From an uncultured Cellvibrionales bacterium (GTDB taxonomy: Bacteria; Pseudomonadota; Gammaproteobacteria; Pseudomonadales; Cellvibrionaceae): a DNA stretch of 64,000 nt. How positions within the stretch are numbered: the stretch's first letter is position 1; every line of letters starts with the position of its first letter. Where the stretch lies: positions 17,527 to 81,526 of the forward strand of contig CAJWZU010000001.1 of NCBI GenBank assembly GCA_913050115.1, in the 5' to 3' direction. Of the stretch, positions 1 through 64,000 are shown piece by piece. The position numbers and the translations under genes were made by a program. A model generated the notes under the pieces. The model saw nothing but the letters and a program-made list of their open reading frames with translations, did not search any database and was not told where the DNA came from.

Positions 1-860
1 GCCGCGTTGATACCCGCGCCATCCGCGCCGCCCTCGACTCAGACGCGTTAGTGATTGTCTCGCCGCTCGGTTATTCGCCCACCGGTGAGATTTTTAACCT
101 GTCCTTTGCCGATGTGGCCACTGAAGTGGCGCGCACGCTTAAAGCCGATAAACTGGTCGGCTTTGTCGACGGCGACGGCATTCTTGATAATAACGGTGAA
201 TTGGTGCGCCAACTCAACTTGGCCGAGTGCAGTAAGCAGCTAAATCACTTGGCTCAACAGCCTGCCCACGGCCTACGCCAGTCGCTAAAAGCGTGTTACA
301 AGGCCTGCTCTGGCGGTGTCTCGCGCGCCTCTATGGTCAACTATCGCAGCGACGGCGCTTTTCTTAGCGAGCTGTTCACTCGCGACGGCTGTGGCACCAT
401 GGTCTACTCCGATGACTATGAACAGTTGCGACGCGCCACGATCGACGACGTTGGCGGCATATTGGAATTACTTGAGCCCTTAGAAGAACAAGGCGTACTG
501 GTGAGGCGCTCACGTGAGCGCCTAGAAACCGAAATCGATCGTTTCTGGGTAATGGACAAAGACGGCGCCGCAATCGCCTGTGCCGCCCTTTACCCCTTCA
601 CTGAGAGCTTTGTCGAATTGGCCTGTGTAGCCACCCAAAAGGATTACCAGGGCGGCGGTCGCGCCGCCAAGCTACTGCGGCAACTTGAGATCGAGGCCCG
701 CAGGCAAGGCCATAGCAAACTATTTGTGCTCACCACCCAAACCGCACACTGGTTTATTGAACAAGGCTTTGCCGATGCAGACCTTGACGATCTGCCCAGC
801 GAACGCCAGAGCCTTTATAACTATCAGCGCAACTCGAAAATATTTGTGAAGCCACTTTAG
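1..860 (+). CDS. argA: Amino-acid N-acetyltransferase (N-acetylglutamate synthase), 3' portion; the 5' end lies upstream of the window
   Basis: The frame of ORF 51..860 stays open back to base 3 (RVDTRAIRAALDSDALVIVSPLGYSPTGEIFNL), so the gene is cut by the window edge. A kinase-like segment is followed by a GNAT domain (ATQKDYQGGGRAAKLL). Confidence 0.85.
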   Translation, partial: RVDTRAIRAALDSDALVIVSPLGYSPTGEIFNLSFADVATEVARTLKADKLVGFVDGDGILDNNGELVRQLNLAECSKQLNHLAQQPAHGLRQSLKACYKACSGGVSRASMVNYRSDGAFLSELFTRDGCGTMVYSDDYEQLRRATIDDVGGILELLEPLEEQGVLVRRSRERLETEIDRFWVMDKDGAAIACAALYPFTESFVELACVATQKDYQGGGRAAKLLRQLEIEARRQGHSKLFVLTTQTAHWFIEQGFADADLDDLPSERQSLYNYQRNSKIFVKPL

Positions 861-1084
861 AAATTCAGGCTGGAATGCATCCACCCTGAATCTCTTTTCT
901 GCTAAAATTAATCTAATTTTTCCGCAGCTCTTACAACTACATGTTCGAGTCATTTTGCTGTGAGTACAAGGAAGCACCCCGCACAGGCAGGGAGCGTATA
1001 TTTATACGTGACCATCCGAGCAGGGCGCTGACGCCGTAATCGCAGTAAAAGGGCCGAACCTTAATTAAATATAAGGCCTCTAAA

Positions 1085-2929
1085 ATGCCCGTTTATCGCT
1101 CTAAGACTTCTACTGGTGGCCGCAATATGGCCGGTGCCCGCGCTCTTTGGCGCGCCACTGGCATGAAAGACGACGACTTCCAAAAGCCAATTATCGCCGT
1201 CTCCAATTCTTTCACGCAGTTCGTGCCAGGTCATGTTCACCTAAAAGACATGGGGCAGTTAGTCGCCCGCGAGATTGAAAAGGCCGGTGGCGTCGCCAAA
1301 GAATTCAACACTATCGCTGTCGACGACGGCATCGCTATGGGTCACGACGGTATGCTGTACAGCCTGCCATCGCGCGACATTATTGCCGATTCGGTTGAAT
1401 ACATGGTCAACGCTCACTGCGCCGATGCCATTGTTTGTATTTCCAACTGCGACAAGATCACTCCCGGAATGCTAATGGCGTCTATGCGTCTCAATATTCC
1501 AGTAATCTTTGTTTCCGGCGGCCCGATGGAAGCCGGTAAAACCAAGTTATCTGAGCACAAGTTAGACCTAGTCGACGCCATGGTTATTGCCGTGGACGAT
1601 ACCGCTTCGGACGAGAAGGTTGCCGCCTACGAGCGCTCGGCCTGCCCTACCTGTGGCTCTTGCTCGGGTATGTTTACCGCCAACTCCATGAACTGCCTAA
1701 CCGAAGCACTGGGTTTATCACTGCCAGGCAATGGCTCGCTACTGGCGACCCACGCCGATCGTGAAGAGTTATTTTTGGAGGCTGGCCGCAAGATTGTCGA
1801 GATCACCAAGCGCTATTACGAAGATGATGACGAATCTGTCTTGCCGCGCTCGATCGCCAATTTTGAAGCATTTGAAAACGCGATGACGCTGGATATCTGC
1901 ATGGGTGGATCGACCAATACCATTTTGCACCTATTGGCGGCGGCACAAGAAGGTGAGCTCGACTTCAACATGGATCATATCGATGCGCTTTCTAGGCGCG
2001 TGCCACAGCTGTGTAAAGTAGCGCCTAATACACCTGAATATCACATGGAAGATGTGCATCGCGCCGGTGGCGTAATGGGTATTCTGGGCGAGATGAATCG
2101 TGCCGGCATACTTCACAATCAGTTGCCGACAGTGCACAGCAAAACCTTCCAAGAAGGCTTAGACAAGTGGGACATTATGACGACTCGTGATGAGTCAGTT
2201 AAAACCTTTTACAAAGCGGGCCCGGCCGGTATTCCAACGCAAACTGCCTTTAGCCAAAGTACTCGCTACCCAAGCTTGGATGCGGACCGTGAAAACGGCT
2301 GTATTCGCAATCTCGAAAATGCTTTCTCACTCGAAGGTGGCCTAGCGGTATTAAAAGGCAACATCGCCGTCGATGGCTGTGTTGTTAAAACTTCTGGCGT
2401 AACCGAAGACTGCTGGGTATTCGAGGGCAGCGCCCACGTAGTAGAGAGCCAAGATGAGGCCGTCGCCAACATTCTGGACGGCAAGGTTGTTGCGGGAGAT
2501 ATCGTCATCGTTCGCTACGAAGGCCCTAAAGGCGGCCCAGGTATGCAAGAGATGCTCTACCCAACCAGCTACATTAAGTCTAAAGGCTTGGGTAAGGCCT
2601 GCGCTCTACTCACCGACGGCCGTTTCTCCGGAGGTACTTCAGGCCTATCCATCGGTCACGTATCCCCAGAAGCCGCTGCCGGCGGCGCTATCGGCCTAGT
2701 TGAGAACGGCGATAAGATTCTTATCGACATTCCCAACCGCGCCATCAACGTGCTGCTGTCAGACGCAGAGCTACAGACTCGCCGCGACGCTATGGAAGCC
2801 AAAGGCAAAGACGCCTGGAAGCCAATAAAAAGCCGCCCACGCAAAGTTAGCGCCTCACTCAAGGCCTATGCATTGCTAGCCACCAGCGCCGACAAGGGCG
2901 CCGTGAGAGACCTAAGCAAGCTGGATTAA
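1085..2929 (+). CDS. ilvD: Dihydroxy-acid dehydratase
   Basis: 614 aa, full length. IlvD/Edd family motifs are present: [41 protein letters not shown]. Confidence 0.97.
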
Positions 2930-2960
2930 TAGGTTCTTTAATTTAAGCTTAAATAAAAAA

Positions 2961-2990
2961 GGCCCAATCAATTGATTGGGCCTTTTTTAT
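2961..2990 (+). terminator. Rho-independent terminator after ilvD
   Basis: Stem ggcccaatca / tgattgggcc (2961-2970 and 2973-2982) followed by a T6 run, about 30 nt after the ilvD stop. Confidence 0.85.
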
Positions 2991-3311
2991 TGGGCATTAG
3001 AAAGTGTTGTGTGGCCGCTAACTATGGTGCCAAGTAAATCAACACACTCTCAAAACTTTGCAGACTCGCGTTATATCAAACCGTTAAACGCCGGCAGAAG
3101 CATAGACTTTAACTCGCCCCCTGCCCTTTATTTGCAAAACCCTCAGCCCATTCAAAGTGCCGCGGTTCTAGGCCAGTACCAAGGTAAAAAACAGCACCCG
3201 AGACATCGGATTGTGCGACCCCCATAGAGGCAGGAAATGCAGCAGCAAAAATCTGCACGCTAGGGCGCAATAGCGTGATCGCCCTTACCATATGCCCGCA
3301 CTATGAAACCC

Positions 3312-3350
3312 AAAAAACCGCGCCCCAGCCAAAGCTGAGACGCGGTTTTT
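3312..3350. terminator. Bidirectional hairpin terminator downstream of the GH20 gene
   Basis: aaaaaaccgcg ... cgcggttttt: a GC stem flanked by an A-run and a T-run, so it reads as stem plus U-tract on both strands. It lies about 20 nt beyond the stop of the minus-strand gene at 3371. Confidence 0.7.
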
Positions 3351-3370
3351 AAAAAGGTTAAGGTTATTGC

Positions 3371-6016
3371 TTACTTAACCATCAAACTCCGACCCGGACG
3401 TTTACCATCGGCGGATCTTGCTCGAACTTCGACGCTACCATCTACTGCAACAGGCTTGGAATAAGCCATCCACTTGCCACCATCACTGCGATACTCAATC
3501 GCAAGACCTGGGAAAATAACATTAGCGTGTAGCTTGCCATCTTCTATAACTGCACCCACAGTCGGGATACGGTAGAAAACATCGGCCTGATCGAGCTTGG
3601 CCAGTTCTTTGTGCGCCAGCAGATTACCGAAGCGATTGAAGTCTGCGTCGCGTTCTGCGCGCTTAGCGGCAGTGAAAGTGCCGCTGTCTTTGTTATAGAT
3701 AGCGCCTTCGTAGTTGTAAGGCACTGCCCAATCCGCAGCGTGCCATGCACGCTCGGCAACCGCTAACATGCGCGGAAAGACTTTATATTCAGCGACTTCA
3801 TCGCTGCGAGTGGTCTCACTCCACAACTGGCCCTGAATACCGGCAAAAGATACACCCTGATTCAGTGGACCCTGCTTGTTGCCATCTTTATCGGTGCGAT
3901 GAGAGTCGTCCATGGTGAATGGCGAGCCCATACGATCGGGCCAGAACTCGGCGTGTACTGGCAGGTTATCTGGCTGGAAGTCGAATACTTTGCGAGTATT
4001 GGTGGCGCGAGAGGCCCAGTAATAGCCATTTTCTTTGGAATCCACTTCATAAGGGAAGTCGAAGTAAAGTGCATCAGGAGAAGACAACACCATGTCCCAG
4101 CCGCGATTAGCCAGCTCATTAGTTACCGAGGTGCCGCCCCAAGCCATATGAACCCACGAGTTAGCCTGCACCATATCGGGCATATTGTCTTTCTTGGTAT
4201 GGCTGATACCATCGCTCCAACCGCCGGACTCAATACCTTTATCGGCTAAAATTTCGGCCACGCGTTCAATAAAGTAAGAACCTAAATCTGTAACCTCAGG
4301 ATGCTTTTTTAAGAAGGCGTGACATACAGGGGAGTCATCCCAAGCGTGCTCGGCTTCATCAGCACCAATGTGATAGCGGGTCAGAGGCTGGCCAGCCTCA
4401 TCGTGTAAAGTCTTCACTTCAGCCATGACTTTATCGATAAAGTTGTAAGACGAGTCCATACAGGCGTTGATGGTGTTATCGGCGTAGTACTGCACTGTAG
4501 TATAGACACTGGCGTTGTCAAAATCGGTCAGCAGGTATTCTTTCGCCGCCGCCTCATCGCCTGCAGCCATGAAGTTGTCATAGCGAAGTTGCATCGCCTT
4601 CACCGCCGCACGGGCATGAGCAGGCATATCCAGTGATGGAATAACCTGAATATGACGAGCTTCGGCGTAGCGCAAGATCTCTAGGTAATCGGCGATGCTG
4701 TAGTAGCCGTTGTTAACGCTGTCAGCATTGACCGGGCCGGCACCGAGCATCGGCTCCAGACACGTTTTACCTTCAGGGTCCCAGCAGCGTTTAGCGCCAA
4801 TCGTGGTCAGTTCCGGCAAATCTTTGATTTCTAGGCGCCAGCCTTCGTCATCACCCAGATGAAAGTGAAATTTGTTCAGTTTGTAAGCTGCCATTTGATC
4901 GAGCAAACCGAGGATGAATGCTTTACTGCGGAAGTTGCGCGATACGTCTACATGCATGCCACGGAAGTCATAATGCGGCTCATCTTCTACCAGTGCTTTG
5001 GGGACACTGGTCTCACCTAAAGTGACCAGTGCGGCCAAAGATTGCAGACCATAAAAAGCGCCACTGGCATCGCCAGCTAACACAGTGATATTTTTGTCGC
5101 CAACCACTAACTGGTAGCTGCCATTAGTCGTCATAGCGCCTTTGCGAACTTCAACGGTAACGTCGACGCCCTTTCTAGATTCTTTAATACCTAAGCCGTT
5201 TAGGCGTATTAAAGCCGCGGCAATATCGCTGCGCTCAACATTGGTTAAAGTGACCTTGATGCCAGAGCGTAAATTGAGCTTGGCGCTGCCATCCACTTGT
5301 AAAGTTTTAGGTGTTGGCAGAATAGCACCGACAACGAGTGCAGCGTTGTTATTGAGATCGGCATTAGCTTGATATAAGTTTGCAGCGGTAGCCTGCAGTG
5401 TTTTATCGTCCACGGTACGCATGATGTGCTTTTTGTAATCGTTCATCTCGACCACAAATGGCATCACTGGCAAACCTGTCTCAGGGTCTAGAGCCTCTTT
5501 GGTACTGTCTATAACACGCGCCTTGAGACCGTCAGCCACAATAAAGTAGTTCGGAAATAAGTCTGATTCAGACAAGTACCAGTTGCGGGCCACATAAGGG
5601 ATATTCAGGGTTTCGCCGGTTTTAATACCAGTGAATTTGGCGGTTGGGCGAATCACGTGCATATCGCCGTTGATGTGCTCCATGGTGACTTGATCGCTAT
5701 CGACCATTTCAACTGGGTGCACCTGAGAGAAGTAAATCTCCCAGCCAGAGGCCATGAAGTCTTCTTTGGCAGTAATACTAATCACCGATTTCACACAGTG
5801 ACCACCGTCGACTTCTTTATCACAGAAATCGGCATTATTGTTGTCGACAACCTCAAAAATTAACTCGGCAGTACTGGCGAATGTATCCAGCGCTGCTTGA
5901 CTAACCGGCTCAATAGAACTGGACGAAGAGACAGATAGCGAACCAGATGGGGCGCTATTACAGCCCACGAGGGCTAGGGTCAGGGCTGTTGCCAAGGCGG
6001 TGTGCTTTAAGTTCAT
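3371..6016 (-). CDS. GH20 beta-N-acetylhexosaminidase (chitobiase-type lipoprotein)
   Basis: 881 aa with a lipoprotein signal (LTLALVGC). GH20 core motifs HFHLGDDEGWRLEI and YHIGADEA are present. Size and architecture match Vibrio-type chitobiases. Confidence 0.9.
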   Translation of the reverse strand: MNLKHTALATALTLALVGCNSAPSGSLSVSSSSSIEPVSQAALDTFASTAELIFEVVDNNNADFCDKEVDGGHCVKSVISITAKEDFMASGWEIYFSQVHPVEMVDSDQVTMEHINGDMHVIRPTAKFTGIKTGETLNIPYVARNWYLSESDLFPNYFIVADGLKARVIDSTKEALDPETGLPVMPFVVEMNDYKKHIMRTVDDKTLQATAANLYQANADLNNNAALVVGAILPTPKTLQVDGSAKLNLRSGIKVTLTNVERSDIAAALIRLNGLGIKESRKGVDVTVEVRKGAMTTNGSYQLVVGDKNITVLAGDASGAFYGLQSLAALVTLGETSVPKALVEDEPHYDFRGMHVDVSRNFRSKAFILGLLDQMAAYKLNKFHFHLGDDEGWRLEIKDLPELTTIGAKRCWDPEGKTCLEPMLGAGPVNADSVNNGYYSIADYLEILRYAEARHIQVIPSLDMPAHARAAVKAMQLRYDNFMAAGDEAAAKEYLLTDFDNASVYTTVQYYADNTINACMDSSYNFIDKVMAEVKTLHDEAGQPLTRYHIGADEAEHAWDDSPVCHAFLKKHPEVTDLGSYFIERVAEILADKGIESGGWSDGISHTKKDNMPDMVQANSWVHMAWGGTSVTNELANRGWDMVLSSPDALYFDFPYEVDSKENGYYWASRATNTRKVFDFQPDNLPVHAEFWPDRMGSPFTMDDSHRTDKDGNKQGPLNQGVSFAGIQGQLWSETTRSDEVAEYKVFPRMLAVAERAWHAADWAVPYNYEGAIYNKDSGTFTAAKRAERDADFNRFGNLLAHKELAKLDQADVFYRIPTVGAVIEDGKLHANVIFPGLAIEYRSDGGKWMAYSKPVAVDGSVEVRARSADGKRPGRSLMVK

Positions 6017-6144
6017 AGTGGTTTCTCTGCAAAAAGTAGTAATTAAGAATCATAACCAAAATTTATGAGACTCAAACTACTGCTTCGTCGCGAGCAAAAC
6101 CATATAAATTTTCTTAAATTTATCTTAAATTTGTCTTAAAACAA

Positions 6145-6531
6145 CTAAAACCAGCCAGAACTGGCCAAGATTGCACTTTCAAGATGTGCAGAAACCTCAT
6201 CTTCCGAGGTAAAAAAACGGTAGCTGCAACTGGACTCAGCCTTTTTAAACGGGCTGTTAACCGGCGCACTCAACTCGATGGTTAAACGCGGCACACCGGC
6301 GCTGCGACTTTGATTAAAACTGCTATTCCACTCGACCAGTAAGTTGCGACGCACTAAGGCAACCGCCTCGGCCTCACTGTCTGCTTTAACAAAACGGCAG
6401 ACCACAAAGCCGGAAAACGAATCGCCGCGATCCCCCGCCTCGACAAAAATGCCGCGCCCCGAAACCACCACGCGATATCTCGCCATCATCTTAGCTACTT
6501 TATTAACTGTTTCAGCAATCATGGCACTCAC
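6145..6531 (-). CDS. Hypothetical protein (128 aa)
   Basis: The only long ORF in this interval. I recognise no motif, and it is followed by a long AT-rich non-coding stretch. Confidence 0.4.
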   Translation of the reverse strand: MSAMIAETVNKVAKMMARYRVVVSGRGIFVEAGDRGDSFSGFVVCRFVKADSEAEAVALVRRNLLVEWNSSFNQSRSAGVPRLTIELSAPVNSPFKKAESSCSYRFFTSEDEVSAHLESAILASSGWF

Positions 6532-7113
6532 CGGCTACTCCTTACCCCGTGAAATTATAGCGAATACTGCCGAAGAAATTTGAATATTGTCAGCAGCACA
6601 ATTTGAGCCTGCATGTAGCTCGGTTAGATCGCTGATTATCACCGCGTCTTAGCGACACATTGATGACAATTCGCGGCTTAAATTATTTTGCCATAAGGAG
6701 CAATGCTTAGACTTATGATAGAACTTAAGCATGCCCTCGATATCGTCTAACAACAAGCCCCACGGTTATGATAATGCATCCGTATGCTCATAATAATAGC
6801 ATTAATGCCGTTGTTGCCAGTAAAGTGCAGAATGAATACACGCCATAGAAAAAAACAACTAATTATCTCACTAAACATAAAACACTTATATTCAGTGTTA
6901 GCCTAATTAATATCAAAAAATAGGCGCTGACGATAATAACTAGGCCGGGGAGGTTGAGGGCCGTTAGAGCCAAGATCGCACACTTAGCGCCGCCTCGCAC
7001 GCCGGTGACTAAGCACGTTACTAGGATGGATCTAGCCTAGGTAAGCGCTTAGCAACCGATAAGAACGCTAAAACCAGTGGCCACCAAATCATGCCTAGTT
7101 AGTTTGAATATCG

Positions 7114-8310
7114 TTATTTAAGCGCATATTTGACAATTATTTTTTTCAGTAGACTCAAATTGTCGACCTGCCGTAGTCCCTCATTACGCAGCCAGTGCAA
7201 CGCTAAATTGCGACTGCCGAATAGGCGTTTAAAGGCCTCCATTACGGCCATCATCATTAAGTTATCGCTGAGACGACGACGCTGATAGCGACGCAAAATG
7301 GACAGGTCATGCAGCGGTACTTGCCGCTGTACGGCGCGCGAAATTTCTTCGCTCAATGCCATAGCGTCAAACAGGCCCAAGTTCACACCCTGCCCAGCAA
7401 GCGGATGAATAGTGTGGGCCGCATCGCCGACTAGAGCAATATTATTTTGCACATAATGCTTTGCATGGCGCTGCCGCAGGCCGATAGAATAACGTTTATC
7501 AACCCACTCAATAGCACCAAGTTTGTGCTCAAAAGCCAGCCCTAGGCGTCGACAGAAATCCGTCTCGTTTAGTGCCATTAACTCTTTCGCCAAATCGTTT
7601 TCGCAAGACCAGACAATAGAGCAGTGGTGTTCACTGCCGCGATCACTCAGAGGTAAAAAAGCCAGCGGTCCGGTCGTCATAAAACGCTGCCAAGCAGTAA
7701 ATCGGTGACTCTTTTCAGTCCGGACTGTAGTGACAATCGCCTGGTGGCCGTAATCCCATTCACGCATTGCGAAAGCGGCACTTTTGCGGATATGAGACTC
7801 GGCGCCGTCGGCGGCAATTAATAGTGACGCCTGCACAACGACACCACAGTCCAGAGTGACTGCAATACCTTCACCATCGGTGCGTCGAAAAGATTCCACT
7901 CTCTGTGGCCGCAACAAATCAATATTGGTGCAAGCACTTAACTGCCGATGAATGGCCATTAGCGCCACCGAATTTTCGACAATATGGCCAAGGGCGTCAG
8001 TGCGCTGATCGCGACTGTCGAAGTGAATATGGCCATTACCCTCGCCATCCCACACCTGCATATCGCGATAGGGGCAGTGGCGCTGTTGTTTGATACCTTC
8101 CCACGCGCCGATTGCGTGTAAAAAATGTTGTGACGTTTTAGTTAGCGCCACGACTCGTGGATCAAATTGCTTACAACTAGGCTCGACCAATGTCGGGCTC
8201 GCCTCAACTACAGCAATCTTAATAGCAGAACAAGCTTTAGCCACCGCTACCGCAAGCGCAGCACCGACTATACCCGCACCAACAATTACCACGTCATAAT
8301 TATCCTTCAC
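7114..8310 (-). CDS. ubiI: FAD-dependent ubiquinone-biosynthesis hydroxylase (UbiI/VisC/UbiF type)
   Basis: 398 aa with a GTG start. FAD fold VVIVGAGIVGAA and family motif LVGDAAHTIHPLAGQGVNLG. The pepP-ubiH-this-gene order equals E. coli pepP-ubiH-visC. Confidence 0.8.
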   Translation of the reverse strand: MKDNYDVVIVGAGIVGAALAVAVAKACSAIKIAVVEASPTLVEPSCKQFDPRVVALTKTSQHFLHAIGAWEGIKQQRHCPYRDMQVWDGEGNGHIHFDSRDQRTDALGHIVENSVALMAIHRQLSACTNIDLLRPQRVESFRRTDGEGIAVTLDCGVVVQASLLIAADGAESHIRKSAAFAMREWDYGHQAIVTTVRTEKSHRFTAWQRFMTTGPLAFLPLSDRGSEHHCSIVWSCENDLAKELMALNETDFCRRLGLAFEHKLGAIEWVDKRYSIGLRQRHAKHYVQNNIALVGDAAHTIHPLAGQGVNLGLFDAMALSEEISRAVQRQVPLHDLSILRRYQRRRLSDNLMMMAVMEAFKRLFGSRNLALHWLRNEGLRQVDNLSLLKKIIVKYALK

Positions 8311-8404
8311 GGCTGTAACCTCGCGCCCATATGATTAAATTCACCCACAGTCTGCTCGACCGACAACACCCACTTCAAAGCCAGCATAAGCTCATAATGC
8401 ATTT

Positions 8405-9637
8405 TCACGGCTGCAACCTCGCATTGCCGCTAAATGTACCCATGGTTTGTTCCGCCAGAGCCTGCTTAGCCGGGGGCACACATTCCAGACCAATAAAGCC
8501 AAGCGCTCGCAGCGCAGCAAAAGGCAGACTACTATTGGTGAAAATTTGGCTAATAGCATGACTGAAGCCAATGGTTGCCTTTTGATCAAAGTTCTGGCGC
8601 TGTTGATAGCGCTGCAGCATAGGCAACTGCCCCAACGGTTGGTTTTGGGCCATCAATAACTCATCCACCAAAATCGCGCAGTCACGCAGCGCCAAGTTAA
8701 AACCCTGTCCCGCCACAGGGTGTAAAAAGTGCGCAGCATTGCCCATCAGCGCCAAGTGTGTACGCACTTGCTCACGGGCAATAATAAGCTGCAGCGGGTA
8801 ACTGTGGCGCTGCCCGACCTTCACCAAACGCCCTAATCGATGGCCAAAAAGCTGCTGTAGCTGCGCTAAAAAATCGGCGTCGGCAAGGCGAATAACTTGC
8901 GCCGCCTGCTCGGTAGGCAGGGTCCACACCAGCGCCGCATGTCTGGCATTATGCGATTCACCCAGCGGCAACAGTGCCATAGGTCCGCTGTTAGTAAAGC
9001 GTTCATAGGCCACACCTTGATGAGCTTGGCTCAGCTCAACATTGGCGATAATAGCCTGCTGTTGATAATCGACTCGATCCGCCTCAATACCGACAGCGTG
9101 GCGCAACCTAGACTCGGCGCCATCGCAGATCAAACACAGCGAGGTGGTCAGCAAGAGCGCCTCATCACCGCGTTTTACGCTGAGTTGATAACCGTCTTTT
9201 TGGGGCTGTAAGCTTTCCACTTGCGCGGGCGCAATCACGGTAAGATTAAAATAGCAGGGTAATTGCTGCAACAACACCGAGCCCAGCCAAGCGTTTTCGA
9301 TAACCGCACCAACTGGCTTATCCGCTTCTATTAGGGCGCCGCCAAGATGGCCCTTATCAGAAATGTGCACACGACTAATGTCAGTGGTGTGCTCTTGCAG
9401 TGTCTGCCACAGCCCGAGCTGTTGAAATATGTCGATACTACCGCGCGACAGCGCCGTAGAGCGGGCATCAAAATTAGGCTGATAGTGCGCATCGTCATCT
9501 GATGATAATACTTGCGATTCAATGAGAGCAATCGACCACTGTTTATTGGCCTGCGCCAATAAAATAGCGAGACTGGCTCCCACCATACCTCCACCGACAA
9601 TAATAATATCGAAATATTGCTTCAACTCAACCGTCAC
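8405..9637 (-). CDS. ubiH: 2-octaprenyl-6-methoxyphenol hydroxylase
   Basis: 410 aa with a GTG start preceded by GGAG. Motifs IIIVGGGMVGAS and GNAAHFLHPVAGQGFNLALRD. Located directly downstream of pepP. Confidence 0.85.
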   Translation of the reverse strand: MTVELKQYFDIIIVGGGMVGASLAILLAQANKQWSIALIESQVLSSDDDAHYQPNFDARSTALSRGSIDIFQQLGLWQTLQEHTTDISRVHISDKGHLGGALIEADKPVGAVIENAWLGSVLLQQLPCYFNLTVIAPAQVESLQPQKDGYQLSVKRGDEALLLTTSLCLICDGAESRLRHAVGIEADRVDYQQQAIIANVELSQAHQGVAYERFTNSGPMALLPLGESHNARHAALVWTLPTEQAAQVIRLADADFLAQLQQLFGHRLGRLVKVGQRHSYPLQLIIAREQVRTHLALMGNAAHFLHPVAGQGFNLALRDCAILVDELLMAQNQPLGQLPMLQRYQQRQNFDQKATIGFSHAISQIFTNSSLPFAALRALGFIGLECVPPAKQALAEQTMGTFSGNARLQP

Positions 9638-9890
9638 AGCTCTCGCTCCAAAGGTGACACTGCACCCGCTTGTATCGCCACATCGACGCTAACGCTATCG
9701 AAACATTGCCTCAACTTAATCGTCACGATTCACGCTCCAAAAGGTGACACTGCACCCGCTTGTATCGCCACACCGACGCTAACGCTATCGAAATATTGCT
9801 TCAACTTAATCGTCACAGCTCACGCTTCAAAAGGTGGCATTGCACACGCTTTTATAACCGCCACCGACGCTAATAGTATCGATATGTGAA
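9608..9890. repeat. About 3 tandem copies of an 89-91 bp unit containing the ubiH start region
   Basis: The unit atcgaaatattgcttcaact[c/t]aa[c/t]cgtcac plus a roughly 60-nt spacer begins at 9608, 9697 and 9787, with a stub at 9878. Copy 1 holds the real ubiH GTG. Confidence 0.9.
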
Positions 9891-9916
9891 TTCAGTTAAC
9901 TGATATTCAATGCCTG

Positions 9917-11245
9917 CTAATAATGATTATTCATCAAATTTTCAATCTCGGCGACACTAGTAGGGACATTCTTGGATAACACTTCGCAGCCGTTCTTGGT
10001 GATCAGCACGTCGTCTTCGATGCGAATACCGATACCGCGCCAGCGCTCTTCAACCTGGTCATTACTCGGCGACACATAAATACCGGGTTCAACCGTCATG
10101 GTCATACCTGGCTCCAGCAGACGCCATTGGCCAGCGACCTTGTAGTCACCAACATCGTGAACGTCCATACCCAGCCAATGGCCAATTCGATGCATATAAA
10201 ACTCTTTGTAACTTTCGCTTTTAATTGCCTCCTCGAGCGGCCCTTTAAGCAAACCCAGCTCGATCAAGCCAGCGGTGATCACCTGCACCGAGGCCTCGTG
10301 AGGATCATTCCAGTTATTGCCGGGCACGACCTTAGAAAAAGCCGCATGCTGCGCTTTCAACACCAGTTCATAAAGCTGTCGCTGCGGGTCTGAAAATTTT
10401 CCATTGACCGGAAAAGTGCGGGTAATATCGGCCGCATACATACCGTATTCACAGCCAGCATCAATTAGCACCAAATCACCGTCGCACAGCTTGGCGCTAT
10501 TACTGATGTAATGCAGCGTGCAAGCATTATCGCCGCCACCGACAATGCTATTGTAGGCGGCAAAACGGGCACCACTGCGGCCAAATTCATGCATTATGTC
10601 GGCCTCCAGCTGATATTCCCAAACCCCTGGCTTGCAGGCCTGCATGGCCCGCACATGGGCGCGTGCCGATATTTCCGCAGCCTTGCGCATGATGCCCTGT
10701 TCGGCAGCGCTCTTAAATAAACGCAGCTCATGTAAGAGGTGGTCCAGATGTAAGAATTCTCCGGGCGGCATAGCACCGGTGCGCACCTTGGCACGTATAG
10801 TATTGACCCATTCCATAACCTGAGAATCGAAACTGGAGTCTTTACCCATGGCGTAATAGACGCGCTCACGGCCCTCGATTAAACCCGGTAGAATTTCATC
10901 AATGTCATCAATCGGGAAAGCATCATCGGCCAAAAAGTCGGTACAAGCGCCAGCTGGACCGGCTCGGTAACCATCCCAAATCTCGCGGCTAAGGTCTTTA
11001 TCGCGGCAAAACAGTACATACTCGCCATGCTCGCGACCAGGGATCAACACCAAAACCGATTCTGGCTCGGCAAAATCTGATAAATAAAAGAAGTCACTGT
11101 CCTGACGGTAATGATGTTCGGTGTCGCGCGAACGGGTTCGCTCGGGCGCCGCAGGCACTATGGCGATGGAGTTCTCATCCATTAATGCCATTAAGGCTTT
11201 ACGGCGGCGAGCAAATTCTTGTTTGGGTATAGAGGCAACATTCAT
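9917..11245 (-). CDS. pepP: Xaa-Pro aminopeptidase (M24B)
   Basis: 442 aa. Metal-ligand blocks LIDAGCEY, HRIGHWLGMDVHD, VEPGIY and IRIEDD. Sits in ygfB-pepP-ubiH synteny. Confidence 0.93.
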   Translation of the reverse strand: MNVASIPKQEFARRRKALMALMDENSIAIVPAAPERTRSRDTEHHYRQDSDFFYLSDFAEPESVLVLIPGREHGEYVLFCRDKDLSREIWDGYRAGPAGACTDFLADDAFPIDDIDEILPGLIEGRERVYYAMGKDSSFDSQVMEWVNTIRAKVRTGAMPPGEFLHLDHLLHELRLFKSAAEQGIMRKAAEISARAHVRAMQACKPGVWEYQLEADIMHEFGRSGARFAAYNSIVGGGDNACTLHYISNSAKLCDGDLVLIDAGCEYGMYAADITRTFPVNGKFSDPQRQLYELVLKAQHAAFSKVVPGNNWNDPHEASVQVITAGLIELGLLKGPLEEAIKSESYKEFYMHRIGHWLGMDVHDVGDYKVAGQWRLLEPGMTMTVEPGIYVSPSNDQVEERWRGIGIRIEDDVLITKNGCEVLSKNVPTSVAEIENLMNNHY

Positions 11246-11295
11246 AGCGTCATGTCCATGGTTCGATACACAGTACTTAGCGGGTGAAGTAGAGC

Positions 11296-11886
11296 TTAGT
11301 GAAGACTAGAGGCGTCGTCATCAACGGCACTCACTGCAATCTGATTAAACTCTAAAAACAGCGTTAGCGCAGCCATGCGTACATACTCCGCGACATCAAA
11401 AAAGCCAGCCTCGTCCTCTTCACTACTGCCCTCAACTTCAATTTGTACAATAGCGGCCATATCGCGCAGTGCTTCGGCGGCATCGGCGGGAATTTCGGCC
11501 TCAGGCTTAACACCCGCAGTACCAAAGCCACTCAAAAAGCCATGGCACCATTCACCGAGTGCGATGGCGCGCAGGTCCAATTCAGAGTCGTCACCGGGCA
11601 ACATTAATACAAAACCAAATTCGGCCGACTGTAACTGCTGCAAACTCTCAACCCGCAACTGCTCCAGTGCAGTAGTCACCTCGCCATCGGCACCTTCAGC
11701 CAAATCCAGAAAGTCTAATGCCGCTTGCTGCCAATCAGCAATGTCGGGACGGGCACCACCACACAGCTGACCACAGAGCATACCGTGTAACTCGGCGGCA
11801 CTGTTAAGTGCACCTTTAGGAATAATTAGATGGTTGAGGTTTTCATAATGAAGGGGAGAATTCGACATTTCAGGGTGATCGCTCAT
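11296..11886 (-). CDS. ygfB: UPF0149 family protein YgfB
   Basis: 196 aa, acidic, with the EWCHGFLSGFG motif. Occupies the conserved position upstream of pepP, divergent from zapA. Confidence 0.8.
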   Translation of the reverse strand: MSDHPEMSNSPLHYENLNHLIIPKGALNSAAELHGMLCGQLCGGARPDIADWQQAALDFLDLAEGADGEVTTALEQLRVESLQQLQSAEFGFVLMLPGDDSELDLRAIALGEWCHGFLSGFGTAGVKPEAEIPADAAEALRDMAAIVQIEVEGSSEEDEAGFFDVAEYVRMAALTLFLEFNQIAVSAVDDDASSLH

Positions 11887-12155
11887 ACAAAAAAAGGCTC
11901 TTGGGCTCTAATACAAATGAATATATCGATAAAAATGTATGCTATCACGAAACCCTTGACCCTTTTATCGACTATATACAAGTAAGTGGTGTTATCTCGG
12001 CAGCCAAAAACGCCAAGAAAATCACAGTTAAAACGTTAAAAACCCTTAATTCTTAATACATAGACGCCATAATCTAGAATCTACTTCAACAATCATTGAC
12101 CCCCTGCCAAGCGGGTCATATAGTTAACAATTATATACATAACGGCTAATTTCAA

Positions 12156-12365
12156 ATGTCTAACGATTTGCTGCAAACGCTGGAAACTAAAGTCGACCTG
12201 TTAATTCAGCTTTGCGGGCGCTTGGCCGATGAAAACAGCGAGCTAAAACAGCATAAGTCAGAGTCGCTAGTAGAGCGTGCTCGCCTAACTGAAAAAAATG
12301 AGCTGGCGCGAAATCGCGTCGAAGCCATGATTAGTCGCCTCAAAAAATTGGAGAATAACGAGTGA
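12156..12365 (+). CDS. Small coiled-coil protein (ZapB-like / TIGR02449-type) upstream of zapA
   Basis: 69 aa with a heptad-rich sequence. Its stop overlaps the zapA GTG (GAGTGA). A similar small gene sits at this position in pseudomonads. Confidence 0.65.
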   Translation: MSNDLLQTLETKVDLLIQLCGRLADENSELKQHKSESLVERARLTEKNELARNRVEAMISRLKKLENNE

Positions 12366-12649
12366 GCACTGAAAAGATCTTTGTCAAAATTCTCGATAAA
12401 GAATACCAAGTTGCCTGCCCCACAGAAGAAAAATCCGCACTGGTTCAGTCCGCAGAAGAACTAGACAGTCGCATGCGCGCCATCAAAAACTCCGGTGCCA
12501 TCATCGGTATCGAGCGCATCGCCGTAATGGCCGCTCTTAACCTCAGCCACGATTTGCTGAAGAGCGAAGGCACCATTAACCCTGTAGCCGAGGAAGACCT
12601 GCAGCGCATGCACGATAAGCTTGATGATGCACTAGGGCGTTTAAACTAA
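12362..12649 (+). CDS. zapA: Cell division protein ZapA
   Basis: 95 aa with a ZapA-like N-terminus (KILDKEYQVACPTEEK). Sits in zapA-ssrS-ygfA synteny. Confidence 0.85.
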   Translation: MSTEKIFVKILDKEYQVACPTEEKSALVQSAEELDSRMRAIKNSGAIIGIERIAVMAALNLSHDLLKSEGTINPVAEEDLQRMHDKLDDALGRLN

Positions 12650-12730
12650 ACCGCCGATATGCCACTTTTTTTACCCTACTTTTTGAAAGTTAATATTCTG
12701 CTTCCAATTTTACTGAGCTATAATCACTGA

Positions 12731-12905
12731 ACCTAGGATGTTGGCGAGTCGATTCAGTCCCTGAGCCGATAAGTATACCCCCGGAGGTTTTCAGTAATCA
12801 TGGTGTGCAAGCCTGCATGACAGGAAGCCTTTTTGATTGCCGGAACCACCACTTGAACCCCATGGTTCAAGGCACCATTGACAGCGGCATTCCCGGGCCT
12901 AATTT
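12731..12905 (+). ncRNA. ssrS: 6S RNA
   Basis: By eye it aligns to E. coli 6S: cagtccctgagccgat matches CAGUCCCCUGAGCCGAU, and cttgaaccccatggttcaagg...cagcggcat matches CCUUGAACCAAGGGUUCAAGG...GCGGCAU. A TATAAT sits at 12719-12724. It lies between zapA and ygfA as in E. coli. The ends are good to about 10 nt. Confidence 0.9.
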
Positions 12906-13400
12906 TCGACACCTTTAAAGAGCCAGATATTGTCGCGAGATTTTTAATGGCCTCGCGCACAAGCCCGCATCAAAAGAAGCTTCTCTCGTCGCCAAAAAGG
13001 ATTACCGGAGCCATCATTTGAACCCCATAGTTCAAGGCGCCATTGACAGCGACATTCCCGAGCTTAATTTTTGACACATTAACGAGCCAGATATTGTCGC
13101 TAGCTTTTTAGTGGCCTCGCGCACAAGCCCGCATCAAAAGAAGCTCCTCTCGTCGCCAAAAAGGATTACCGGAGCCATCATTTGAACCCCATAGTTCAAG
13201 GCGCCATTGACAGCGACATTCCCGAGCCTAATTTTCGACACCTTTAAAGAGCCAGATATTGTCGCTAGATTTTTAATGGCTCGCCCACAAACCAGCAGAA
13301 CAATACGCTGCCTCGTCGTTAAAAAAAATTAACGGAACCATCACCTGAACCCGATAGTTCCATTGACAGCGACACTCTTGGGGCCTAATTTAAAACCTGC
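12840..13400. repeat. Tandem array of about 3.4 copies of a roughly 164-bp unit, whose first copy is the 3' half of 6S RNA
   Basis: Units begin at 12840, 13005 and 13169, with a degenerate one at 13332. Copies 2 and 3 are identical over their first 59 nt. Each keeps the ttgaac/gttcaa hairpin and the cattcccg(g/a)gcctaatttt tail. Confidence 0.92.
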
Positions 13401-13420
13401 CACCGTTCAAGACCGAGCTA

Positions 13421-14080
13421 ATGATCCACAAGCCCCCTTCGCAGCCAATAAATCGCCACACCATTCGCCAACAGATGCGCAAAATCCGCCGCACACTGTC
13501 GCCTCGCCAACAATATCAGGCCGGACTTGACCTAAAAAAGAACTTGGCCACACAACCGCTTTTTATCCGCAGCGAGCGCATTGCTTTTTATCTCGCCAAC
13601 GACGGTGAAATAAACCCATCTCCACTTCTCGATTTAGCTCTCAGCCTTGGCAAAAAATGCTACCTACCCGTGCTTGCTCCTGGTGTTAATAAGGCTATAT
13701 GGTTTATTCGTTACGACCATAACACCCCGATGCAACGTAATCGCTACGGCATTGCAGAGCCAAAGATCAACCTTAGCCAACGCCTCAAAGCACCGCAACT
13801 GGATTTAGTATTAATGCCACTAGTGGCATTTGATGAAGAGGGTGGACGGCTGGGTATGGGCGGAGGCTATTACGATCGCTGCTTTGCTTTCAAACAGCGC
13901 AGCCAACAGCATAATCCGTATCTACTAGGACTGGCACACAATAGCCAACAGAGTTATGAGTTACCGATTGAAAGCTGGGATATACCAATGGCGTGTATTG
14001 CCACAGATAAACAACTGGTGATTTGCTCCAAGGCAAGCTGCCACAGAGATTTTCGAATACCAGTAAAAAAGAGAAGATAA
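13421..14080 (+). CDS. ygfA: 5-formyltetrahydrofolate cyclo-ligase
   Basis: 219 aa with the GMGGGYYDR motif. Occupies the conserved position downstream of ssrS. Confidence 0.88.
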   Translation: MIHKPPSQPINRHTIRQQMRKIRRTLSPRQQYQAGLDLKKNLATQPLFIRSERIAFYLANDGEINPSPLLDLALSLGKKCYLPVLAPGVNKAIWFIRYDHNTPMQRNRYGIAEPKINLSQRLKAPQLDLVLMPLVAFDEEGGRLGMGGGYYDRCFAFKQRSQQHNPYLLGLAHNSQQSYELPIESWDIPMACIATDKQLVICSKASCHRDFRIPVKKRR

Positions 14081-14165
14081 AGCGCTTCCTGCGCCACGGC
14101 GAGACTTAATTAATTAGCCTAGCGTCGGCTAAAATTCGCATTACGTCCTTTTCATTATTACTTAT

Positions 14166-14303
14166 CTAGCGATATGCAACCCCCTGCTGAAGAGCAGATG
14201 GCGCGGGTGCCTCGCTGTGAAATAATCCACTAGCGTTAACACTGCTGACCAAAACTCCAAAACAGAAGACCAGAATCGCGACAGTTACTATGTCGGTTTT
14301 CAT
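14166..14303 (-). CDS. Possible small secreted peptide (45 aa)
   Basis: Below the ORF-track cutoff. An AAGGA lies 8 nt before the ATG. Sequence MKTDIVTVAILVFCFGVLVSSVNA|SGLFHSEAPAPSALQQGVAYR shows a signal-peptide-like N-terminus. It is the only plausible ORF in a 770-bp convergent gap. Confidence 0.3.
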   Translation of the reverse strand: MKTDIVTVAILVFCFGVLVSSVNASGLFHSEAPAPSALQQGVAYR

Positions 14304-14848
14304 GATCAATGGTCCTTTTAGGCTGTACTTATGGTCATGAGAAGATTCATGACACTATTATTTTTACAGCTTTTAGATTTATACAATAACCACAGCAAAC
14401 AAGGCAATAGGTGTCAGCGCAAGATAGGCAATGCTCACGTAGCACAAATTGTATTAAATACTAGGGACAACTATTAACAATCACTAGGGGACTATCTGGT
14501 ATAGGCCTTAGCAGTGGCGATCACTAACTTCTGAAATATAGGCGGGCGCATATGCACCTAGACTATTTATGCATAGATGACATGAATTACCTTCACTTTG
14601 GCGCTAAGCCGAAATTATTAGTCTGATTTTCAAGAAGTTAAACTACCAGTAAGTCGATGATCGAAATACTCACAGGTATAAATATCAGCCCTACATCGGT
14701 CAAGAATATGGCTTATTAAAACACCAATAATAGTGGATTTGGGCGACAAGCCGCAGTAGCGGGCAACTTATAACAGTAATGCAGAAGCACTTATTGAGGT
14801 TTATAAAAAACCTGCCAATAGCAGCAGGCACAACAATAGGTTATTTGC

Positions 14849-16384
14849 CTATCCCAAAAACAACTTATACGCCTCGTTATCGGTCTCGTCCCAATAGCGC
14901 CAAGCCCCGTCGGAGCTCAACTCATCCAATAGCTGTTTCACCGCTTTTCTCTCGTCCTTAGGCACCTGCATTCCCACCAGTACCCGCCCATAGGCCGAGC
15001 CATGATTGCGGTAGTGAAACATGGAAATATTCCAGCGACCGGCAAGCTTAGTGAGAAAGTTTAGCAGCGCACCTGGGCGTTCGGGGAACTCAAAGCGATA
15101 GACCGCTTCATTGTCGATATTGGGAGCGTGACCACCAACTAGGTGACGAATATGCAACTTGGCCATCTCGTTGTCGGTCAGGTCGACAACGGCATAGCCT
15201 TTCGCCTTTAGGTCGCTAACCATTTCCGTTCTATCACTGGTATCCACTGTGTCTGGCGTCACTTGCACACCGACAAAAATGCGGGCGTCAGTTTCATCGG
15301 CGTAGCGATAATTAAATTCGGTGACATTACGCTTGCCCAGCGATTTTAAGAAATCTTTGTAGGAGCCAGCCTTCTCGGGAATGGTCACCGCCAGAACCGC
15401 CTCGCGCTTCTCGCCAATTTCGGTGCGCTCAGAGATGTAGCGCAAACGGTCGAAATTAGTATTGGCACCGCTAACGATTGTTACCAAGTTCTGGCCATTG
15501 ATCTGGCTATCAGCAGAAAACTTCTTCAGACCCGCCAAACCAACCGCTCCGGCGGGTTCGGCGATAGAGCGAGTATCCTCGAAGATATCCTTTATGGCAG
15601 CGCAGATTTCATCGGTAGAGACCGTGATAACACCGTCGATTAGGTCTTTCATTACCCGAAAGGTCTCCTTGCCGATCTGAGCTACAGCCACACCATCAGC
15701 AAAAAGACCCACCTGCGACAAAGTTACGCGGCGATTTTTTTCCATAGCGGCTTTTAAGCAGGCGGCCTCCTCGGGTTCCACCGCATAGACCTTGATTTCT
15801 GGGCGCATGTATTTGATATAGGCGACCACACCGGCACAGAGCCCCCCCCCACCGACCGGTAAAAATACCGCATCTATATCGCCATTATATTGGCGCAATA
15901 ACTCCAGACCAACAGTACCTTGGCCTGCTATCACATCGGGATCGTCATAGGGATGAATGTATGTCAGGCACTTTTCTTCTACCAGTTTTTGCGCATGTAT
16001 TGAGGCCTCGTCATAAGTATCGCCGTGCAGCACTACACGGGCACCGCGACGCTTAACGGCATCGACTTTAATCGCTGGGGTAGTTCTAGGCATAACAATA
16101 ATGGCCTTCACCCCCAAATGCTTGGAGGCCAGCGCCAAGCCTTGGGCGTGATTGCCGGCAGAGGCCGCTATCACACCGCCATCGCGCTGAGCTTGGCTTA
16201 ACTGGAGTAATTTGTTGTAGGCGCCGCGAATCTTAAATGAAAATACCGGCTGCAGGTCCTCGCGCTTCAAAAGCACGTTATTACCAATACGAGCGGATAT
16301 TAACGGTGCCTGTTCCAGCGGAGTTTCCACGGCCAAATCGTAAATTCGGGCGTTGAGAATGCGTTTAATATAAGACTGCGGCAT
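14849..16384 (-). CDS. ilvA: Biosynthetic threonine dehydratase
   Basis: 511 aa. PLP-lysine block FSFKIRGAYNK and the glycine loop PVGGGGL, with a duplicated C-terminal regulatory domain. Confidence 0.95.
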   Translation of the reverse strand: MPQSYIKRILNARIYDLAVETPLEQAPLISARIGNNVLLKREDLQPVFSFKIRGAYNKLLQLSQAQRDGGVIAASAGNHAQGLALASKHLGVKAIIVMPRTTPAIKVDAVKRRGARVVLHGDTYDEASIHAQKLVEEKCLTYIHPYDDPDVIAGQGTVGLELLRQYNGDIDAVFLPVGGGGLCAGVVAYIKYMRPEIKVYAVEPEEAACLKAAMEKNRRVTLSQVGLFADGVAVAQIGKETFRVMKDLIDGVITVSTDEICAAIKDIFEDTRSIAEPAGAVGLAGLKKFSADSQINGQNLVTIVSGANTNFDRLRYISERTEIGEKREAVLAVTIPEKAGSYKDFLKSLGKRNVTEFNYRYADETDARIFVGVQVTPDTVDTSDRTEMVSDLKAKGYAVVDLTDNEMAKLHIRHLVGGHAPNIDNEAVYRFEFPERPGALLNFLTKLAGRWNISMFHYRNHGSAYGRVLVGMQVPKDERKAVKQLLDELSSDGAWRYWDETDNEAYKLFLG

Positions 16385-16508
16385 GAGATTCTGCTTATTA
16401 GCTGGCTAGAGACCTAAAATAGGCCTTTATTAATAGTCTGTAATGGTAAACAATTTCGCCCTTATAAAGAACAACAACTATTCAAACAGCCACAAGTACA
16501 TATTTACT

Positions 16509-17186
16509 ATGACCCAAGACGAATTAAAACAAGCGGTAGCCCGCGCCGCCATCGACTATATTGCACCCAAACTTGAGGCTGACTCTATTGTCGGCGTTGG
16601 CACCGGTTCCACTGCCAACTATTTCATTCAGTATTTGGCCGAGATTAAGGGTAAGTTCGATGGCACTGTAGCCAGCTCGGAAAAATCGGCAGAGCGCTTA
16701 AAAGCTCTGGGCATACCCGTGTACGAACTCAACAGTGTCGATGCCATTACCGTTTATGTCGACGGTGCCGATGAAACCAACGATAAATTAGAGCTAATCA
16801 AAGGGGGCGGCGCCGCCCTCACTCGCGAGAAAATTGTGGCGGCCTGCAGTGACGAATTTGTCTGCATAGCCGACGGCAGCAAATGGGTCGATACCCTGGG
16901 CAAATTCCCGCTGCCAGTAGAAGTGATCCCTATGGCCCGCAGTCATGTTGCACGCGAGCTGGTCAAACTTGGCGGCGACCCTGTTTACCGTGAGGGGGTA
17001 GTAACCGACAACGGCAATATTATTATCGATGTTTACAATTTACATATCGATAACGCCACCGAACTTGAAACTCAGGTCAACCAGATAGTCGGCGTAGTCA
17101 CCAACGGCCTGTTTGCGCTGTCGCCGGCCGATGTACTGTTAATAGGCTTCGAGGATGGCGTGAAGACAGTTCGAGCCAAAGGTTAA
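16509..17186 (+). CDS. rpiA: Ribose-5-phosphate isomerase A
   Basis: Motifs [13 protein letters not shown] and [12 protein letters not shown] chose the internal ATG at 16509 (MTQDELK); the 22 extra residues of track ORF 16443 are low-complexity. Confidence 0.92.
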
Positions 17187-17214
17187 AGCTTCTCTAGTGT
17201 TGACTGCTGTTGAT

Positions 17215-17249
17215 GCTGGAGAGAGGTATCAAGCCGACCTCTCTCCAGC
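17215..17249 (+). terminator. Strong hairpin after rpiA (possible terminator)
   Basis: A perfect 13-bp stem gctggagagaggt / acctctctccagc with a 9-nt loop. No clean T-tract follows directly (agtcaccataatttt). Confidence 0.45.
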
Positions 17250-17457
17250 AGTCACCATAATTTTGCAGAAAATTCTGTCAATGACGCTGAAGTTTGAGCA
17301 TATACAGTTAAGTGACTGACCGAGGACTCAGCGACATCGATGCCATTACGGCACTAAATTACTGAAGTAGTTGCAGTATTTTCTCACTTGAGCTGAACTG
17401 CTCTAAGCCGAGTTATCCCTAAAACCAGAAACGGTCCATGCTGAATTCGCATAGCCT

Positions 17458-19347
17458 TTATACATCGGCCAGATTACCTTTCTCTTCTAACCAAGATTTT
17501 CTGTCCGGGGCGCGTTTTTTGGCCAACAGCATATCCATTAACTCGTCGGTATCATCCCCATGTTCAATGGTCAGCTGCACCAAACGGCGGGTATCGGGGT
17601 CCATAGTGGTTTCGCGCAGCTGCAGTGGGTTCATTTCACCCAGTCCCTTAAAGCGCTGAACATTCACCTTGCCCTTTTTCTTTTCGGCTTTTAAACGGTC
17701 GAGAATACCCTGCTTTTCACTTTCATCCAGGGCATAGAAAACCTCTTTACCGAGATCTATGCGGTACAGCGGCGGCATGGCGACAAACACATGACCGGCT
17801 TGCACCATCGGACGAAAGTGACGCAAAAATAGCGCGCATAACAGTGTGGCAATGTGTAGACCGTCTGAGTCGGCGTCGGCGAGGATACACACTTTGTGGT
17901 AACGCAATTTATCGAGATCGTTTTCAACCCCCGGATCAATACCCAGCGCTACGGAAATATCATGTACTTCCTGCGAAGCGAGAATTTCACTGGAGTCGAC
18001 TTCCCAAGTATTTAGAATTTTACCGCGCAGCGGCATAATAGCTTGGCAATCGCGACTACGCGCCTGTTTCGCCGAACCACCGGCTGAGTCACCCTCTACT
18101 AAAAATATCTCTGAGCGCTCCGGCTCACCGCAAGAGCAGTCCGCCAGCTTGCCCGGTAATGCAGGCCCTTGAGTAATTTTTTTACGGGCGACTTTTTTAC
18201 TGGAACGCACCCGTTTCTGAGCGTTGGCGATACAGAACTCGGCCAGCTTGTCGCCGTCTTCTGTATGCTGGTTAAGCCACAAGGCGAAGGCGTCTTTAGC
18301 GATGCCAGAGACAAAACCCGCGGCTTCGCGCGAGCTTAAACGCTCTTTGGTTTGTCCGGAGAACTGTGGATCGGCCAGCTTAGAAGAGAGCACAAAGCTG
18401 CAGTTGGCCCAAATATCATCCGGCGCTAACTTGACGCCGCGCGGCAACAGACTGCGAAATTCGCAGTACTCTCGCATAGCGTCGAGAAGTCCAGTGCGAA
18501 GACCGTTGACATGGGTGCCACCTTGAGCGGTGGGGATCAGGTTAACGTAACTCTCCTGAATGACTTCACCGCCCTCTGGAAGCCACTGTACAGCCCAGTC
18601 AGCAGCCTCAGATTCTGCCGAGAAGGTGCCGACAAAAGGTTGCGCCGGCAATGTTTCCCAGCCCTGGGTAGCAGCACTTAGGTAGTCTCGCAGACCATCT
18701 TCATAGAACCACTTGTCTTTTTCTGCGGACTGTTCGTCCTTAAAGATGACGGTGAGGCCCGGGCAGAGCACCGCCTTGGCGCGCAGCACATGGCGCATAC
18801 GAGTAACGGAGACTTTGTACGAATCGAAATACTTAGGGTCGGGCAAGAAGCGCACACTAGTGCCGGTATTGCGCTTGCCGCAGGTATCCACAACCTCGAG
18901 ATCGGTGGATTTATCGCCATTTTGAAAGCCCATGCGATGCACTTGGCCATCGCGACGAATCGTCACTTCCAACACTTTAGACAGGGCGTTCACCACCGAC
19001 ACCCCCACCCCATGTAACCCGCCAGAAAACTGGTAGTTGTCGTTAGTAAACTTACCGCCGGCGTGTAGAGTCGACAAAATGACCTCGACCCCAGGAACTC
19101 CCTGCTCTGGATGAATATCGACAGGCATACCGCGGCCGTCATCGCTGACGGTCATAGAATGGTCTTTGTGCAGAATTACTTCGATAGTTTTCGCGTGACC
19201 GGCCAGTGCCTCGTCGACCGAGTTATCGATAATTTCCTGCGCCAAATGATTCGGGCGAGTAGTATCGGTGTACATACCTGGACGCTTTCGAACCGGGTCT
19301 AGACCGGTGAGAACTTCAATATCTTGGGCGTTGTAGCTAGTGGGCAT
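17458..19347 (-). CDS. parE: DNA topoisomerase IV subunit B
   Basis: 629 aa with a GHKL ATPase N-terminus and TOPRIM EIFLVEGDSAGGSAKQARSR plus PLRGKILN. The parE-yqiA-cpdA-yqiB-nudF order matches E. coli. Confidence 0.93.
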   Translation of the reverse strand: MPTSYNAQDIEVLTGLDPVRKRPGMYTDTTRPNHLAQEIIDNSVDEALAGHAKTIEVILHKDHSMTVSDDGRGMPVDIHPEQGVPGVEVILSTLHAGGKFTNDNYQFSGGLHGVGVSVVNALSKVLEVTIRRDGQVHRMGFQNGDKSTDLEVVDTCGKRNTGTSVRFLPDPKYFDSYKVSVTRMRHVLRAKAVLCPGLTVIFKDEQSAEKDKWFYEDGLRDYLSAATQGWETLPAQPFVGTFSAESEAADWAVQWLPEGGEVIQESYVNLIPTAQGGTHVNGLRTGLLDAMREYCEFRSLLPRGVKLAPDDIWANCSFVLSSKLADPQFSGQTKERLSSREAAGFVSGIAKDAFALWLNQHTEDGDKLAEFCIANAQKRVRSSKKVARKKITQGPALPGKLADCSCGEPERSEIFLVEGDSAGGSAKQARSRDCQAIMPLRGKILNTWEVDSSEILASQEVHDISVALGIDPGVENDLDKLRYHKVCILADADSDGLHIATLLCALFLRHFRPMVQAGHVFVAMPPLYRIDLGKEVFYALDESEKQGILDRLKAEKKKGKVNVQRFKGLGEMNPLQLRETTMDPDTRRLVQLTIEHGDDTDELMDMLLAKKRAPDRKSWLEEKGNLADV

Positions 19348-19350
19348 AGA

Positions 19351-19944
19351 TCAAACATCTCTATTTTTATTGTGCTCTAAAAATTCTAGGATTGAGGGAA
19401 TATGCCGCTCAAAATTCTGAAAACTGTGATCGCCGCCCTCTTCTACCCACTGTTTACAGGCCGAGTATTTCTCTACCGCCTGACGGTAATCGAGGGTTTC
19501 GTCGGCAGTCTGGGCCATTAACCAATAATTTTCTGGCCGGCTAATCAGCGGCGTATCAACCGCTTTAATCTCATCGACGTGAACCGCACTCAACGTGTAG
19601 ACCTGATCGCTGTAATAACTCTTTAGCGGCTGTTCTAAATAGTCCAACATCATCTCATAGGGGCGCACAGAGGGGTTGATTAATACCGCAGGCAAGTCGT
19701 ACTTTTCCGCCAAGTAGGTACACCAGTAACCGCCAAGCGAACTGCCCAGCAAATAGACAGGCTGGGGCAAAAGACTCTCGACCAGTGTTTCCAGCTGCCG
19801 CTGTACCTCGGCGGGATAGGGCGTCAAATGTGGACAGTGGTAACTAATATCTGGGCGCTGGGCACCCAGCAAAGCGCCGACCTGTTGTGCTTTGTAGGAC
19901 TGGGGCGATGACAGAAAACCATGGATATAGATAAGTGCGATCAA
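19351..19944 (-). CDS. yqiA: Esterase YqiA (alpha/beta hydrolase)
   Basis: 197 aa with IYIHGFLSSPQS and the GSSLGG nucleophile elbow. Synteny supports the call. Confidence 0.85.
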   Translation of the reverse strand: MIALIYIHGFLSSPQSYKAQQVGALLGAQRPDISYHCPHLTPYPAEVQRQLETLVESLLPQPVYLLGSSLGGYWCTYLAEKYDLPAVLINPSVRPYEMMLDYLEQPLKSYYSDQVYTLSAVHVDEIKAVDTPLISRPENYWLMAQTADETLDYRQAVEKYSACKQWVEEGGDHSFQNFERHIPSILEFLEHNKNRDV

Positions 19945-20000
19945 GAGGGGCCGATCCAGAAATGATTGTTCACTGGATTATAGGCTGCATTAAATGCTAA

Positions 20001-20840
20001 TCAATAGCCGTTCGACGAATAATCAATTGGGTAGTCTTTTTGATCGATACGTTCCACACCGGTGACAATAGAGCCGTCATCACACAGATCAAACCACCGG
20101 TAACCGGGCATCGCTTTATCGACGGCGAAATCGTCCAAATCGGGCTTGAATTGAATGCAGGTCGACGGTGCCGAACACAGCTGCACGCCTTTACGTTGTG
20201 TTTCATAGGCCTGATGAACATGGCCCCAAGCAACGGACTGAACCTGTGGATAGAGATCCAGTAATGCATAAAAAGCGTCAGCATTGCGCAGAGTGTACTG
20301 ATCGATCCAGGCACTGCCGACCGGCTGTGGCTGATGGTGCAGCATTACCAGCACATGTTTGGGCTCTGGCGCCTGCGCATTCGCCTCCAGTAAAGCCTGC
20401 ATCCGTGCCAGCTCATAGTCTGCCAGATAGCCGTAGACCTGGCCTGGCACTGCGGAATCGAGCAGAATGATCTGCCACTGCTTGGTTTCCACCAAGCGCG
20501 ACAAAATAGCTTTATCGGCGGCAAAAGCGTCCATATTGGCGGCAGAGTCGTGATTTCCGGGCAACCAAGCCAGCGGACTGCTAAATTGCGCTTTGAGGGT
20601 ATTATAAAAGCGGTCGTAACAGTCGGGGTTGCCAGCACTGGCAATATCGCCGGTACATACCAGCAGATCAATAGCGCTCTCGCGCACCTCTATTAGCTGC
20701 AGTACATCGACAAAACTTTCATCGGTGTCCAGATTGAGCAGAGTTTCACCGGCCACAGCGCCTAAGTGGCAGTCAGTAAACTGCACCAGTCGATAGGGCT
20801 GACCCTCCTGGCCACGTTGTTGAGAGCTTGTTTTCGACAC
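20001..20840 (-). CDS. cpdA: 3',5'-cyclic-AMP phosphodiesterase
   Basis: 279 aa with metallophosphoesterase blocks DCHLG, TGDIASAG, GNHD and MLHH. Synteny supports the call. Confidence 0.88.
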   Translation of the reverse strand: MSKTSSQQRGQEGQPYRLVQFTDCHLGAVAGETLLNLDTDESFVDVLQLIEVRESAIDLLVCTGDIASAGNPDCYDRFYNTLKAQFSSPLAWLPGNHDSAANMDAFAADKAILSRLVETKQWQIILLDSAVPGQVYGYLADYELARMQALLEANAQAPEPKHVLVMLHHQPQPVGSAWIDQYTLRNADAFYALLDLYPQVQSVAWGHVHQAYETQRKGVQLCSAPSTCIQFKPDLDDFAVDKAMPGYRWFDLCDDGSIVTGVERIDQKDYPIDYSSNGY

Positions 20841-20873
20841 CGACCCACTGATTCCTTTTTTTATAAATAACGT

Positions 20874-21308
20874 TTATTGAGTAATATTAACGGTTTCTAC
20901 CGCTCGACCACAACCCAAGCTATGGCTTAACCAATCGCCAAGAAAATGGTTAAACTGCGATTTTTCATCTTCGTGATACATATCCCTGTTGGGATAACTG
21001 TACCGCGGCTGCAGCTGGCGGTGATGATCCCAAGCGACCACTTCGGCCATATCGGCATCGTGGTAGAGCCTTACGGTTAAAGTGAGTGCCTGAGACCATA
21101 GTGTTAATGCAGAGTCTCTCTGGCTCACACTTAAAGTCGTAGTGTAGCGCGCTCGTTCATGCACTTGTATTTCCATCTCACCGCTATCGAGCGCTATAGC
21201 CCAACGCTCACGGTTGTCTAGATCGGGTAACAACTTCAGCAGCCGCGCGTAATTGTGCGAACATTGCGCCTGCTGACGGGGCAAATCGATTTTATAAGGC
21301 GCTTTCAT
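20874..21308 (-). CDS. yqiB: DUF1249 family protein YqiB
   Basis: 144 aa, in the conserved position between nudF and cpdA. Confidence 0.75.
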   Translation of the reverse strand: MKAPYKIDLPRQQAQCSHNYARLLKLLPDLDNRERWAIALDSGEMEIQVHERARYTTTLSVSQRDSALTLWSQALTLTVRLYHDADMAEVVAWDHHRQLQPRYSYPNRDMYHEDEKSQFNHFLGDWLSHSLGCGRAVETVNITQ

Positions 21309-21355
21309 TAACCCTCCGACTATTATCCAGCTTCGGCAATTGAAATTCTGTTAAT

Positions 21356-21400
21356 AACATCTCGATTAGAGATGTTTAAAGGTCAATATTGACCTTTAAA
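21356..21400. repeat. Two abutting perfect inverted repeats in the nudF-yqiB spacer
   Basis: aacatctc-gatta-gagatgtt (21356-21376) is immediately followed by the 26-nt perfect palindrome tttaaaggtcaatattgacctttaaa (21375-21400). Confidence 0.8.
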
Positions 21401-21498
21401 GCAATAAAATACCATAGCGAGGGTATCTCTATAAAACAGAGTTAGCTATGTAAAGCCCTTCACCTGCCAGCATTAAATCACTTCAAGCCGGCGCTCAG

Positions 21499-22104
21499 CT
21501 ACTTTAGACTATCTTGATGCAACTGCAGCCACTGCAGACAAATCAAGGTAGCCGCATTATTCATACTACCGCCATATAAATTGGCAAATATCTCGGCGGC
21601 GGGATGAATACACAAGCGAATGTCCTCGCCCTCGGTTTCTAGGCCATGAATACCACCCGCTTGCGACAAATCGGCTATAGCGCAGTAGAGATAGAGTTTT
21701 TCATCACAACCGCCAGGACTTGACAAATAATCACAGATATAGCGCAGCTCGCGCGGTGAGATATCCGCTTCCTCAAGCAACTCACGCCGCATTGCCTGCT
21801 CGGGAGTACCGCCGCAATCGAGAATACCCGCTACTACTTCCAGCGCCCACGGGCCAGACGGTTCATCCAGACATCCGACGCGAAACTGCTCGACCAGTCC
21901 GATTAAGTCATTAACTGGATCGTAGAGTACCGCCGCCACGGCCGGGCCGCGGCTGAGCAGCTCGCGAGTTAACTCTGGGCTCCAGCCGCCATCGAACAGC
22001 TTGTGGCGCAGACGCAAGCGATCCATCTTAAGAAAGCCGTCGAACACCCTTTCACGACGTAATATCTCCACGTCATTTAAGCTAAAAACCGCTTCTTTAT
22101 TCAT
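21499..22104 (-). CDS. nudF: ADP-ribose pyrophosphatase (Nudix)
   Basis: 201 aa with the Nudix box GILDCGGTPEQAMRRELLEEADI. Synteny supports the call. Confidence 0.88.
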   Translation of the reverse strand: MNKEAVFSLNDVEILRRERVFDGFLKMDRLRLRHKLFDGGWSPELTRELLSRGPAVAAVLYDPVNDLIGLVEQFRVGCLDEPSGPWALEVVAGILDCGGTPEQAMRRELLEEADISPRELRYICDYLSSPGGCDEKLYLYCAIADLSQAGGIHGLETEGEDIRLCIHPAAEIFANLYGGSMNNAATLICLQWLQLHQDSLK

Positions 22105-22110
22105 AAGGTG

Positions 22111-23304
22111 TCACCATGCCGAGCCCGCTGTAATGTAAAACACAGTGTCGTCGGGGCCGCGAGCGAGATCAACCCCCATATCAAAACCATAGCGCCTGGC
22201 AATCTGGTAGCGAAAACCGCCGCCAAAAGTAGCTAGCGTATCGGCATCTGAAAAACTCGAAATGGCATTACTAGCGCGAGCCGCACCAGTAAAGGCTTTT
22301 ACACTCCAGCGGCGATCAATCTGCCAAGTCAATTCAGTTTCCAGTGCGCCGACAAACTTGCCCTGATAGCGCATAGCGGGAATACCGCGCAAATCCACAG
22401 CAGGTGTCGCAAATGGCGGTAGCAAGCCATCACTGTCAGCATAGGAGCTGTCAAACCTAAACCCCAGCAGCCAGCTATCGGCCAGTTGCCAATAATTACG
22501 GCCTTCGATATGGGTTAGGTCATAATCGACATCACTGCCAAAGTCGTTGCGATACCAGACCTGCTCTAGTTCGTAGTGATAACCCGTTTTAGGCGAAAAA
22601 ACATTATCACGACTATCCCACTCCGCTAACAATCCTAAGCCCGAGGTTGCTACGTCTTGAGTCAGTAGCGCTGTTAACTGCTCAGAATATTCTGGCGGCA
22701 AAAGTGCTTCCAAATTGCCTAGACTGTTGGGGGTAATCTCAGCGCTGACATAGCGCTGAGTCACACCAACAAACAAAGGCAAATCACCGGTCTTAAATTT
22801 TAGCTTTTGCATCACCATGACCGCCTCAGTGTTCAAGGAAATCGCTCGGCCTGCGCCAATATCACCCGAACCATAAAAGTCTAAATTCACATCACCATAG
22901 CCACCACCTCCGACATAGCGAACTTTTCCTTGCTTAAAAAAGCCCATATGGCCACCGCCCGCAAACAACGAATCATTGCCCGTTGCCGCCACTGCAATGG
23001 CCGACACACTCGGCGGTATTATGTGCTGTTGGGCCCCGCCATCGGATGAGCGCATGGCTTTAATGCGCGCCTCTTTTTCAGATTCACTCTCGTGAAAAAA
23101 TAGCCCCACTACCCCTAAGCCACCAGCAACAGCTGGATCGGTAATAATGATGGGCACCGGCAATAAACCATAGGCGTTTTCTGATAGATAGTTAGACAAA
23201 TCCAACTGTCCGTCGAGAGGGTCAAAAAAATCGGAGGCTAGCGATTCAGAAACACTGGCCATAAAACCGATAGAAAAAAGTATTGATGCAACAGGAAGCT
23301 TCAT
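22111..23304 (-). CDS. Outer-membrane beta-barrel protein (Omp85 / surface-antigen-like barrel, tentative)
   Basis: Signal peptide MKLPVASILFSIGFMASVSESLA from the internal ATG at 23304. Alternating beta-strand pattern and an aromatic C-terminus (...FYITAGSAW). The family assignment is from memory only. Confidence 0.6.
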   Translation of the reverse strand: MKLPVASILFSIGFMASVSESLASDFFDPLDGQLDLSNYLSENAYGLLPVPIIITDPAVAGGLGVVGLFFHESESEKEARIKAMRSSDGGAQQHIIPPSVSAIAVAATGNDSLFAGGGHMGFFKQGKVRYVGGGGYGDVNLDFYGSGDIGAGRAISLNTEAVMVMQKLKFKTGDLPLFVGVTQRYVSAEITPNSLGNLEALLPPEYSEQLTALLTQDVATSGLGLLAEWDSRDNVFSPKTGYHYELEQVWYRNDFGSDVDYDLTHIEGRNYWQLADSWLLGFRFDSSYADSDGLLPPFATPAVDLRGIPAMRYQGKFVGALETELTWQIDRRWSVKAFTGAARASNAISSFSDADTLATFGGGFRYQIARRYGFDMGVDLARGPDDTVFYITAGSAW

Positions 23305-23716
23305 AAAAAACTCAAATATTAAGGCCAATCATGCTAAACGCATATCAGTATAAATTCAGACCTCTGGTCCGGTAACTTTTCTGCCGACAGTTTTATCTGT
23401 CCGCTAGCTCTCAGCTCTACTGAGGCTTGCTGAAGCCCAAGAATAGTGAGCCGGAGGTAGGACTCAACATACAGAAGGGCCCCAAAAGGGAATGCCGCGT
23501 TTGTAATCAATAGATTTTAAAATGACAGCAATTTTAACACCGGGTTTTATGGCCATACCGGTGTTGATATTATTTTATAACAGCATTTTTGCCGATGCCA
23601 GCATCGGCAAAACGAGCAACTAACTGAACTTCAGCTACCACGAAGCTATTAATGTACAAGCCATGTTTTATCAATTGAAGCTAGGCTATCAATTTTAGAT
23701 GCTCAAGTATTCAAGA

Positions 23717-24412
23717 TTAGTTTTTTTCAGTGGCTTTATTTGCAGCATGCAAGCTAACTAATCTGGCCATAATAATTGCTATATAGAATTGACCAATCAT
23801 CGCCTCTACCGCGACCCAAGCACCTGCGACATTATTGGCTGGGGTTATATCGCCATAACCCAATGTCGATAGGGTGATAAAACTGAAATAAGTAAAAGTG
23901 CCCATGTAATGATCTTCACTCGATGTGGCCGCAATCAAGTAGTCATTACTAAAATTAAAAGCACCGCCATAAAATAAATGAATGTTGGCATAAATCGCCG
24001 CCCAGATAAATGCCAGCATCAAATAGAGACACATAGAGGCGTAAATCACATTGATGGTGACGGTTTTACAACCAAGAAGATGTTTTAAAAAATGATAGCC
24101 AATAAAACTCAAGAAGGCGATAGTGGTGAGATTATGAATATAAAAAGCCAGACGATTTTGATTACTAAATTGCTCTATCCATATCGATGCAATGGCCGGC
24201 ACAAGCAAGACCACGGCCGGAATCCATAGGCGTCGCAACTCCATAACAGAATAGATGGCGGCAAACAGCACCACCGAAAGTATCGCCTTAGATATTAACG
24301 AAAAAAATTCATGCCTCGCAAAATAGGGAGGAATAATTAGCGCGCCAAATAGGCACACTAATAACAGCATAAATCGAAATTCATGCACTTCATTCTTTAA
24401 CCCTAAATGCAT
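23717..24412 (-). CDS. Potassium channel family protein
   Basis: Multi-TM protein with a canonical selectivity filter TLSTLGYGDITP. The start is set at ATG 24412 (MHLGLKNEV) to remove the overlap with the upstream gene. Confidence 0.8.
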   Translation of the reverse strand: MHLGLKNEVHEFRFMLLLVCLFGALIIPPYFARHEFFSLISKAILSVVLFAAIYSVMELRRLWIPAVVLLVPAIASIWIEQFSNQNRLAFYIHNLTTIAFLSFIGYHFLKHLLGCKTVTINVIYASMCLYLMLAFIWAAIYANIHLFYGGAFNFSNDYLIAATSSEDHYMGTFTYFSFITLSTLGYGDITPANNVAGAWVAVEAMIGQFYIAIIMARLVSLHAANKATEKN

Positions 24413-24428
24413 ATCAATACCTACTCTT

Positions 24429-24818
24429 TTACTCGGCTTGTAAATAGGCCAGCGCTGCAGCTTCATCAGTCTTGGCAAAGGCTTTAATATCGATAGCTAC
24501 TCCAAGCGTGGACAGCAACTTATTTTCTAATGCAGTGATTTTCTGTAGCCAGCTTTTATCTGTGACAATAACAACTCGCTCAAACACGCTGAGGCCGGAG
24601 CTGAACAGAAACTTAATTTTCTCGATAATAGCGTCTAACTCTATGGTACCGATATTCTCAATCTCTTGATAAATACGCACCTTGCCATGAACTTGGTGAA
24701 CTTGACCAATTAAGCCCAGCACTTGCATCATCGCCATCTGATCGACAGCACCATCAATACGTAAGGCAACGACTTTATCTTTATTGCTAATCTCTAAATC
24801 TAAAATTTCCACACTCAT
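24429..24818 (-). CDS. STAS/SpoIIAA-like small protein (DUF3478-like, tentative)
   Basis: 129 aa with layout and the VVIVTDKSWLQ block as in STAS/SEC14-type small proteins. It sits 14 nt after the kinase gene and 16 nt before the channel gene. Confidence 0.55.
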   Translation of the reverse strand: MSVEILDLEISNKDKVVALRIDGAVDQMAMMQVLGLIGQVHQVHGKVRIYQEIENIGTIELDAIIEKIKFLFSSGLSVFERVVIVTDKSWLQKITALENKLLSTLGVAIDIKAFAKTDEAAALAYLQAE

Positions 24819-24832
24819 TTTACTTACTCCAA

Positions 24833-26398
24833 TTATGTTGTTAGCTCTAATTTTATACAGCGCACTATAGCGGCATTAATATTCTGACCATTCAAAGGTT
24901 TGGCTACATAGTCATTCATACCTGCCGCCAGACATTTTTCGCGGTCGCCCTTCATAGTGCAGGCTGTCATGGCAATAATCGGCGTCTTCGCTTTATCACC
25001 TTCAAGTAAACGAATAGCACGCGCGGAAGCATAGCCATCCATTATCGGCATCTGACAGTCCATAAACACTAAGTCATAGTTATGGTCCAACATGGCTACT
25101 AGTGCCTGTTCGCCATCGTCCACGCTATCGACATGGGCATAACCTAATTTTTTTAGAAATCCTTGCGCTACCAACTGGTTCACAGGGTTGTCTTCCACCA
25201 GAAGAATTTTAACTGGACTGTCCTGCACTGCGATATTACGCTCTGCTGCTAAGCGAACTGAACTCGCCAATGCATTTTCAGCAAACAGTGCCAATTGTAG
25301 GGTCGATTTTTCCTCGTCGCATGTTTCCGCAACATTTAAATTCACCACAAACCAAAAGTTAGATCCCTGACCCGCACAGCTTTCTAGCCCAACTTCACCG
25401 CCCATTAGCTCAACCAACTGCTTGGTAATAGTAGTGCCAAGTCCGGTACCACCATAAAGTCGAGAGGCCGAACCATCGGCTTGGAAAAACTTGTTAAATA
25501 TTTTGTCTTGCTGAGATTGATCGATACCTATACCAGAATCACTGACACTAACTTTCAAGCTGACTTGCTGATGACCAGCAACGTTTAAAAAAGCCAGTAC
25601 CGCCACATCGACTTTGACGAAGCCGATAGCGGTAAATTTGACGGCATTGCCGATCAAGTTATTTAGACACTGTCCCAGTCGCACCGAATCGGCCGAGATA
25701 TAAGCAGGCATATTACCGCTAACAGTCACTGCAAAATCCAGCCCTTTTGCACCGGCATTAAGTCGTGCGGCATCGGCTAGGGCTTTCAGCCACTCAGCAA
25801 AATTAAAGGCCTGACATTGCAATTGCAGCTTACCGGCCTCCACCTTGGAGACATCCAAAATATCATTGATCAGCGCTAATAGTGAACGACCGCTGTGACC
25901 GATAACCGTCACTAGTTCTTTTTGCTCGCCGTTTAAGGGCGTGTCTTGCAGAAATTCAGACATGCCCATAATCGCATTCATCGGAGTGCGAATTTCATGC
26001 GACATATTGGCTAAAAATTCAGACTTTAAACGGCTGCTCTGAGCCAGCTGTCGGTTTTTATAGTTCACCTCATCAATGGCGCGCTCCAGTGAATCGGTCA
26101 TACTTTGCAGAGACTGAGCCAAAGCACCAATCTCATCCTGACGGTTGACCGCAATCCGCTCAGAAAAATCACCGCGAGCCAAGCGCTGGGCATGCCCCGT
26201 TAAAGCCACTACCGGTGTCGCCAGAGCACGGGCCATGTACAGCGAAACAACAGCCGCTCCCAGTATGGCCACAGCGGCCACACCGAGTACCAAACGGGTA
26301 TCCTGACTAACCCAAGCGAGCGCAGCAACGGGCAATAGCGCGACCAATAAGAAGCCGCATATAAGCTTTTTATATATTGAATTTGGCAATAACTTCAT
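24833..26398 (-). CDS. Hybrid sensor histidine kinase / response regulator
   Basis: 521 aa. Two N-terminal TM segments plus HAMP, the H-box SHEIRTPMNAI, the ATPase G-boxes DSGIGI and GGTGLG, and a C-terminal receiver (DLVFMDCQMPIMDG ... K). Confidence 0.92.
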   Translation of the reverse strand: MKLLPNSIYKKLICGFLLVALLPVAALAWVSQDTRLVLGVAAVAILGAAVVSLYMARALATPVVALTGHAQRLARGDFSERIAVNRQDEIGALAQSLQSMTDSLERAIDEVNYKNRQLAQSSRLKSEFLANMSHEIRTPMNAIMGMSEFLQDTPLNGEQKELVTVIGHSGRSLLALINDILDVSKVEAGKLQLQCQAFNFAEWLKALADAARLNAGAKGLDFAVTVSGNMPAYISADSVRLGQCLNNLIGNAVKFTAIGFVKVDVAVLAFLNVAGHQQVSLKVSVSDSGIGIDQSQQDKIFNKFFQADGSASRLYGGTGLGTTITKQLVELMGGEVGLESCAGQGSNFWFVVNLNVAETCDEEKSTLQLALFAENALASSVRLAAERNIAVQDSPVKILLVEDNPVNQLVAQGFLKKLGYAHVDSVDDGEQALVAMLDHNYDLVFMDCQMPIMDGYASARAIRLLEGDKAKTPIIAMTACTMKGDREKCLAAGMNDYVAKPLNGQNINAAIVRCIKLELTT

Positions 26399-26538
26399 TG
26401 GACATCCGGCGCTTATCCATTAGACAGGAGCCAACTTAGCCAATGCCTATAAAAATGTCATGCAATTTATTAACTTTCCAACAAAGTGTCTACAATTAAA
26501 TTACAAAACAATTAATACCTCACACTTAAGGTGAAAGC

Positions 26539-26940
26539 ATGAGCCTAAAACACCACGGAATATCGATTGGTATCCAGCGCACAGCGCACAACAATGAGCT
26601 CAGCGAGGTATTTTTAACATTAAAAGCCACAGGCACACTCAATCATGATGACTGCCTAATAATTATATCTACGCTAAGTTAGGCGCTAGCTGAAATAGAG
26701 AGGCTCTGCGTTATAATTTTGATTGACAGCACCGAGCTTGAAGGTTGGGAATTAGATGCCGCGTGGGATGATTTCAAACTGGGCCTCAAACATGGCCGCC
26801 AATTCAGCAGAGTTGCTGTCTAGGGCAATAAAAACTGGCAGGAGAGCTCTGCCAAAATAGGCAGCTGGTTTATCTCCGGCGAGATTCAGTATTTCGAGGA
26901 TTACCAGAAGGCGGTAGCTTGGCTACAGAATAGCCGCTAG
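26539..26940 (+). pseudogene. STAS/DUF3478-type gene disrupted by two in-frame TAG codons
   Basis: A single frame reads MSLKHHGISIGIQR...STLS*ALAEIE...ELEGWELDAAWDDFKLGLKHG...VAV*GNKNWQE..IGSWFISGEIQYFED...WLQNSR*. The stops are at 26680-26682 and 26821-26823, and family-typical blocks lie on both sides of each. Confidence 0.75.
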
Positions 26941-27226
26941 CATTTCGATCTACGCAAGATCTGCCGGCAACGACGGGAAATAATTGTCACGGTTCGTTAT
27001 TTTATCGGCGTATCTGCACGGATTGAATACTTTTATCGGTGGTATTTAATGGTTAACCGTTAAAGCAGATATTCGAGCTGCAGCCAATTCATCTTAGGGG
27101 CCGCATTAATTGCCACCCCCATTACTCAATACCATGACTATTTAAGCCCTGCCCGAGAATGAGGTGCCTATAGTTGTTCGACCCAAGCCATTATGGCAGC
27201 GCTTGTGGTCAATATAGTTTATGCCA

Positions 27227-27265
27227 CAAAAAAGGCCGCTGACAATTAAATCAGCGGCCTTTTTA
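27227..27265. terminator. Bidirectional rho-independent terminator after thiC
   Basis: aaaaaaggccgctga ... tcagcggccttttt, lying 20 nt beyond the thiC stop on the minus strand. Confidence 0.85.
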
Positions 27266-27284
27266 ATTTAGTTCAGTTTAGCGG

Positions 27285-30064
<2,780 letters not shown>

Positions 30065-30136
30065 AGCTATCTCGGTTAACAGCTGTGCGTATAGAGAACA
30101 ATAAGAAAGGAGGCAACAGAGGCCACAATAACTTAT

Positions 30137-30358
30137 CTCGTTCCCTACGCCAGCATTATCTGGATCAGGTTAGCGGGTAATTCTCAGCTTAGGAGGCAGT
30201 TTTCAACGCAAAGTTCGTGGCTGCTGTGCTCAGACAATTATGTACTTAATGTACACTCCGTCCTTGCGCGCAGCTCCGTCTAACCTTGGCAAAAAATCCT
30301 CGTCTCCCTATGCCGATGCTAATAAGTTAGCATTAACTCGACAAAGCACCCCGACAAG
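30137..30358 (-). promoter_or_regulatory. TPP (THI-box) riboswitch with an enlarged variable stem
   Basis: The minus strand reads CUUGUCGGGGUGC ...(about 150 nt)... GCUGAGAAUUACCCGCUAACCUGAUCCAGAUAAUGCUGGCGUAGGGAACGAG. P1 can form as CUUGU/ACGAG. It sits directly upstream of thiD-thiC. Confidence 0.8.
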
Positions 30359-30532
30359 ATTATCTGCAGTTTAGCCGCAATCGCACAAAAAGTCACCAGA
30401 GCGACGGTATAGATACGGCCTAATAAGCGGCATTATTTAAAGGGTGCCGCCGCCCAGGCTGTAATGCGCACTAGGCTACTCTATAATTGCCGCAATGCTT
30501 TTTTATTACCCGTCTGCCAAAGGAATTCAGAC

Positions 30533-31084
30533 ATGCCTGCGCTCTTGACTCCACGCCCAACAAAATCACCTTTACTGCCCCTTATGGCATTAATCTCGGC
30601 CGCCGCTGCCACCTTGTACGGCTGCAACCAATACCCAGCATTAGCACAAGCCAAGATAGAGCCCTGCGTCGCCATCGACATGCTGGTCGCCGACCACAGC
30701 AACAACTTTGCCGACATTCGCACCCGACCGCGCCCGTTTAATAGCATTACTGTCTGGCAGACTGATTATGAGGTAATTCAAGACCGCTGCGAAATCTGGG
30801 GCTGGGGCTCGGGCAAATTCAACTATGTCTGCTCGATTGTATCGCCCACCAAAGATGTGGCCACCGCTCGCTACAGCGACAGTATAAAGCGAGTACAAGG
30901 CTGCCTAAACAGTGACTGGGTCGCTACTGAAAACCCACGTAAAGTGGGCAATGGCGTCCACACGCGATTCATCCAAGCGAACAACCCCACCACGGTGTCG
31001 TTGCACCTGGTTGAGACACCCGGCATATTTAGCACCGAGTGGACCACTTATGCCTCAGTGGGTAACTACAGCGATAAACTGTAA
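30533..31084 (+). CDS. Hypothetical lipoprotein
   Basis: Start at ATG 30533 with AGGA 8 nt upstream. Signal plus lipobox MPALL...AAATLYGC. No family recognised. Confidence 0.6.
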   Translation: MPALLTPRPTKSPLLPLMALISAAAATLYGCNQYPALAQAKIEPCVAIDMLVADHSNNFADIRTRPRPFNSITVWQTDYEVIQDRCEIWGWGSGKFNYVCSIVSPTKDVATARYSDSIKRVQGCLNSDWVATENPRKVGNGVHTRFIQANNPTTVSLHLVETPGIFSTEWTTYASVGNYSDKL

Positions 31085-31245
31085 ATACCCAGAGAGTAAG
31101 GATGAAAGCTGTTGGTATTTGTATAGCAGTGCAGTGCTGTTGAGCAGCAACGACTTCAGCTCGGTCAAAGAAGGCGAGACCGAAACAGTATAAGTATTGC
31201 GCAACGGTAAAGTGGTTCAACTGAGTGCGATAAACGCAGCACTGA

Positions 31246-31289
31246 GCAATACAAAAGTCTTAATCGCGCGATCAAGGCTTTTGTATTGC
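31246..31289. terminator. Hairpin between convergent genes
   Basis: A 12-bp perfect stem gcaatacaaaag / cttttgtattgc with a 20-nt loop, between the lipoprotein gene (+) and the DUF4136-like gene (-). Confidence 0.5.
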
Positions 31290-31304
31290 GTAAATAAGTA
31301 AGGA

Positions 31305-31901
31305 TTAAACGTCTAGGCTACGTAACAAGAGCTGCACCGCGACTTCGATACGAGTTTGACGCTGAGTCTGGGTCACATCCTCATCTATCAGCGCCTGAAT
31401 AGCGCCGCGCCAAGCGGCTTTGTGCTGCTCTGGGTCAATGACCGCTACCAATAGTGTACCCACTTTAAAATCGCCCGCCTCGACGCTAAGGTTGGGGTAC
31501 AGTTTAAATAGTCGCTCCATATTCATAGCGTTCTCGCCCTCGCCTAACAGTGCTGCAACCACAACCTGACGATCGGTTTGGGTGCCCTCGGGGGCAAACT
31601 TGAAGCCCTTGGCTTCCAGCCCCAACTGAATACGCTGCTTGATATAAGCATAGCTGTCGATATTAGCACTGCTCGGTATTTGACCTTCCACCACAAGAAA
31701 GTCCTGCGAAAACCAACTCAGCTGATGCGCACTGTTGAGCGCGATATCTGGCGAGCTCACCGCTACCACAGAACTCTGGGGCAGTGCGGCGGACTCGGGT
31801 GAGGAGGTATCAGTCACGCAGGCGGTCAAACTAATAACTACCGCTATAGCCAAGGCACTGCGAGCAATATAGTGAGAAATTTTTATCATGTTACTCATCA
31901 C
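31305..31901 (-). CDS. Lipoprotein, DUF4136-like
   Basis: Lipobox VISLTAC. The C-terminal block GTLLVAVIDPEQHKAAWRG resembles the DUF4136 signature, recalled from memory. Confidence 0.6.
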   Translation of the reverse strand: MMSNMIKISHYIARSALAIAVVISLTACVTDTSSPESAALPQSSVVAVSSPDIALNSAHQLSWFSQDFLVVEGQIPSSANIDSYAYIKQRIQLGLEAKGFKFAPEGTQTDRQVVVAALLGEGENAMNMERLFKLYPNLSVEAGDFKVGTLLVAVIDPEQHKAAWRGAIQALIDEDVTQTQRQTRIEVAVQLLLRSLDV

Positions 31902-32106
31902 CTTAAATCAATTATTGAGAGACAAATTTCATTACAGAAGCATTAATGCTAGCCGCTAGCGAGAATAAAACCGAGGGAAAGAGAGGGTTCACTTCCACGC
32001 ATCGGCTCTGAGTTGACGCTGCAAATGGCCGACCAAGTAGAATTTCACCAAGACCAGGCCATTGTAGAGAACCCCGCCAGAGAGCAAAAAAATCTGCAAT
32101 AGGCTC

Positions 32107-32691
32107 TTATTGCTTGTGAGCAGCGGTGGGGAAGGGTTGCAACATTTTACCGATAGCCTGACGCAGGGTTCTGGTGCGATGCTCAGCACTGTCGCCATCA
32201 TCGATCATTTTACTGGCAATAGTTTCCCACCAAATAATCGGTTTGCTAGGAGCAAACGCGGTTAATGCCAAGTAACCGCGCTCATAAAATTCATTGGTCG
32301 CTTGAATATTATTCCAGTTATTAAATTCAATACGACCCATCGCTGCCCCTGACTGGGAAGGTATACGGGTATTGCGATACTGCTCGGCAGTCGCTTCACC
32401 CGGTACCACGGTAATACGATAATCCATAATAAAGTCTGCGTTTTCGCTGACGTACTTATACCCTTTTAACGACAAGATCGACGCTACTGCAGTGCGCACA
32501 CTACTATCAAAATGAGCGCCGTCACCGCCGGTTGAACTAGTGTCATGCACGGGCTCGCTTTTCCACGAATAAGTCGCTGTTTGCTGTAATTCGTTTGACG
32601 CCGCTACTCGCTCATTCATTTTTAAGCCAGAGCACGCCGTCAAAAATACCGATATTACCACTGTCGCTGCAGTTAAAAAGGAGGTGCGCAT
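32107..32691 (-). CDS. Lipoprotein, DUF4136-like
   Basis: Lipobox VFLTACSG. Size and layout are similar to the neighbouring gene, suggesting a paralogue. Confidence 0.55.
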   Translation of the reverse strand: MRTSFLTAATVVISVFLTACSGLKMNERVAASNELQQTATYSWKSEPVHDTSSTGGDGAHFDSSVRTAVASILSLKGYKYVSENADFIMDYRITVVPGEATAEQYRNTRIPSQSGAAMGRIEFNNWNNIQATNEFYERGYLALTAFAPSKPIIWWETIASKMIDDGDSAEHRTRTLRQAIGKMLQPFPTAAHKQ

Positions 32692-32957
32692 AATCCAAAC
32701 CTTGTTTCAAATTCCATATGACGACGACACCATGTCGACTCATTTGTTGTTGATATCGCTAATCATAAAACAAAAGCCCCCGACACGCGAAGCTAACAAT
32801 ACAATTGTTCTCACTTGGCCTTTTTAGGTTTATCAATTCAAGTCGATTAGCAAAAGTTAACGTTTTTTAACCTCGCCCCAAATAACACAAATTGCTACAC
32901 TTGATTAAATATAATTAAGCCATCAAAAAACTGTTTTTATACCAACAAGGGAATGCC

Positions 32958-34373
32958 ATGAAGTCATACCTAAAGCCCAAGCGCCTATGTTTACTGCTGG
33001 CAACTTTAATGGCCTTTAGTGCCGTCAGCCAAGCCGACAACCTAATGGATATTTACCAGCTAGCACTGGAAAATGACAATCAACTAAAAGCCGACAGAGC
33101 GTCTTATGAGGCGGGCATGGAATCTATTACCATTGGCCGCGCCGGCTTATTACCACAAGTTAATGTCGACTTAGGTTGGGACAAGAGCGATAGCGACAAG
33201 AGTAATAATCTCAACTCCGGTATTTGGCTTAACCAGAATGATGTCGATCAAGAGCAAACCTCTTGGGGGGTCAGCCTAAGCCAACCATTATTTGATATGC
33301 GTGCTTGGCATGCCTACCAGCAGGGGTCTGTGTTAAGTGAATTATCCACCGCGCAATTTAGCGCCGACCAACAATCATTGATCATACGCGTTGCAGACTC
33401 TTACTTTAATGTGCTGCGCCGAGTTGATGATCTCGAGACAGCGCTGGCCGAAGAAAAGGCTCTGTCGCATCAGTGGCAGCAAACCAAGCAGCGCTTTGAA
33501 GTCGGGCTTACCGCCGTCACCGATGTACACGAAGCTCGAGCCGCCTACGACAGCGCTACTGCCAATTCACTTGAAACCAAAGGTATGCTCGGTATTTCTT
33601 ACGAGCAGCTAGAAGTGATTACCGGTACCGCCCATGACAAGATCGCGCCTTTAAAAGGCAGCTTCCCAGTTACCGATCCGGTCCCCGCCGAGCGTCACAA
33701 GTGGGTAGAGTTTGCATTGGACAACAATTACAGTTTAAAAGTGGCCCAACTGCAGTCGCAGGCCAGTCATCAAAATGCCAAAGCCAAAAAAGCCGGCCAC
33801 TACCCAACACTGTCGGCCAACGCCAGCTACCGTGAGAGCACAGAGAACGGACGCACACAATCCGACCTGAATGGCTTCTATAGATCAAGCAGCCCATTTG
33901 ATACTGATACTGAAGGTGAGTTTTACAGTTTGAGCCTTAATGTACCGATTTTCTCTGGCATGCGCGTCAGCGGTGAGCGCCGTCAAGCCCAGGGACAGTA
34001 TCTGCAAGCGCAGGAGCTCTCTTACCTAGCGCAGCGAAACACTATTCAACAAGCGCGTTCTCGGCACCTAGGTGTGGTCACTAACGTAGCTCGCGTCAAC
34101 GCTCGTCAGCAGGCTATTGTATCGAGTAACAGCGCCATGGAAGCAACTCAAGCAGGCTACGAAGTGGGGACTCGTAATTTGGTCGACGTTCTCAATGTGC
34201 AGCGCAATCTCTATCAAGCCAAACGCAACTACTCCGAGGCACTGTATGACTATGTCATCGGCCAGCTGAAACTAAAACAAGTGGCCGGTAACTTAACCCC
34301 GGCTGACGTGAAGCTGTTAAGCCAGTCTTTGGATAATGCCGCAGTGGTAAGCCGTGCAGCTTATGGCGCCTAG
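32958..34373 (+). CDS. tolC: Outer membrane channel TolC
   Basis: 471 aa with a signal peptide. The mature N-terminus DNLMDIYQLALENDNQLKA and the internal duplication are typical of TolC. Confidence 0.9.
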   Translation: MKSYLKPKRLCLLLATLMAFSAVSQADNLMDIYQLALENDNQLKADRASYEAGMESITIGRAGLLPQVNVDLGWDKSDSDKSNNLNSGIWLNQNDVDQEQTSWGVSLSQPLFDMRAWHAYQQGSVLSELSTAQFSADQQSLIIRVADSYFNVLRRVDDLETALAEEKALSHQWQQTKQRFEVGLTAVTDVHEARAAYDSATANSLETKGMLGISYEQLEVITGTAHDKIAPLKGSFPVTDPVPAERHKWVEFALDNNYSLKVAQLQSQASHQNAKAKKAGHYPTLSANASYRESTENGRTQSDLNGFYRSSSPFDTDTEGEFYSLSLNVPIFSGMRVSGERRQAQGQYLQAQELSYLAQRNTIQQARSRHLGVVTNVARVNARQQAIVSSNSAMEATQAGYEVGTRNLVDVLNVQRNLYQAKRNYSEALYDYVIGQLKLKQVAGNLTPADVKLLSQSLDNAAVVSRAAYGA

Positions 34374-34402
34374 CTTTTTGTAGGTACGCTGCAACTACTA
34401 AG

Positions 34403-34432
34403 GGGGCTTGATCGTAGGATCAGGCCCCTTTA
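34403..34432 (+). terminator. Terminator hairpin after tolC
   Basis: ggggcttgatc-gtag-gatcaggcccc forms 11 bp with one G-U pair, followed by ttta. Confidence 0.6.
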
Positions 34433-34945
34433 GTAATTGTTACTAATCATTTGTCGCAACGCTGTCATCCACGGCGCTTATTTTCGAGGCCAGTGTAAGC
34501 ATCAACCTCGCCGCACAAATAGCCTCGTCAAGAATACTTTCACTACTGAGTGAATTGCTCGACACCTTGGCTGCAATAACAAGGTTGCTCTGACGATGCT
34601 GGCATCCTGTGGATACCCAGCCTAGGTTGTTAAACTTTTTTAATATCAGTATTCATTTCGCATAAAAGCTTAACGTCGCATTATTTATTCAAAGATCAGC
34701 CATTTTGGTTAAAAATTGCATGATAGTTTGCACTTGTCGCATATGATGATCTTTGATGTTCTCAATGAGTCCGGTAGCCCCACGTAACTACAATGGCGAG
34801 CTGCTTAATGGCGACTGGCTGTGCCTGCCAGCGGATATCAATCAACCCATGCTTGAATCACTGCGCGCGCATAGGGAGGTCCAAACACTAAATGAAAGAG
34901 GCACAACACAGTGAACTGTGTTTTGATCAAATACGTGGCTAAAAA

Positions 34946-36334
34946 TTAATCTATTGCCCCCAAAGCGTCGGTCAAACTTTTCACTGCGATAATTTCCAGC
35001 CCAGGAATCTTGCCTGATGGTGCATTCGCAGCAGGTACAATAGCGCGTTTAAAACCGTGCTTAGCGGCTTCGCGCAGGCGCTCTTGACCGCTGGGCACCG
35101 GCCGAATCTCACCGGACAAACCCACTTCGCCAAACACCATCAAATCATGTGACAGGGGCCGATTGCGAAAGCTGGACACTATCGCTAACAAGGTTGCGAG
35201 GTCGGCACTAGTTTCCATAACTTTGACACCGCCCACTACATTCACATACACGTCTTGATCGCCCACCATAATGCCGCCGTGACGGTGCAATACCGCCAAC
35301 AGCATCGACAGACGATTGCCCTCTAAGCCAACCGCAATACGGCGTGGATTACCAAGATGACTATCGTCAACCAACGCCTGAATTTCTACCAGCAGTGGCC
35401 GGGTACCCTCCCACACCACCATGACTACCGAACCCGATGACACGGCGTCGCCGCGCTGTAGAAAAATGGCCGAGGGGTTAGAAACTTCTTTCAGCCCCTG
35501 CCCAGTCATGGCGAACACACCCAGCTCATTGACTGCGCCAAAGCGATTCTTACTGCAGCGCAGGGTGCGAAAACGCGAGTCGTTGTCGCCTTCCAGTAGC
35601 GTCGAGCAGTCAATCATATGCTCCAATACTTTAGGGCCGGCGAGTGAGCCGTCTTTGGTCACATGGCCAACCAGTATCAATATAGTATTAGTCTGCTTGG
35701 CAAAACGGGTTAAATAAGCGGCACTCTCTCGCACCTGCGACACAGAACCCGGGGCCGAGGCCACGTCGGCCATATGTACAACCTGAATAGAATCGACCAC
35801 CAGCACTTTTGGCTTTAGCTGTTGGGCGGTGGCGCATATGCTCTCGACACTGGTCTCACTAAGCATTTTCAGTTTATCGGTCGGTAAGCCTAGCCGCTGA
35901 GCACGCATAGCCACCTGCTGCAGCGACTCCTCGCCGGTAATATAGAGTGCCTCCATCTGGGTTGATAAATAACACAGCGTTTGCAACAGTAGAGTACTTT
36001 TACCCGCGCCGGGACTGCCACCAATTAATACCACCGAGCCCGGTACAAAGCCGCCACCCAGCACACGATCAAGCTCGACAGTACCACTGCTGATACGCGG
36101 TAAATCATCGAGATTAATCTCAGACAAAGTCTGCAGCTGCCCGGCTTGAGCGCCACCGGCATAACCTGAGAGTTTCTCACTAAATTGCGCTTGATTGCGC
36201 GCCTGCACAGGGGAGGCCGCTAACTTGACCTCCGCTAAGCTATTCCAGCCACCGCAGTCACTGCACTGTCCCTGCCATTTGGGATAATCGGAGCCGCAAT
36301 CGTTGCATACGTAAGCAGTTTTGGCCTTGGCCAT
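34946..36334 (-). CDS. radA: DNA repair protein RadA
   Basis: Start at ATG 36334 (MAKAKTAYVCNDCG). Zinc finger CNDCG..CSDCG, Walker A GGSPGAGKST, KNRFG, and a Lon-like C-terminal domain. The track's 28-codon TTG extension is rejected. Confidence 0.95.
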   Translation of the reverse strand: MAKAKTAYVCNDCGSDYPKWQGQCSDCGGWNSLAEVKLAASPVQARNQAQFSEKLSGYAGGAQAGQLQTLSEINLDDLPRISSGTVELDRVLGGGFVPGSVVLIGGSPGAGKSTLLLQTLCYLSTQMEALYITGEESLQQVAMRAQRLGLPTDKLKMLSETSVESICATAQQLKPKVLVVDSIQVVHMADVASAPGSVSQVRESAAYLTRFAKQTNTILILVGHVTKDGSLAGPKVLEHMIDCSTLLEGDNDSRFRTLRCSKNRFGAVNELGVFAMTGQGLKEVSNPSAIFLQRGDAVSSGSVVMVVWEGTRPLLVEIQALVDDSHLGNPRRIAVGLEGNRLSMLLAVLHRHGGIMVGDQDVYVNVVGGVKVMETSADLATLLAIVSSFRNRPLSHDLMVFGEVGLSGEIRPVPSGQERLREAAKHGFKRAIVPAANAPSGKIPGLEIIAVKSLTDALGAID

Positions 36335-36455
36335 GAGGAATCCTATTTTAATTTTATATAACTGTACAAGCATACATGCATTAATTCCAGCGACATCGAC
36401 TCTGATAGCCACAGGCAACTATCCACCCCCCATTAAAAGCTCTACAATTCCAACT

Positions 36456-37643
36456 ATGAATAACCACTGCCCCCCACCGTCATCGCTGGTTGCCGAAACG
36501 CCACTGCAAATCTCTCCTGCCCTAGCCACCACACTTGGGCTAGAAGAGGCCACGATGCTGGCGGTGTTCGGCAACCTGCTGCACTACGGCGAGCCTATCG
36601 CCCACAATGGTTTGCAATGGCTAGAAGTTAAAGAGCAGACCATTGAACGCACCATGCCCTTCTGGAACGACCTAGATGTGCAGCGAATTTGTAAAAGCTT
36701 GTCTGATAAGGGCGTGATTATTCTCGGCTCTGCGCCCTACGCAAGTTGCCGCGTTATTCAATTCGCCCTCAACGAGCAAGCGGCACAGCCACTGACCGCG
36801 CCCGAGCAAAAACTGGCCACGCCAAAAAGCCGCGCCCACAATCAGGTCGCTCAAGGCGCCAATCGTATTTCGCCGCAGTGGCAGCCCAGCGACGATGTGA
36901 TGCGCCGTATTGCTCAACACAATATTCCCGAACAGTATGTGCGTGATCGAATAGCCGAATTTGTCACCTACTGGAGCGAGCGCGCCGAGGCCCATCACTC
37001 GTGGGGTTCCAAATTTATCAAACAGGTATTACACCACTGGCAAGAGCACCAAACTCAGCAGTCGCGCCAACAGCGAGTTAGTCGCGAGCGCGAGCAGGAG
37101 CGCTTTATTCAAGCTGATACCGAAGGTCCCATTGCCGCGGGCTGGCGTCCGAGCCCGGATGCATTGGAAATACTGCTCAAACACGCAGCCATAGAGGCTC
37201 ACTTTGTTGAAGAGGCCATCCCAGAGTTTATTATCTATTGGCAAGAAAAAGGCGTAATCACCAACACTTGGAACAGCAAATTTATCCAGCATGTACGCCG
37301 CCAGTGGGCACGCTATAGCAGCACTGTAGAGCACAACAGTGAAGCCAAATTGCTGGCTGAAAACTGGCGGCCGAGTGAAGATGCTATCGATGTGCTGCGA
37401 CTGGCCAATATCGATTTGGATTTTGCCCGCCAACAACAGCCCGACTTCGTGCTCTACTGGCGCGATCGCAAAGAAATCCACAACGCCTGGAACAGTAAAT
37501 TTGTGCAGCACTGTAAATATCACTGGGCCAGACGTCATCAGATGGCGACACAGAGTGCAGCAACCCCCGGCACAAACCCAAGCGGCAACACCCGCGAACG
37601 CAGTTTGAACGACGATTTAACCGATCGCAGTTGGGCAACATAA
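36456..37643 (+). CDS. Protein with three DnaT-like (ssDNA-binding, primosomal) repeats
   Basis: Start at ATG 36456. Three repeats of about 60 aa occupy roughly nt 36867-37046, 37134-37316 and 37356-37535. Each has W(Q/R)PS.D......I......(E/D)F..YW.......H..W.SKF.QH, resembling the E. coli DnaT C-terminal block DWQP...FIAYWQAEG...QWQQKL. Confidence 0.7.
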   Translation: MNNHCPPPSSLVAETPLQISPALATTLGLEEATMLAVFGNLLHYGEPIAHNGLQWLEVKEQTIERTMPFWNDLDVQRICKSLSDKGVIILGSAPYASCRVIQFALNEQAAQPLTAPEQKLATPKSRAHNQVAQGANRISPQWQPSDDVMRRIAQHNIPEQYVRDRIAEFVTYWSERAEAHHSWGSKFIKQVLHHWQEHQTQQSRQQRVSREREQERFIQADTEGPIAAGWRPSPDALEILLKHAAIEAHFVEEAIPEFIIYWQEKGVITNTWNSKFIQHVRRQWARYSSTVEHNSEAKLLAENWRPSEDAIDVLRLANIDLDFARQQQPDFVLYWRDRKEIHNAWNSKFVQHCKYHWARRHQMATQSAATPGTNPSGNTRERSLNDDLTDRSWAT

Positions 37644-37860
37644 GGTCAAGCCCAAAAGCACATATAAAGAATATTTACCGCAGAGGGTAGGTGGTAAGGT
37701 CGCGGAAAGGCTGACAACAGAAAGCATCAGTCAATACTCATGTTATATTTAACCACATAGATTAAATCTTTCTGGCACTTGAGCATTGAAGAACACCCTC
37801 AGACCTTTTTTGTGGTCATATCCACCGATATTTTTACAGTATTTAAACCGGACAGCAGCA

Positions 37861-38541
37861 ATGCAAGACAGTAAAGACTTAATCAATCAAGTTGCAGGCC
37901 AATTAAAAAAGCAGGCGTCTAATCACGTGGCGTCAGCAGCACCCGGCCGCTCACAGCAGGGTAATCGTACACCGCCCAGCGACACAAAGATTGATGCCAT
38001 CAATCAAATCTTTACCCTGTTTCGTGTTAATTACCACAACCAGTATTACAAGGCCTTCAGCGACACTGAAACCCTCATAACCGCCAAACGTCTGTGGATG
38101 GAGTCTCTCGGCTATTTTGATACCGAAGCATTACTGCGCGGCGCCAAGCGTGCTATCGAGACCAGTGAATACCTGCCGACCTTAAAGAAGATGATCGACT
38201 GCTGTCAGGGCGACCTCAATCATCATGGCCTGCCCAGCGCCCACAACGCCTACATAGAAGCCTGCCGCGCACCCAGTCCTAAGAGTAGTTACAACTGGTC
38301 GCACTCGGCGGTTTACCATGCTGGCAAAATCAGCGACTGGCACTTTATCGGTAACAATATCCAGCGTATCGCCTTTCCAATTTTTGAGCGCAATTACCAA
38401 CAGTTGTGCGAGCGTATTATTAACGGTGAAAAACTGCCCCCGCCTGAAGTTAAAGCGCTGCCAGAAACTATTGAAACGCCACTCAGCGGTAAAGAAAATC
38501 ACCAGCGCATGGCCGAGCTGCGTAAAAGTATGGGGTTGTGA
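37861..38541 (+). CDS. Replication protein P-like protein (lambda P family)
   Basis: Start at ATG 37861. It is co-linear by eye with lambda P: INQIF..., RLWMESL, YLPTLKKMIDCC, GLPSAHNAY..AC, and the INGEKLPPPEVKALP tail. Confidence 0.65.
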   Translation: MQDSKDLINQVAGQLKKQASNHVASAAPGRSQQGNRTPPSDTKIDAINQIFTLFRVNYHNQYYKAFSDTETLITAKRLWMESLGYFDTEALLRGAKRAIETSEYLPTLKKMIDCCQGDLNHHGLPSAHNAYIEACRAPSPKSSYNWSHSAVYHAGKISDWHFIGNNIQRIAFPIFERNYQQLCERIINGEKLPPPEVKALPETIETPLSGKENHQRMAELRKSMGL

Positions 38542-38563
38542 TTGAGCAGGTAAAGGACGGACA

Positions 38564-38935
38564 ATGAACCAACACCACAGTCTTAACTATATAGAAATCG
38601 CCTGCCGTGATCTTGCTGCCAGCAAACTGTTTTTCTGCGCAGTGTTTAACTGGGCATTTATCGACTACCTCGATCCAGAATCAGGCGCAGTAAACTACAG
38701 CACTTTTAGCCTCGACAATATCAATGGGGGGTTTTTTTCAGCGGACAAAGTCGCCAGCCAAAATAATGACGGCACATTAATAGTTTTTTATAGCCAAAAC
38801 CTGAACCTAACCGAAACCGAAATAAAGAGTGCCGGCGGTGTTATTAGTAAACCCGTATTCAATTTTCCTGGTGGGCGCCGCTTTCATTTTAGTGACCCCA
38901 GCGGCAATGAATTTGCAGTATGGTCCGATCAATAA
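38564..38935 (+). CDS. VOC (glyoxalase/bleomycin-resistance fold) family protein
   Basis: 123 aa. N-terminal LNYIEIACRD and C-terminal GGRRFHFSDPSGNEFAVWS are typical of the fold. Confidence 0.7.
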   Translation: MNQHHSLNYIEIACRDLAASKLFFCAVFNWAFIDYLDPESGAVNYSTFSLDNINGGFFSADKVASQNNDGTLIVFYSQNLNLTETEIKSAGGVISKPVFNFPGGRRFHFSDPSGNEFAVWSDQ

Positions 38936-38983
38936 TGATCTTTTCAATTTAATAATCATCTAAAAATTACCATTGGGGTTCCC

Positions 38984-39820
38984 TTGCTCAGCTATCGTCA
39001 CGCCTTTCATGCCGGCAACTATGCCGATGTGCTCAAGCACTTAGTGCAGATTGAAATTCTGCAACATTTGTGTAAAAAAAATAAGCCCTTCGATTATATC
39101 GACACCCATGCCGGTGCCGGCGTCTACGGACTAAAGAGTAAACATGCACAGCAAACTGGGGAGTACAAAGACGGCTTCGCAAAACTTAGCCGAGCCGACT
39201 ATCCGGAGTTGGAAGATTACTTTAACTGCGTCAAGCACTTTAACAGTGGCGATGAGTTAGTGTATTACCCCGGTTCACCGATGATTGGCGAGCAGTTTTT
39301 ACGCCGCAAAGACGGCAGCTGGCTGTTCGAGTTACACCCGGCTGATTTAGAAAAACTTCAGGCAAACTTTACCGGCAAGCGTCATGTCCGCATTGCCCAA
39401 AGCGATGGCTTTAGCGGTTTGCTGACACTGCTGCCCCCGGCCAGTAAACGTGGATTAATACTGATTGATCCACCTTATGAGGTAAAAAAAGATTACGACA
39501 CCGTCGTCAAAACACTCATAGCCGCGCACAAGCGCTTCGCTACAGGAACCTATGCCCTCTGGTACCCAGTAGTAGAACGAGAGCGTATCGACATTTTAGA
39601 AAAAAAATTGCGTAACAGCGGTATAAGAAATATTCAATTATTTGAACTGGGTCGAGAGTCTGACAGCATCGAGCATGGAATGACTGCTGCCGGCATGATT
39701 GTTATTAACCCGCCATGGACCTTAAAACAAAAATTACAGAAACTATTGCCTAAACTGGCCGATACATTAGGTATTGATAGCGGAGGAAATTACCGCTGCG
39801 AAACCTTGACGGGTGAATAG
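38984..39820 (+). CDS. rlmJ: 23S rRNA (adenine2030-N6)-methyltransferase
   Basis: 278 aa with a TTG start. It has the hallmark N-terminus MLSYRHAFHAGNYADVLKH and the DPPYE motif. Confidence 0.9.
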   Translation: MLSYRHAFHAGNYADVLKHLVQIEILQHLCKKNKPFDYIDTHAGAGVYGLKSKHAQQTGEYKDGFAKLSRADYPELEDYFNCVKHFNSGDELVYYPGSPMIGEQFLRRKDGSWLFELHPADLEKLQANFTGKRHVRIAQSDGFSGLLTLLPPASKRGLILIDPPYEVKKDYDTVVKTLIAAHKRFATGTYALWYPVVERERIDILEKKLRNSGIRNIQLFELGRESDSIEHGMTAAGMIVINPPWTLKQKLQKLLPKLADTLGIDSGGNYRCETLTGE

Positions 39821-40422
39821 ACACCTGGGTTAGTCTATACCCTTGACTGTCATGAAAATAATGGCGGTAAGCTGTTTAACGCTATCAGCACTCTTGGTTT
39901 GGTAGTGTGCGAGAAGTTAGTTACCTTTGCTACCGCCACGAAAGGACCTGCGTAAAAACCTACAGAAATAATGATAATCAGCGGAGCCGTTTAATAACAC
40001 TAGATGATCACTTTACTTTATTCCTGTACGAACTACTGTCTAGTCATTTATACCGTTTAAGAGGATCATTGATTGCTGCGCAGGCGGATCAAACACTACT
40101 GGGTTACAAGCGAATTATTGCTAGTTGATGGCTGCTCTGAAGTTTCCTAGATCTAAAATTATTAACAGTATGGCGTCTATAAAAGCCAGTTATAACCCTA
40201 TTACCTGTAGTGTGGTAACAGAGTATAAAAAATAAACTTCTTAACTATTGGGCGTTACTGCGCACAAAAAATACGACTATAAAAAGACACGGATACTAAT
40301 TGTTTAATAGGCAACAATCAGCCCGATCAGTAAATTACTAATAATACTTTACATCGTAATAAGACAAACCTTAATTTTGTTTAATTTACAAATGAATATC
40401 AACACAAGTATTTAAAAGTATA

Positions 40423-40683
40423 TTACTTATTCGATCTATTTTTATACTGTGTTGGACAATACCCTCGGGTCACATCATCGCCACGCAGTTTTTTATGTTT
40501 AGTTGAGCGGCCGCTAACTCTTTCTCGCCACAACCTAAAACTTCTTGGTTTTAAACGGCTACGCATAAATTTCACCACATCAGACTCAATCATATTGAAC
40601 TGATGTTCTATGGCTTCAAATGGAGTTCGGTCTTCCCAAGCCATTTCTATAATTCTTGATTCTTCATCGATAAGAAATTGCAT
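40423..40683 (-). CDS. TIGR03643 / DUF2805 family small protein
   Basis: 86 aa with MAWEDRTPFEAIE..FMRS.LKP.SFRLWRERV as I recall for this family. It is usually linked to photolyase genes. Confidence 0.7.
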   Translation of the reverse strand: MQFLIDEESRIIEMAWEDRTPFEAIEHQFNMIESDVVKFMRSRLKPRSFRLWRERVSGRSTKHKKLRGDDVTRGYCPTQYKNRSNK

Positions 40684-40745
40684 AAAACCAACCTATAATT
40701 TATTAATCTAGACTTACAAAGATAGTAATTCAACTCAGACATTTC

Positions 40746-42296
40746 TTATAAATCATTTATATTATTCAGTAGATAAGTAGCACGGTCTCTAATTTCAACT
40801 TTCTTAGAGTCCTCCATCTTATCCCAGTTTCGCACCGGAAAACTCATGCGGTGGTTTGAGGATAACTTATCATAGTTAGTGTCAATGAAATTCCAATATA
40901 AGCTATTTAGTGGGCAAGCATTGTCACTGATCTTTTCTTTAACGTTATAGCGACAGCCTTTGCAATAGTCACTCATTTTATTAACGTAATTACCACTAGC
41001 AGCGTAAGGCTTTGTTGCAATCCAACCACCATCGGCGAAGAGTGCCATACCTCGTGTATTAGGCAGTTCAACCCATTCAATGGCATCGATATAAATACCT
41101 AAATACCATTGATCGACTTGCTCCGGAGAAATTCCAGCAAGCAGGGCAAAGTTGCCTGTAATCATTAATCTTTGAATATGATGAGCATAGGCATGCTCAA
41201 GTGATTGCGATATTGCACTTTTTAAACATTGCATGTTTGTTTCACCGCTCCAAAAGAAATCCGGCAAATCACGATGAGCGCCTAAAAAGTTTTGCTTGGT
41301 ATAGTTTGGCATATTAACCCAATACATACCTCGTACGTATTCTCGCCAACCAAGAATCTGTCTAACAAAGCCTTCAATTTGTGACAGTGTTATTTTTCCA
41401 TCTGACTTTTCATAGAATGAGATAGCAGTATTAATTACTTCCATCGGAGCAAGCATTTTACAATTTATTGAAAAGCTAAGACGGGAATGATATAAGCTCC
41501 AAGCATAGGGGGATGCTATGGTCATAGCATCCTGAAAGTTACCAAAATTTGGTAACTGATGCTCGCAAAAAAAATCCAATAAAAGCAGTGACTGCTGACG
41601 ATTAATTGGATATGCAATATTTATCGACTCATTACCTATGGTTTTAATATTATGCTTTTTTATACGCTGTAAAAAATCATCTGCTGGGTTGTCAAATATT
41701 AATGGTTTTGGAATGAGCTTGAGATCATTTTTTTTAAATGACTTTCTATTATTAGCGTCGAAATTCCAAGCATCACCTTCTGGTTTTTCACCGTTCATTA
41801 AAATAGAAAACCGTTTACGCATTGTGCGATAAAAATTCTCCATTCTTACGTGTGTACTTGGTTTAAAATAACTGTGCAGATCATCAAAAGGCAATAGAAA
41901 ATGTTCACTATCAACTTGATGAACTGTTATATCAAGGTTTTTTGATAAATCACACATTTGCTGCTTTAATCTATATTCATCAGGGCTCTGAAATGTGAAT
42001 GCTGCACATGAGTATTTTAAGATCAACGATTTTATTAATTCGGTAAGATCTTGAAAACCTTGAGTGTCATCTAATGTCAAATAACAGACACGATGCCCTT
42101 TAGATTCAAGCTGTTGCGCAAAATCGCTCATAGCAACAAAAAAGGCGGTGACTTTTTGAATGTGGTGTTTAGTGTAACTTGCCTCTTGATTGAGCTCAGC
42201 GATGAGATAAACAACATCAGGGTCGACATATTCGAACCAACTGTGCTTTGGATTAAGCTGGTCTCCTAATATAAGCTTTAAATGTTTTGCCTTCAT
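40746..42296 (-). CDS. Cryptochrome/photolyase family protein, FeS-BCP type (probable (6-4) photolyase, PhrB/CryB-like)
   Basis: 516 aa with the 'photolyase-related' architecture. The C-terminal cysteine set YCKGCRYNV...DNACP fits the 4Fe-4S ligands of this class. Confidence 0.75.
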   Translation of the reverse strand: MKAKHLKLILGDQLNPKHSWFEYVDPDVVYLIAELNQEASYTKHHIQKVTAFFVAMSDFAQQLESKGHRVCYLTLDDTQGFQDLTELIKSLILKYSCAAFTFQSPDEYRLKQQMCDLSKNLDITVHQVDSEHFLLPFDDLHSYFKPSTHVRMENFYRTMRKRFSILMNGEKPEGDAWNFDANNRKSFKKNDLKLIPKPLIFDNPADDFLQRIKKHNIKTIGNESINIAYPINRQQSLLLLDFFCEHQLPNFGNFQDAMTIASPYAWSLYHSRLSFSINCKMLAPMEVINTAISFYEKSDGKITLSQIEGFVRQILGWREYVRGMYWVNMPNYTKQNFLGAHRDLPDFFWSGETNMQCLKSAISQSLEHAYAHHIQRLMITGNFALLAGISPEQVDQWYLGIYIDAIEWVELPNTRGMALFADGGWIATKPYAASGNYVNKMSDYCKGCRYNVKEKISDNACPLNSLYWNFIDTNYDKLSSNHRMSFPVRNWDKMEDSKKVEIRDRATYLLNNINDL

Positions 42297-42321
42297 GTAT
42301 CTACCTTATTATGGAGATTTT

Positions 42322-43860
42322 TTATTTACTGAGTCTAAGCGGTTTTTTAGACTTGCGAACATGTTTCGCTAAAATACGTTGAGCTTCTACTTTTGTATCA
42401 AAACGTTTCCTGAAACCCCACAATATATCTCTGGCAAATTTACCTGTTTCTTTAATGTCAATCATAGGCTGAGGATAGCTCTTACCTAGATCAAACTGGT
42501 ATAAAACTTGTTCCATTAAAGACAATACCCATGGTGTATGTATTATCTCGTTAGGTAGCTGAGATAACTCTGGCACCCATTGACGAATAAAAAAACCGTC
42601 CTTGTCTTGTTCTTGTGATTGTTTAACAGGATTATACACTCTGATAGTATTCATACCTGTTACCCCTGATTGCATCTGAAATTGTGGGTAGTGAATACCT
42701 GGCTCAAAATCTAGAAAATATTTCGCTAAGTGCATAGCGCCAAGCCGCCAATCAACGAACAAATGATGACACAAAAAACTTACTAGCATCGATCGCATAC
42801 GAAAGTTGATGTAGCCTGTTTTTTCTAAACAGCGCATACAAGCATCAACGAGTGGATACCCTGTTTGAGCTGTTTTCCATTTTGTTAAACGTTCCTCAAT
42901 GCTCATCCCCATATGTATTTCTGGAAATTTAAGATTATTGTAGGCGTTATTGACAGGTCGCCACTGCATTTGGTGTTCACTTTCAAACTTTTGAATAAAG
43001 TGACAATGCCAATGTAATCTTGAGGCTAAAGCATCTAGTGGACGCTTCCAGCCAACTTGAGACCTTTTTAACAAAATTGTTTGATAGAACTGCCTCAAGC
43101 TTATGTTGCCCCAAGCTAAGTAAGGCGATAAGCGCGAGCAGCTTCGCCGACTTGCTAAGGGCTTGGATATATCAGACTGATAGTTTTTACCGCGTTTATT
43201 TAAGAATGATTGCAGTGTTCTAGACGCCCATTGTTCTCCGCCCTTGAGCATGAATTCATTCGGTATTGACCATGACTCAGGCAGCGTATGCTGAATTAAC
43301 TTATCCAAATCACTGACGTTAACAAGTGCCGATAACGATAAGTTTGGATGACATAACGGTGCAGTCATCACTTTACGCCAGTCCTTGTCCCAGTCGATTC
43401 TATTTTTTTTCCCTCGAATGACTGCGCCTGACTGGTATTCTCGCCAATTTACTTTGCGCGCGCGGCACCATTTGTTAACGTTTTTGTCCCTGGCATAGGT
43501 ACAAACTAAACCTATTTCTTCATGGCTAAATAAGTTCAACACATGAAATAAAGTGTTTATTTCATTAAGGCCATCAATTGCATCACCAAAAAAAACATAA
43601 ACACGTGTATTAAATTTTTCTAGCTGAATATTAATGTCTTGTATTGATTGCCACACAAAACGCCAATGCCTTTTATCATAATGAGGATCATCTATTAAAA
43701 TAGGTTCGAACGCGTAATAAAGTAATGTCAGACCAGATTCTAATGAATCCATTAAAGCGTGATTATCGCTGATTCGTAAATCACGCTTTAACCAAACAAC
43801 ATTAATATCTAGATTTAAACCCCTATAGACCTGTGTATTTTTATCTATGCCGTTAGCCAT
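42322..43860 (-). CDS. Cryptochrome/photolyase family protein (FAD-binding; class uncertain)
   Basis: 512 aa. N-terminal photolyase alpha/beta domain ([16 protein letters not shown]) and a C-terminal FAD domain ([11 protein letters not shown]...[14 protein letters not shown]...DWRLGA). Confidence 0.8.
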
Positions 43861-45214
43861 TGTCTTTGGCCATTGTTACTGGCCAGTCTGCTGCGTCAAC
43901 AGAGTCTAAAGGCTGATTGGATAAAAAATATTTATCACACGTTGAAGCCCACTTACTTTGATACCTACCGTCAGGATCAAAAATAACAGCTTGCTTTTGA
44001 AGATTGAAATGCCTACCACCTCTAGGGTCAACTCCAACACCTGCAATATATTGCCAGTTACCCCAATTGACAGCAGCATCGTAATCTATTAACTGCTCTT
44101 CAAACCAAGCTGCACCATAACGCCAATCTACACTGAGTTCATTAACCAAACAACTCGCGACAATTTGACGACCTCTGTTACTTAAATAACCAGTGATTCT
44201 TAATTCATTCATACAGGCATTAACTAACGGATAAGGTGTCATTCCTAGGCACCACTTACTAAACCGTTCTGGATAAAATGATGTTAGTGGTTGGCTACTA
44301 GAAAGCCCTTTGAACATGTAAGTTTTAGCACCCACCTTAAAATGACACCACTGAAAGTATTCACGCCATAGAATTTCTGCTGCCAAGCATTCAGTTGAAC
44401 TGTTTTTACCTCGCTGAATTTCAAACTGGCTAACTGAAGACATAACCTGCCGAGGCGAAATACAGCCATAGCCGAGCCATGGAGATAACTTGCTGCTGCT
44501 TTCCCAGCCATCTAAGTTATTTCTAACAGTTTTATAACTTAATGGTAAATCAGAACTAAAATATTGGTAAAGTTGCTTTATAGCCGATGTCTCGCCGCCT
44601 TCAAATACCATACCATTTGTCGGGTATTTGTGAGCCTTAACAGGTAACCAATGGGGCCTAACTATGGCCGGTGCTGGCACAGATTTAAACTGACTTGGTA
44701 AGGTTTTAATTGCAGGAGAAATATTGGGTATTGCAACATTATTCATTATTTTTTTAAATTTTGAATAACTTACTGGTAGCTGCTGAAGTTCAAAAGGCAG
44801 AAGCCCATGAGTAAACAAAGTGAACTGCTCAACTTTGTTTACTAACACTTGAGGAAAATTATCGCCTAATTGATTGATGAGCCTATTTTCATAAGTGCCA
44901 GGTAAATGAGTGGTAATTACATCAGTAATTTGGTGTATTTCACAAAGGCTCGCCAAACTAGGCAAAGTGTCACCATAAACAATATGCAGCTGTTGACCCA
45001 GACTGAGTAAGCTTTGATTGAAATTACTTAAACAACTTTGTAAGAAATTCCAACGATTTGCACCTATTGGCTTGGATTGATAGTTGTTAGGTTTGAACCA
45101 TTTTTGATCAACTACATAGACGCAAAGCAGGTAATCACTATCGCTGGCTAACTTAAGAGCCAAGTTATCGTTGATCCGCAAATCTTTAGTTAACCAATAT
45201 AAGGTGCGCTTCAT
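43853..45214 (-). CDS. Cry-DASH family cryptochrome / ssDNA photolyase
   Basis: 453 aa with the DASH-typical block [49 protein letters not shown]. Its stop overlaps the next gene's ATG by 8 nt. Confidence 0.8.
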
Positions 45215-45701
45215 GATTATAGTTCATACCTTAAATACCACTTATACGATCATATGCAACAATTAGATCAACATAGCGAGGTTATTATGTGGTTATGCTA
45301 GGTTTAGGAAGGAAAAGTGAGTTGCAACTAAGCGTTTTTCTGTCTGAGCACAGCAGGAAATGGCGGGCTAGGCATTGAAGCAAAATAAGGCCTCTTTCGA
45401 CAGAGGGCTATCAGTGCCTAATAATTAATAGTTGATGGCAACTATTAAAAAATTCGTCGATATATTTACAATATTGACTATTGGCAACCTTATAGCGCTA
45501 GAGCAGGGCTACTCATATAAGATAGCCCAAACCTTGGATAACGGGAATTGCCCTGCTGTTAAAGGGTGTATATAAGTATTGGCACGCGGCAAGAGAAAGC
45601 ACTAAGCTAATGTTAAGCCATCGAATGAGCGACGCAGCGAGAAATAAAGCTGAATAAGTGCCCGTTATCCAATCATACGAGTAGATAACGTACTAAGCAT
45701 G

Positions 45702-46949
45702 CTAATCCAGCCATAGACTATAGACTTCGGCAAGTCGGTTCTTTATGCGATATTCACGCTCATCTTGTGCATCTAGTAACGTAAATGCTTTTTTAATAAA
45801 CTTTTCATTGCCTGACGCTGCAATCTTCATAATTTGAAAAGTGACTAATTTATAGACATTGTATAGTTCTTCAATGAGTTCGCACAAATCATCAAATTCT
45901 GGTTCTTCGTAATCCAGTTCTTTCCAAAAATAGGCTAAGCAATGCTCATAAGCATATTTTCGAGTAGAAAGTACTGGTATCTGCTCAAGTGCTAGTGCCA
46001 CGTTTTTGAGTTCAAGGACCCTTCCTTTTGCATCTTTACCCGCCACAAACATTTGCAGAATCTCGCGCGACGCAGAATTAAGCCCATTAAAGTTAGGCTC
46101 AACGCATTGCTGGTAAAAATTATTCACAGCCTCGTGTGTAAAAGGCCTGGCATGAGTATCATTAACAAGCAGGCCACCTTCAACGGTAGGCTGCTTAAAT
46201 GCATTGAGTATTCGATCTTTATCAACGATACCCTCCCAACGATAATCGGGATCATAAATAAACCATTGCGTTGGGTCGTTAGTTTTACCAACCATCACAT
46301 AGTGCGGAAAAGGGTCATGGTCAAACTCTTTATCAATACCAGGCAGGTGGTACATATCGAGCATTACTATAACGTGCTCAGCAGCTAATTTATTATCGAC
46401 AAGATAAGCTAATTTTTCTGCATTTTCAGCCTTAGATACCGAGGTGCTATACCAAGACTCAACTGTCATACCATATAGGGAAGTAAAGCCGTCCAACATA
46501 TACTGATGGCTAATATCATCGCTATGATAATTAAGTGTCGCTTCATCACTGACAATAACTTCTGCATCTGGAACACAAAAGTAATAAGGACGGTGATCAA
46601 GCTGCTTTTGCTTCACCAGCTCGCAGAGGCAGCTCGCTAAACAATGAACTTTTGCGTCGACATATTCTTCCAGTTTGCCATACCATTCTGGCAAAACCTG
46701 GTCTTCAAAGAGAGCATCAGCCAAATCACGGACCGTGTTAATTTCGTCGAGCGCACGTGTTTCATCCGATGCATAAAGTGCATCATTCAACGCGAGGCGA
46801 TCTAGCATATTAATAACATCAAGCGAGTTTAATGCTAATTCATCCAATAAAAGACTATTAGCATTAAAGCCGAGCAGATCAGTATGACTTTTTACATTAC
46901 TCAGATCTTGGTAAATACACTCAGATACTTGCTGTTTTGTTTTAATCAC
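45702..46949 (-). CDS. Orphan protein: carrier-protein-like N-terminus fused to a roughly 320-aa domain of unknown function (BtrH/papain-like transferase suspected)
   Basis: 415 aa. The GTG start overlaps the upstream stop (GTGA). Residues about 5-85 follow an acyl/peptidyl-carrier helix pattern (LLLDELALNSLDVINMLDRL ... INTVRDLADALFE). The remainder has a His-Cys motif (KVHCLASCLCE). Last gene of the NIS operon. Confidence 0.6.
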   Translation of the reverse strand: MIKTKQQVSECIYQDLSNVKSHTDLLGFNANSLLLDELALNSLDVINMLDRLALNDALYASDETRALDEINTVRDLADALFEDQVLPEWYGKLEEYVDAKVHCLASCLCELVKQKQLDHRPYYFCVPDAEVIVSDEATLNYHSDDISHQYMLDGFTSLYGMTVESWYSTSVSKAENAEKLAYLVDNKLAAEHVIVMLDMYHLPGIDKEFDHDPFPHYVMVGKTNDPTQWFIYDPDYRWEGIVDKDRILNAFKQPTVEGGLLVNDTHARPFTHEAVNNFYQQCVEPNFNGLNSASREILQMFVAGKDAKGRVLELKNVALALEQIPVLSTRKYAYEHCLAYFWKELDYEEPEFDDLCELIEELYNVYKLVTFQIMKIAASGNEKFIKKAFTLLDAQDEREYRIKNRLAEVYSLWLD

Positions 46950-48250
46950 GATAGCTCTACTAATCCAGATTTAACATTAGAATCACGTTTTGACACTGTT
47001 TGCAAAGCTTTATCAACCGGCTTGCCATTTCCTATTATCTGCATTTTAGTAGCCAAGCCCATCGTGCCCAAAAGATTAATAAACGGCACAGCATCAAGCT
47101 CTTCTACGTTAACCATTTTATTAATATTCCACACACCTTGAGCGATTAAAATGGCGGCCGCAACCGGTGGAACACCAGCCGTAAAGGCAACTGCCTGTGT
47201 ACCAATGTCAGCATAGGTTTCTTGATGATCACAAATATTGTAAATAAAGACTTCTTTTTTGTTAGCGTCTTTTTTACCTTTAATCAATGTACCTATACAG
47301 GTCTTACCGGTATAACCCTCAGCTAAGCTAGCAGGGTCTGGCAAGCATGCTTTTAGTACATGTAATGGAACAACTTTTATACCATCAGCAGTAGTTATTT
47401 CTTCGATGCCTAATAAACCTACTTCTTTGAATACAGTTAAGCAGTTGATGTAATGGTCATTAAAGCCCATCCAAAATCGAACATCTTTAACACCCTCAAT
47501 GAAATTTGGCAGAGAGTGCACTTCATCATGACCCATCAAATAGAGTTTTTGCTTACCCACAATCGGCATATCAAATTCCATTGAGCGAGAATGATGTGGA
47601 TAACTACGCCACTGACTATCTTCTAAACACCCTGCGTCATCGATAATCTCACGCAGATTAATTTCAGGGTCAAAGTTAGTCGCAAAAAAATGACCGTGAT
47701 TACCTGCATTAACATCTAGAATATCAATCGAATCTATCGAGTCAAACTCATGATCTTGTGCATATGCACAATAGGCATTAACTACACCTGGGTCAAAACC
47801 CACACCTAAAATAGCCGTTATGCCTTTCTTTTCACAAATGGATTTCTTGGTCCATTCAAACTCTTCATACCATGGGTATTCAGAGTTAAGTACAGCCGCT
47901 TCTTCATGTACAGCAGTATCAAGATAAGCCGCATCTGCTTCAATACATGCCTCGAGAATTGTCATGTTGGCAAAAGCGGTACATACATTAATAACTATAT
48001 CTGACTGTGTTTCTTTAATTAATGCGACAATTGATGACTTATCAAACGCATCTACTGTTCTTGCAAAAATAGAAAATCCTTCTTCAAAGTTATTGTTCCT
48101 ATTTTTTATATCTTCAATTACAGCTTCACATTTTGATAAAGTACGTGAAGCAAAACATACTTGGGAAAAAATATGTGAATACTGTGCACATTTTTGAGCT
48201 GATGCTATACCTACAGCACCAGCGCCAATAACTAATATACTTTTTTTCAT
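46946..48250 (-). CDS. Carboxy(nor)spermidine dehydrogenase (saccharopine-dehydrogenase family)
   Basis: 434 aa. Rossmann N-terminus KKSILVIGAGAVGIASAQKCAQ, with overall co-linearity to Vibrio-type CANSDH as I recall it. Adjacent to nspC. Confidence 0.8.
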   Translation of the reverse strand: MKKSILVIGAGAVGIASAQKCAQYSHIFSQVCFASRTLSKCEAVIEDIKNRNNNFEEGFSIFARTVDAFDKSSIVALIKETQSDIVINVCTAFANMTILEACIEADAAYLDTAVHEEAAVLNSEYPWYEEFEWTKKSICEKKGITAILGVGFDPGVVNAYCAYAQDHEFDSIDSIDILDVNAGNHGHFFATNFDPEINLREIIDDAGCLEDSQWRSYPHHSRSMEFDMPIVGKQKLYLMGHDEVHSLPNFIEGVKDVRFWMGFNDHYINCLTVFKEVGLLGIEEITTADGIKVVPLHVLKACLPDPASLAEGYTGKTCIGTLIKGKKDANKKEVFIYNICDHQETYADIGTQAVAFTAGVPPVAAAILIAQGVWNINKMVNVEELDAVPFINLLGTMGLATKMQIIGNGKPVDKALQTVSKRDSNVKSGLVELS

Positions 48251-48302
48251 TAAATTCTCATTTTAGCAAACGGACAGATTACATATAAATTTTAAATATT
48301 CA

Positions 48303-49454
48303 TTAAGAGAGGCAATCTCTAAAATCCTCATAACCAAAAGTTTTCACGAGCTTAGTTATGCCACTAATTTTTTTCAAATATATCGAGGGCATTTTTATAC
48401 CATTAAAATAATTTTTCTTTACCATCGAATATCCTCCGACATCAGAAAATGTTAATGTATCGCCTATCTTTATAGGCCTATTAAACTGATAGACACCAAA
48501 AATATCACCCGCTAAACATGTACGCCCGGCGACACGATATAAATTGGCTAAATTAATTTTATCTACTGGAATTGAGTTTTTATCATCGAGCGCATCAGCC
48601 CCTATAAGTTCAGGAGTATAATCATAAACCAGTGCATCTAATAAATGTGTTTCAACGCCAGCATCAACGATTAGAGAAGGAACTTCATTATCTACAATGT
48701 CGATAACAGTCACTACCAATGAGGTAGATTCGGTGACAGAAGCCTCGCCTGGCTCTAAGTAAATCTGCACTGAATACTTATTAGCGAGATCCTTTAGACG
48801 TGCACTAAATTCATCTAAAGGGTAGCCCTCTGTAGTAAATGCAACGCCGCCACCTAGACTTAGCCATTCCAGCTGTTGCAGTAACTGGCCAAACTTTATT
48901 TCTAACTCATCAAGTTGTGTATTAAAACTATGAAAATCTTCATTTTCACAATTCATATGCAGCATTGCACCATTAATCTTGTCTGAGATGTCAAGAGGTA
49001 GCTTATCTTTGGTTACGCCTAGGCGTGAATATCTAGAAACAGTGTCACTCAACAAATATTCAGAAAAACCAATTTGAGGGTTTAAACGCAGCCCAATGGA
49101 TACGCCGCCAATTTTTGCCTTATCAATATGGCGATCGAGCTGACTTAATGAATTGAAAATTATTTTCCCACAGACACTAACAACCTCATCAATTTCGTCA
49201 TCAGTATATGCCACTGAATAACCATGAGTTTCGCCGCCAAATTTTTCACTACCGAGCTTTGCCTCATAAAGACTACTACTAGTGGTACCTACTAAATAAT
49301 CCTTCATAAAATCAAAAGCACACCAGCTAGAAAAGCACTTTAACGCTAATACGGATTTAGCACCGCTTATATCACGCACAGATTTTATTTTTTGCATAGC
49401 TGTAAGCATGCGATTTTCATCAATTAGATAATAAGGAGTTTTCATTATGATCAT
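48303..49454 (-). CDS. nspC: Carboxy(nor)spermidine decarboxylase
   Basis: 383 aa with TPYYLIDE...GAKSVLALKCF...GTTSSSLYE..LG.E.FGGETH.YSVAY.DDEIDEV, the NspC pattern in PLP fold type III. Confidence 0.85.
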   Translation of the reverse strand: MIIMKTPYYLIDENRMLTAMQKIKSVRDISGAKSVLALKCFSSWCAFDFMKDYLVGTTSSSLYEAKLGSEKFGGETHGYSVAYTDDEIDEVVSVCGKIIFNSLSQLDRHIDKAKIGGVSIGLRLNPQIGFSEYLLSDTVSRYSRLGVTKDKLPLDISDKINGAMLHMNCENEDFHSFNTQLDELEIKFGQLLQQLEWLSLGGGVAFTTEGYPLDEFSARLKDLANKYSVQIYLEPGEASVTESTSLVVTVIDIVDNEVPSLIVDAGVETHLLDALVYDYTPELIGADALDDKNSIPVDKINLANLYRVAGRTCLAGDIFGVYQFNRPIKIGDTLTFSDVGGYSMVKKNYFNGIKMPSIYLKKISGITKLVKTFGYEDFRDCLS

Positions 49455-49494
49455 TCGCTCTTTAGTAAAAACTTATTTTGCAAAACTTTATTCA

Positions 49495-51435
49495 CTAGCA
49501 AACACTTAAACTAGGTGCAGATACGTCTTTGGCTAAATACTTATTCGTAATCTTCATTGCATCCGTAAGGCTCGCATCACAAGCTAAAGCATTGGTAACT
49601 TCATGGTCAAACCAAACAGTATGTAGCCCTTGCTTAATTTTCTTTTCTAATAATGATTCAATGTTGACCATAGCTCGCCCGATGTTAATCGCTGCAAATC
49701 TTTCTTCATTGGTTACACCTGATTCTTTATATGCTTCAATTACTGTGTTAAATAATAACCAAAATCTTGATTCCGAAAAAACGTAATGTTTTTCTAATAT
49801 GAACGAAAGCTCACTTAAATTAAAGACACAAACTGCATCAAGAAATAATTCGCAAAGGTCATCGGTATCTTCACTAATAAAGCCCTCATCAATTGAACAT
49901 TCGTTAAACCAAGAATCTACAGAAGCAGGATTTGGTCTATTTTCTGGGTGTACTAAAAATTCAGTCAAATATTCAGTATCTTCATGAAAATCACGCATAG
50001 CAATACGCGTAGGCCAGCCATTTTTGTGTATAAGAACAAGATTTTGAGCATGCGATTCAAAGCCAATCCCATGATGAACCAGCAAATGCCAAATGGGTAA
50101 AACAGCCACTTTTAGTAACTGCTTAAGCCATGACTCGATACCGTATTCATCTAGCCAATCAGCAATAAAAAGACGCTCATCTGACTCTATAAGCATTAAA
50201 GCTGTAAAAGGAATAGCAGCCTCTCGCTCTCTTACCTCATCTAGAACGCTAGTTCTAAAGATTGCCCCAATAAGCCCTTCTTCTGCCTCAGCCACATACG
50301 CAGATCTTGCTTCACAGTCATAATCTCCTGCAGTTGGAATATACGAAATAGCCGCATATTCACTAAGCATTACTAAGTGATCCTGTTCTTGCAAAAAGGC
50401 ATCTTCACTTACAATATTTTGCAACCAATTGGACAAAACTGGCGCGGTAATCACAAAGTGTTCAGGTAAATTACGATTTGATGATGTCGACATAACATTC
50501 ATCGGTAACTTAACATTTGCTTTCTTAGGATTAGTAACATTAATTACTGTACGTAGCGATTGGCTGGCTTGGTAAAAATCACCTGCACTGCCCAAATTGA
50601 TAATTTCGCCACGGGCTATGGCAGCAATAACACCTGCATTATCAGTTGATTCTGGCTCATTGGATAAAATTGAAGCGACCTGCCAAGGATGTAATGGCAT
50701 CAAACCAAATGCAGCCCAGTTAGCACCGCGTTGATGTAAAGCTTGAGTCAGCACATCATAAGTCTCGCTAATTTCTTGTTGCCAGAAATTAGCTTCATCT
50801 ATTGGAAAATTACATTGATAGTCTTGGCGATGAATTGCGAACCAGACGAGTTGAAATTGATTAGCGGCTTCGGGGCTAAATGCTCGCTGATCTTCAACTG
50901 TGAAACCACGGCGCGCTTTAAAGCATGGATGATAAAGATGTCCCTCATGAATGGCTGACTCAAGCGCAAGAAAATCTAATTTACGTCGCACATTTTTCAA
51001 GTGAGGTAAATTAACTGAGTTCCACGAACATAAAGCAATAGTTTGCTCAAGCTCAGCAAGTAAATCCGCCTTAGACTTGGCCTCCATATTTAATGGCTCG
51101 ACCAAATCGTAAATAGAAGCCTCATGCCATTTATTGTGACTAAGCGCCTGAACTGAACCTAGTGCAATACGCACTCGATCAAAACTACTAATAAATGCTG
51201 TACAACGTAATTGACATTTGCCAATTGAGACAGATAGCTGCCGATCATATATTGTCTCGGAATCTGTGTTGCAAGTGTCCAGCGGCGATGACTTAAAAGG
51301 CACTATTTTTTCGTAAAGCAAGGCCTCTAAAAACTGTTTTACCAGGCGCCGTTGAGCAACTGAAGCGTCTTTAAAACAGGCCTGCTGTTTAAATAACTGA
51401 TCTTTTTCTCGTTGCGATTGAGACTTTACCGCCAT
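49495..51435 (-). CDS. IucA/IucC-family NRPS-independent siderophore (NIS) synthetase
   Basis: Start at ATG 51435 with GGGGAG 6 nt upstream. Family blocks HEGHLYHPCFKARRGF and GFESHAQNLVLI, plus an FhuF-like C-terminal region. Confidence 0.88.
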   Translation of the reverse strand: MAVKSQSQREKDQLFKQQACFKDASVAQRRLVKQFLEALLYEKIVPFKSSPLDTCNTDSETIYDRQLSVSIGKCQLRCTAFISSFDRVRIALGSVQALSHNKWHEASIYDLVEPLNMEAKSKADLLAELEQTIALCSWNSVNLPHLKNVRRKLDFLALESAIHEGHLYHPCFKARRGFTVEDQRAFSPEAANQFQLVWFAIHRQDYQCNFPIDEANFWQQEISETYDVLTQALHQRGANWAAFGLMPLHPWQVASILSNEPESTDNAGVIAAIARGEIINLGSAGDFYQASQSLRTVINVTNPKKANVKLPMNVMSTSSNRNLPEHFVITAPVLSNWLQNIVSEDAFLQEQDHLVMLSEYAAISYIPTAGDYDCEARSAYVAEAEEGLIGAIFRTSVLDEVREREAAIPFTALMLIESDERLFIADWLDEYGIESWLKQLLKVAVLPIWHLLVHHGIGFESHAQNLVLIHKNGWPTRIAMRDFHEDTEYLTEFLVHPENRPNPASVDSWFNECSIDEGFISEDTDDLCELFLDAVCVFNLSELSFILEKHYVFSESRFWLLFNTVIEAYKESGVTNEERFAAINIGRAMVNIESLLEKKIKQGLHTVWFDHEVTNALACDASLTDAMKITNKYLAKDVSAPSLSVC

Positions 51436-51679
51436 AAATAGCTCCCCGCTGCATTGCAGACATAAACCAGTAAAACGCTTCGGCAACAGCACAGAACCAT
51501 TGCGATTGATTCTTATTCAAACAAACCGGGAACTTTATAGCGTTTGATGCGAGCACTCCAAGACTGTTGCAAATGTTACAACACATGTCTTACCAATTTT
51601 GGCTTGAGTCTGGGCGGCTATTCACTTGTAAAAAGTACAGCATATGTAAAATCTAAGCTGTAAATCTTGTAACAATCGT

Positions 51680-51698
51680 ATTAATGAGAATCATTAAC
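51680..51698. promoter_or_regulatory. Fur box in the divergent NIS promoter region
   Basis: attaatgagaatcattaac matches the GATAATGATAATCATTATC consensus at 15 of 19 positions. The core is a perfect inverted repeat ttaatga-N3-tcattaa. It lies about 90 nt upstream of the ATG at 51788. Confidence 0.65.
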
Positions 51699-51787
51699 AC
51701 GTACATTGGCGACCATATAAAAGTATCGTGTCTCTTATACTGGGGTACATGAATACACTGATGCTAACTTAACTTGGTTAAACCGAT

Positions 51788-53713
51788 ATGACAGTCAGTC
51801 CGTGGACAATTGCCGAAAACGCATCTTTTAATGTATTTGCTAACAGCTACTTAGCTGAAGTTGATAGTGGCTGCATAATTAAAGGTAGCGCGGGTAACGA
51901 AAGCATCCTCTTACAGCTTCAAAATTCAGAGCAGCTGCTTCGTATTGAACTCATTCAAGCCTCTTGTTTTGGGCCCAGTAAACTGGGAGAAGCCTTCTCC
52001 TGTAGAACACCCGATAATTTCAGCCATACCCCTAGCACCACAGAATATTCATCGCTGCAGTGGAGGCAAGCCGATAAACTATTTCTAATCTCACTTTTAG
52101 TAAGAGAGATCTATGCTAAGCAAGCAGAGCGCCTCAAGAATAACGCGAGCCTTAGTAAAATTGAGCAAGGATCCCTTGCTAATGGACAAATAAAGGCCAA
52201 AGAAAGCGAGCTATTGATGCGTATACATGAAAGCTATCAAGCAATGGCCACTTATCTTGAAGCTAGACAAGGCGATAGCACACTCTCTTCTTTATCGTTT
52301 ATTCAGAGCGAACAAAATATTTTATTTGGCCACTGGTTACATCCCACACCAAAAAGTAAATTGGGACTAGCATTCTGGCAACAGGCTCACTATTCACCGG
52401 AACTTAAAGGACATTTTGCCCTTCACTATTTTGCAGTTGATCAAAGCATTGTTACTCAAGCGAGCCTATTTGAAAAGAGTACAAGCGATCTCATATATGA
52501 CGATCTAGCACCCTTTTTAACATCTGATGAGAAGCGAAAAGTCGATGCATTAGTCGACTCTGGCTGCGCACTGATACCCGCTCACCCTACACAAGCTCAC
52601 TATTTACTCCTGCAAGGTGAAATACGTACACTTATGAGTCGTAGTAAAATTCACTATTTAGGTGAATTGGGCTCTGAGCACACGGCAACCTCTTCGGTTA
52701 GAACCCTCTATGCTGAACACTTACCTTGGATGTATAAGTTTTCTATACCTGTGAAAATTACCAATTCACTTCGTAGCAATTTTAAAGATGAGCTTGAAGA
52801 TGGTATGGCAGTGGAGCTGTTTCTAAGAGAAAAAGGCTTCTTTGAACAACATCCGCGTTTCAAAATGCTTGAAGACCCAGCCTATATAACAGTAAATTTA
52901 CCCAGTAATCCCGAACTTGAATCTGGTTTTGAAACTATCTTGCGACGTAATTTTCTGTATCAATCAACCGAGGCCAATAGCACTTGCTCAATTTTAGCTT
53001 TGGTTCAAGAGCCTGTTGAACTTAACTCAAATGGCGAAGGTAAAAGCGCGCTAAATAAGCTTATTATTGAACTCGCGGAAAGAGATCAGCAGACAACCGA
53101 GACAACCGCATTAAAGTGGTTTGAAGCGTACTTTAAATGCTCTGTCGAGCCTCTACTCAGTCTTTATGATGATTATGGTATTGCTCTGGAAGCACATCAG
53201 CAAAACAGTCTATTAGATCTAGAATCTGGATATCCAAAAGCATACTATTATCGAGATAATCAGGGTTTTTATGTATCGACACGTTATCAAGAAACCTTCG
53301 ATTTTATTGACTCAATGAGAACTATGTCGGATCTCATCTATGATGATGAAAATATATTTGAAGCATTCTCATATTATGTATTTATCAACCAATGCTTTGC
53401 TGTGATGCATAGGCTCTCAATTGACAATCTCATATCGGAAGAAACTTTAAAAAATTGGCTGATAGAAAGATTACTCGTTTTACAATCACAATTTAATGGT
53501 ATTGCTAAGCTATATATCACCCATATTCTTGCACAGCCTAAAATTGCATTTAAAACTAATTTGTTAACCAGAGTATTAGATATAGATGAATGTTCTTCAG
53601 ACTTAGAAATGGATGTATATGGAACAATTAATAATCCAATTTTTGTTAAATCATTAACTGACAAAGTCGATTCAAAAGATCTATCTGCTAATGAAGTTGA
53701 GTCTATCAGCTAA
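51788..53713 (+). CDS. IucA/IucC-family NIS synthetase
   Basis: 641 aa with family blocks LFGHWLHPTPKSKLG and ALEAHQQNSLLDL. Transcribed divergently from the other synthetase. Confidence 0.88.
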   Translation: MTVSPWTIAENASFNVFANSYLAEVDSGCIIKGSAGNESILLQLQNSEQLLRIELIQASCFGPSKLGEAFSCRTPDNFSHTPSTTEYSSLQWRQADKLFLISLLVREIYAKQAERLKNNASLSKIEQGSLANGQIKAKESELLMRIHESYQAMATYLEARQGDSTLSSLSFIQSEQNILFGHWLHPTPKSKLGLAFWQQAHYSPELKGHFALHYFAVDQSIVTQASLFEKSTSDLIYDDLAPFLTSDEKRKVDALVDSGCALIPAHPTQAHYLLLQGEIRTLMSRSKIHYLGELGSEHTATSSVRTLYAEHLPWMYKFSIPVKITNSLRSNFKDELEDGMAVELFLREKGFFEQHPRFKMLEDPAYITVNLPSNPELESGFETILRRNFLYQSTEANSTCSILALVQEPVELNSNGEGKSALNKLIIELAERDQQTTETTALKWFEAYFKCSVEPLLSLYDDYGIALEAHQQNSLLDLESGYPKAYYYRDNQGFYVSTRYQETFDFIDSMRTMSDLIYDDENIFEAFSYYVFINQCFAVMHRLSIDNLISEETLKNWLIERLLVLQSQFNGIAKLYITHILAQPKIAFKTNLLTRVLDIDECSSDLEMDVYGTINNPIFVKSLTDKVDSKDLSANEVESIS

Positions 53714-53857
53714 GTAACAACATGTTTATAATGGCCGCTAAATTAATAAAGTAAAAATTGACTAATATTTTAAGCTTTATCAATTATTGGTAATGACATT
53801 AGTAGTTATTTTATTTTTTATGAGAAAGCTATTTAAATATTTATAACTTTAAACGGC

Positions 53858-53888
53858 GCTGATTGATGCAATCAGTCATATTTTTTTC
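53858..53888 (+). terminator. Probable rho-independent terminator after the plus-strand NIS synthetase
   Basis: gctgattg-atg-caatcagt stem followed by cata plus a T7 run. Confidence 0.5.
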
Positions 53889-54350
53889 CGATAAAATATT
53901 TATTTCATAACCGACTTTACTATGCCGAGAATTCAAGCGGCTTTTCGAAGTAATCTTTAGCTGTACTACCATGAATGGGGCGTACACTCACAACCCGTTT
54001 TTGACCTCAAGGATTACGGATTAATTTATTATCTAACTTAAACTGGTAATGCTTTTTATATCGAGCTGACGCCTCTTTTACAGATTTAGTATAACATTAC
54101 GTCAAAGCGTTGAGCTTGCCTTAATATATTGGCTAATAGACAACATATTTAAAATAATTACCCAGCAGCTATATATATTGCACTTTATCAATTCGATCCA
54201 GAGTCATCTGGTTAAAATAAATATAGGCTTCAGTTAACCGCTGATATAGCCGTTGCTATTAGGGTAAACCTTATTTATAAATAACTTCTTATATATACTA
54301 ACTAATCGAATTTATTAGAGTCTATATTAGGCGACTAGCTTTCTAGAAAA

Positions 54351-55742
54351 TTATTCTTCGGGTGGAGTAAGGCGTCGTGGGCTATACATATAAAACAATA
54401 CCATAGCAATTATGAACGTTAGTCCTTCAGCTATAGGAATGGCATACAAATAATTATTATCATCGAAAATAATATAAAATAGCAACACTAAGCCTATGGG
54501 TAAAAACAAAGAACGCAAGCTTGCAATAACCGAAGACTGTAATGCCAATTCAGCTGATGTTAAGTAAGCACTGGCTAACACATTAAAGCCACTAAACAAA
54601 AATATTGGCCAAACAATATGAATAAAATCGAGCGTTAGAGCTTGGGTTTTTGTCGCTCCATCCTCGAGAAAAAAGTTTACTAACGTTTCTTCAAAAGAAA
54701 ATAATATACAGATCTGAACAACAGTCAATGTTGCGATACAAGCACCAGCCATTTGCATGAACTTAACGACACGTTCGATTTTATGCGCACCAAAATTTTG
54801 TCCTAATAACACATGCATAGAATCCACTATCCCGTAATAAACCATTAAACTTATATAAATAAAATAATTTATCACACTAAATGCAGCAATACCTTGTATG
54901 CCACTTTGGAGATTGATAACCCAGTGAAAAACTAAGATAACAAAACCTATAGAAGTTTCATTTATAAATTCTGAGAATCCATTACAGCCAGACTGTACTA
55001 ATGTTTTAAAGTTAAATTTTGGCCAGTATAATTTCAAATTAGTATTAGGTATTTTGAAATAACGAAAAATATATAATAATTGCACAACCTCAGCACAGAG
55101 CGTTGCCCATGCAGCTGCTTGAATACCATAGCCCAAGTAGCCTATAAACAAAGTATTTAAACAAATATTAGTTATAGCACCAAGTATAAGAGCTTTCATT
55201 CCATGTTGAGGTTTATTATCTGCTCTAAAAAAATAATAACAAACAAGCCCACAAAGCTGAATAACAATGGCAGGTGCAAGAACCACGAAATATTGGTTCA
55301 TCAAATCGAATAGGGACCGATCAGCTCCTAAGCCGATAAATAAACTGTCACTAAAATACAACGAAATAGGTAACGCAATTAAATTAAAAGCCAATACTGA
55401 AAAAAATACCTGGCTGTAAATATTCGATGCGGTTTTAACGTCACGTTTTCCTATAGCAATACTCGCTTTGACTGAGCCACCGACGGCTAACATAAGTGCC
55501 AGACCAAATAATAGCCCAAAATATGGCACTAATAAGTTGACCGAAGCGAGGGCTTCCTCACCAATATATTTACCTACAAAAAATCCGTCAACAACAGCAG
55601 CAGTTGAAATAGCGAGCAAACTCAACGTTGAAGGAATGACAAATTTAAAAAAAGTCGAAACCACTGGTCCATCGACAGCGTCAACATCAATAATTTCGCC
55701 ATAGTCATTATATTGGATTTCTATGTTTTTCTGTTCAGACAT
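54351..55742 (-). CDS. MATE family efflux transporter
   Basis: 463 aa, about 12 TM segments with a MATE-like layout. Last gene of the MFP-RND-MATE operon, 14 nt after the RND gene. Confidence 0.8.
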   Translation of the reverse strand: MSEQKNIEIQYNDYGEIIDVDAVDGPVVSTFFKFVIPSTLSLLAISTAAVVDGFFVGKYIGEEALASVNLLVPYFGLLFGLALMLAVGGSVKASIAIGKRDVKTASNIYSQVFFSVLAFNLIALPISLYFSDSLFIGLGADRSLFDLMNQYFVVLAPAIVIQLCGLVCYYFFRADNKPQHGMKALILGAITNICLNTLFIGYLGYGIQAAAWATLCAEVVQLLYIFRYFKIPNTNLKLYWPKFNFKTLVQSGCNGFSEFINETSIGFVILVFHWVINLQSGIQGIAAFSVINYFIYISLMVYYGIVDSMHVLLGQNFGAHKIERVVKFMQMAGACIATLTVVQICILFSFEETLVNFFLEDGATKTQALTLDFIHIVWPIFLFSGFNVLASAYLTSAELALQSSVIASLRSLFLPIGLVLLFYIIFDDNNYLYAIPIAEGLTFIIAMVLFYMYSPRRLTPPEE

Positions 55743-55756
55743 AATATAGCTCTTTA

Positions 55757-58700
55757 CTAATAATCATTTTGTTTCATTACTTTGTTAGTATTTGAAGCAA
55801 TAAGTATATAGAGGTGGGGTAGTAGAAATAAGGTAAGAAAAGTGCCGACTGCCATGCCGGCTACAAGGATAATACCTATACTATTTCTTGCTTCGGCACC
55901 TGCTCCTGTGACTAGCACTAACGGAATATGACCTAACACAGTGGCTAATGTAGTCATTAATATAGGGCGAAATCGAAATCTGGCAGCTTCTGTAATAGCT
56001 TCAAGTTTTGCTACTCCTTTTTCTTGTAGCTCATGTGCAAACTCGGTCATTAAAATTCCATTTTTCGCGATCAGGCCAACAAGTGTAATTAAACCTATCT
56101 GAGCGTAGAGGTTAATACTACTGAAACCTAGAAAGGTGAACAGAAGGGCTGAGCTTAAGGCCAGCGGTACACTGCCTAGCAACACAACCAACGGAAGACG
56201 CACATTATTAAATTGTATTGCTAGAGCTAAATATACAATTACAAGTGCTGCAGCTAAAACATTAAGCAAGCTGTTACTTTCTTGTTTGACCTGACGAGAT
56301 ATACCTGCATAATTTATTGCATAGCTTTCGGGCAATATGCTGCGAGCGATAGATTCTATTTTTTCAAGCGCGTCGGCCTGTGTACCGTGCGGAAGCACAC
56401 CACCCGATATAGTAAAACTTGCTTGCTGATTGAACCGCCTAATGACGCGAGGTGATACTACACTTTTTATTCTTGCCAAATTTCTAAGCGGTATTAATAC
56501 ACCGCCACGAATTTCAATGGGTACATCTAATAGCTGGCTGCTGAAGGATTTATCGGAGTCTTGTAACGTTGGGATTACCCTTAAAGCTCTAGCATCACCG
56601 GCTTGCTTACTACCATTAAAACGATTAATACTTTGTTCGCTAAGCATTAATGCAAGCTGCTCTGAAACAGAAGCAACTGTCATATTAAATTCAGCAAGCT
56701 TATCATGATCAAATACAATACTTGCTTGGGGAAGATTCACTTCAAGATCAGTAAATGCATACATGAAAAGACCTGTTTCATAAGCACTGTCTACCAACTC
56801 TCTTGCATAGCTTAACATTGATGCATAGTCATCATCGGCTGTAACAACCATCTCAACATCAAAATAACCAGCTGTAGGCAGAGATGGAGGTAGTGTAGGA
56901 AATGCTTTTAGACCTGAAATGTTTGCCAGCGATGAATAAACTTCGCTGATTTTATCATGTACGGTGTAATCACGTTCACTGGAATCTAATAATTCTATGC
57001 CGCCGAAACCGCCATTATGGCTGATAACCTGCCACATTTTTTGATAGCCATCTATTGTGGATACACTATCAATGACGTCATCCATATAACGATGCACATA
57101 GCTTATAGAAGTATCTGGTGCTGCTTCAATGATAACTTCTATACTGTTTTGATCTTCAATCGGCGCAAGTTGTTTGCTTGAAAAAAAGTAAAAGGGAAAA
57201 CACAATAAAGATAGAACTAAGCCAATACAAATAGCTTGGGGTTTTATAGAATAGCTTTTTCTTAGAAATTCTATATATTTAAAGTTAGCTTTATCAAAAA
57301 TAGCTAGTATTTTTTTTTGATATGATGATTTTTTTGATGAGCCACCTTTAAATATAAATGCACTTATTACAGGTGATAGTGTAAGAGCGACAATACCAGA
57401 CATTATGACAGCTATAGATAACGTAAAAGCGAACTCTGAAAATAAGCTACCGGTTAAGCCACTGACAAAGCCTAGTGGCACATAGACAGCAGCAAGTGTA
57501 AATGTCATTGCAATAATCGGGCTTAACAGCCTTTTGCTAGCAAGCTTTGCCGCTTGAATAGGTGATTTTCCTTCGTTGATGAGCCTAGCCACATATTCAA
57601 CCACAACAATTGCGTCATCAACTACCAATCCAACTGACAGTACAATAGCCAGTATGGTTAATAAATTTAATGAGAAGCCCATCATTTGCATAGCAGCAAT
57701 AGCGCCTAGTATAGAGATAGGAATAGCCATGAGTGGCACTAAAGCGCTGCGAAGTGAACCCATCATCAGCACAACTACGATACTAACAAGAACAACAGTT
57801 TCAATAAGTGTGATGAAAATTTCTTTTAATGCTGAACGCATATAAAGCGTACCGTCGTAACCTGCTTCAATGGTTAAACCCTCAGGGAGTTGTGGCTTTA
57901 TTTTTTCAAGTTGTTTATACAATGCGTCGCCGATTTCAATTTCATTACTGCCCGGCTCTGGCCATATAGAAATATAAATAACTCGATCTTTATTGAAACG
58001 AGCATCGATTAGTCCAGTCTCTTCACCCAGAAAAACTTTGGCCACTTGCTGTAAGTGTATTTGATTACTCGTGTTTTTATCATCAGATTTTATGATCATA
58101 TTTTCAAAATCTGAGACACTAGAAAAAATGGTATTACCCATGATCTGCATTTGTTGTTGATTATTTTCTGTTTTACCGAAACCTGTTAAAATATTATTGC
58201 GCGCCAGAGCTCGCTTAACATCGAGTGCGCTAACATTCATGGCAAACATTTTATGGCTATCGAGTTGAATCCGCATAGCAGGAAGTCGCCCACCTTCAAA
58301 ACCAACCTCTTGCACACCAGTAATACTAGTAAGCTTTGGTACAATTTTCTGATTTAAGAAGTCGGTAAGCTCATTACGTGGCATAGTCTTAGTACGAGCA
58401 TCAAGATAGAACAACGCCGCTTGCCTATCTGCACGTCTCAACTCAACGACAGGGTCTTCGGCATGATCTGGAAGTTCATAGGTTATTTGGCTAAGTTTGG
58501 TATTAAGTTCTGTAAGTGCCCTATTAGAATCTTCGTCGATTTTAAGCCAAGCAGTGATGGTGCTTTGACCTGCTGTACTGTCAGAATCGATGTAATCTAT
58601 GCCAGCAATAGTCATGACTACTTTCTCAATTGGAGCTGTTACAAATCCCTTAACGATTTGTGCTGAGCTTCCCGGAACATGAGTATTTATAACTAAAGCA

Positions 58701-58819
58701 CTTGAATTAATTTTTGGGAATTGCAAAATAGGTATATTTTTTATCGCAACTAGACCTGCCAAGCATAGAATAGCTGAAAGAGTAAAAGCAATTAAAGGTC
58801 GGTTTACAAATAAAGTCAT
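55757..58819 (-). CDS. RND efflux permease (AcrB/HAE-type)
   Basis: 1020 aa with a typical RND N-terminus (FVNRPLIAF...), two large periplasmic loops and 12 TM segments. Confidence 0.9.
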   Translation of the reverse strand: MTLFVNRPLIAFTLSAILCLAGLVAIKNIPILQFPKINSSALVINTHVPGSSAQIVKGFVTAPIEKVVMTIAGIDYIDSDSTAGQSTITAWLKIDEDSNRALTELNTKLSQITYELPDHAEDPVVELRRADRQAALFYLDARTKTMPRNELTDFLNQKIVPKLTSITGVQEVGFEGGRLPAMRIQLDSHKMFAMNVSALDVKRALARNNILTGFGKTENNQQQMQIMGNTIFSSVSDFENMIIKSDDKNTSNQIHLQQVAKVFLGEETGLIDARFNKDRVIYISIWPEPGSNEIEIGDALYKQLEKIKPQLPEGLTIEAGYDGTLYMRSALKEIFITLIETVVLVSIVVVLMMGSLRSALVPLMAIPISILGAIAAMQMMGFSLNLLTILAIVLSVGLVVDDAIVVVEYVARLINEGKSPIQAAKLASKRLLSPIIAMTFTLAAVYVPLGFVSGLTGSLFSEFAFTLSIAVIMSGIVALTLSPVISAFIFKGGSSKKSSYQKKILAIFDKANFKYIEFLRKSYSIKPQAICIGLVLSLLCFPFYFFSSKQLAPIEDQNSIEVIIEAAPDTSISYVHRYMDDVIDSVSTIDGYQKMWQVISHNGGFGGIELLDSSERDYTVHDKISEVYSSLANISGLKAFPTLPPSLPTAGYFDVEMVVTADDDYASMLSYARELVDSAYETGLFMYAFTDLEVNLPQASIVFDHDKLAEFNMTVASVSEQLALMLSEQSINRFNGSKQAGDARALRVIPTLQDSDKSFSSQLLDVPIEIRGGVLIPLRNLARIKSVVSPRVIRRFNQQASFTISGGVLPHGTQADALEKIESIARSILPESYAINYAGISRQVKQESNSLLNVLAAALVIVYLALAIQFNNVRLPLVVLLGSVPLALSSALLFTFLGFSSINLYAQIGLITLVGLIAKNGILMTEFAHELQEKGVAKLEAITEAARFRFRPILMTTLATVLGHIPLVLVTGAGAEARNSIGIILVAGMAVGTFLTLFLLPHLYILIASNTNKVMKQNDY

Positions 58820-58828
58820 GATCTCTGC

Positions 58829-59995
58829 TTACTTTCTGTCATTTATAGGTGGTGTAGTTTTAGTTAGCACTTCAGGATAGAGCTTAAACGCACCATCTGC
58901 TGCGATCAGCATTGACTTCGGCGTGTCATCGATAAATTTAATTTTTGTCATTTTTTCTTTTTTATCTAAAACTTCTACGAACTTTTCTCTTGCTCGAAAT
59001 TCTCTTAACGTTTTTGGATGGTTTTCAATCTTCATATAACTACTATCATTTTTCTGATATTTATTGTCAGAAATCAATGTGAAAACATAACTACCTTGCA
59101 GTGAATATAAAATACTTGTACTTGGAACTTGCCAAACTTCTTTTATATTATTAGTGTTTTTTCGAATGATCGCTACTTCAACGGATGACCCTATAGCTAA
59201 TGACGAAAGGCTACTGCTTTGAACCACGTTAAATGCTGCGCGATAGTGTCTACTTTTATTGCTTTCATCAAGGCTCTTACTACTCGCCATAATTTTAGCT
59301 GTAAACGGTTTTTTAGTGGTAGCTAGAAAAAAGTCTATTGAACTATTTATAGACAAAATCGGTATATTTTGAGGTAGATAAAAATCTATCCAACGTTCTT
59401 GAGTTTTGCCAGTGAGTTCAGTGATAAATTGATTGGCGCTTAAAATTTGTCCGTTATGAAAGTGCTGCACACCAGTAGCACCAGCAAACGGAGCCTGGAT
59501 ATTTTTTTTACGGATTATAGAGTTCAATTGTGCTATTTCGGCCTCGGTATTGTCTAAATTCACCAATGCTCGGTCTACATCTTCTTGACTCACCGCCCTG
59601 GTCCTCAATAGACGCTGATTTCTTATGAGTAAGGTTTTGGCTAGTTGTAGTCGTGATTTGGTAGCTTTTAATAGCGCATCTTCTTCGCTACTATCTTGCT
59701 GTATAAGTAATTGATTTTTTTTAACGGAGCTACCTGAAGTAAAGCCTACCTTGACAATTCTACCCTCGAGCTCGGAGATTACATTTAATTGTTCTGGCGA
59801 TACAATTTTACCTACCACCTTTATAGAGGGTGAGTATTCACTAGATACCAACCAAGCTGATTCGACAGTTTCGCTATGCTCGGGTAATGATTCTACAGAG
59901 TCGATGGATTGCTTGATTTGATAAGCCTTTATGCCTACCAATATTAAAATGACCAAGCCAAGAATTGTTAGAGTTTTAATCCATTGCATTTTCAT
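58829..59995 (-). CDS. RND membrane-fusion (periplasmic adaptor) protein
   Basis: 388 aa with an N-terminal anchor, a coiled-coil hairpin region and an APFAG motif. Located 9 nt upstream of the RND gene. Confidence 0.85.
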   Translation of the reverse strand: MKMQWIKTLTILGLVILILVGIKAYQIKQSIDSVESLPEHSETVESAWLVSSEYSPSIKVVGKIVSPEQLNVISELEGRIVKVGFTSGSSVKKNQLLIQQDSSEEDALLKATKSRLQLAKTLLIRNQRLLRTRAVSQEDVDRALVNLDNTEAEIAQLNSIIRKKNIQAPFAGATGVQHFHNGQILSANQFITELTGKTQERWIDFYLPQNIPILSINSSIDFFLATTKKPFTAKIMASSKSLDESNKSRHYRAAFNVVQSSSLSSLAIGSSVEVAIIRKNTNNIKEVWQVPSTSILYSLQGSYVFTLISDNKYQKNDSSYMKIENHPKTLREFRAREKFVEVLDKKEKMTKIKFIDDTPKSMLIAADGAFKLYPEVLTKTTPPINDRK

Positions 59996-60303
59996 GTTAT
60001 GTCACTTTATAGATAGTTAGGTAGAGAGTCTTTTAGGCACTATCTATTACTTATTGAACATCTGAGTATTTATTTGAATTAGGTAAATAATGCTGGATGC
60101 CAACGCAATTGAACGTGGAGTAAATTTCTTTGAACAAAGAATTAGTCTATCGTCATAAAAAACATCAGATGCGAATTATTATTATTTGACGATAAAAAAA
60201 CAGCATATTTACATATGTTACATATAAGTGAGCATGTCTATCAGCAAGCAATGGTTCTTATCGTAAACGTTAACGTAATATTCACTCTAGCGGTGTGGCG
60301 ATA

Positions 60304-61197
60304 CTACCAACTCTGCGCAATCAATTTTTTCGAGAAGGCCTGTAATGCCTTGCCTTTACTAGTGATATTCCAAGCGATATAGTTTGTGTCTCCAGCTGAA
60401 TACAGATTTAACTTGATCAGTTGTCCCCGTTGCAAGTGCCCTTGAATCCTGTAAGTGGGTAAGTGCCCAATACCCAGCCCTGCCACGATAGCCTCAAGCT
60501 TTTGATCAATGGTCTGCACATAGAGTATTTGTCGTCCGCCGCTAAGCCCAGCACTGCGGGCAATATCGACAGTAGATGTATCGTGACTGACCACGCGGCG
60601 AATTTTATTCAGCGCTGTAGCAATGGCTTTTGCATCTCCGGCTAATTTTGACAGCGGGTGGTGTTTAGCAATAACCGGCAGCATGCCGCCGCCAGTAATA
60701 GGCACCGATCTGAATCCCTTTTGTAGCGGCACAGGCCCTGGGCAACCGACCACCAAATCAACATCGCCCCGCTCCAATGCCTCCCAGCCGCCACTGAGAA
60801 CACTTTCACATACATCAACCTCCAGTGTTGGGTGAGCGGCTAGAAATTCGTTAAGCGTCTCAAAAAATCGCGAAAAGTTTACCGTTGACTCTAGTGCAAT
60901 CCGCAGCCTCGGCTCCCAGCCGTTAGCCAATTCGCGAGCCCTGTCGACCAGCAGTGTACTGGCAGCAAGAATCTTGCGACCCTCATCGAGCACCAGCCGG
61001 CCGGCTGGTGTCAGGACCGATCGGCGTCCCTGACGTTGAAAAATACCTATGCCCAACTGCTCTTCCAACTTTTGGGTGGCATAGGACAGTGCCGAAGTGG
61101 CTTTATTCAGCTCTTCTGCCGCTTTGGCGAAACTTCCGCGTCTGTCGATGGCGTCGAGAATCTCTAGCACTTCGAGAGTTATTGGATTCTGCTTCAT
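60304..61197 (-). CDS. LysR-family transcriptional regulator
   Basis: 297 aa with an N-terminal HTH (FAKAAEELNKATSALSYATQKLE) and a LysR substrate-binding domain. Divergent from the DoxX-yqjG-pirin genes. Confidence 0.9.
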   Translation of the reverse strand: MKQNPITLEVLEILDAIDRRGSFAKAAEELNKATSALSYATQKLEEQLGIGIFQRQGRRSVLTPAGRLVLDEGRKILAASTLLVDRARELANGWEPRLRIALESTVNFSRFFETLNEFLAAHPTLEVDVCESVLSGGWEALERGDVDLVVGCPGPVPLQKGFRSVPITGGGMLPVIAKHHPLSKLAGDAKAIATALNKIRRVVSHDTSTVDIARSAGLSGGRQILYVQTIDQKLEAIVAGLGIGHLPTYRIQGHLQRGQLIKLNLYSAGDTNYIAWNITSKGKALQAFSKKLIAQSW

Positions 61198-61329
61198 GTA
61201 AAACCGCCATTATATTGTTCTAAAAATCAGATCATTTTAATCATAATTAAGCCCTTATTCAATTTTCTGAAAGCGCTAATATGAACACATACAAAAACAC
61301 AAACGCAAACAAGCGCAGAGGAAATCAAC

Positions 61330-61782
61330 ATGATTAACCCATATAACAAGATTTTAGAGACATCGTCTGGACTGGACACCTTGCCATTACGAGCAGCAGC
61401 GGGAGGTATATTTTTGGCCCACGGTGCACAGAAGCTTTTTGGCTGGTTCGGCGGCTATGGTATTGAAGGCACCGCTGGTTGGATGGCCTCGATAGGCCTA
61501 GAGCCAAGCGTGTTGCTGGCTGTTCTAACCGGCAGTGTCGAGTTCTTTGGCGGTCTGTTATTAATACTAGGCCTGTTAGTGCGCCCAACCTCTTTAGTGT
61601 TGGCCTTCACCATGCTAGTAGCCATATTTACTGTGCACATCAGCAATGGTTTATTTATGAGTAATAACGGCTATGAATTTGCCCTCGCGTTACTAGCGAT
61701 TAGTACCGGATTGTTCATTCGCGGCGCAGGCAGTATCAGTCTCGATCGCGCCTTGGAGAAGAAGTTAGCCACACAATTTTAA
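61330..61782 (+). CDS. DoxX family membrane protein
   Basis: 150 aa with 4 TM segments and the GGIFLAHGAQKLFGWFGG motif. Confidence 0.85.
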   Translation: MINPYNKILETSSGLDTLPLRAAAGGIFLAHGAQKLFGWFGGYGIEGTAGWMASIGLEPSVLLAVLTGSVEFFGGLLLILGLLVRPTSLVLAFTMLVAIFTVHISNGLFMSNNGYEFALALLAISTGLFIRGAGSISLDRALEKKLATQF

Positions 61783-61811
61783 CCAGCTTGTAACGCTAAA
61801 GGAGATTTATC

Positions 61812-62804
61812 ATGGGTTTATTGCAGCAGGGCCGATGGGTCGATAAGTGGTACGACACCGACAGTAATGGCGGCACATTTCGTCGCCAGGCAAGCCGCTT
61901 TCGCAACTGGATAACACCAAGTGAAGATTCCGAGAATGGCAATTTCAAGGCCGAGAAAGGCCGCTATCATCTTTATGTTTCACTGGCATGCCCTTGGGCA
62001 CATCGCACGCTAATTTATCGCGAGCTCAAAGGATTGCAAAAATATATCGATGTTACCGTAGTAGATCCTTTAATGAAGGAAAACGGCTGGACGCTATCGG
62101 ATCCATTATACGGTTTTGAATACGCTTATCAGCTGTACTTAAAGGCTGACGTTAAGTACGAAGGCCGTGTGACTGTACCAATATTGTGGGACAAGAAAAA
62201 TCAGACAATTGTCAGCAATGAGTCGTCAGAAATCATTCGCATGTTTAATTCAAGCTTTAATCATTTAACGGGTAATAACAATGATTACTACCCAGAAGCT
62301 CTGCAGGTTCAGATCGACGAGCTGAATCAGCGCATCTATGACACGGTAAATAATGGTGTTTATCGTTCGGGCTTTGCCACTACCCAGGCGGCATACCAGG
62401 AGGCGGTATTGACCCTGTTTGATTCACTAGAGTGGTTAGAGGGCATATTATCGAACAATCGATACCTCACCGGTAATCAGATAACTGAGGCCGACTGGCG
62501 CTTATTTACCACCTTAATTCGTTTCGATGCGGTTTATGTCGGCCATTTTAAATGCAACTTAAAGCAGATATCGCAATACCCTAACCTAAGTGGCTACCTG
62601 CGCGAATTGTTTCAAATAACAGGTGTGGCCGAAACCGTTAACTTTGAGCACATTAAGGGTCACTACTATGAAAGCCATGACAGTATTAACCCAACCGGCG
62701 TAGTGCCTTTGGGGCCAATACAAGATTTTTATCTACCGCATGACCGTGGACAATTATTAATTGACAACTGTGCAGAGGCAAAGAGGCATGAAGGAGCTAA
62801 CTAA
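61812..62804 (+). CDS. yqjG: Glutathionyl-hydroquinone reductase (Xi-class GST)
   Basis: 330 aa with RYHLYVSLACPWAHRT (the CPWA active site) and a GST C-terminal domain. Confidence 0.88.
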   Translation: MGLLQQGRWVDKWYDTDSNGGTFRRQASRFRNWITPSEDSENGNFKAEKGRYHLYVSLACPWAHRTLIYRELKGLQKYIDVTVVDPLMKENGWTLSDPLYGFEYAYQLYLKADVKYEGRVTVPILWDKKNQTIVSNESSEIIRMFNSSFNHLTGNNNDYYPEALQVQIDELNQRIYDTVNNGVYRSGFATTQAAYQEAVLTLFDSLEWLEGILSNNRYLTGNQITEADWRLFTTLIRFDAVYVGHFKCNLKQISQYPNLSGYLRELFQITGVAETVNFEHIKGHYYESHDSINPTGVVPLGPIQDFYLPHDRGQLLIDNCAEAKRHEGAN

Positions 62805-63633
62805 AGTTATTAATGCCGTGGTCACCAGTGATGGCGATGGTGTCAAAATTAATCGCATCGGTGGGCGTGCCCTTAACGCCCTGTTGGATCCATTTTTGAT
62901 GATTGATGAAATTAATAGTGATGCCGCAGCGGACTATATCGGTGGTTTTCCCGAACATCCACACCGAGGTTTTGAAACTATTACCTATATGAAAACCGGG
63001 CGTATGCACCACCGCGACCATATGGGTAATGAAGGCGTTATCGAGGCGGGAGATGTCCAGTGGATGACCGCAGGGCGAGGTGTATTGCACTCTGAAATGC
63101 CCGAGCCAGCAACTGATCTACAAAATAAGGGGTTATTGCATGGTTTTCAGATTTGGTTAAACCTGCCGGCCGCTGAAAAAATGAAAGCGGCGGCTTACTG
63201 CGAACTACCGACAAAAAATATTGCCGAAATACTGACTGCAAAAGGCAGTTTGATACGAGCTATTGCCGGTGATGTTAGTGCCAATGGCATAGAACTGGCA
63301 GGATCATTGCCAAAGATGTCGACTCAGCCTGTGTTGCTGGATATTGAACTGCAAATAGATGATAGCATTGAGCTAGCATTCAACTCGCCCAACCCGGTAA
63401 GAGTGTATGTATACCAAGGCAGCTTAAAAGAAGGTGTTAAGCAGGGGCAATTGGCTGTATTTTCAAAAGGCGAGAGTTTATCGTTAAGCTCTGGCACCAA
63501 AGGTGCAAAACTATTGCTGATCAGTGGCAAGGCTTTGCATGAACCGATCGTTCAACATGGACCTTTTGTGATGAATAGCATTGAACAAATTGAGCGTGCT
63601 ATTCGTGATTATCAAACGGGGCAGTTAGTTTAG
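62788..63633 (+). CDS. Pirin family protein
   Basis: Start at ATG 62788 with AAGAGG upstream, overlapping yqjG by 17 nt. Cupin metal site FPEHPHRGFETITY and the WLNLP motif. Confidence 0.88.
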   Translation: MKELTKVINAVVTSDGDGVKINRIGGRALNALLDPFLMIDEINSDAAADYIGGFPEHPHRGFETITYMKTGRMHHRDHMGNEGVIEAGDVQWMTAGRGVLHSEMPEPATDLQNKGLLHGFQIWLNLPAAEKMKAAAYCELPTKNIAEILTAKGSLIRAIAGDVSANGIELAGSLPKMSTQPVLLDIELQIDDSIELAFNSPNPVRVYVYQGSLKEGVKQGQLAVFSKGESLSLSSGTKGAKLLLISGKALHEPIVQHGPFVMNSIEQIERAIRDYQTGQLV

Positions 63634-63849
63634 CGAGCGCAAGTAGTGACGGTCTTAATAGTGTGTATTGACCAACCATGTCGGTAGTGACTGGCACCCA
63701 AATGTAGTTAAGGCTAATAAAAGGTACTAGAAATTGGAACGCTCACCAAATGAGCGACTAGGCCTTCAGTAACAATCGGGTAATTATCATAGACAAATTA
63801 ACAAAATTGGCTAGATCCGAACAATATCAACAATACCATTACTCAGCTT

Positions 63850-63878
63850 GCCAGCCATTCGACTATCGAATGGCTGGC
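63850..63878. other. Strong hairpin (13-bp perfect stem)
   Basis: gccagccattcga-cta-tcgaatggctggc with no adjacent T-tract, about 215 nt after the pirin stop. Confidence 0.5.
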
Positions 63879-64000
63879 ATCCTTTAAAGTAGCGCTACTC
63901 ACACTTGCAGTCAATAACGGTGTAGAGCTCGCGTAGCATGAGCTGATTACTAAGATTCTATATACAAAAGTATTTTATCCTATGGCTCTTAGCAACGGGG

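Follow-up and report, generated by a model that had tools for sequence, protein, structure and literature searches.

The interval between ssrS, which encodes 6S RNA, and ygfA in an uncultured marine member of the Cellvibrionales is occupied by a tandem array that we consider likely to be a minisatellite of truncated ssrS pseudo-copies, maintained by unequal recombination and probably without a function of its own. The window, that is, the whole stretch of DNA analysed, comprises 64,000 nt. In it, TRF reported one array at ssrS, at 12835-13360, with a period of 164, 3.2 copies, 87% matches and a score of 793. Since the TRF start lies at 12835 and the Rfam 6S match ends at 12903, the array begins 69 nt inside the 3' end of 6S; at its other end it extends to about 30 nt before ygfA. 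A reading made earlier from the sequence alone had placed a repeat between these two genes, with copies that start (at ccgga) at 12840, 13005 and 13169 and a degenerate one at 13332. The TRF array and the single Rfam 6S match bear this out, and the start positions proved correct.

A complete 6S gene precedes the array

According to the ORF calls, the order of genes is zapB-like, zapA, ssrS and ygfA, followed by an ilvA-like gene on the opposite strand. zapA, for which a Pfam ZapA match was obtained on an identical protein from other contigs, served as anchor in the search for contigs across the array. The features of the locus are as follows.

12362-12649, + strand: zapA, 95 aa, ORF, upstream neighbour of ssrS
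12719-12724, + strand: TATAAT, resembling a -10 hexamer, 2-3 nt before the start of the Rfam 6S match, read from the sequence
12727-12903, + strand: ssrS, complete 6S RNA, Rfam RF00013, 84.6 bits, model positions 1-187 of 187
13393-13420, + strand: tail from the last arm to the ygfA start, 28 nt
13421-14080, + strand: ygfA, 5-formyltetrahydrofolate cyclo-ligase, 219 aa, ORF, Pfam PF01812 on an identical protein

The first copy belongs to RF00013 (gathering score 46.4) both by its full-length match to the model and by its conserved zapA-ssrS-ygfA context, and the MFE fold of 12727-12903 contains the closing stem and the 3' hairpin. The TATAAT hexamer is kept in L177 and L182, two of the sister loci described below, and was absent from the output of a promoter consensus scan; we presume it to be an element of the ssrS promoter.

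Gene callers dispute the start of ygfA, placing it either at ATG 13421 (219 aa) or at ATG 13475 (201 aa), 54 nt downstream; the shorter call would put the start codon further from the array tail by the same distance. Shortly before the ygfA start, CCTGCCACCGTTCAAGA (13396-13412) shows no difference among the window, L177, L179 and L182, unlike the four-fold sites of ygfA, which are 74-90% identical between the window and L082 or L001. A pairing of this part of the tail with the 5' closing strand of 6S appeared in the MFE fold of 694 nt and was rejected as being at chance level: 103 of 1000 shuffled tails equalled the -14.1 kcal/mol of the duplex, and better values were obtained for many windows downstream.

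The array is built of mosaic units found nowhere else in the window

The array divides into three complete units and one partial unit.

12835-12998, + strand: unit 1, complete; arm 1 (12835-12906) is the working 6S 3' arm, and spacer 1 is 12907-12998
12999-13162, + strand: unit 2, a complete hybrid with segment A as in unit 3, segment C as in unit 1 and segment B of the L001 type
13163-13326, + strand: unit 3, complete, with A as in unit 2, B as in unit 1 and C diverged
13327-13392, + strand: unit 4, partial, a degenerate arm identical to arm 1 at 53/73 positions, with a 7-nt deletion and a hairpin of about 4 bp

The copies differ mutually at 10-14% of positions, and these differences are distributed by segment. 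In segment A (unit positions 1-72), units 2 and 3 agree at 71/72 positions, either of them agreeing with unit 1 at 63-64/72. In segment B (73-115) it is units 1 and 3 that agree (42/43), unit 2 differing from both, and in segment C (116-164) units 1 and 2 (47/50), unit 3 differing from both. The sequence-only reading had described copies 2 and 3 as identical over their first 59 nt, which corresponds to 65 identical nt in the TRF phase and to about 60 counted from ccgga, and had noted a mosaic, which the segments bear out, with a middle segment common to copies 1 and 3 and absent from copy 2. It had also credited every copy with the ttgaac/gttcaa hairpin; this fails for copy 4, in which about 4 bp are left beside the 7-nt deletion. 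A degenerate last arm adjoins ygfA at the same position in L177, L182 and L179.

Core 20-25-mers of the unit were found nowhere else in the 64-kb window, with 0 expected by chance. A dispersed repeat of the REP or MITE kind would have copies at other loci, and within the window there are none. The copies instead lie head to tail, well beyond chance, with motifs unique to the locus within the window, as in a minisatellite or VNTR.

Each unit joins a 6S 3' arm to a 6S-related spacer

Positions 1-72 of every unit match 6S nt 108-180 and include the 3' side of the internal helix, the ttgaac/gttcaa hairpin and, from both the central bubble and the closing stem, the 3' strand. The other 92 nt proved to be related to 6S as well, as their 3' part is similar, by local alignment of spacers 1 and 2, to a stretch further upstream in the gene.

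12784-12828, + strand: 6S nt 58-102, to which the 3' part of every spacer is homologous; actual left limit of the unit

This similarity has z scores of 6.1 and 4.7 for spacers 1 and 2, respectively (0 and 2 of 500 dinucleotide shuffles), and the spacer of L182 retains CATGACAGGAAGCC exactly (z 6.9). Given the spacer homology, the duplicated segment would begin near nt 58 of 6S, include the 3' end of the gene and stop some 30 nt downstream of it. The earlier description of the repeat as the 3' half of 6S thus stands as regards the 3' arm, and falls short in that the unit is larger and its spacers also match nt 58-102. The accompanying statement that no copy has the 5' arm was right: nothing recognisable as a counterpart of 6S nt 1-57, with its 5' closing strand and pRNA-template strand, is present in any copy.

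Other origins for the spacer were tried and rejected. Derivation from the ygfA start region, suggested by CACAAGCCC and TAATG, which are shared by eye, was not upheld by local alignment, the spacer giving z scores of -1.2 to 1.8 with the tail plus the first 100 nt of ygfA; the roughly 30 nt at its beginning were not significantly similar to the tail or to the ygfA start either. A unit starting from 6S nt 23, read from TCGA...GAGCC.GATA at equal spacing, was likewise rejected, only nt 58 onward being supported: when the initial 33 nt of the spacer were aligned globally with 6S nt 23-57, the z score was about 0 in four lineages.

An RF00013 search of 12600-13500 at E<=10 returned no second or truncated match beyond 12727-12903, which is consistent with extra units that lack nt 1-57. 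These units fall below the gathering threshold and have only one strand of the closing stem and central bubble. The one full match was as anticipated in the sequence-only reading; the truncated matches that it had also expected were not found, even at this permissive E value. Each sister array likewise had a single 6S match; that of L185 is cut short where the contig ends, and those of L182, L177 and L166 are full-length.

Copy number and unit arrangement differ among near-identical strains

We compared the window with contigs from other assemblies and samples. L165, an independent Tara contig, is identical to it over all 831 nt compared. L166, judged like all copy counts here from short-read assemblies, is the window minus exactly unit 2 and is otherwise 100% identical. 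A collapse of the assembly is unlikely in this case, since the C1-A-B3 junction, at about 89 nt, is shorter than k (119, the value implied by the contig name) and since its junction k-mers would be absent from a four-arm genome. Recombinant arrangements were found in L170, where arm 1 is joined directly to a B2/C2-type spacer, and in L161, where a variant arm 2 has a C2-type tail before it. Both of these, as well as L163 and L169, come from other samples and overlap parts of the array.

Five contigs with an identical YgfA (219- or 201-aa call), namely L161-L164 and L176, end inside the array, and the MAG scaffold L167 has an N gap in it; L183 also belongs with these contigs and MAG scaffolds that stop in the 6S array or have N gaps. 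Published MAGs of the focal clade likely misreport the 6S-array locus.

Counting the working arm, there are 3 and 4 arms in the species of the window and 2 in the L177 lineage. Close relatives differ in copy number, as in a VNTR (L166, L182 compared with L185, and L177), and the A/B/C pattern and the arrangements in L170 and L161 are those of concerted evolution with hybrid units. Units within one lineage are more alike than units of different lineages. Neutral slippage, which the sequence-only reading had kept as an option, is supported by copy numbers and mosaics that differ between near-identical strains, and its suggestion of homogenisation by sister lineages with independently homogenised arrays or a decayed remnant. 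That reading had further held that random copy-number variation among relatives with no change in 6S would speak against a functional array. What we found comes close to this, in that copy number varies and the 6S of the window and L001 is 98% identical (176/180).

Sister lineages carry arrays or remnants of different size

The closest genome, L001, has 89% of YgfA residues in common with the window, and the next closest, L002, 60%. In other Cellvibrionales, 6S ends 30-100 nt before ygfA without a repeat. The lineages are listed below with YgfA identity in brackets.

L182 (84%): 2.3 copies with a period of 159, at 98%, together with a short spacer and a last arm that is degenerate
L185 (84%, protein shared with L182): one arm less than in L182
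L179-L181 (87%): similar arrays on broken contigs
L177/L001 (89%): only one extra arm, strongly decayed
L186 (68%): one degenerate arm
L188 (66%): no extra arm
L002 (60%): no extra arm

Since extra arms are spread over sister lineages, the first duplication is old. Each lineage has since continued, separately, to gain, lose and homogenise units. In L177/L001, the hairpin of the extra arm is down to 6 bp with a bulge, and CCGG in the closing strand has become TTGC. By eye, the spacers of the window and L182 are about 75% identical, the four-fold sites of ygfA being 74% identical. The L001 remnant is about 60-65% identical (by eye) to any arm of the window, and four-fold sites across five genes are 76-93% identical; the low value for the remnant may come partly from comparing non-orthologous units rather than from faster change.

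The extra arm of L186 (1-130) has the ttgaac/gttcaa hairpin swapped for a different one of 7 bp (GAGCCAC...GTGACTC). Within that hairpin one position is changed on both sides, A-U having become G-C. This is one instance only, and covariation tested over the pooled arms was negative.

Sequence and structure tests of the extra arms

No sign of function was found in the extra arms by the sequence and structure tests. Compared with arm 1, arms 2 and 3 have 8 changes in common, all of them transitions, of which 4 preserve a pair of the Rfam structure, 2 break one and 2 fall at unpaired positions. This leaves 2 of about 47 pairs with the 5' arm broken in arms 2 and 3, and preservation at 4/6 paired sites is indistinguishable from chance. 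Arm 2 has an extra change, C to T at 6S nt 173, by which a non-canonical A-C becomes A-U. When the 5' half was fused to arm 2, 3 or 4, the chimeric 6S folded at -43.6, -42.9 and -45.8 kcal/mol, respectively, compared with -50.9 kcal/mol for the real 6S, that is, with 5-8 kcal/mol less stability and with the canonical fold lost. The duplex of the arm 4 closing strand with the 5' strand has -16.8 kcal/mol, compared with -13.8 kcal/mol for that of arm 1.

RNAalifold analysis of 9 extra arms from five lineages yielded a consensus structure of 0 pairs. The inherited hairpin was paired in only 63% of cells and its covariation was no better than in shuffles; the RNA of two units was likewise no more stable than shuffles (z -1.19). 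The earlier suggestion that spare arms could pair with the 5' arm gained no support from the folding, in which arms 2-4 are the less stable partners, or from the covariation test, and no test supported the 6S isoforms, processing decoys or modulation of ygfA that had been proposed along with it.

Other candidate signals in the units were also rejected. A conserved stem of CCGG at the arm start with CCCGGG in the closing strand, seemingly compensated by TTGCA/TTGCA in L177, showed no pairs in RNAalifold over the 9 arms. Promoter-like TCGACA-16-TATTGT occurs at 12906-12933 and 13235-13262, these 2 sites comparing with 2.4 expected in shuffled sequence. The terminator-like site at 13364-13331 on the - strand has no - strand gene to terminate, and the count of such sites is at chance level. 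Small ORFs in the units were dismissed as genes, with frames that are not conserved and no Pfam match above threshold: for the + strand ORFs MASRTSPHQKK... and MARPQTSR..., the ATG is lost in L177 and the frame differs in L182 (by eye), and the - strand ORFs, of 35 aa in the window and 38/59 aa in L182, encode unrelated peptides.

A second array in the window and an independent array in L149

The phenomenon recurs once within the window and once at another ssrS locus.

9607-9873, read on the - strand: second array, period 90, 3.0 copies, 86% matches (TRF)
229-449 of L149, with 6S at 78-255: array that starts in the 6S 3' closing strand and runs toward ygfA

Apart from the array at ssrS, the first of these is the window's sole long-period array. 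It is situated between pepP and the following gene on the - strand (8405-9637), presumed to be ubiH from its FAD-binding Pfam matches and N-terminal DIIIVGGGMVGA motif. Its unit includes the GTG start and first 31 nt of the presumed ubiH (29/31 identical by eye) together with some 45 nt upstream. In L001 an 89-bp unit is present in 5.3 copies at the corresponding place (2212-2676), so that the second array also varies in copy number. As at ssrS, a gene edge and the spacer beside it are repeated in such a way that one copy of the gene stays intact, with drift in copy number afterwards; such duplication in this genome is thus independent of 6S biology.

L149 comes from a metagenomic gammaproteobacterium that is unrelated (YgfA 46% identical); its tandem repeat has an 89-bp unit in 2.5 copies at 92% identity, and its nearest 6S relatives (L019, L016, L100 and L101) are without a repeat. 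We examined 116 ygfA loci at which a 6S had been located, and in only 2 clades, the focal clade and L149, was the 6S 3' arm significantly repeated downstream. Since the spacer between 6S and ygfA is usually 30-100 nt, a tolerated duplication of at least 90 bp there must overlap either the 6S 3' end or the ygfA start. The recurrence in L149 is suggestive, being compatible with function without requiring it.

Origin and turnover of the array

The explanation that we favour, a recombining minisatellite of ssrS pseudo-copies, would start from an ancestral tandem duplication with its left end near nt 58 of 6S, taking in the 3' end of the gene and some 30 nt of spacer. Because one endpoint would have lain in the gene and the other in the spacer, the first copy is a complete 6S and ygfA is intact, and the duplication would thus have been tolerated. 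Units would since have been added, lost and homogenised by unequal homologous recombination, slippage and gene conversion; such exchange between units would account for the mosaic units and for the differences in copy number among strains. Unit 2, with segment A of unit 3 and segment C of unit 1, looks like a crossover product. The extra copies, which lack the ssrS promoter region, the 5' closing-stem strand, the pRNA-template strand and a conserved structure, are decaying. As the leader of ssrS-ygfA read-through, the array would be passively transcribed and then trimmed off in 6S 3' maturation, and its only effect is probably a longer untranslated C-rich stretch before ygfA.

Some of the data sit less easily with neutrality. 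The extra arm is 88-99% identical to the working 6S arm and the rest of the 6S-derived part is far more diverged, an unevenness that counts against simple neutral decay and calls either for crossovers or conversion involving arm 1 or for selection on the arms. Likeliest is that the arms are re-seeded by crossovers from arm 1, which is under selection, and that the spacers are not re-seeded; selection on the arms themselves is the alternative reason for their similarity. Also to be set against a neutral reading are the retention of one or more extra arms in lineages as distant as 68% YgfA identity, the independent origin of the L149 array, the 4/6 paired-site substitutions in arms 2 and 3 that keep pairing with the 5' arm, and the C-rich, G-poor composition of the array and first third of ygfA, which would suit Rho loading.

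Alternative explanations

Functional readings in which the array gives rise to 6S isoforms or decoys, or serves as a Rho-loading leader, are unlikely even when combined. Quite unlikely, too, is the view that the reiterated 6S 3' arms are a selected, recurrent device of ssrS-ygfA loci, with copy number as a fast-evolving tuning knob through which the arms or the C-rich leader would set the share of precursor that goes to mature 6S as opposed to read-through into, or translation of, ygfA. Three observations favour this view, namely the independent origin in L149, the persistence of the arm to 68% YgfA identity and the greater similarity of the arms than of the rest of the unit.

We consider it very doubtful that, as the sequence-only reading mainly proposed, spare 3' arms have a cis effect on the ssrS-ygfA precursor, pairing with the single 5' arm and so tuning 6S maturation, whether through longer 6S isoforms or as decoys in folding or processing. 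In favour of this, the arms retain most of the complementarity to the 5' arm, with 2 of about 47 pairs broken and 4/6 changes pair-preserving, and the closing-strand duplex is even stronger for arm 4 than for arm 1. The arms are also closer than the spacers to the working 6S arm, the L149 array arose independently, and a + strand scan of 12100-14300 found no intrinsic terminator-like site (G+C-rich hairpin plus T run) between 6S and ygfA. However, the preserved pairs are at chance level, chimeras with arm 2, 3 or 4 are 5-8 kcal/mol weaker with the canonical fold gone, and covariation and a consensus structure are absent among the extra arms. The L177 lineage, moreover, has a decayed arm only, and copy number varies among near-identical strains. 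Arm 1, being transcribed first and lying closest, should in any case win the pairing co-transcriptionally.

Highly improbable, in our view, is that the array insulates ygfA from the very strong ssrS promoter, its repeated C-rich leader providing Rho loading sites, with the corollary that more units would give less read-through into ygfA. The composition would allow this, with 28% C and 19% G in the array and a GC skew of -0.14 to -0.33 over the array and the first third of ygfA, as would the lack of an intrinsic terminator-like site in the + strand scan. In E. coli, Rho-dependent termination downstream of ssrS reportedly affects both 6S 3' processing and ygfA expression. The C-over-G skew is not specific to the array, however, since it continues into ygfA and has its source in the C-rich 3' arm of 6S; in most relatives 6S and ygfA are only 30-100 nt apart; and copy number is polymorphic rather than fixed.

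There is next to no chance that the extra units are additional expressed 6S-like paralogues. Tandem full-length 6S genes are described in the Bacillus cereus group (PMC7726162), and the units here do hold the promoter-like hexamers TCGACA-16-TATTGT, but this explanation is already contradicted by the model, homology, folding and promoter tests: no extra unit matches the 6S model at E<=10, a counterpart of 6S nt 1-57 is missing, the units fold no better than shuffles, and the promoter-like sites are no more numerous than expected. An assembly artefact is scarcely credible either: short-read contigs often break in the array and L167 has its N gap, but the copies differ at 10-14% of positions where an artefact should give identical ones, the same 831-nt structure is present in L165, from another assembly, further contigs from other samples (JGI, NCBI, ENA and Logan) contain overlapping pieces, and sister species have related arrays.

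Comparison with known systems

The locus advises caution in annotation, as look-alike fragments that are not genes can trail a regulatory RNA gene, and the array breaks short-read assemblies and MAG scaffolds here. It also offers a clean example of partial-gene tandem duplications that survive at gene edges and then evolve in concert. Should the arms affect 6S maturation or ygfA read-through, natural strains would constitute an allelic series for the coupling of 6S 3' processing to ygfA.

The first copy is a standard 6S RNA (SsrS, RF00013) in the gammaproteobacterial ssrS-ygfA arrangement. The extra copies differ from this family in lacking nt 1-57, in giving no model match and in being unable to form a closing stem or central bubble alone. 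Tandem full-length 6S RNA-encoding genes, as described for the Bacillus cereus group (PMC7726162), resemble the present array in having 6S-derived sequence in tandem at one locus. The difference is that here one complete gene is followed by truncated copies in decay, without the ssrS promoter region, with promoter-like sites at chance level. The searchable literature yielded no earlier description of a truncated tandem 6S array. Within the same genome, the array at 9607-9873 is comparable in that a gene edge and the adjacent spacer are repeated, and differs in that the edge is the 5' end of a protein-coding gene and not an RNA gene.

The closest likeness is to bacterial minisatellites or VNTRs and partial-gene duplications, with which the array shares head-to-tail units of about 160 bp, copy-number differences among strains, hybrid units, homogenisation per lineage and a location where an intact copy of the gene survives. 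Unlike in minisatellites, the unit is drawn from a regulatory RNA gene and not from anonymous spacer or coding sequence, and its first arm doubles as the working 3' arm of the gene. Taken together, the locus fits a known class, that of polymorphic intergenic tandem repeats and partial-gene duplications.

Follow-up and report, generated by a model that had tools for sequence, protein, structure and literature searches.

We detected, within the 64,000-nucleotide stretch of DNA that was analysed (the window), a set of genes that is probably a derived and rearranged petrobactin-type (asb) NIS siderophore cluster, situated on a horizontally acquired island and acting through the pathway proposed below. 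Its product would most likely be a petrobactin-family chelator with a cap that is loaded in trans. The sequence-only reading of this DNA had proposed an undescribed system, but its parts proved to be petrobactin-type, i.e., an AsbD-AsbE fusion together with AsbB-like and AsbA-like synthetases. What is unusual here is the absence of genes (asbC and asbF), and not the polyamine genes. The features are, by position in the window:

45702-46949, minus strand: AsbD-AsbE fusion "AsbDE1", 415 aa, GTG start
46946-48250, minus strand: carboxy(nor)spermidine dehydrogenase (CASDH/CANSDH) paralogue of the asb-linked type, 434 aa
48303-49454, minus strand: carboxy(nor)spermidine decarboxylase (nspC/CASDC), 383 aa
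49495-51435, minus strand: AsbB-like type C NIS synthetase, 646 aa in public gene calls
51436-51787, no strand: divergent control region, 352 bp
51680-51698, no strand: Fur-box-like site ATTAATGAGAATCATTAAC, 15/19 consensus positions
51788-53713, plus strand: AsbA-like type A NIS synthetase, 641 aa
54351-55742, minus strand: MATE efflux transporter, Pfam MatE
55757-59995, minus strand: RND pump (55757-58819) and membrane-fusion protein (MFP, 58829-59995)
39900-60300, no strand: low-GC island, from composition profiles

The minus-strand operon has the order asbB-nspC-CANSDH-asbDE, with gaps of 40 nt between asbB and nspC (49455-49494) and 52 nt between nspC and CANSDH (48251-48302), and with a 4-nt GTGA overlap of CANSDH and asbDE that can be seen in the letters (...TCGTGATT...). 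The open reading frames, both gaps and the overlap into the 415-aa gene were found where the sequence-only reading had placed them, and its 352-bp divergent region is exact (51436-51787) if asbB starts at the ATG at 51435. This ATG, used in the public gene calls, is the likely start codon, and the asbB frame is open as far as a GTG at 51492 (49495-51492, minus strand); the public gene calls start nspC at 49445. The four-gene operon is kept in relatives at 75% and 85% amino-acid identity.

Both synthetases contain the Pfam domains IucA_IucC and FhuF, as expected for the NIS siderophore cluster proposed earlier. The minus-strand synthetase has B. anthracis AsbB as its best PDB match (3TO3, E 2.7e-83, full length), followed by IucC (2e-41), and shares 47% identity with the AsbB of Bacterioplanoides. 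The plus-strand synthetase is 46% identical to Bacterioplanoides AsbA over its full length, and in the PDB it is matched best by IucA and AcsD, both type A enzymes. Judged by this homology, the former is AsbB-like and the latter AsbA-like, of type A.

For the carboxy(nor)spermidine dehydrogenase/decarboxylase pair that had been proposed within the operon, Pfam, NCBIfam and PDB matches agree. The dehydrogenase contains Sacchrp_dh_NADP and Sacchrp_dh_C domains and matched 4INA (E 8e-101) and the CASDH 8DEB (E 8e-92), and the decarboxylase, with an Orn_DAP_Arg_deC domain, matched 3MT1 (E 1e-119), 9EAF and 3N29. Each is 66% identical to its Bacterioplanoides counterpart, i.e., the dehydrogenase copy within the asb cluster and the asb-linked nspC. 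In NCBIfam, both scored under the equivalog cut-offs (carboxynorspermidine synthase, 463 bits vs 800; TIGR01047 nspC, 406.2 bits vs 409.05). These scores, and the position of both enzymes within the asb-linked paralogue set, would fit the second option of the sequence-only reading, a pair that works on an NIS intermediate in an FslC-like manner, e.g., extending citryl-putrescine to citryl-spermidine. We consider this unlikely, since the closest structural relatives over the full length are bona fide CASDH and CANSDC, and since B. anthracis AsbA and AsbB take free spermidine as substrate. Besides, two related loci (L003 and L093) also carry an arginine decarboxylase, as would be expected if free polyamine were made de novo (PMC13573596). 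The Francisella rhizoferrin system (FslA/FslC) likewise combines an NIS synthetase with a decarboxylase that is PLP-dependent and has the alanine-racemase fold, but the NCBIfam FslA matches here are weak (86 and 53 bits vs a cut-off of 1000) and, unlike FslC, the decarboxylase is nspC-type and paired with a CASDH, which is the standard two-step aminopropylation route.

The sequence-only reading held that petrobactin clusters have a different accessory set; however, petrobactin clusters with internal polyamine genes have already been reported (PMC13573596), e.g., in Bacterioplanoides. Among 80 GTDB loci, 18 had nspC and CANSDH within the asb cluster, spanning Oceanospirillales, Cellvibrionales, Myxococcota, Verrucomicrobiota and Rhodobacteraceae, and in the AsbDE and AsbB trees the window lineage groups with the asb clade that has polyamine genes. 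Operon spacing, the frequency among these loci, the trees and the published association indicate that nspC and CANSDH are part of the cluster, which would be able to make its own spermidine-type building block.

The 415-aa protein, previously regarded as unknown and orphan, is an AsbD-AsbE fusion, as it matched Pfam DUF6005 (4e-114), which serves as the AsbE model (PMC11317620). In line with the carrier/transferase fusion that had been suggested, an acyl/aryl carrier domain, with Ser42 for phosphopantetheine attachment, spans residues 1-85 (the N-terminal profile matches PDB acyl carrier proteins at E 4e-9, with the serine aligned), and a DUF6005/AsbE papain-like ligase spans residues ~95-415. 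Cys103, His216, Asp233/235 and the carrier serine are invariant. The top PDB fold matches of an AlphaFold2 model (pLDDT 88) were the papain-like ligase CtaG (E 1e-8) and CcbD, and CtaG (closthioamide; also BtrH and CcbD) was the best fold match to the DUF6005 domain, at ~14% sequence identity. CtaG, AsbE and MllDE have a common Cys-His-Asp papain-like ligase fold, and with this triad CtaG brings an acyl group from a carrier-protein thioester into an amide (PMC12865890). The CtaG acceptor is on a second carrier protein, whereas that of AsbE is a free amine.

In the proposed pathway, CASDH and CASDC would, following the chemistry of their families, convert a diamine and aspartate semialdehyde into a triamine, i.e., spermidine if from putrescine or norspermidine if from 1,3-diaminopropane. 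By orthology to the B. anthracis enzymes, the AsbA-like enzyme would condense citrate with a first triamine and the AsbB-like one would add the second. AsbDE1 would hold an acid as a thioester on the Ser42 phosphopantetheine arm and, by analogy with AsbE and CtaG, transfer it via Cys103 to the polyamine at its free terminal amine. The loading of AsbDE1 in trans is assumed, and 3,4-dihydroxybenzoate (3,4-DHB) is our default guess for the cap.

In each of the 80 GTDB loci, asbDE is immediately preceded by asbC, and in 67 of them asbF follows downstream. Neither asbC, asbF nor remnants of them were found in the 64-kb window and ~9 kb of flank on each side, and no receptor or phosphopantetheinyl transferase was found near the cluster. 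With these functions absent from the cluster, acid activation by AsbC, 3,4-DHB synthesis by AsbF, the phosphopantetheinyl transferase and the uptake receptor would have to act in trans. Such supply is precedented, because in Methylobacterium an out-of-cluster dehydroshikimate dehydratase feeds rhodopetrobactin synthesis (PMC13370498); a dehydratase located in this way can provide the 3,4-DHB (PMC11317620, PMC13370498). The same absences could mark a non- or partly functional remnant that makes at most an uncapped citryl-bis(polyamine), with AsbDE1 idle, and a sister contig (L092, 71%-identical) carries a degenerate 384-aa IucA/IucC gene, thus decay does happen in the group. We hold this to be quite improbable: the five ORFs are intact, the catalytic residues invariant and the Fur-box block conserved, and between two lineages, neither of which has the asbC arm, dN/dS is ~0.07 in the carrier as well as the ligase domain of AsbDE1. 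The values, 0.073 for AsbDE1 against relative L005 and 0.05-0.07 for nspC, CANSDH and AsbDE, with carrier and ligase domains alike, are approximate because dS is ~1, near saturation. They indicate that AsbDE1 is under purifying selection and, together with the invariant residues and the conserved operon, that the cluster genes are functional and not decaying.

The AsbDE1 lineage has replaced and fixed 13 of 83 columns that are otherwise conserved (≥95% among 82 other AsbDE proteins), compared to 0-5 changes in other AsbDE clades and 1 of 93 conserved columns in the AsbB of the same lineage (Fisher's exact test, p = 1.8e-7 and 3.6e-4, respectively). With these 13 replacements, AsbDE1 may work with another partner or substrate than in the petrobactin paradigm. 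Two of them, L46I/V and E53A/Q, fall in helix II of the carrier domain (residues 42-54 of the model), the helix by which carrier proteins generally recognise their partners. It is possible, if doubtful, that AsbDE1 is a neofunctionalised paralogue with a non-AsbC loader and a cap other than 3,4-DHB, e.g., 4-hydroxybenzoate (4-HB), 2,3-DHB or an acyl group; the product would then add a new member to the petrobactin family. On the sister contig, asbC and a canonical carrier have been retained beside asbA, and this carrier is 68% identical to L093 but only 30% to AsbDE1, which suggests two distinct paralogues, provided that this contig and L006 derive from one organism. Loss of AsbF function has been shown to turn the methylolanthanin cap to 4-HB (PMC13370498). 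On the other hand, no result pinpoints an alternative loader or cap, and the AsbDE1 shifts may also have arisen by co-evolution with a diverged AsbC whose gene lies elsewhere.

Like the petrobactin asbABCDEF of Bacillus anthracis, also present in Marinobacter and Alteromonas macleodii, the cluster combines AsbA-like type A and AsbB-like type C synthetases with an AsbD carrier and an AsbE ligase, and at the Alteromonas locus (L004) the cluster has a MATE gene beside it and asbA is preceded by a Fur box, as here. Unlike petrobactin asb, it has no asbC or asbF, a fused AsbD-AsbE, a divergent asbA, the order asbB-nspC-CANSDH-asbDE, and CASDH and CASDC within the operon. A published screen (PMC8776838) would miss this locus, because it requires asbAB co-located with asbF. 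Clusters of the Oceanospirillales type (Bacterioplanoides sp. SCSIO 12839, Oleispira, Bermanella; L003, L007-L012, L093) share the MATE gene, asbA, asbB, the asbDE fusion, nspC and CANSDH at 46-66% identity, but are co-linear (asbA-asbB-asbC-asbDE-asbF-nspC-CANSDH), include asbC and asbF, and often add a phosphopantetheinyl transferase, an arginine decarboxylase and a second CANSDH paralogue. The asbDE fusion was already known (PMC11317620) and also occurs in rhodopetrobactin, roseobactin and methylolanthanin loci. The rhodopetrobactin/methylolanthanin (mll) clusters of Rhodopseudomonas and Methylobacterium keep an essential AsbC domain fused to AsbB, and use homospermidine and an acetyltransferase, with no CASDH or CASDC. 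As the sequence-only reading suspected, no cluster with the exact gene set was found among the 80 GTDB loci, in metagenome contigs or among 1.84 billion representative proteins. The lack of any match to this set and order would suit a polyamine siderophore system that is categorically new, with an orphan carrier/transferase and unrelated to known ones, but such a system is contradicted by the homology results and is most improbable: for all the biosynthetic genes, the petrobactin-type cluster of Bacterioplanoides has counterparts that are 46-66% identical, DUF6005 is the AsbE family (PMC11317620), and AsbB is the best PDB match of the minus-strand synthetase.

The Fur box claimed for the divergent region is plausible. 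Scored by matches to the 19-position consensus, ATTAATGAGAATCATTAAC is the only site with ≤4 mismatches in 64 kb, and shuffling the 352-bp region produced an equally good site in 0.4% of cases (P about 0.004). This candidate box precedes asbA by 90 nt. We infer the asbA promoter from a putative -35 that the box overlaps, which reads TTAACA here and TTGACA in L095, and from a TATAAA that follows 16 nt further on. Two blocks are conserved with the 85%-identical relative L095 (51542-51584 and about 51656-51710), in which the Fur-box block is kept and the adjoining spacer has diverged, and comparable boxes are present 60-240 nt upstream of asbA in L004, L025, L055 and L066. Fur would thereby repress at least asbA. 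With 245 nt between the box and the start codon of asbB, the sequence does not imply Fur control of the four-gene operon.

The MATE protein, 62% identical to the one within the Bacterioplanoides asb cluster and still cluster-linked, in a different arrangement, in L006, is the probable siderophore exporter. The adjoining RND gene (Pfam ACR_tran, 5e-223), which likewise follows the MATE gene in L006, and the 388-aa membrane-fusion protein (BSH_RND/HH_MFP_RND domains) possibly take part in export, the sole RND precedent being petrobactin export via ApeX in B. anthracis (PMC5596346). The low-GC island, with a G+C of about 37-38% vs about 49% in the flanks, is foreign, horizontally acquired DNA; besides the cluster and the efflux genes it contains three photolyase-family genes, and neither a tRNA gene nor flanking repeats were found. 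The host backbone is Cellvibrionales-like, and the host is an uncultured Cellvibrionales bacterium from the Tara Oceans mesopelagic.

The genes of the cluster, as called from open reading frames, are arranged as a minus-strand operon and a plus-strand synthetase gene.

Genes of the cluster (window positions, strand, product)
45702-46949, minus strand, AsbD-AsbE fusion (AsbDE1), 415 aa, GTG start
46946-48250, minus strand, carboxy(nor)spermidine dehydrogenase (CANSDH-type), 434 aa, saccharopine-dehydrogenase domains (Pfam)
48303-49454, minus strand, nspC-type decarboxylase, 383 aa, Orn/DAP/Arg decarboxylase sheet domain (Pfam)
49495-51492, minus strand, open reading frame of the AsbB-like synthetase, IucA_IucC and FhuF domains (Pfam)
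51788-53713, plus strand, AsbA-like synthetase, 641 aa, IucA_IucC and FhuF domains (Pfam)

In public annotations of identical metagenome contigs, the minus-strand synthetase begins with the ATG at 51435 (646 aa), and the divergent region therefore spans 352 bp (51436-51787). The coordinates give intergenic gaps of 40 nt and 52 nt within the operon, the latter between the dehydrogenase and the decarboxylase, and a GTGA start/stop overlap is seen directly in the sequence. The resulting order, asbB-nspC-CANSDH-asbDE, is that of the window lineage, which is made up of the window, to which L001 and L002 are identical, and its relatives L005 (85%) and L006 (75%). The coordinates, the 352-bp region, both gaps and the overlap described in the sequence-only reading were all reproduced, and its parts list was correct.

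The minus-strand synthetase had B. anthracis AsbB as its top PDB match (3TO3, E 2.7e-83, residues 26-617), followed by IucC (2e-41), while the PDB matches of the plus-strand synthetase were the type A enzymes IucA and AcsD. Two of the features by which membership of the asb family is recognized, a type A citrate-activating NIS synthetase (AsbA) and a type C NIS synthetase (AsbB), are thus predicted to be present.

The 415-aa product had been regarded as an unknown, orphan protein, which is contradicted by its match to Pfam DUF6005 (PF19468; 4e-114), i.e., the AsbE family. The methylolanthanin paper takes this family as its AsbE model and reports asbD-asbE fusions for the loci of rhodopetrobactin, roseobactin and methylolanthanin (PMC11317620). 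A profile of residues 1-85 and their homologues retrieved acyl carrier proteins from the PDB (E 4e-9), with the invariant Ser42 aligned to their phosphopantetheine-attachment Ser. In a fold search of the PDB with the AlphaFold2 model (pLDDT 88), the papain-like ligase CtaG ranked first (E 1e-8) and CcbD next, and the N-terminal domain resembled acyl carrier proteins. Both folds were recognized only with the family profile and the fold search: searched as single sequences, the N-terminal 95 aa had no match in Pfam, and a phmmer search of the PDB with the full protein gave nothing useful. CtaG, AsbE, BtrH and MllDE have been described as a single class of carrier-dependent Cys-His-Asp ligases (PMC12865890). 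In AsbDE1, Cys103, His216 and Asp233/235 are unchanged across 57 homologues, and we infer from their similar spacing that they correspond to the CtaG triad Cys11/His128/Asp144. The fusion is predicted to provide both AsbD (a carrier with the attachment Ser) and AsbE (DUF6005 with Cys-His-Asp).

The dehydrogenase reached 463 bits against the NCBIfam carboxynorspermidine synthase model (equivalog cut-off 800) and the decarboxylase 406.2 bits against nspC (equivalog cut-off 409.05), both under the respective cut-off, and both aligned over their full length with solved CASDH and CANSDC structures in the PDB search. Judged by these scores and alignments, the two are family members yet diverged paralogues, and the predicted carboxy(nor)spermidine pathway is represented by two full-length enzymes encoded side by side. 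We surveyed one genome per GTDB species, which gave 80 loci with an AsbDE homologue, all searched by local tblastn. nspC and/or CANSDH lie in the cluster in 18 of these loci, from Oceanospirillales, Marinagarivorans, Myxococcota, Verrucomicrobiota and one Rhodobacteraceae; given this recurrence and the operon spacing, we rejected a chance neighbourhood of housekeeping polyamine genes. The link of polyamine genes with petrobactin-type clusters has already been noted for Microbulbifer and Bacterioplanoides (PMC13573596), and the window cluster is further evidence that dedicated CASDH/CASDC copies recur in such clusters. In neighbor-joining trees of both AsbDE and AsbB, the window lineage groups with the clade carrying nspC/CANSDH.

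The locus of Bacterioplanoides sp. SCSIO 12839 has the order ADC, CANSDH, PPTase, MATE, asbA, asbB, asbC, asbDE, asbF, nspC, CANSDH. The window proteins are 46% (AsbA, full length), 47% (AsbB), 47% (AsbDE), 66% (NspC), 66% (CANSDH) and 62% (MATE) identical to their counterparts there. Because of this part-by-part homology and the structure matches, we interpret the window as a petrobactin-type cluster with a built-in triamine supply. Oceanospirillales-type asb clusters (L003, 1-2470 and 12209-14648; L093, a close complete relative, 17397-21893) also carry an arginine decarboxylase, and some, e.g., L003, have two CANSDH paralogues only 39% identical to one another, the second of which might be a carboxyaminopropylagmatine-type dehydrogenase.

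What sets the window apart is the absence of asbC and asbF; a phosphopantetheinyl transferase gene is absent too. Tblastn searches of the window for these three genes, made with the Bacterioplanoides proteins as well as with 156 AsbC, AsbF and phosphopantetheinyl transferase homologues (E up to 1), gave neither a hit above noise nor a remnant; the flanks (about 9 kb to the left and about 7.8 kb to the right) hold housekeeping genes only, with none of the three. Hence AsbC, the aryl-acid adenylating enzyme encoded beside the carrier, and AsbF, the 3-dehydroshikimate dehydratase, are absent from the window and its flanks. By tblastn, asbC lies immediately upstream of asbDE in all 80 GTDB loci, and asbF immediately downstream in 67, the exceptions being 12 Neorhizobium/Rhizobium loci and one contig end. 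The former (L029, L031, L033-L037, L041, L044, L046, L048 and L070) have asbA, asbB, asbC and asbDE with no asbF downstream at the threshold used, so that an in-cluster asbF is not universal, unlike asbC. Compared with the 80 loci, only the window lineage (window, L005, L006) lacks both genes. A complete petrobactin cluster would be expected to make bis(3,4-dihydroxybenzoyl-spermidinyl)citrate, in which the acyl caps derive from 3,4-dihydroxybenzoate (3,4-DHB). Since asbC and asbF were searched for and not found, the window locus is an asb-derived variant and not a complete petrobactin cluster. The sequence-only reading had proposed a system apart from petrobactin; the homology, with AsbA, AsbB and AsbD-AsbE all predicted, instead indicates that the locus is derived from asb and not separate from it. 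No TonB-dependent receptor was found in the window, where the only open reading frames of at least 600 aa outside the island encode IlvD, chitobiase, ParE and ThiC. In another of the surveyed loci, L061 (Shinella lacus), the asbC-containing stop-to-stop frame upstream of asbDE is 1056 aa long and its N-terminal part is similar to AsbB (35% over 604 aa), an AsbB-AsbC fusion that resembles mllBC of Methylobacterium.

The window lineage is rare. No AsbDE homologue in the 80 GTDB loci is more than 47% identical to AsbDE1, the sole AsbDE contig returned by a scan of JGI metagenomes was L005, and an exhaustive search of 1.84 billion representative proteins with HMMER retrieved one representative of the lineage, the next relative being 37% identical. 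The earlier impression that this exact gene set is unmatched holds, as no equal was found in the loci, contigs and proteins surveyed.

A search with AsbA retrieved a protein (P0279) with 71% identity, encoded on a sister contig (L092, JAANSZ010370480, 38% G+C) with the order asbA, a degenerate IucA/IucC gene, an intact asbC and the start of a canonical carrier. The degenerate gene (1978-3132) encodes a 384-aa protein that is only 21-31% identical to AsbB proteins and has neither the FhuF domain nor the N-terminal region; from these features the gene looks like a decaying canonical asbB superseded by the window-type asbB. The asbC product is 58% identical to that of L093, and the carrier is 68% identical to the L093 AsbDE and 30% to AsbDE1. 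L093 and L094, the closest complete relatives (48% AsbA identity), have the order MATE-asbA-asbB-asbC-asbDE-asbF-nspC-CANSDH-DUF2218-ADC. The sister assembly JAANSW is the source of L006, in which asbB-nspC-CANSDH-asbDE1 precedes convergent MATE and RND genes; L006 probably comes from the same organism as L092. If so, this relative has the divergent AsbDE1 in addition to a canonical AsbC/AsbD(E) arm. Downstream of asbA, where that arm stands in L092, the window and the 85% lineage have a MATE-RND-MFP module.

Comparison of the window with the 85% lineage gave dN/dS values of 0.049 for nspC, 0.073 for CANSDH and 0.073 for AsbDE (0.079 for the carrier and 0.071 for the ligase domain), ratios that are approximate at a dS of about 1. 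L095, which holds an asbA relative at 85%, shares the order of the window over the control region, asbA, a non-coding gap and the 3' end of the MATE gene, and both compared lineages therefore are without the asbC arm. AsbDE is thus constrained in both although the arm is absent from each. We also examined alignment columns conserved in at least 95% of 82 other AsbDE proteins. Of the 83 such columns, 13 are replaced and fixed in the window lineage (A32S, L46I/V, E53A/Q, W154G, E204G, R205I, N207K, N210D, F262I/V, H301F/Y, L317V, G337C and R343K), against 0-5 in other clades. The AsbB of the same lineage has replacements in only 1 of 93 such columns, so that a general long-branch artefact is ruled out as the cause of the AsbDE1 changes (Fisher's exact test, p = 3.6e-4 against AsbB and 1.8e-7 against other clades). 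Two of the replaced positions, L46 and E53, belong to helix II of the carrier (residues 42-54 of the AlphaFold2 model), which in carrier proteins is the partner-recognition helix. The replacement pattern fits an altered loading partner or substrate.

The good Fur box noted in the sequence-only reading is borne out. It lies at 51680-51698 (ATTAATGAGAATCATTAAC), matches 15 of 19 consensus positions and is the sole site with at most four mismatches in the 64 kb; when the intergenic region was shuffled, an equally good site appeared in 0.4% of cases (P about 0.004). It falls within a block of ~55 bp that is ~90% conserved with L095, while the neighbouring 70 bp are only ~45% identical. A 19-bp Fur box, and hence a feature of the Fur regulon, is accordingly predicted in the promoter region. 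The box appears to overlap a candidate -35 element, TTAACA in the window and TTGACA in L095, which is followed after 15-16 nt by TATAAA or TACAAA. The promoter and terminator scan gave no enrichment over shuffles, and it overlooked this candidate asbA promoter owing to the terminal A of its -10 element. Loci of Alteromonas, Litoribacillus, Arenicella and Rheinheimera have Fur boxes with 2-4 mismatches at 60-240 nt upstream of their asbA. Fur control of the asbB operon is less clear, since its start codon is 245 nt away from the box of the window. The intergenic region holds two blocks conserved with the 85% relative (51546-51584 and 51656-51710), with inverted octamers TGTTACAA (about 51572) and TTGTAACA (about 51668) ~95 bp apart, which might serve, besides the Fur box, as promoter elements or as a site for a second regulator.

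We propose that CASDH and CASDC would supply spermidine or norspermidine, that AsbA and AsbB would assemble a citryl-bis(triamine), and that AsbDE1 would N-acylate the terminal amines of this compound with an acid bound as a thioester to its own carrier domain. Export of the product would fall to the MATE transporter and possibly also to the RND pump, and at least asbA would be repressed by Fur. The acid and its activating enzyme would come from elsewhere than the cluster. We consider this asb-derived pathway as a whole somewhat probable. Such flexibility in the supply and activation of the acid has precedent: in a Methylobacterium mutant, 3,4-DHB comes from a dehydratase encoded outside the cluster, and the cap becomes 4-hydroxybenzoate when AsbF function is lost (PMC13370498). 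A bolder reading, that AsbDE1 is a neofunctionalized paralogue free of AsbC and AsbF that caps citrate-bis(spermidine or norspermidine) with a group other than 3,4-DHB, seems to us rather unlikely. Were it true, an undescribed petrobactin-family siderophore would be made by a rare mesopelagic Cellvibrionales lineage invisible to asbF-based screens; a different cap would mean both a new siderophore and a natural case of a re-programmed CtaG-like thiotemplated ligase.

Petrobactin-type siderophores are thought to be important for ocean iron cycling. Surveys count their clusters by asbA/asbB adjoining asbF (PMC8776838) or by asbABCDE together (PMC11317620), and the window lineage would escape both rules. 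In this lineage the asb toolkit is rearranged and shorn of its cap-making and activating genes, with the carrier-ligase still under strong selection, which raises the question of what loads the AsbD-AsbE fusion once AsbC is gone.

The cluster lies in an island of ~20 kb (roughly 39.9-60.3 kb) with about 37-38% G+C in a backbone of ~49% G+C, as seen in the composition profile; its edges show no tRNA gene, integrase or convincing flanking repeats. The backbone ParE is 86% identical to that of Maricurvus and Exilibacterium, placing the host among the Cellvibrionales. Identical contigs come from Tara Oceans, one with the gene name TARA_085_MES. Directly downstream of asbDE, the same low-GC island carries three consecutive photolyase-family genes and a DUF2805 gene (40423-45214), which are unexpected in a bacterium from a mesopelagic sample.

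Photolyase-family genes of the island (window positions)
40746-42296, DPRP-type gene
42322-43860, photolyase
43853-45214, second photolyase/cryptochrome-like gene, overlapping the preceding photolyase

Elsewhere in the window, Pfam gives no match at 1e-5 for a 405-aa open reading frame on the minus strand (22111-23328). At 36321-38541, beside a RadA/Sms-like ATPase gene and 1.4-3.6 kb away from the island's left edge, are genes for a DnaT-domain protein, in which Pfam finds three DnaT DNA-binding repeats, and for a phage-lambda-P-like protein.

Follow-up and report, generated by a model that had tools for sequence, protein, structure and literature searches.

The 415-aa product of the last gene of a siderophore-type operon, found in a 64 000 nt stretch of DNA from an uncultured Cellvibrionales bacterium (the window), is very likely an AsbD-AsbE-type (MllDE-like) fusion serving a Fur-regulated, petrobactin-type NRPS-independent siderophore (NIS) pathway. 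An N-terminal carrier domain is joined in it, through a short linker, to a transferase domain of the AsbE type (Table 1). The architecture is already known from the methylolanthanin, rhodopetrobactin and roseobactin loci, which are reported to contain AsbD-AsbE fusions (PMC11317620); what sets the window apart is a cluster that contains such a fusion without a linked loading enzyme. This absence is the one truly unusual feature of the locus.

Table 1. Features of the asbDE-type gene and its neighbourhood (window coordinates)
Feature	Position	Strand	Basis or remark
asbDE-type gene, 415 aa	45702..46949	minus	carrier domain plus DUF6005/AsbE-type papain-like transferase; Pfam, homologues, AlphaFold, Foldseek
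Carrier (AsbD-like) domain, residues 1-85	46695..46949	minus	family profile, AlphaFold, Foldseek
Predicted phosphopantetheine attachment Ser42 in LALN-S-LD	codon 46824-46826	minus	Ser invariant in the family
Inter-domain linker, residues 86-98, predicted disordered	46656..46694	minus	pLDDT
DUF6005/AsbE-type transferase domain, residues 99-415	45705..46655	minus	Pfam, Foldseek, invariant triad
Cys103, His216, Asp233	codons 46641-46643, 46302-46304, 46251-46253	minus	papain-like alpha/beta N-terminal half
Loop before the catalytic His, residues 202-210	46320..46346	minus	LPGIDKEFD here, LPERENKFN elsewhere in the family
Carboxy(nor)spermidine dehydrogenase/synthase-type gene	46946..48250	minus	Pfam Sacchrp_dh_NADP and Sacchrp_dh_C; stop overlaps the asbDE start
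Carboxy(nor)spermidine decarboxylase-type gene	48303..49454	minus	NCBIfam nspC
AsbB-type NIS synthetase, first gene of the operon	49495..51492	minus	IucA/IucC and FhuF; NCBIfam SbnF-like, 2e-91
Fur-box-like site ATTAATGAGAATCATTAAC	51680..51698		divergent asbB/asbA promoter region
AsbA-type NIS synthetase	51788..53713	plus, divergent	Pfam IucA_IucC and FhuF
MATE-family efflux protein	54351..55742	minus	Pfam MatE

An earlier reading of this DNA, made from the sequence alone, had placed an ORF here without giving its strand, and had called its product an orphan. The ORF is real and intact, lies on the minus strand, and is unbroken in every contig of the clade to which the window belongs. Its GTG start overlaps, as that reading had noted, the TGA stop of the upstream saccharopine-dehydrogenase-type gene (GTGA), and the N-terminus it generates (MIKTK...) is common to homologues that start with ATG. 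The orphan label did not survive database searches, which returned 143 relatives, together with 444 matches in GTDB species genomes (all from species other than the window's, the best being 47% identical to the 415-aa protein). Among the 120 matches listed of the 143, most homologues were 420-460 aa long and covered >90% of the query; in the source databases some are named ‘acyl carrier protein’, ‘phosphopantetheine-binding protein’ or ‘petrobactin synthase’. A scan of metagenome contigs for members of the clade lacking asbC found only L087 (the same as L004, already known) and one 43% relative.

The sequence-only reading had found no motif that it could name in the larger part of the protein, and had spoken of an unknown His-Cys domain. 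Residues 99-414 in fact matched DUF6005 (PF19468) strongly (E = 4e-114; 381.5 bits against a cutoff of 25; profile positions 2-314 of 327), which makes this the AsbE family: in PMC11317620, asbE, the gene for the petrobactin aryl transferase, is assigned with PF19468. In the AlphaFold model of the whole protein (mean pLDDT 86), the secondary structure of this domain divides into an N-terminal half of papain-like alpha/beta type and a C-terminal half that is helical, the bipartite fold described in PMC12865890. Cys103 (the cysteine of the KVHCLASC segment that the sequence-only reading had singled out), His216, Asp233 and Asp235 are invariant in 198-201 family sequences, the query included, and Cys103 lies within the papain-like fold. 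The spacings between the residues of the triad (113 from Cys to His, 17 from His to Asp) are close to those of CtaG (C11/H128/D144; 117 and 16). The top Foldseek matches were CtaG (E = 1e-8, probability 1.0), AziU3/U2 and CcbD (1e-4). BtrH_N (PF14399), the family suggested by the KVHCLASC segment, remained below threshold (E = 0.11; 13.2 bits against a cutoff of 29.7), its alignment being restricted to the His-containing segment 170-234; the relation to BtrH is thus at the level of fold, not of family. When the PDB was searched by sequence and by profile, using the whole protein and the transferase profile, CtaG, CcbD and BtrH were not found; the only matches were acyl carrier proteins (ACPs), which aligned to the N-terminus, and designed coiled coils, which were spurious. 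A reading of the domain as a protease was rejected given the carrier fusion, the NIS-synthetase context and the CtaG/CcbD-type fold.

A carrier domain at about residues 5-85 had also been proposed earlier, and the AlphaFold helices, the Foldseek matches and the family profile all agreed with one at residues 1-85. Structure modelling with a Foldseek search, named by the sequence-only reading as a check, found both a carrier fold and a papain-like, carrier-dependent transferase fold. The carrier helices span residues 4-16, 41-53, 61-64 and 72-82 (model numbering, which equals protein numbering minus 1), giving a four-helix bundle with the attachment Ser as the first residue of helix II (41-53). 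Foldseek comparison of this part with ACPs gave a probability of 1.0 and TM-scores of 0.6-0.66 (normalised to the ACP), and a profile of family N-termini matched solved ACPs (E = 3e-10) with the family Ser aligned to the ACP Ser. PF00550 was matched by 21 of the 24 aligned family N-termini, but not by those of the window's clade; the query alone gave no PF00550 match at E ≤ 1, and its isolated N-terminus none at E ≤ 0.01. The linker that follows had pLDDT values <50 at model residues 87-98, and its identity within the clade is 12/13 to 13/13.

The attachment motif departs from the canonical D-S-(L/V), reading N-S-L in the query. The Asn before the Ser, which had already been remarked on, is the sole case among 197 relatives, where the position is occupied by D in 194 and by T in two; the Ser itself is invariant (197/197 sequences). 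In many NRPS carrier domains a His precedes the Ser, so an N-S site does not exclude phosphopantetheinylation. Compared with an 85%-identical relative, dN/dS was 0.078 for the carrier domain and 0.073 for the transferase domain, with near-saturated dS values (1.0-1.4); both domains are under strong purifying selection (dN/dS close to 0.08). Since the Ser is invariant and the carrier domain is so constrained, the N-S site is no sign of a dead or exotic carrier. The dN/dS of 0.078 argues for a carrier domain in use, with phosphopantetheinylation as a predicted modification.

The asbDE gene closes a probable Fur-regulated operon made up of asbB, the carboxy(nor)spermidine decarboxylase (CASDC) and dehydrogenase (CASDH) genes and asbDE, which diverges from asbA. 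The site ATTAATGAGAATCATTAAC agrees with the Fur consensus at 15 of 19 positions, better than any other site in the 64-kb window, where about 0.3 sites of such quality would be expected after shuffling; having four mismatches, it was not among the results of a search allowing ≤3, which returned nothing. AsbA- and AsbB-type NIS synthetases are both present, as in petrobactin clusters; they are 46% (over 644 aa) and 47% identical, respectively, to those of Bacterioplanoides. Other gene callers place the asbB start 19 codons downstream, yielding a 646-aa protein (e.g. in L001). The dehydrogenase gene matched the NCBIfam carboxynorspermidine synthase model at E = 1e-138, under its curated cutoff, and its product is 66% identical to the copy inside the Bacterioplanoides cluster; the decarboxylase scored 406 bits against nspC (cutoff 409) and is 66% identical to the in-cluster copy of L003. 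The MatE protein is 62% identical to a copy inside the Bacterioplanoides asb cluster and is present in most related loci; a conserved companion of asb clusters, it is likely to be the siderophore exporter.

The nearest sequence relatives of the fusion protein (45-48% identity) occur in marine Oceanospirillales (Bacterioplanoides, Bermanella, Oleispira), whose clusters contain asbA, asbB, asbDE, the carboxyspermidine decarboxylase and dehydrogenase genes and MatE, with orthologues 46-66% identical to those of the window. Their order is PPTase-MatE-asbA-asbB-asbC-asbDE-asbF-CASDC-CASDH, whereas the window has a divergent asbA followed by asbB-CASDC-CASDH-asbDE and lacks the PPTase gene, asbC and asbF. 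The MllDE fusion of Methylorubrum extorquens and those of the rhodopetrobactin and roseobactin loci share the carrier plus DUF6005/AsbE architecture and the Cys-His-Asp triad, and likewise have AsbA- and AsbB-type synthetases nearby; unlike the window, they carry asbC (fused to asbB in mll) and asbF beside the fusion gene. Fused Rhizobiales homologues are about 35-37% identical to the window protein, MllDE itself being likened to it by architecture. In Bacillus anthracis the homologous carrier and transferase functions reside in separate proteins, AsbD and AsbE, and a Firmicute homologue from Lysinibacillus (L051) is also unfused; the window differs further from B. anthracis in the Asn (not Asp) before the Ser, in having its own polyamine genes, and in having asbC and asbF unlinked. 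The papain-like, carrier-dependent amide ligases CtaG (closthioamide), CcbD (lincosamides) and BtrH (butirosin) share the bipartite fold and the triad with the window protein, at ≤14% sequence identity, and work by a ping-pong acyl-Cys mechanism. They lack a fused carrier, and the acceptor of CtaG is bound to a carrier, whereas that of AsbE-type enzymes is a free amine. The ping-pong mechanism with a Cys-acyl intermediate was established for CtaG, with which AsbE, BtrH and the MllDE fusion have been grouped as having the same fold and triad (PMC12865890).

The sequence-only reading had inferred a carrier plus BtrH-like transferase that caps a polyamine amine in the manner of AsbD and AsbE. DUF6005 membership, gene context and fold indicate that the core of this inference was probably right; given the DUF6005 match, the AsbA/AsbB-type neighbours and the CtaG/CcbD fold, the protein is to be regarded as a homologue of AsbD-AsbE rather than an analogue. 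Known AsbE moves 3,4-dihydroxybenzoate (3,4-DHB) from holo-AsbD onto a spermidine amine. By analogy with AsbE and CtaG, Ser42 would be phosphopantetheinylated and an aryl acid (canonically 3,4-DHB, by AsbC) loaded onto it as a thioester by an adenylating enzyme encoded elsewhere. The tethered thioester would enter the papain-like domain and acylate Cys103 with the assistance of His216 and Asp233, and the acyl-enzyme would be resolved by the primary amine of spermidine, norspermidine or a citryl-polyamine intermediate. The polyamine would be supplied by the two genes upstream of asbDE, and citryl intermediates by the adjacent AsbA- and AsbB-type synthetases; the product may then be exported by the neighbouring MATE or RND pumps.

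The observation that no adenylating enzyme is encoded nearby held for the 64-kb window and for 10 kb past each of its ends. The window contained no AMP-binding ORF and no tblastn match to AsbC at 1e-5, and no AsbC was seen among the genes called in the flanks; no AP_endonuc_2 ORF or tblastn match to AsbF was found either; both asbC and asbF are missing from about 84 kb. No PPTase gene was detected in the window or its 10-kb flanks, and the gaps at 45214-45702 and 53713-54351 held no asbC or asbF remnants and no small hidden genes. In all 80 related loci examined, asbC adjoins asbDE immediately upstream; asbF is unlinked in 12 of the 80, mostly in Neorhizobium and Rhizobium. Both genes are absent from all four cluster-bearing contig lineages of the window's clade (the window with L001 and L002; L004; L005; and L006), in which the gene order is rearranged to asbB-CASDC-CASDH-asbDE. 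This reduced order is kept across lineages that are only 75-85% identical.

The loading enzyme is most likely encoded elsewhere, the best candidate being the asbC of a second asb-like locus in the same metagenome sample. On contig L097, asbB' and asbC are found together with a second asbDE', after which the assembly breaks off. Like the window's contig, L097 is present in assemblies ERZ2779332 and ERZ27286455 (Tara sample SAMEA2621551, scaffold_98 and scaffold_1817), and its tetranucleotide composition correlates with that of the window at 0.95. The identity ladder of the AsbC relatives (100, 86, 74%, then ≤56%) matches that of the AsbDE relatives (100, 85, 75%, then ≤48%), and an element identical at 18 of 20 nt, located beside a Fur-like box, is common to the window locus and L097. 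Accessions of the cluster members carry the Tara labels TARA_B100000809 and TARA_085_MES; when sample overlap was compared between the organism's ParE and L097, most places were collapsed or had no DNA. It is plausible that this asbC is a trans-acting loader, putatively from the same genome as the window. The unusual loading chemistry envisaged by the sequence-only reading is therefore not required. An asbDE' is present on L097 itself, and the AsbC encoded there need not act on the window protein.

The window's clade also stands apart in the protein itself. Twenty positions conserved in ≥85% of the other family sequences are replaced in it, the highest count of clade-specific changes at conserved columns among 12 sequence clusters. 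The replaced positions include the aromatic F151, W154, Y260, F262 and H301, as well as R205 and N207, which are invariant in 196 other sequences; E204G, R205I, N207K, N210D, W154G, F151M and H301F are found in this clade only. Residues that are family-invariant outside the triad (the LPERxNxFN loop, W154, H301) are thus not kept. Judged by distance from the catalytic His, residues 202-210 would correspond to the entrance pore/carrier-docking segment 105-127 of CtaG. Given the 20 replaced positions, the enzyme may take another acyl substrate than the canonical 3,4-DHB, or work with another partner than AsbC.

These changes bear on a rather unlikely alternative, namely that the gene is a neofunctionalised paralogue that attaches a different, possibly non-aromatic acyl cap instead of the 3,4-DHB provided by AsbC, forming a new petrobactin-like siderophore; loading would fall to an unrelated ligase or acyltransferase, or else the cap would arrive as acyl-phosphopantetheine from acyl-CoA. 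The absence of asbC and asbF from four rearranged lineages, the clade-specific changes (five aromatics, R205 and N207 among them), the change of D-S to N-S or T-S, and a carrier domain that, at matched transferase-domain divergence, exceeds other lineage pairs in divergence by 7-12 percentage points would all fit such a paralogue; both domains are nevertheless under strong purifying selection. However, no candidate for an alternative loader was seen in the approximately 84 kb, a bona fide asbC is probably present in the same organism (the candidate on L097), and P0003 and P0004, which also lack asbC, keep D-S. A related view, unlikely but worth stating, is that a split and duplicated pathway and a retuned window enzyme together make an undescribed asymmetric or differently capped citrate-polyamine siderophore. 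The window may then contribute asbA, asbB, the polyamine genes and a divergent asbDE, and L097 asbB', asbC and asbDE', while the altered carrier helix II, the N-S site, the pre-His loop and the five aromatics may reflect a different acyl group or loader.

It is very improbable that asbDE is a non-functional relic left after the loss of asbC and asbF, with Asn-for-Asp marking a dead carrier. The missing genes, the non-canonical residue before the Ser and the lack of a Pfam PP-binding match for the query alone would agree with decay, but the dN/dS values of both domains contradict it, and on these the pseudogene reading was rejected. In addition, the ORF is intact in all contigs of the clade, the Ser, Cys, His and Asp residues are all kept, the reduced gene order has held among the diverged lineages, and the gene's start still overlaps the upstream stop, which keeps the two genes translationally coupled. 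Least probable of all, to the point of being negligible, is that the protein is truly an orphan whose His-Cys domain is new and whose carrier loads itself or works by some other unprecedented chemistry: the missing adenylating enzyme is the sole support for this reading, which conflicts with the very strong DUF6005 match, the hundreds of relatives, and a known fold with a characterised mechanism. The AsbD-AsbE-type fusion in a petrobactin-type pathway thus remains the preferred reading.

With this protein, the recently defined class of carrier-dependent amide ligases with a papain-like fold (AsbE, BtrH, CtaG, MllDE) gains a member from an uncultured oceanic lineage of Cellvibrionaceae, and a Pfam ‘DUF’ label is seen to conceal a known function, although as a protein it contributes little. 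More can be learned from the cluster variant: among more than 80 loci, it has the only carrier-transferase that is under purifying selection without an adjacent loader. Absence of the loader, together with substitutions at otherwise invariant positions, makes it a natural experiment on the residues that determine donor and partner specificity, in an enzyme class under consideration for engineering non-ribosomal amide bond formation. The variant could also be a lead to a new petrobactin analogue from the open ocean.

The open reading frame in which the sequence-only reading had seen a carrier-protein domain was found as called, intact and 415 aa long, with the qualification that it lies on the minus strand. 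It contains both cited motifs, LALNSLDV (Ser42) and KVHCLASCLCE (His102-Cys103), and, as had been noted, it begins with a GTG codon that overlaps the stop codon (TGA) of the dehydrogenase-type gene upstream (...tcGTGAtt...); the resulting N-terminus is consistent with homologues having an ATG start. The protein is neither an orphan nor the bearer of a new His-Cys domain, as had been supposed. Residues 99–414 match Pfam DUF6005 (PF19468; E=4e-114), the model that serves as asbE detector in PMC11317620, while a database search returned 143 relatives and a scan of GTDB species genomes 444 matches. Among the database relatives listed, most were 420–460 aa in length with >90% of the query covered, and some sources name the relatives acyl carrier protein, phosphopantetheine-binding protein or petrobactin synthase. 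The loci for methylolanthanin (MllDE), rhodopetrobactin and roseobactin contain fused homologues of asbD and asbE (PMC11317620), and a survey of papain-like enzymes had previously included DUF6005 among such domains, with a probable connection to siderophore synthesis.

An alignment of ~200 sequences showed the carrier Ser (197/197), Cys103 (198/198), and His216 and Asp233/235 (201/201) to be invariant. The AlphaFold model (mean pLDDT 86; input alignment of 22 sequences) has an N-terminal domain of four helices, in which helix II opens with the Ser; a disordered linker (model residues 87–98) connects this domain to a papain-like alpha/beta half, which is followed by a helical C-terminal half. 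When this model was used as a Foldseek query against the PDB, the top match was CtaG (E=1e-8), followed by AziU3/U2 and CcbD. The N-terminal domain matched acyl carrier proteins (ACPs) with TM-scores of 0.6–0.66, and a profile of the family N-termini matched solved ACPs (E=3e-10), the invariant Ser being aligned with the ACP attachment Ser; these results support the proposed carrier domain. CtaG is a papain-like, carrier-dependent ligase that follows a ping-pong mechanism via an acyl-Cys11 intermediate, with His128 and Asp144, and the same fold and triad have been ascribed to AsbE, BtrH and the fusion MllDE (PMC12865890), in agreement with the BtrH-type transferase suggested earlier. The Cys-to-His and His-to-Asp spacings are 113 and 17 in the window protein, which agrees with 117 and 16 in CtaG. 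The window protein belongs recognisably to a known family: it is an AsbD-AsbE fusion (its gene is here called asbDE) in a petrobactin-type NIS cluster, and the earlier functional guess was essentially correct.

Features of the asb cluster in the window
Feature	Position	Strand or location	Remarks
AsbA-type synthetase	51788-53713		divergent from asbB operon
Fur-box-like site	51680-51698	divergent promoter	15/19 match, best in whole window
AsbB-type NIS synthetase	49495-51492	minus	first in operon ending with asbDE
Carboxy(nor)spermidine decarboxylase type (CASDC)	48303-49454	minus	same operon
Dehydrogenase type (CASDH)	46946-48250	minus	same operon, directly before asbDE
asbDE	45702-46949	minus	intact, 415 aa, beginning (V/M)IKTKQQ; final gene of operon

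The cluster proteins are 46–66% identical to those of the complete asb cluster of Bacterioplanoides, whose order is PPTase-MatE-asbA-asbB-asbC-asbDE-asbF-CASDC-CASDH. In the window, a MATE pump and an RND system come after the AsbA-type gene. Near the cluster, neither a TonB-dependent receptor nor a siderophore-binding protein or PPTase was recognised, in the window or in the 10-kb flanks (L089 and L093). The genes for uptake and carrier activation must therefore lie elsewhere, in keeping with a pathway divided among several loci. The organism falls in Cellvibrionaceae by its ParE (86–87% identity to Maricurvus and Exilibacterium), and its contigs derive from Tara Oceans and further marine metagenomes.

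The GC content is 0.35–0.41 in a block of ~20 kb (40001–60000), compared with 0.44–0.53 (mostly 0.46–0.53) over the first 40 kb, which suggests that the block is a horizontally acquired island; it carries the asb cluster together with three genes of the photolyase/cryptochrome family and those for MATE and RND efflux. The three photolyase-related genes lie in a row directly downstream of asbDE (40746–45214, minus strand), separated from it by 488 bp that contain a weak terminator-like hairpin (45406–45391); they comprise a DPRP-family gene (516 aa) and two DNA_photolyase/FAD_binding_7 genes (512 and 453 aa) that overlap by 8 nt. In the stretch 36321–38541, an ORF with three DnaT DNA-binding-domain repeats (Pfam E=9e-68) has a listed TTG start overlapping the end of an opposite-strand RadA-like gene. 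The gene after it matches phage lambda replication protein P, a primosome/loader pairing unusual for a chromosomal context.

The claim that no adenylating enzyme is encoded nearby was confirmed: Pfam analysis of every ORF ≥120 aa long, together with tblastn, found no AMP-binding (asbC) or AP_endonuc_2 (asbF) gene in the 64-kb window, and neither was present among the called genes in the 10 kb past each window end. In related loci fetched from GTDB genomes, asbC lay immediately upstream of asbDE in 80 of 80, and asbF was within the flank in 68 of 80. The twelve related clusters lacking asbF within 10 kb but keeping asbC belong to Neorhizobium (ten) and Rhizobium (two) (L030, L032-L034, L037-L039, L042, L045, L047, L052 and L076); in this sample, the gene that supplies 3,4-DHB thus lies apart from the cluster in some cases, the loader gene in none. 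The reduced order asbB-CASDC-CASDH-asbDE also occurs in the only close relatives, L004 (85% identical) and L005 and L006 (75–76%); the arrangement is therefore stable within a small clade and does not go back to a recent deletion.

A search with Bacterioplanoides AsbC identified a candidate loader, P0331 (51% identical), on contigs of ERZ2779332 (TARA_SAMEA2621551 scaffold_1817) and ERZ27286455, the same two assemblies that contain the window's 102-kb scaffold. This second locus, L097, has the order asbB', asbC and a second asbDE'; its asbB' is 38% identical to the window AsbB, and asbDE' is 32% identical to the window protein over 143 aa. No asbA was found in the 10 kb upstream of asbB', so the visible portion of L097 complements the window locus in part. 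The asbDE' gene (L097 11373–11803; also on L098, L099 and L100) is cut short at nearly the same codon (~aa 132–143) in four independent assemblies, suggesting that a repeat, a mobile element or strain-variable sequence follows directly; the carrier motif is LAIESS, in which E precedes the Ser, and G replaces the family-invariant D of 'GVWDAE'. The tetranucleotide correlation between L097 and the window (0.95) was the highest among all loci compared, and the AsbC identity ladder (100, 86, 74, then ≤56%) mirrors that of AsbDE (100, 85, 75–76, then ≤48%). A 20-nt element is shared at 18/20 positions between window 51660–51679 (TAAATCTTGTAACAATCGTA), where it abuts the upstream side of the Fur-like box, and L097 7683–7702 (TAAAGCTTGTAACAATTGTA), upstream of asbB' and 8 nt before a weaker Fur-like sequence. 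Its alignment score was equalled in only 1 of 200 shuffles, and it may be a common operator of both loci. The tetranucleotides, the ladders, the shared element and the Tara origin of both contigs are consistent with, though short of proof of, the two loci residing in one genome.

In the most likely mechanism, Ser42 would be phosphopantetheinylated and loaded with an aryl acid by an adenylating enzyme encoded elsewhere, the asbC product of the second locus being the best candidate. The aryl group would be handed on to Cys103 and then to a primary amine of spermidine or norspermidine made by the products of the two upstream genes; the alternative acceptor would be a citryl-polyamine made by AsbA and AsbB.

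The unusual N before the attachment Ser proved real: this residue is N in the window protein, T in the 85% relative and D in the other 194 sequences. Among 24 carrier domains tested, only those of the clade were missed by the Pfam PP-binding model, and the clade carrier domain falls 7–12 points below the typical identity to other family members at matched transferase-domain divergence. The dN/dS against the 85% relative was 0.078 for the carrier and 0.073 for the transferase domain (dS 1.0–1.4); selection therefore maintains both domains, and the N-S site does not mark a dead carrier. All four clade members differ at twenty columns that at least 85% of the other 196 sequences conserve. Of 12 sequence clusters, this one has the most such columns, the others with at least three members having 0–7. 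The twenty include the aromatic columns F151M, W154G, Y260L, F262V/I and H301F/Y, as well as E204G, R205I, N207K and N210D, R205 and N207 being otherwise invariant. Counting back from the catalytic His, residues 204–210 would correspond to CtaG segment 105–127, described as its entrance pore and carrier-docking site. The novelty lies at the variant level: the loader is unlinked, the carrier retuned and the loop preceding the catalytic His remodelled, changes that together could reflect a changed donor or partner.
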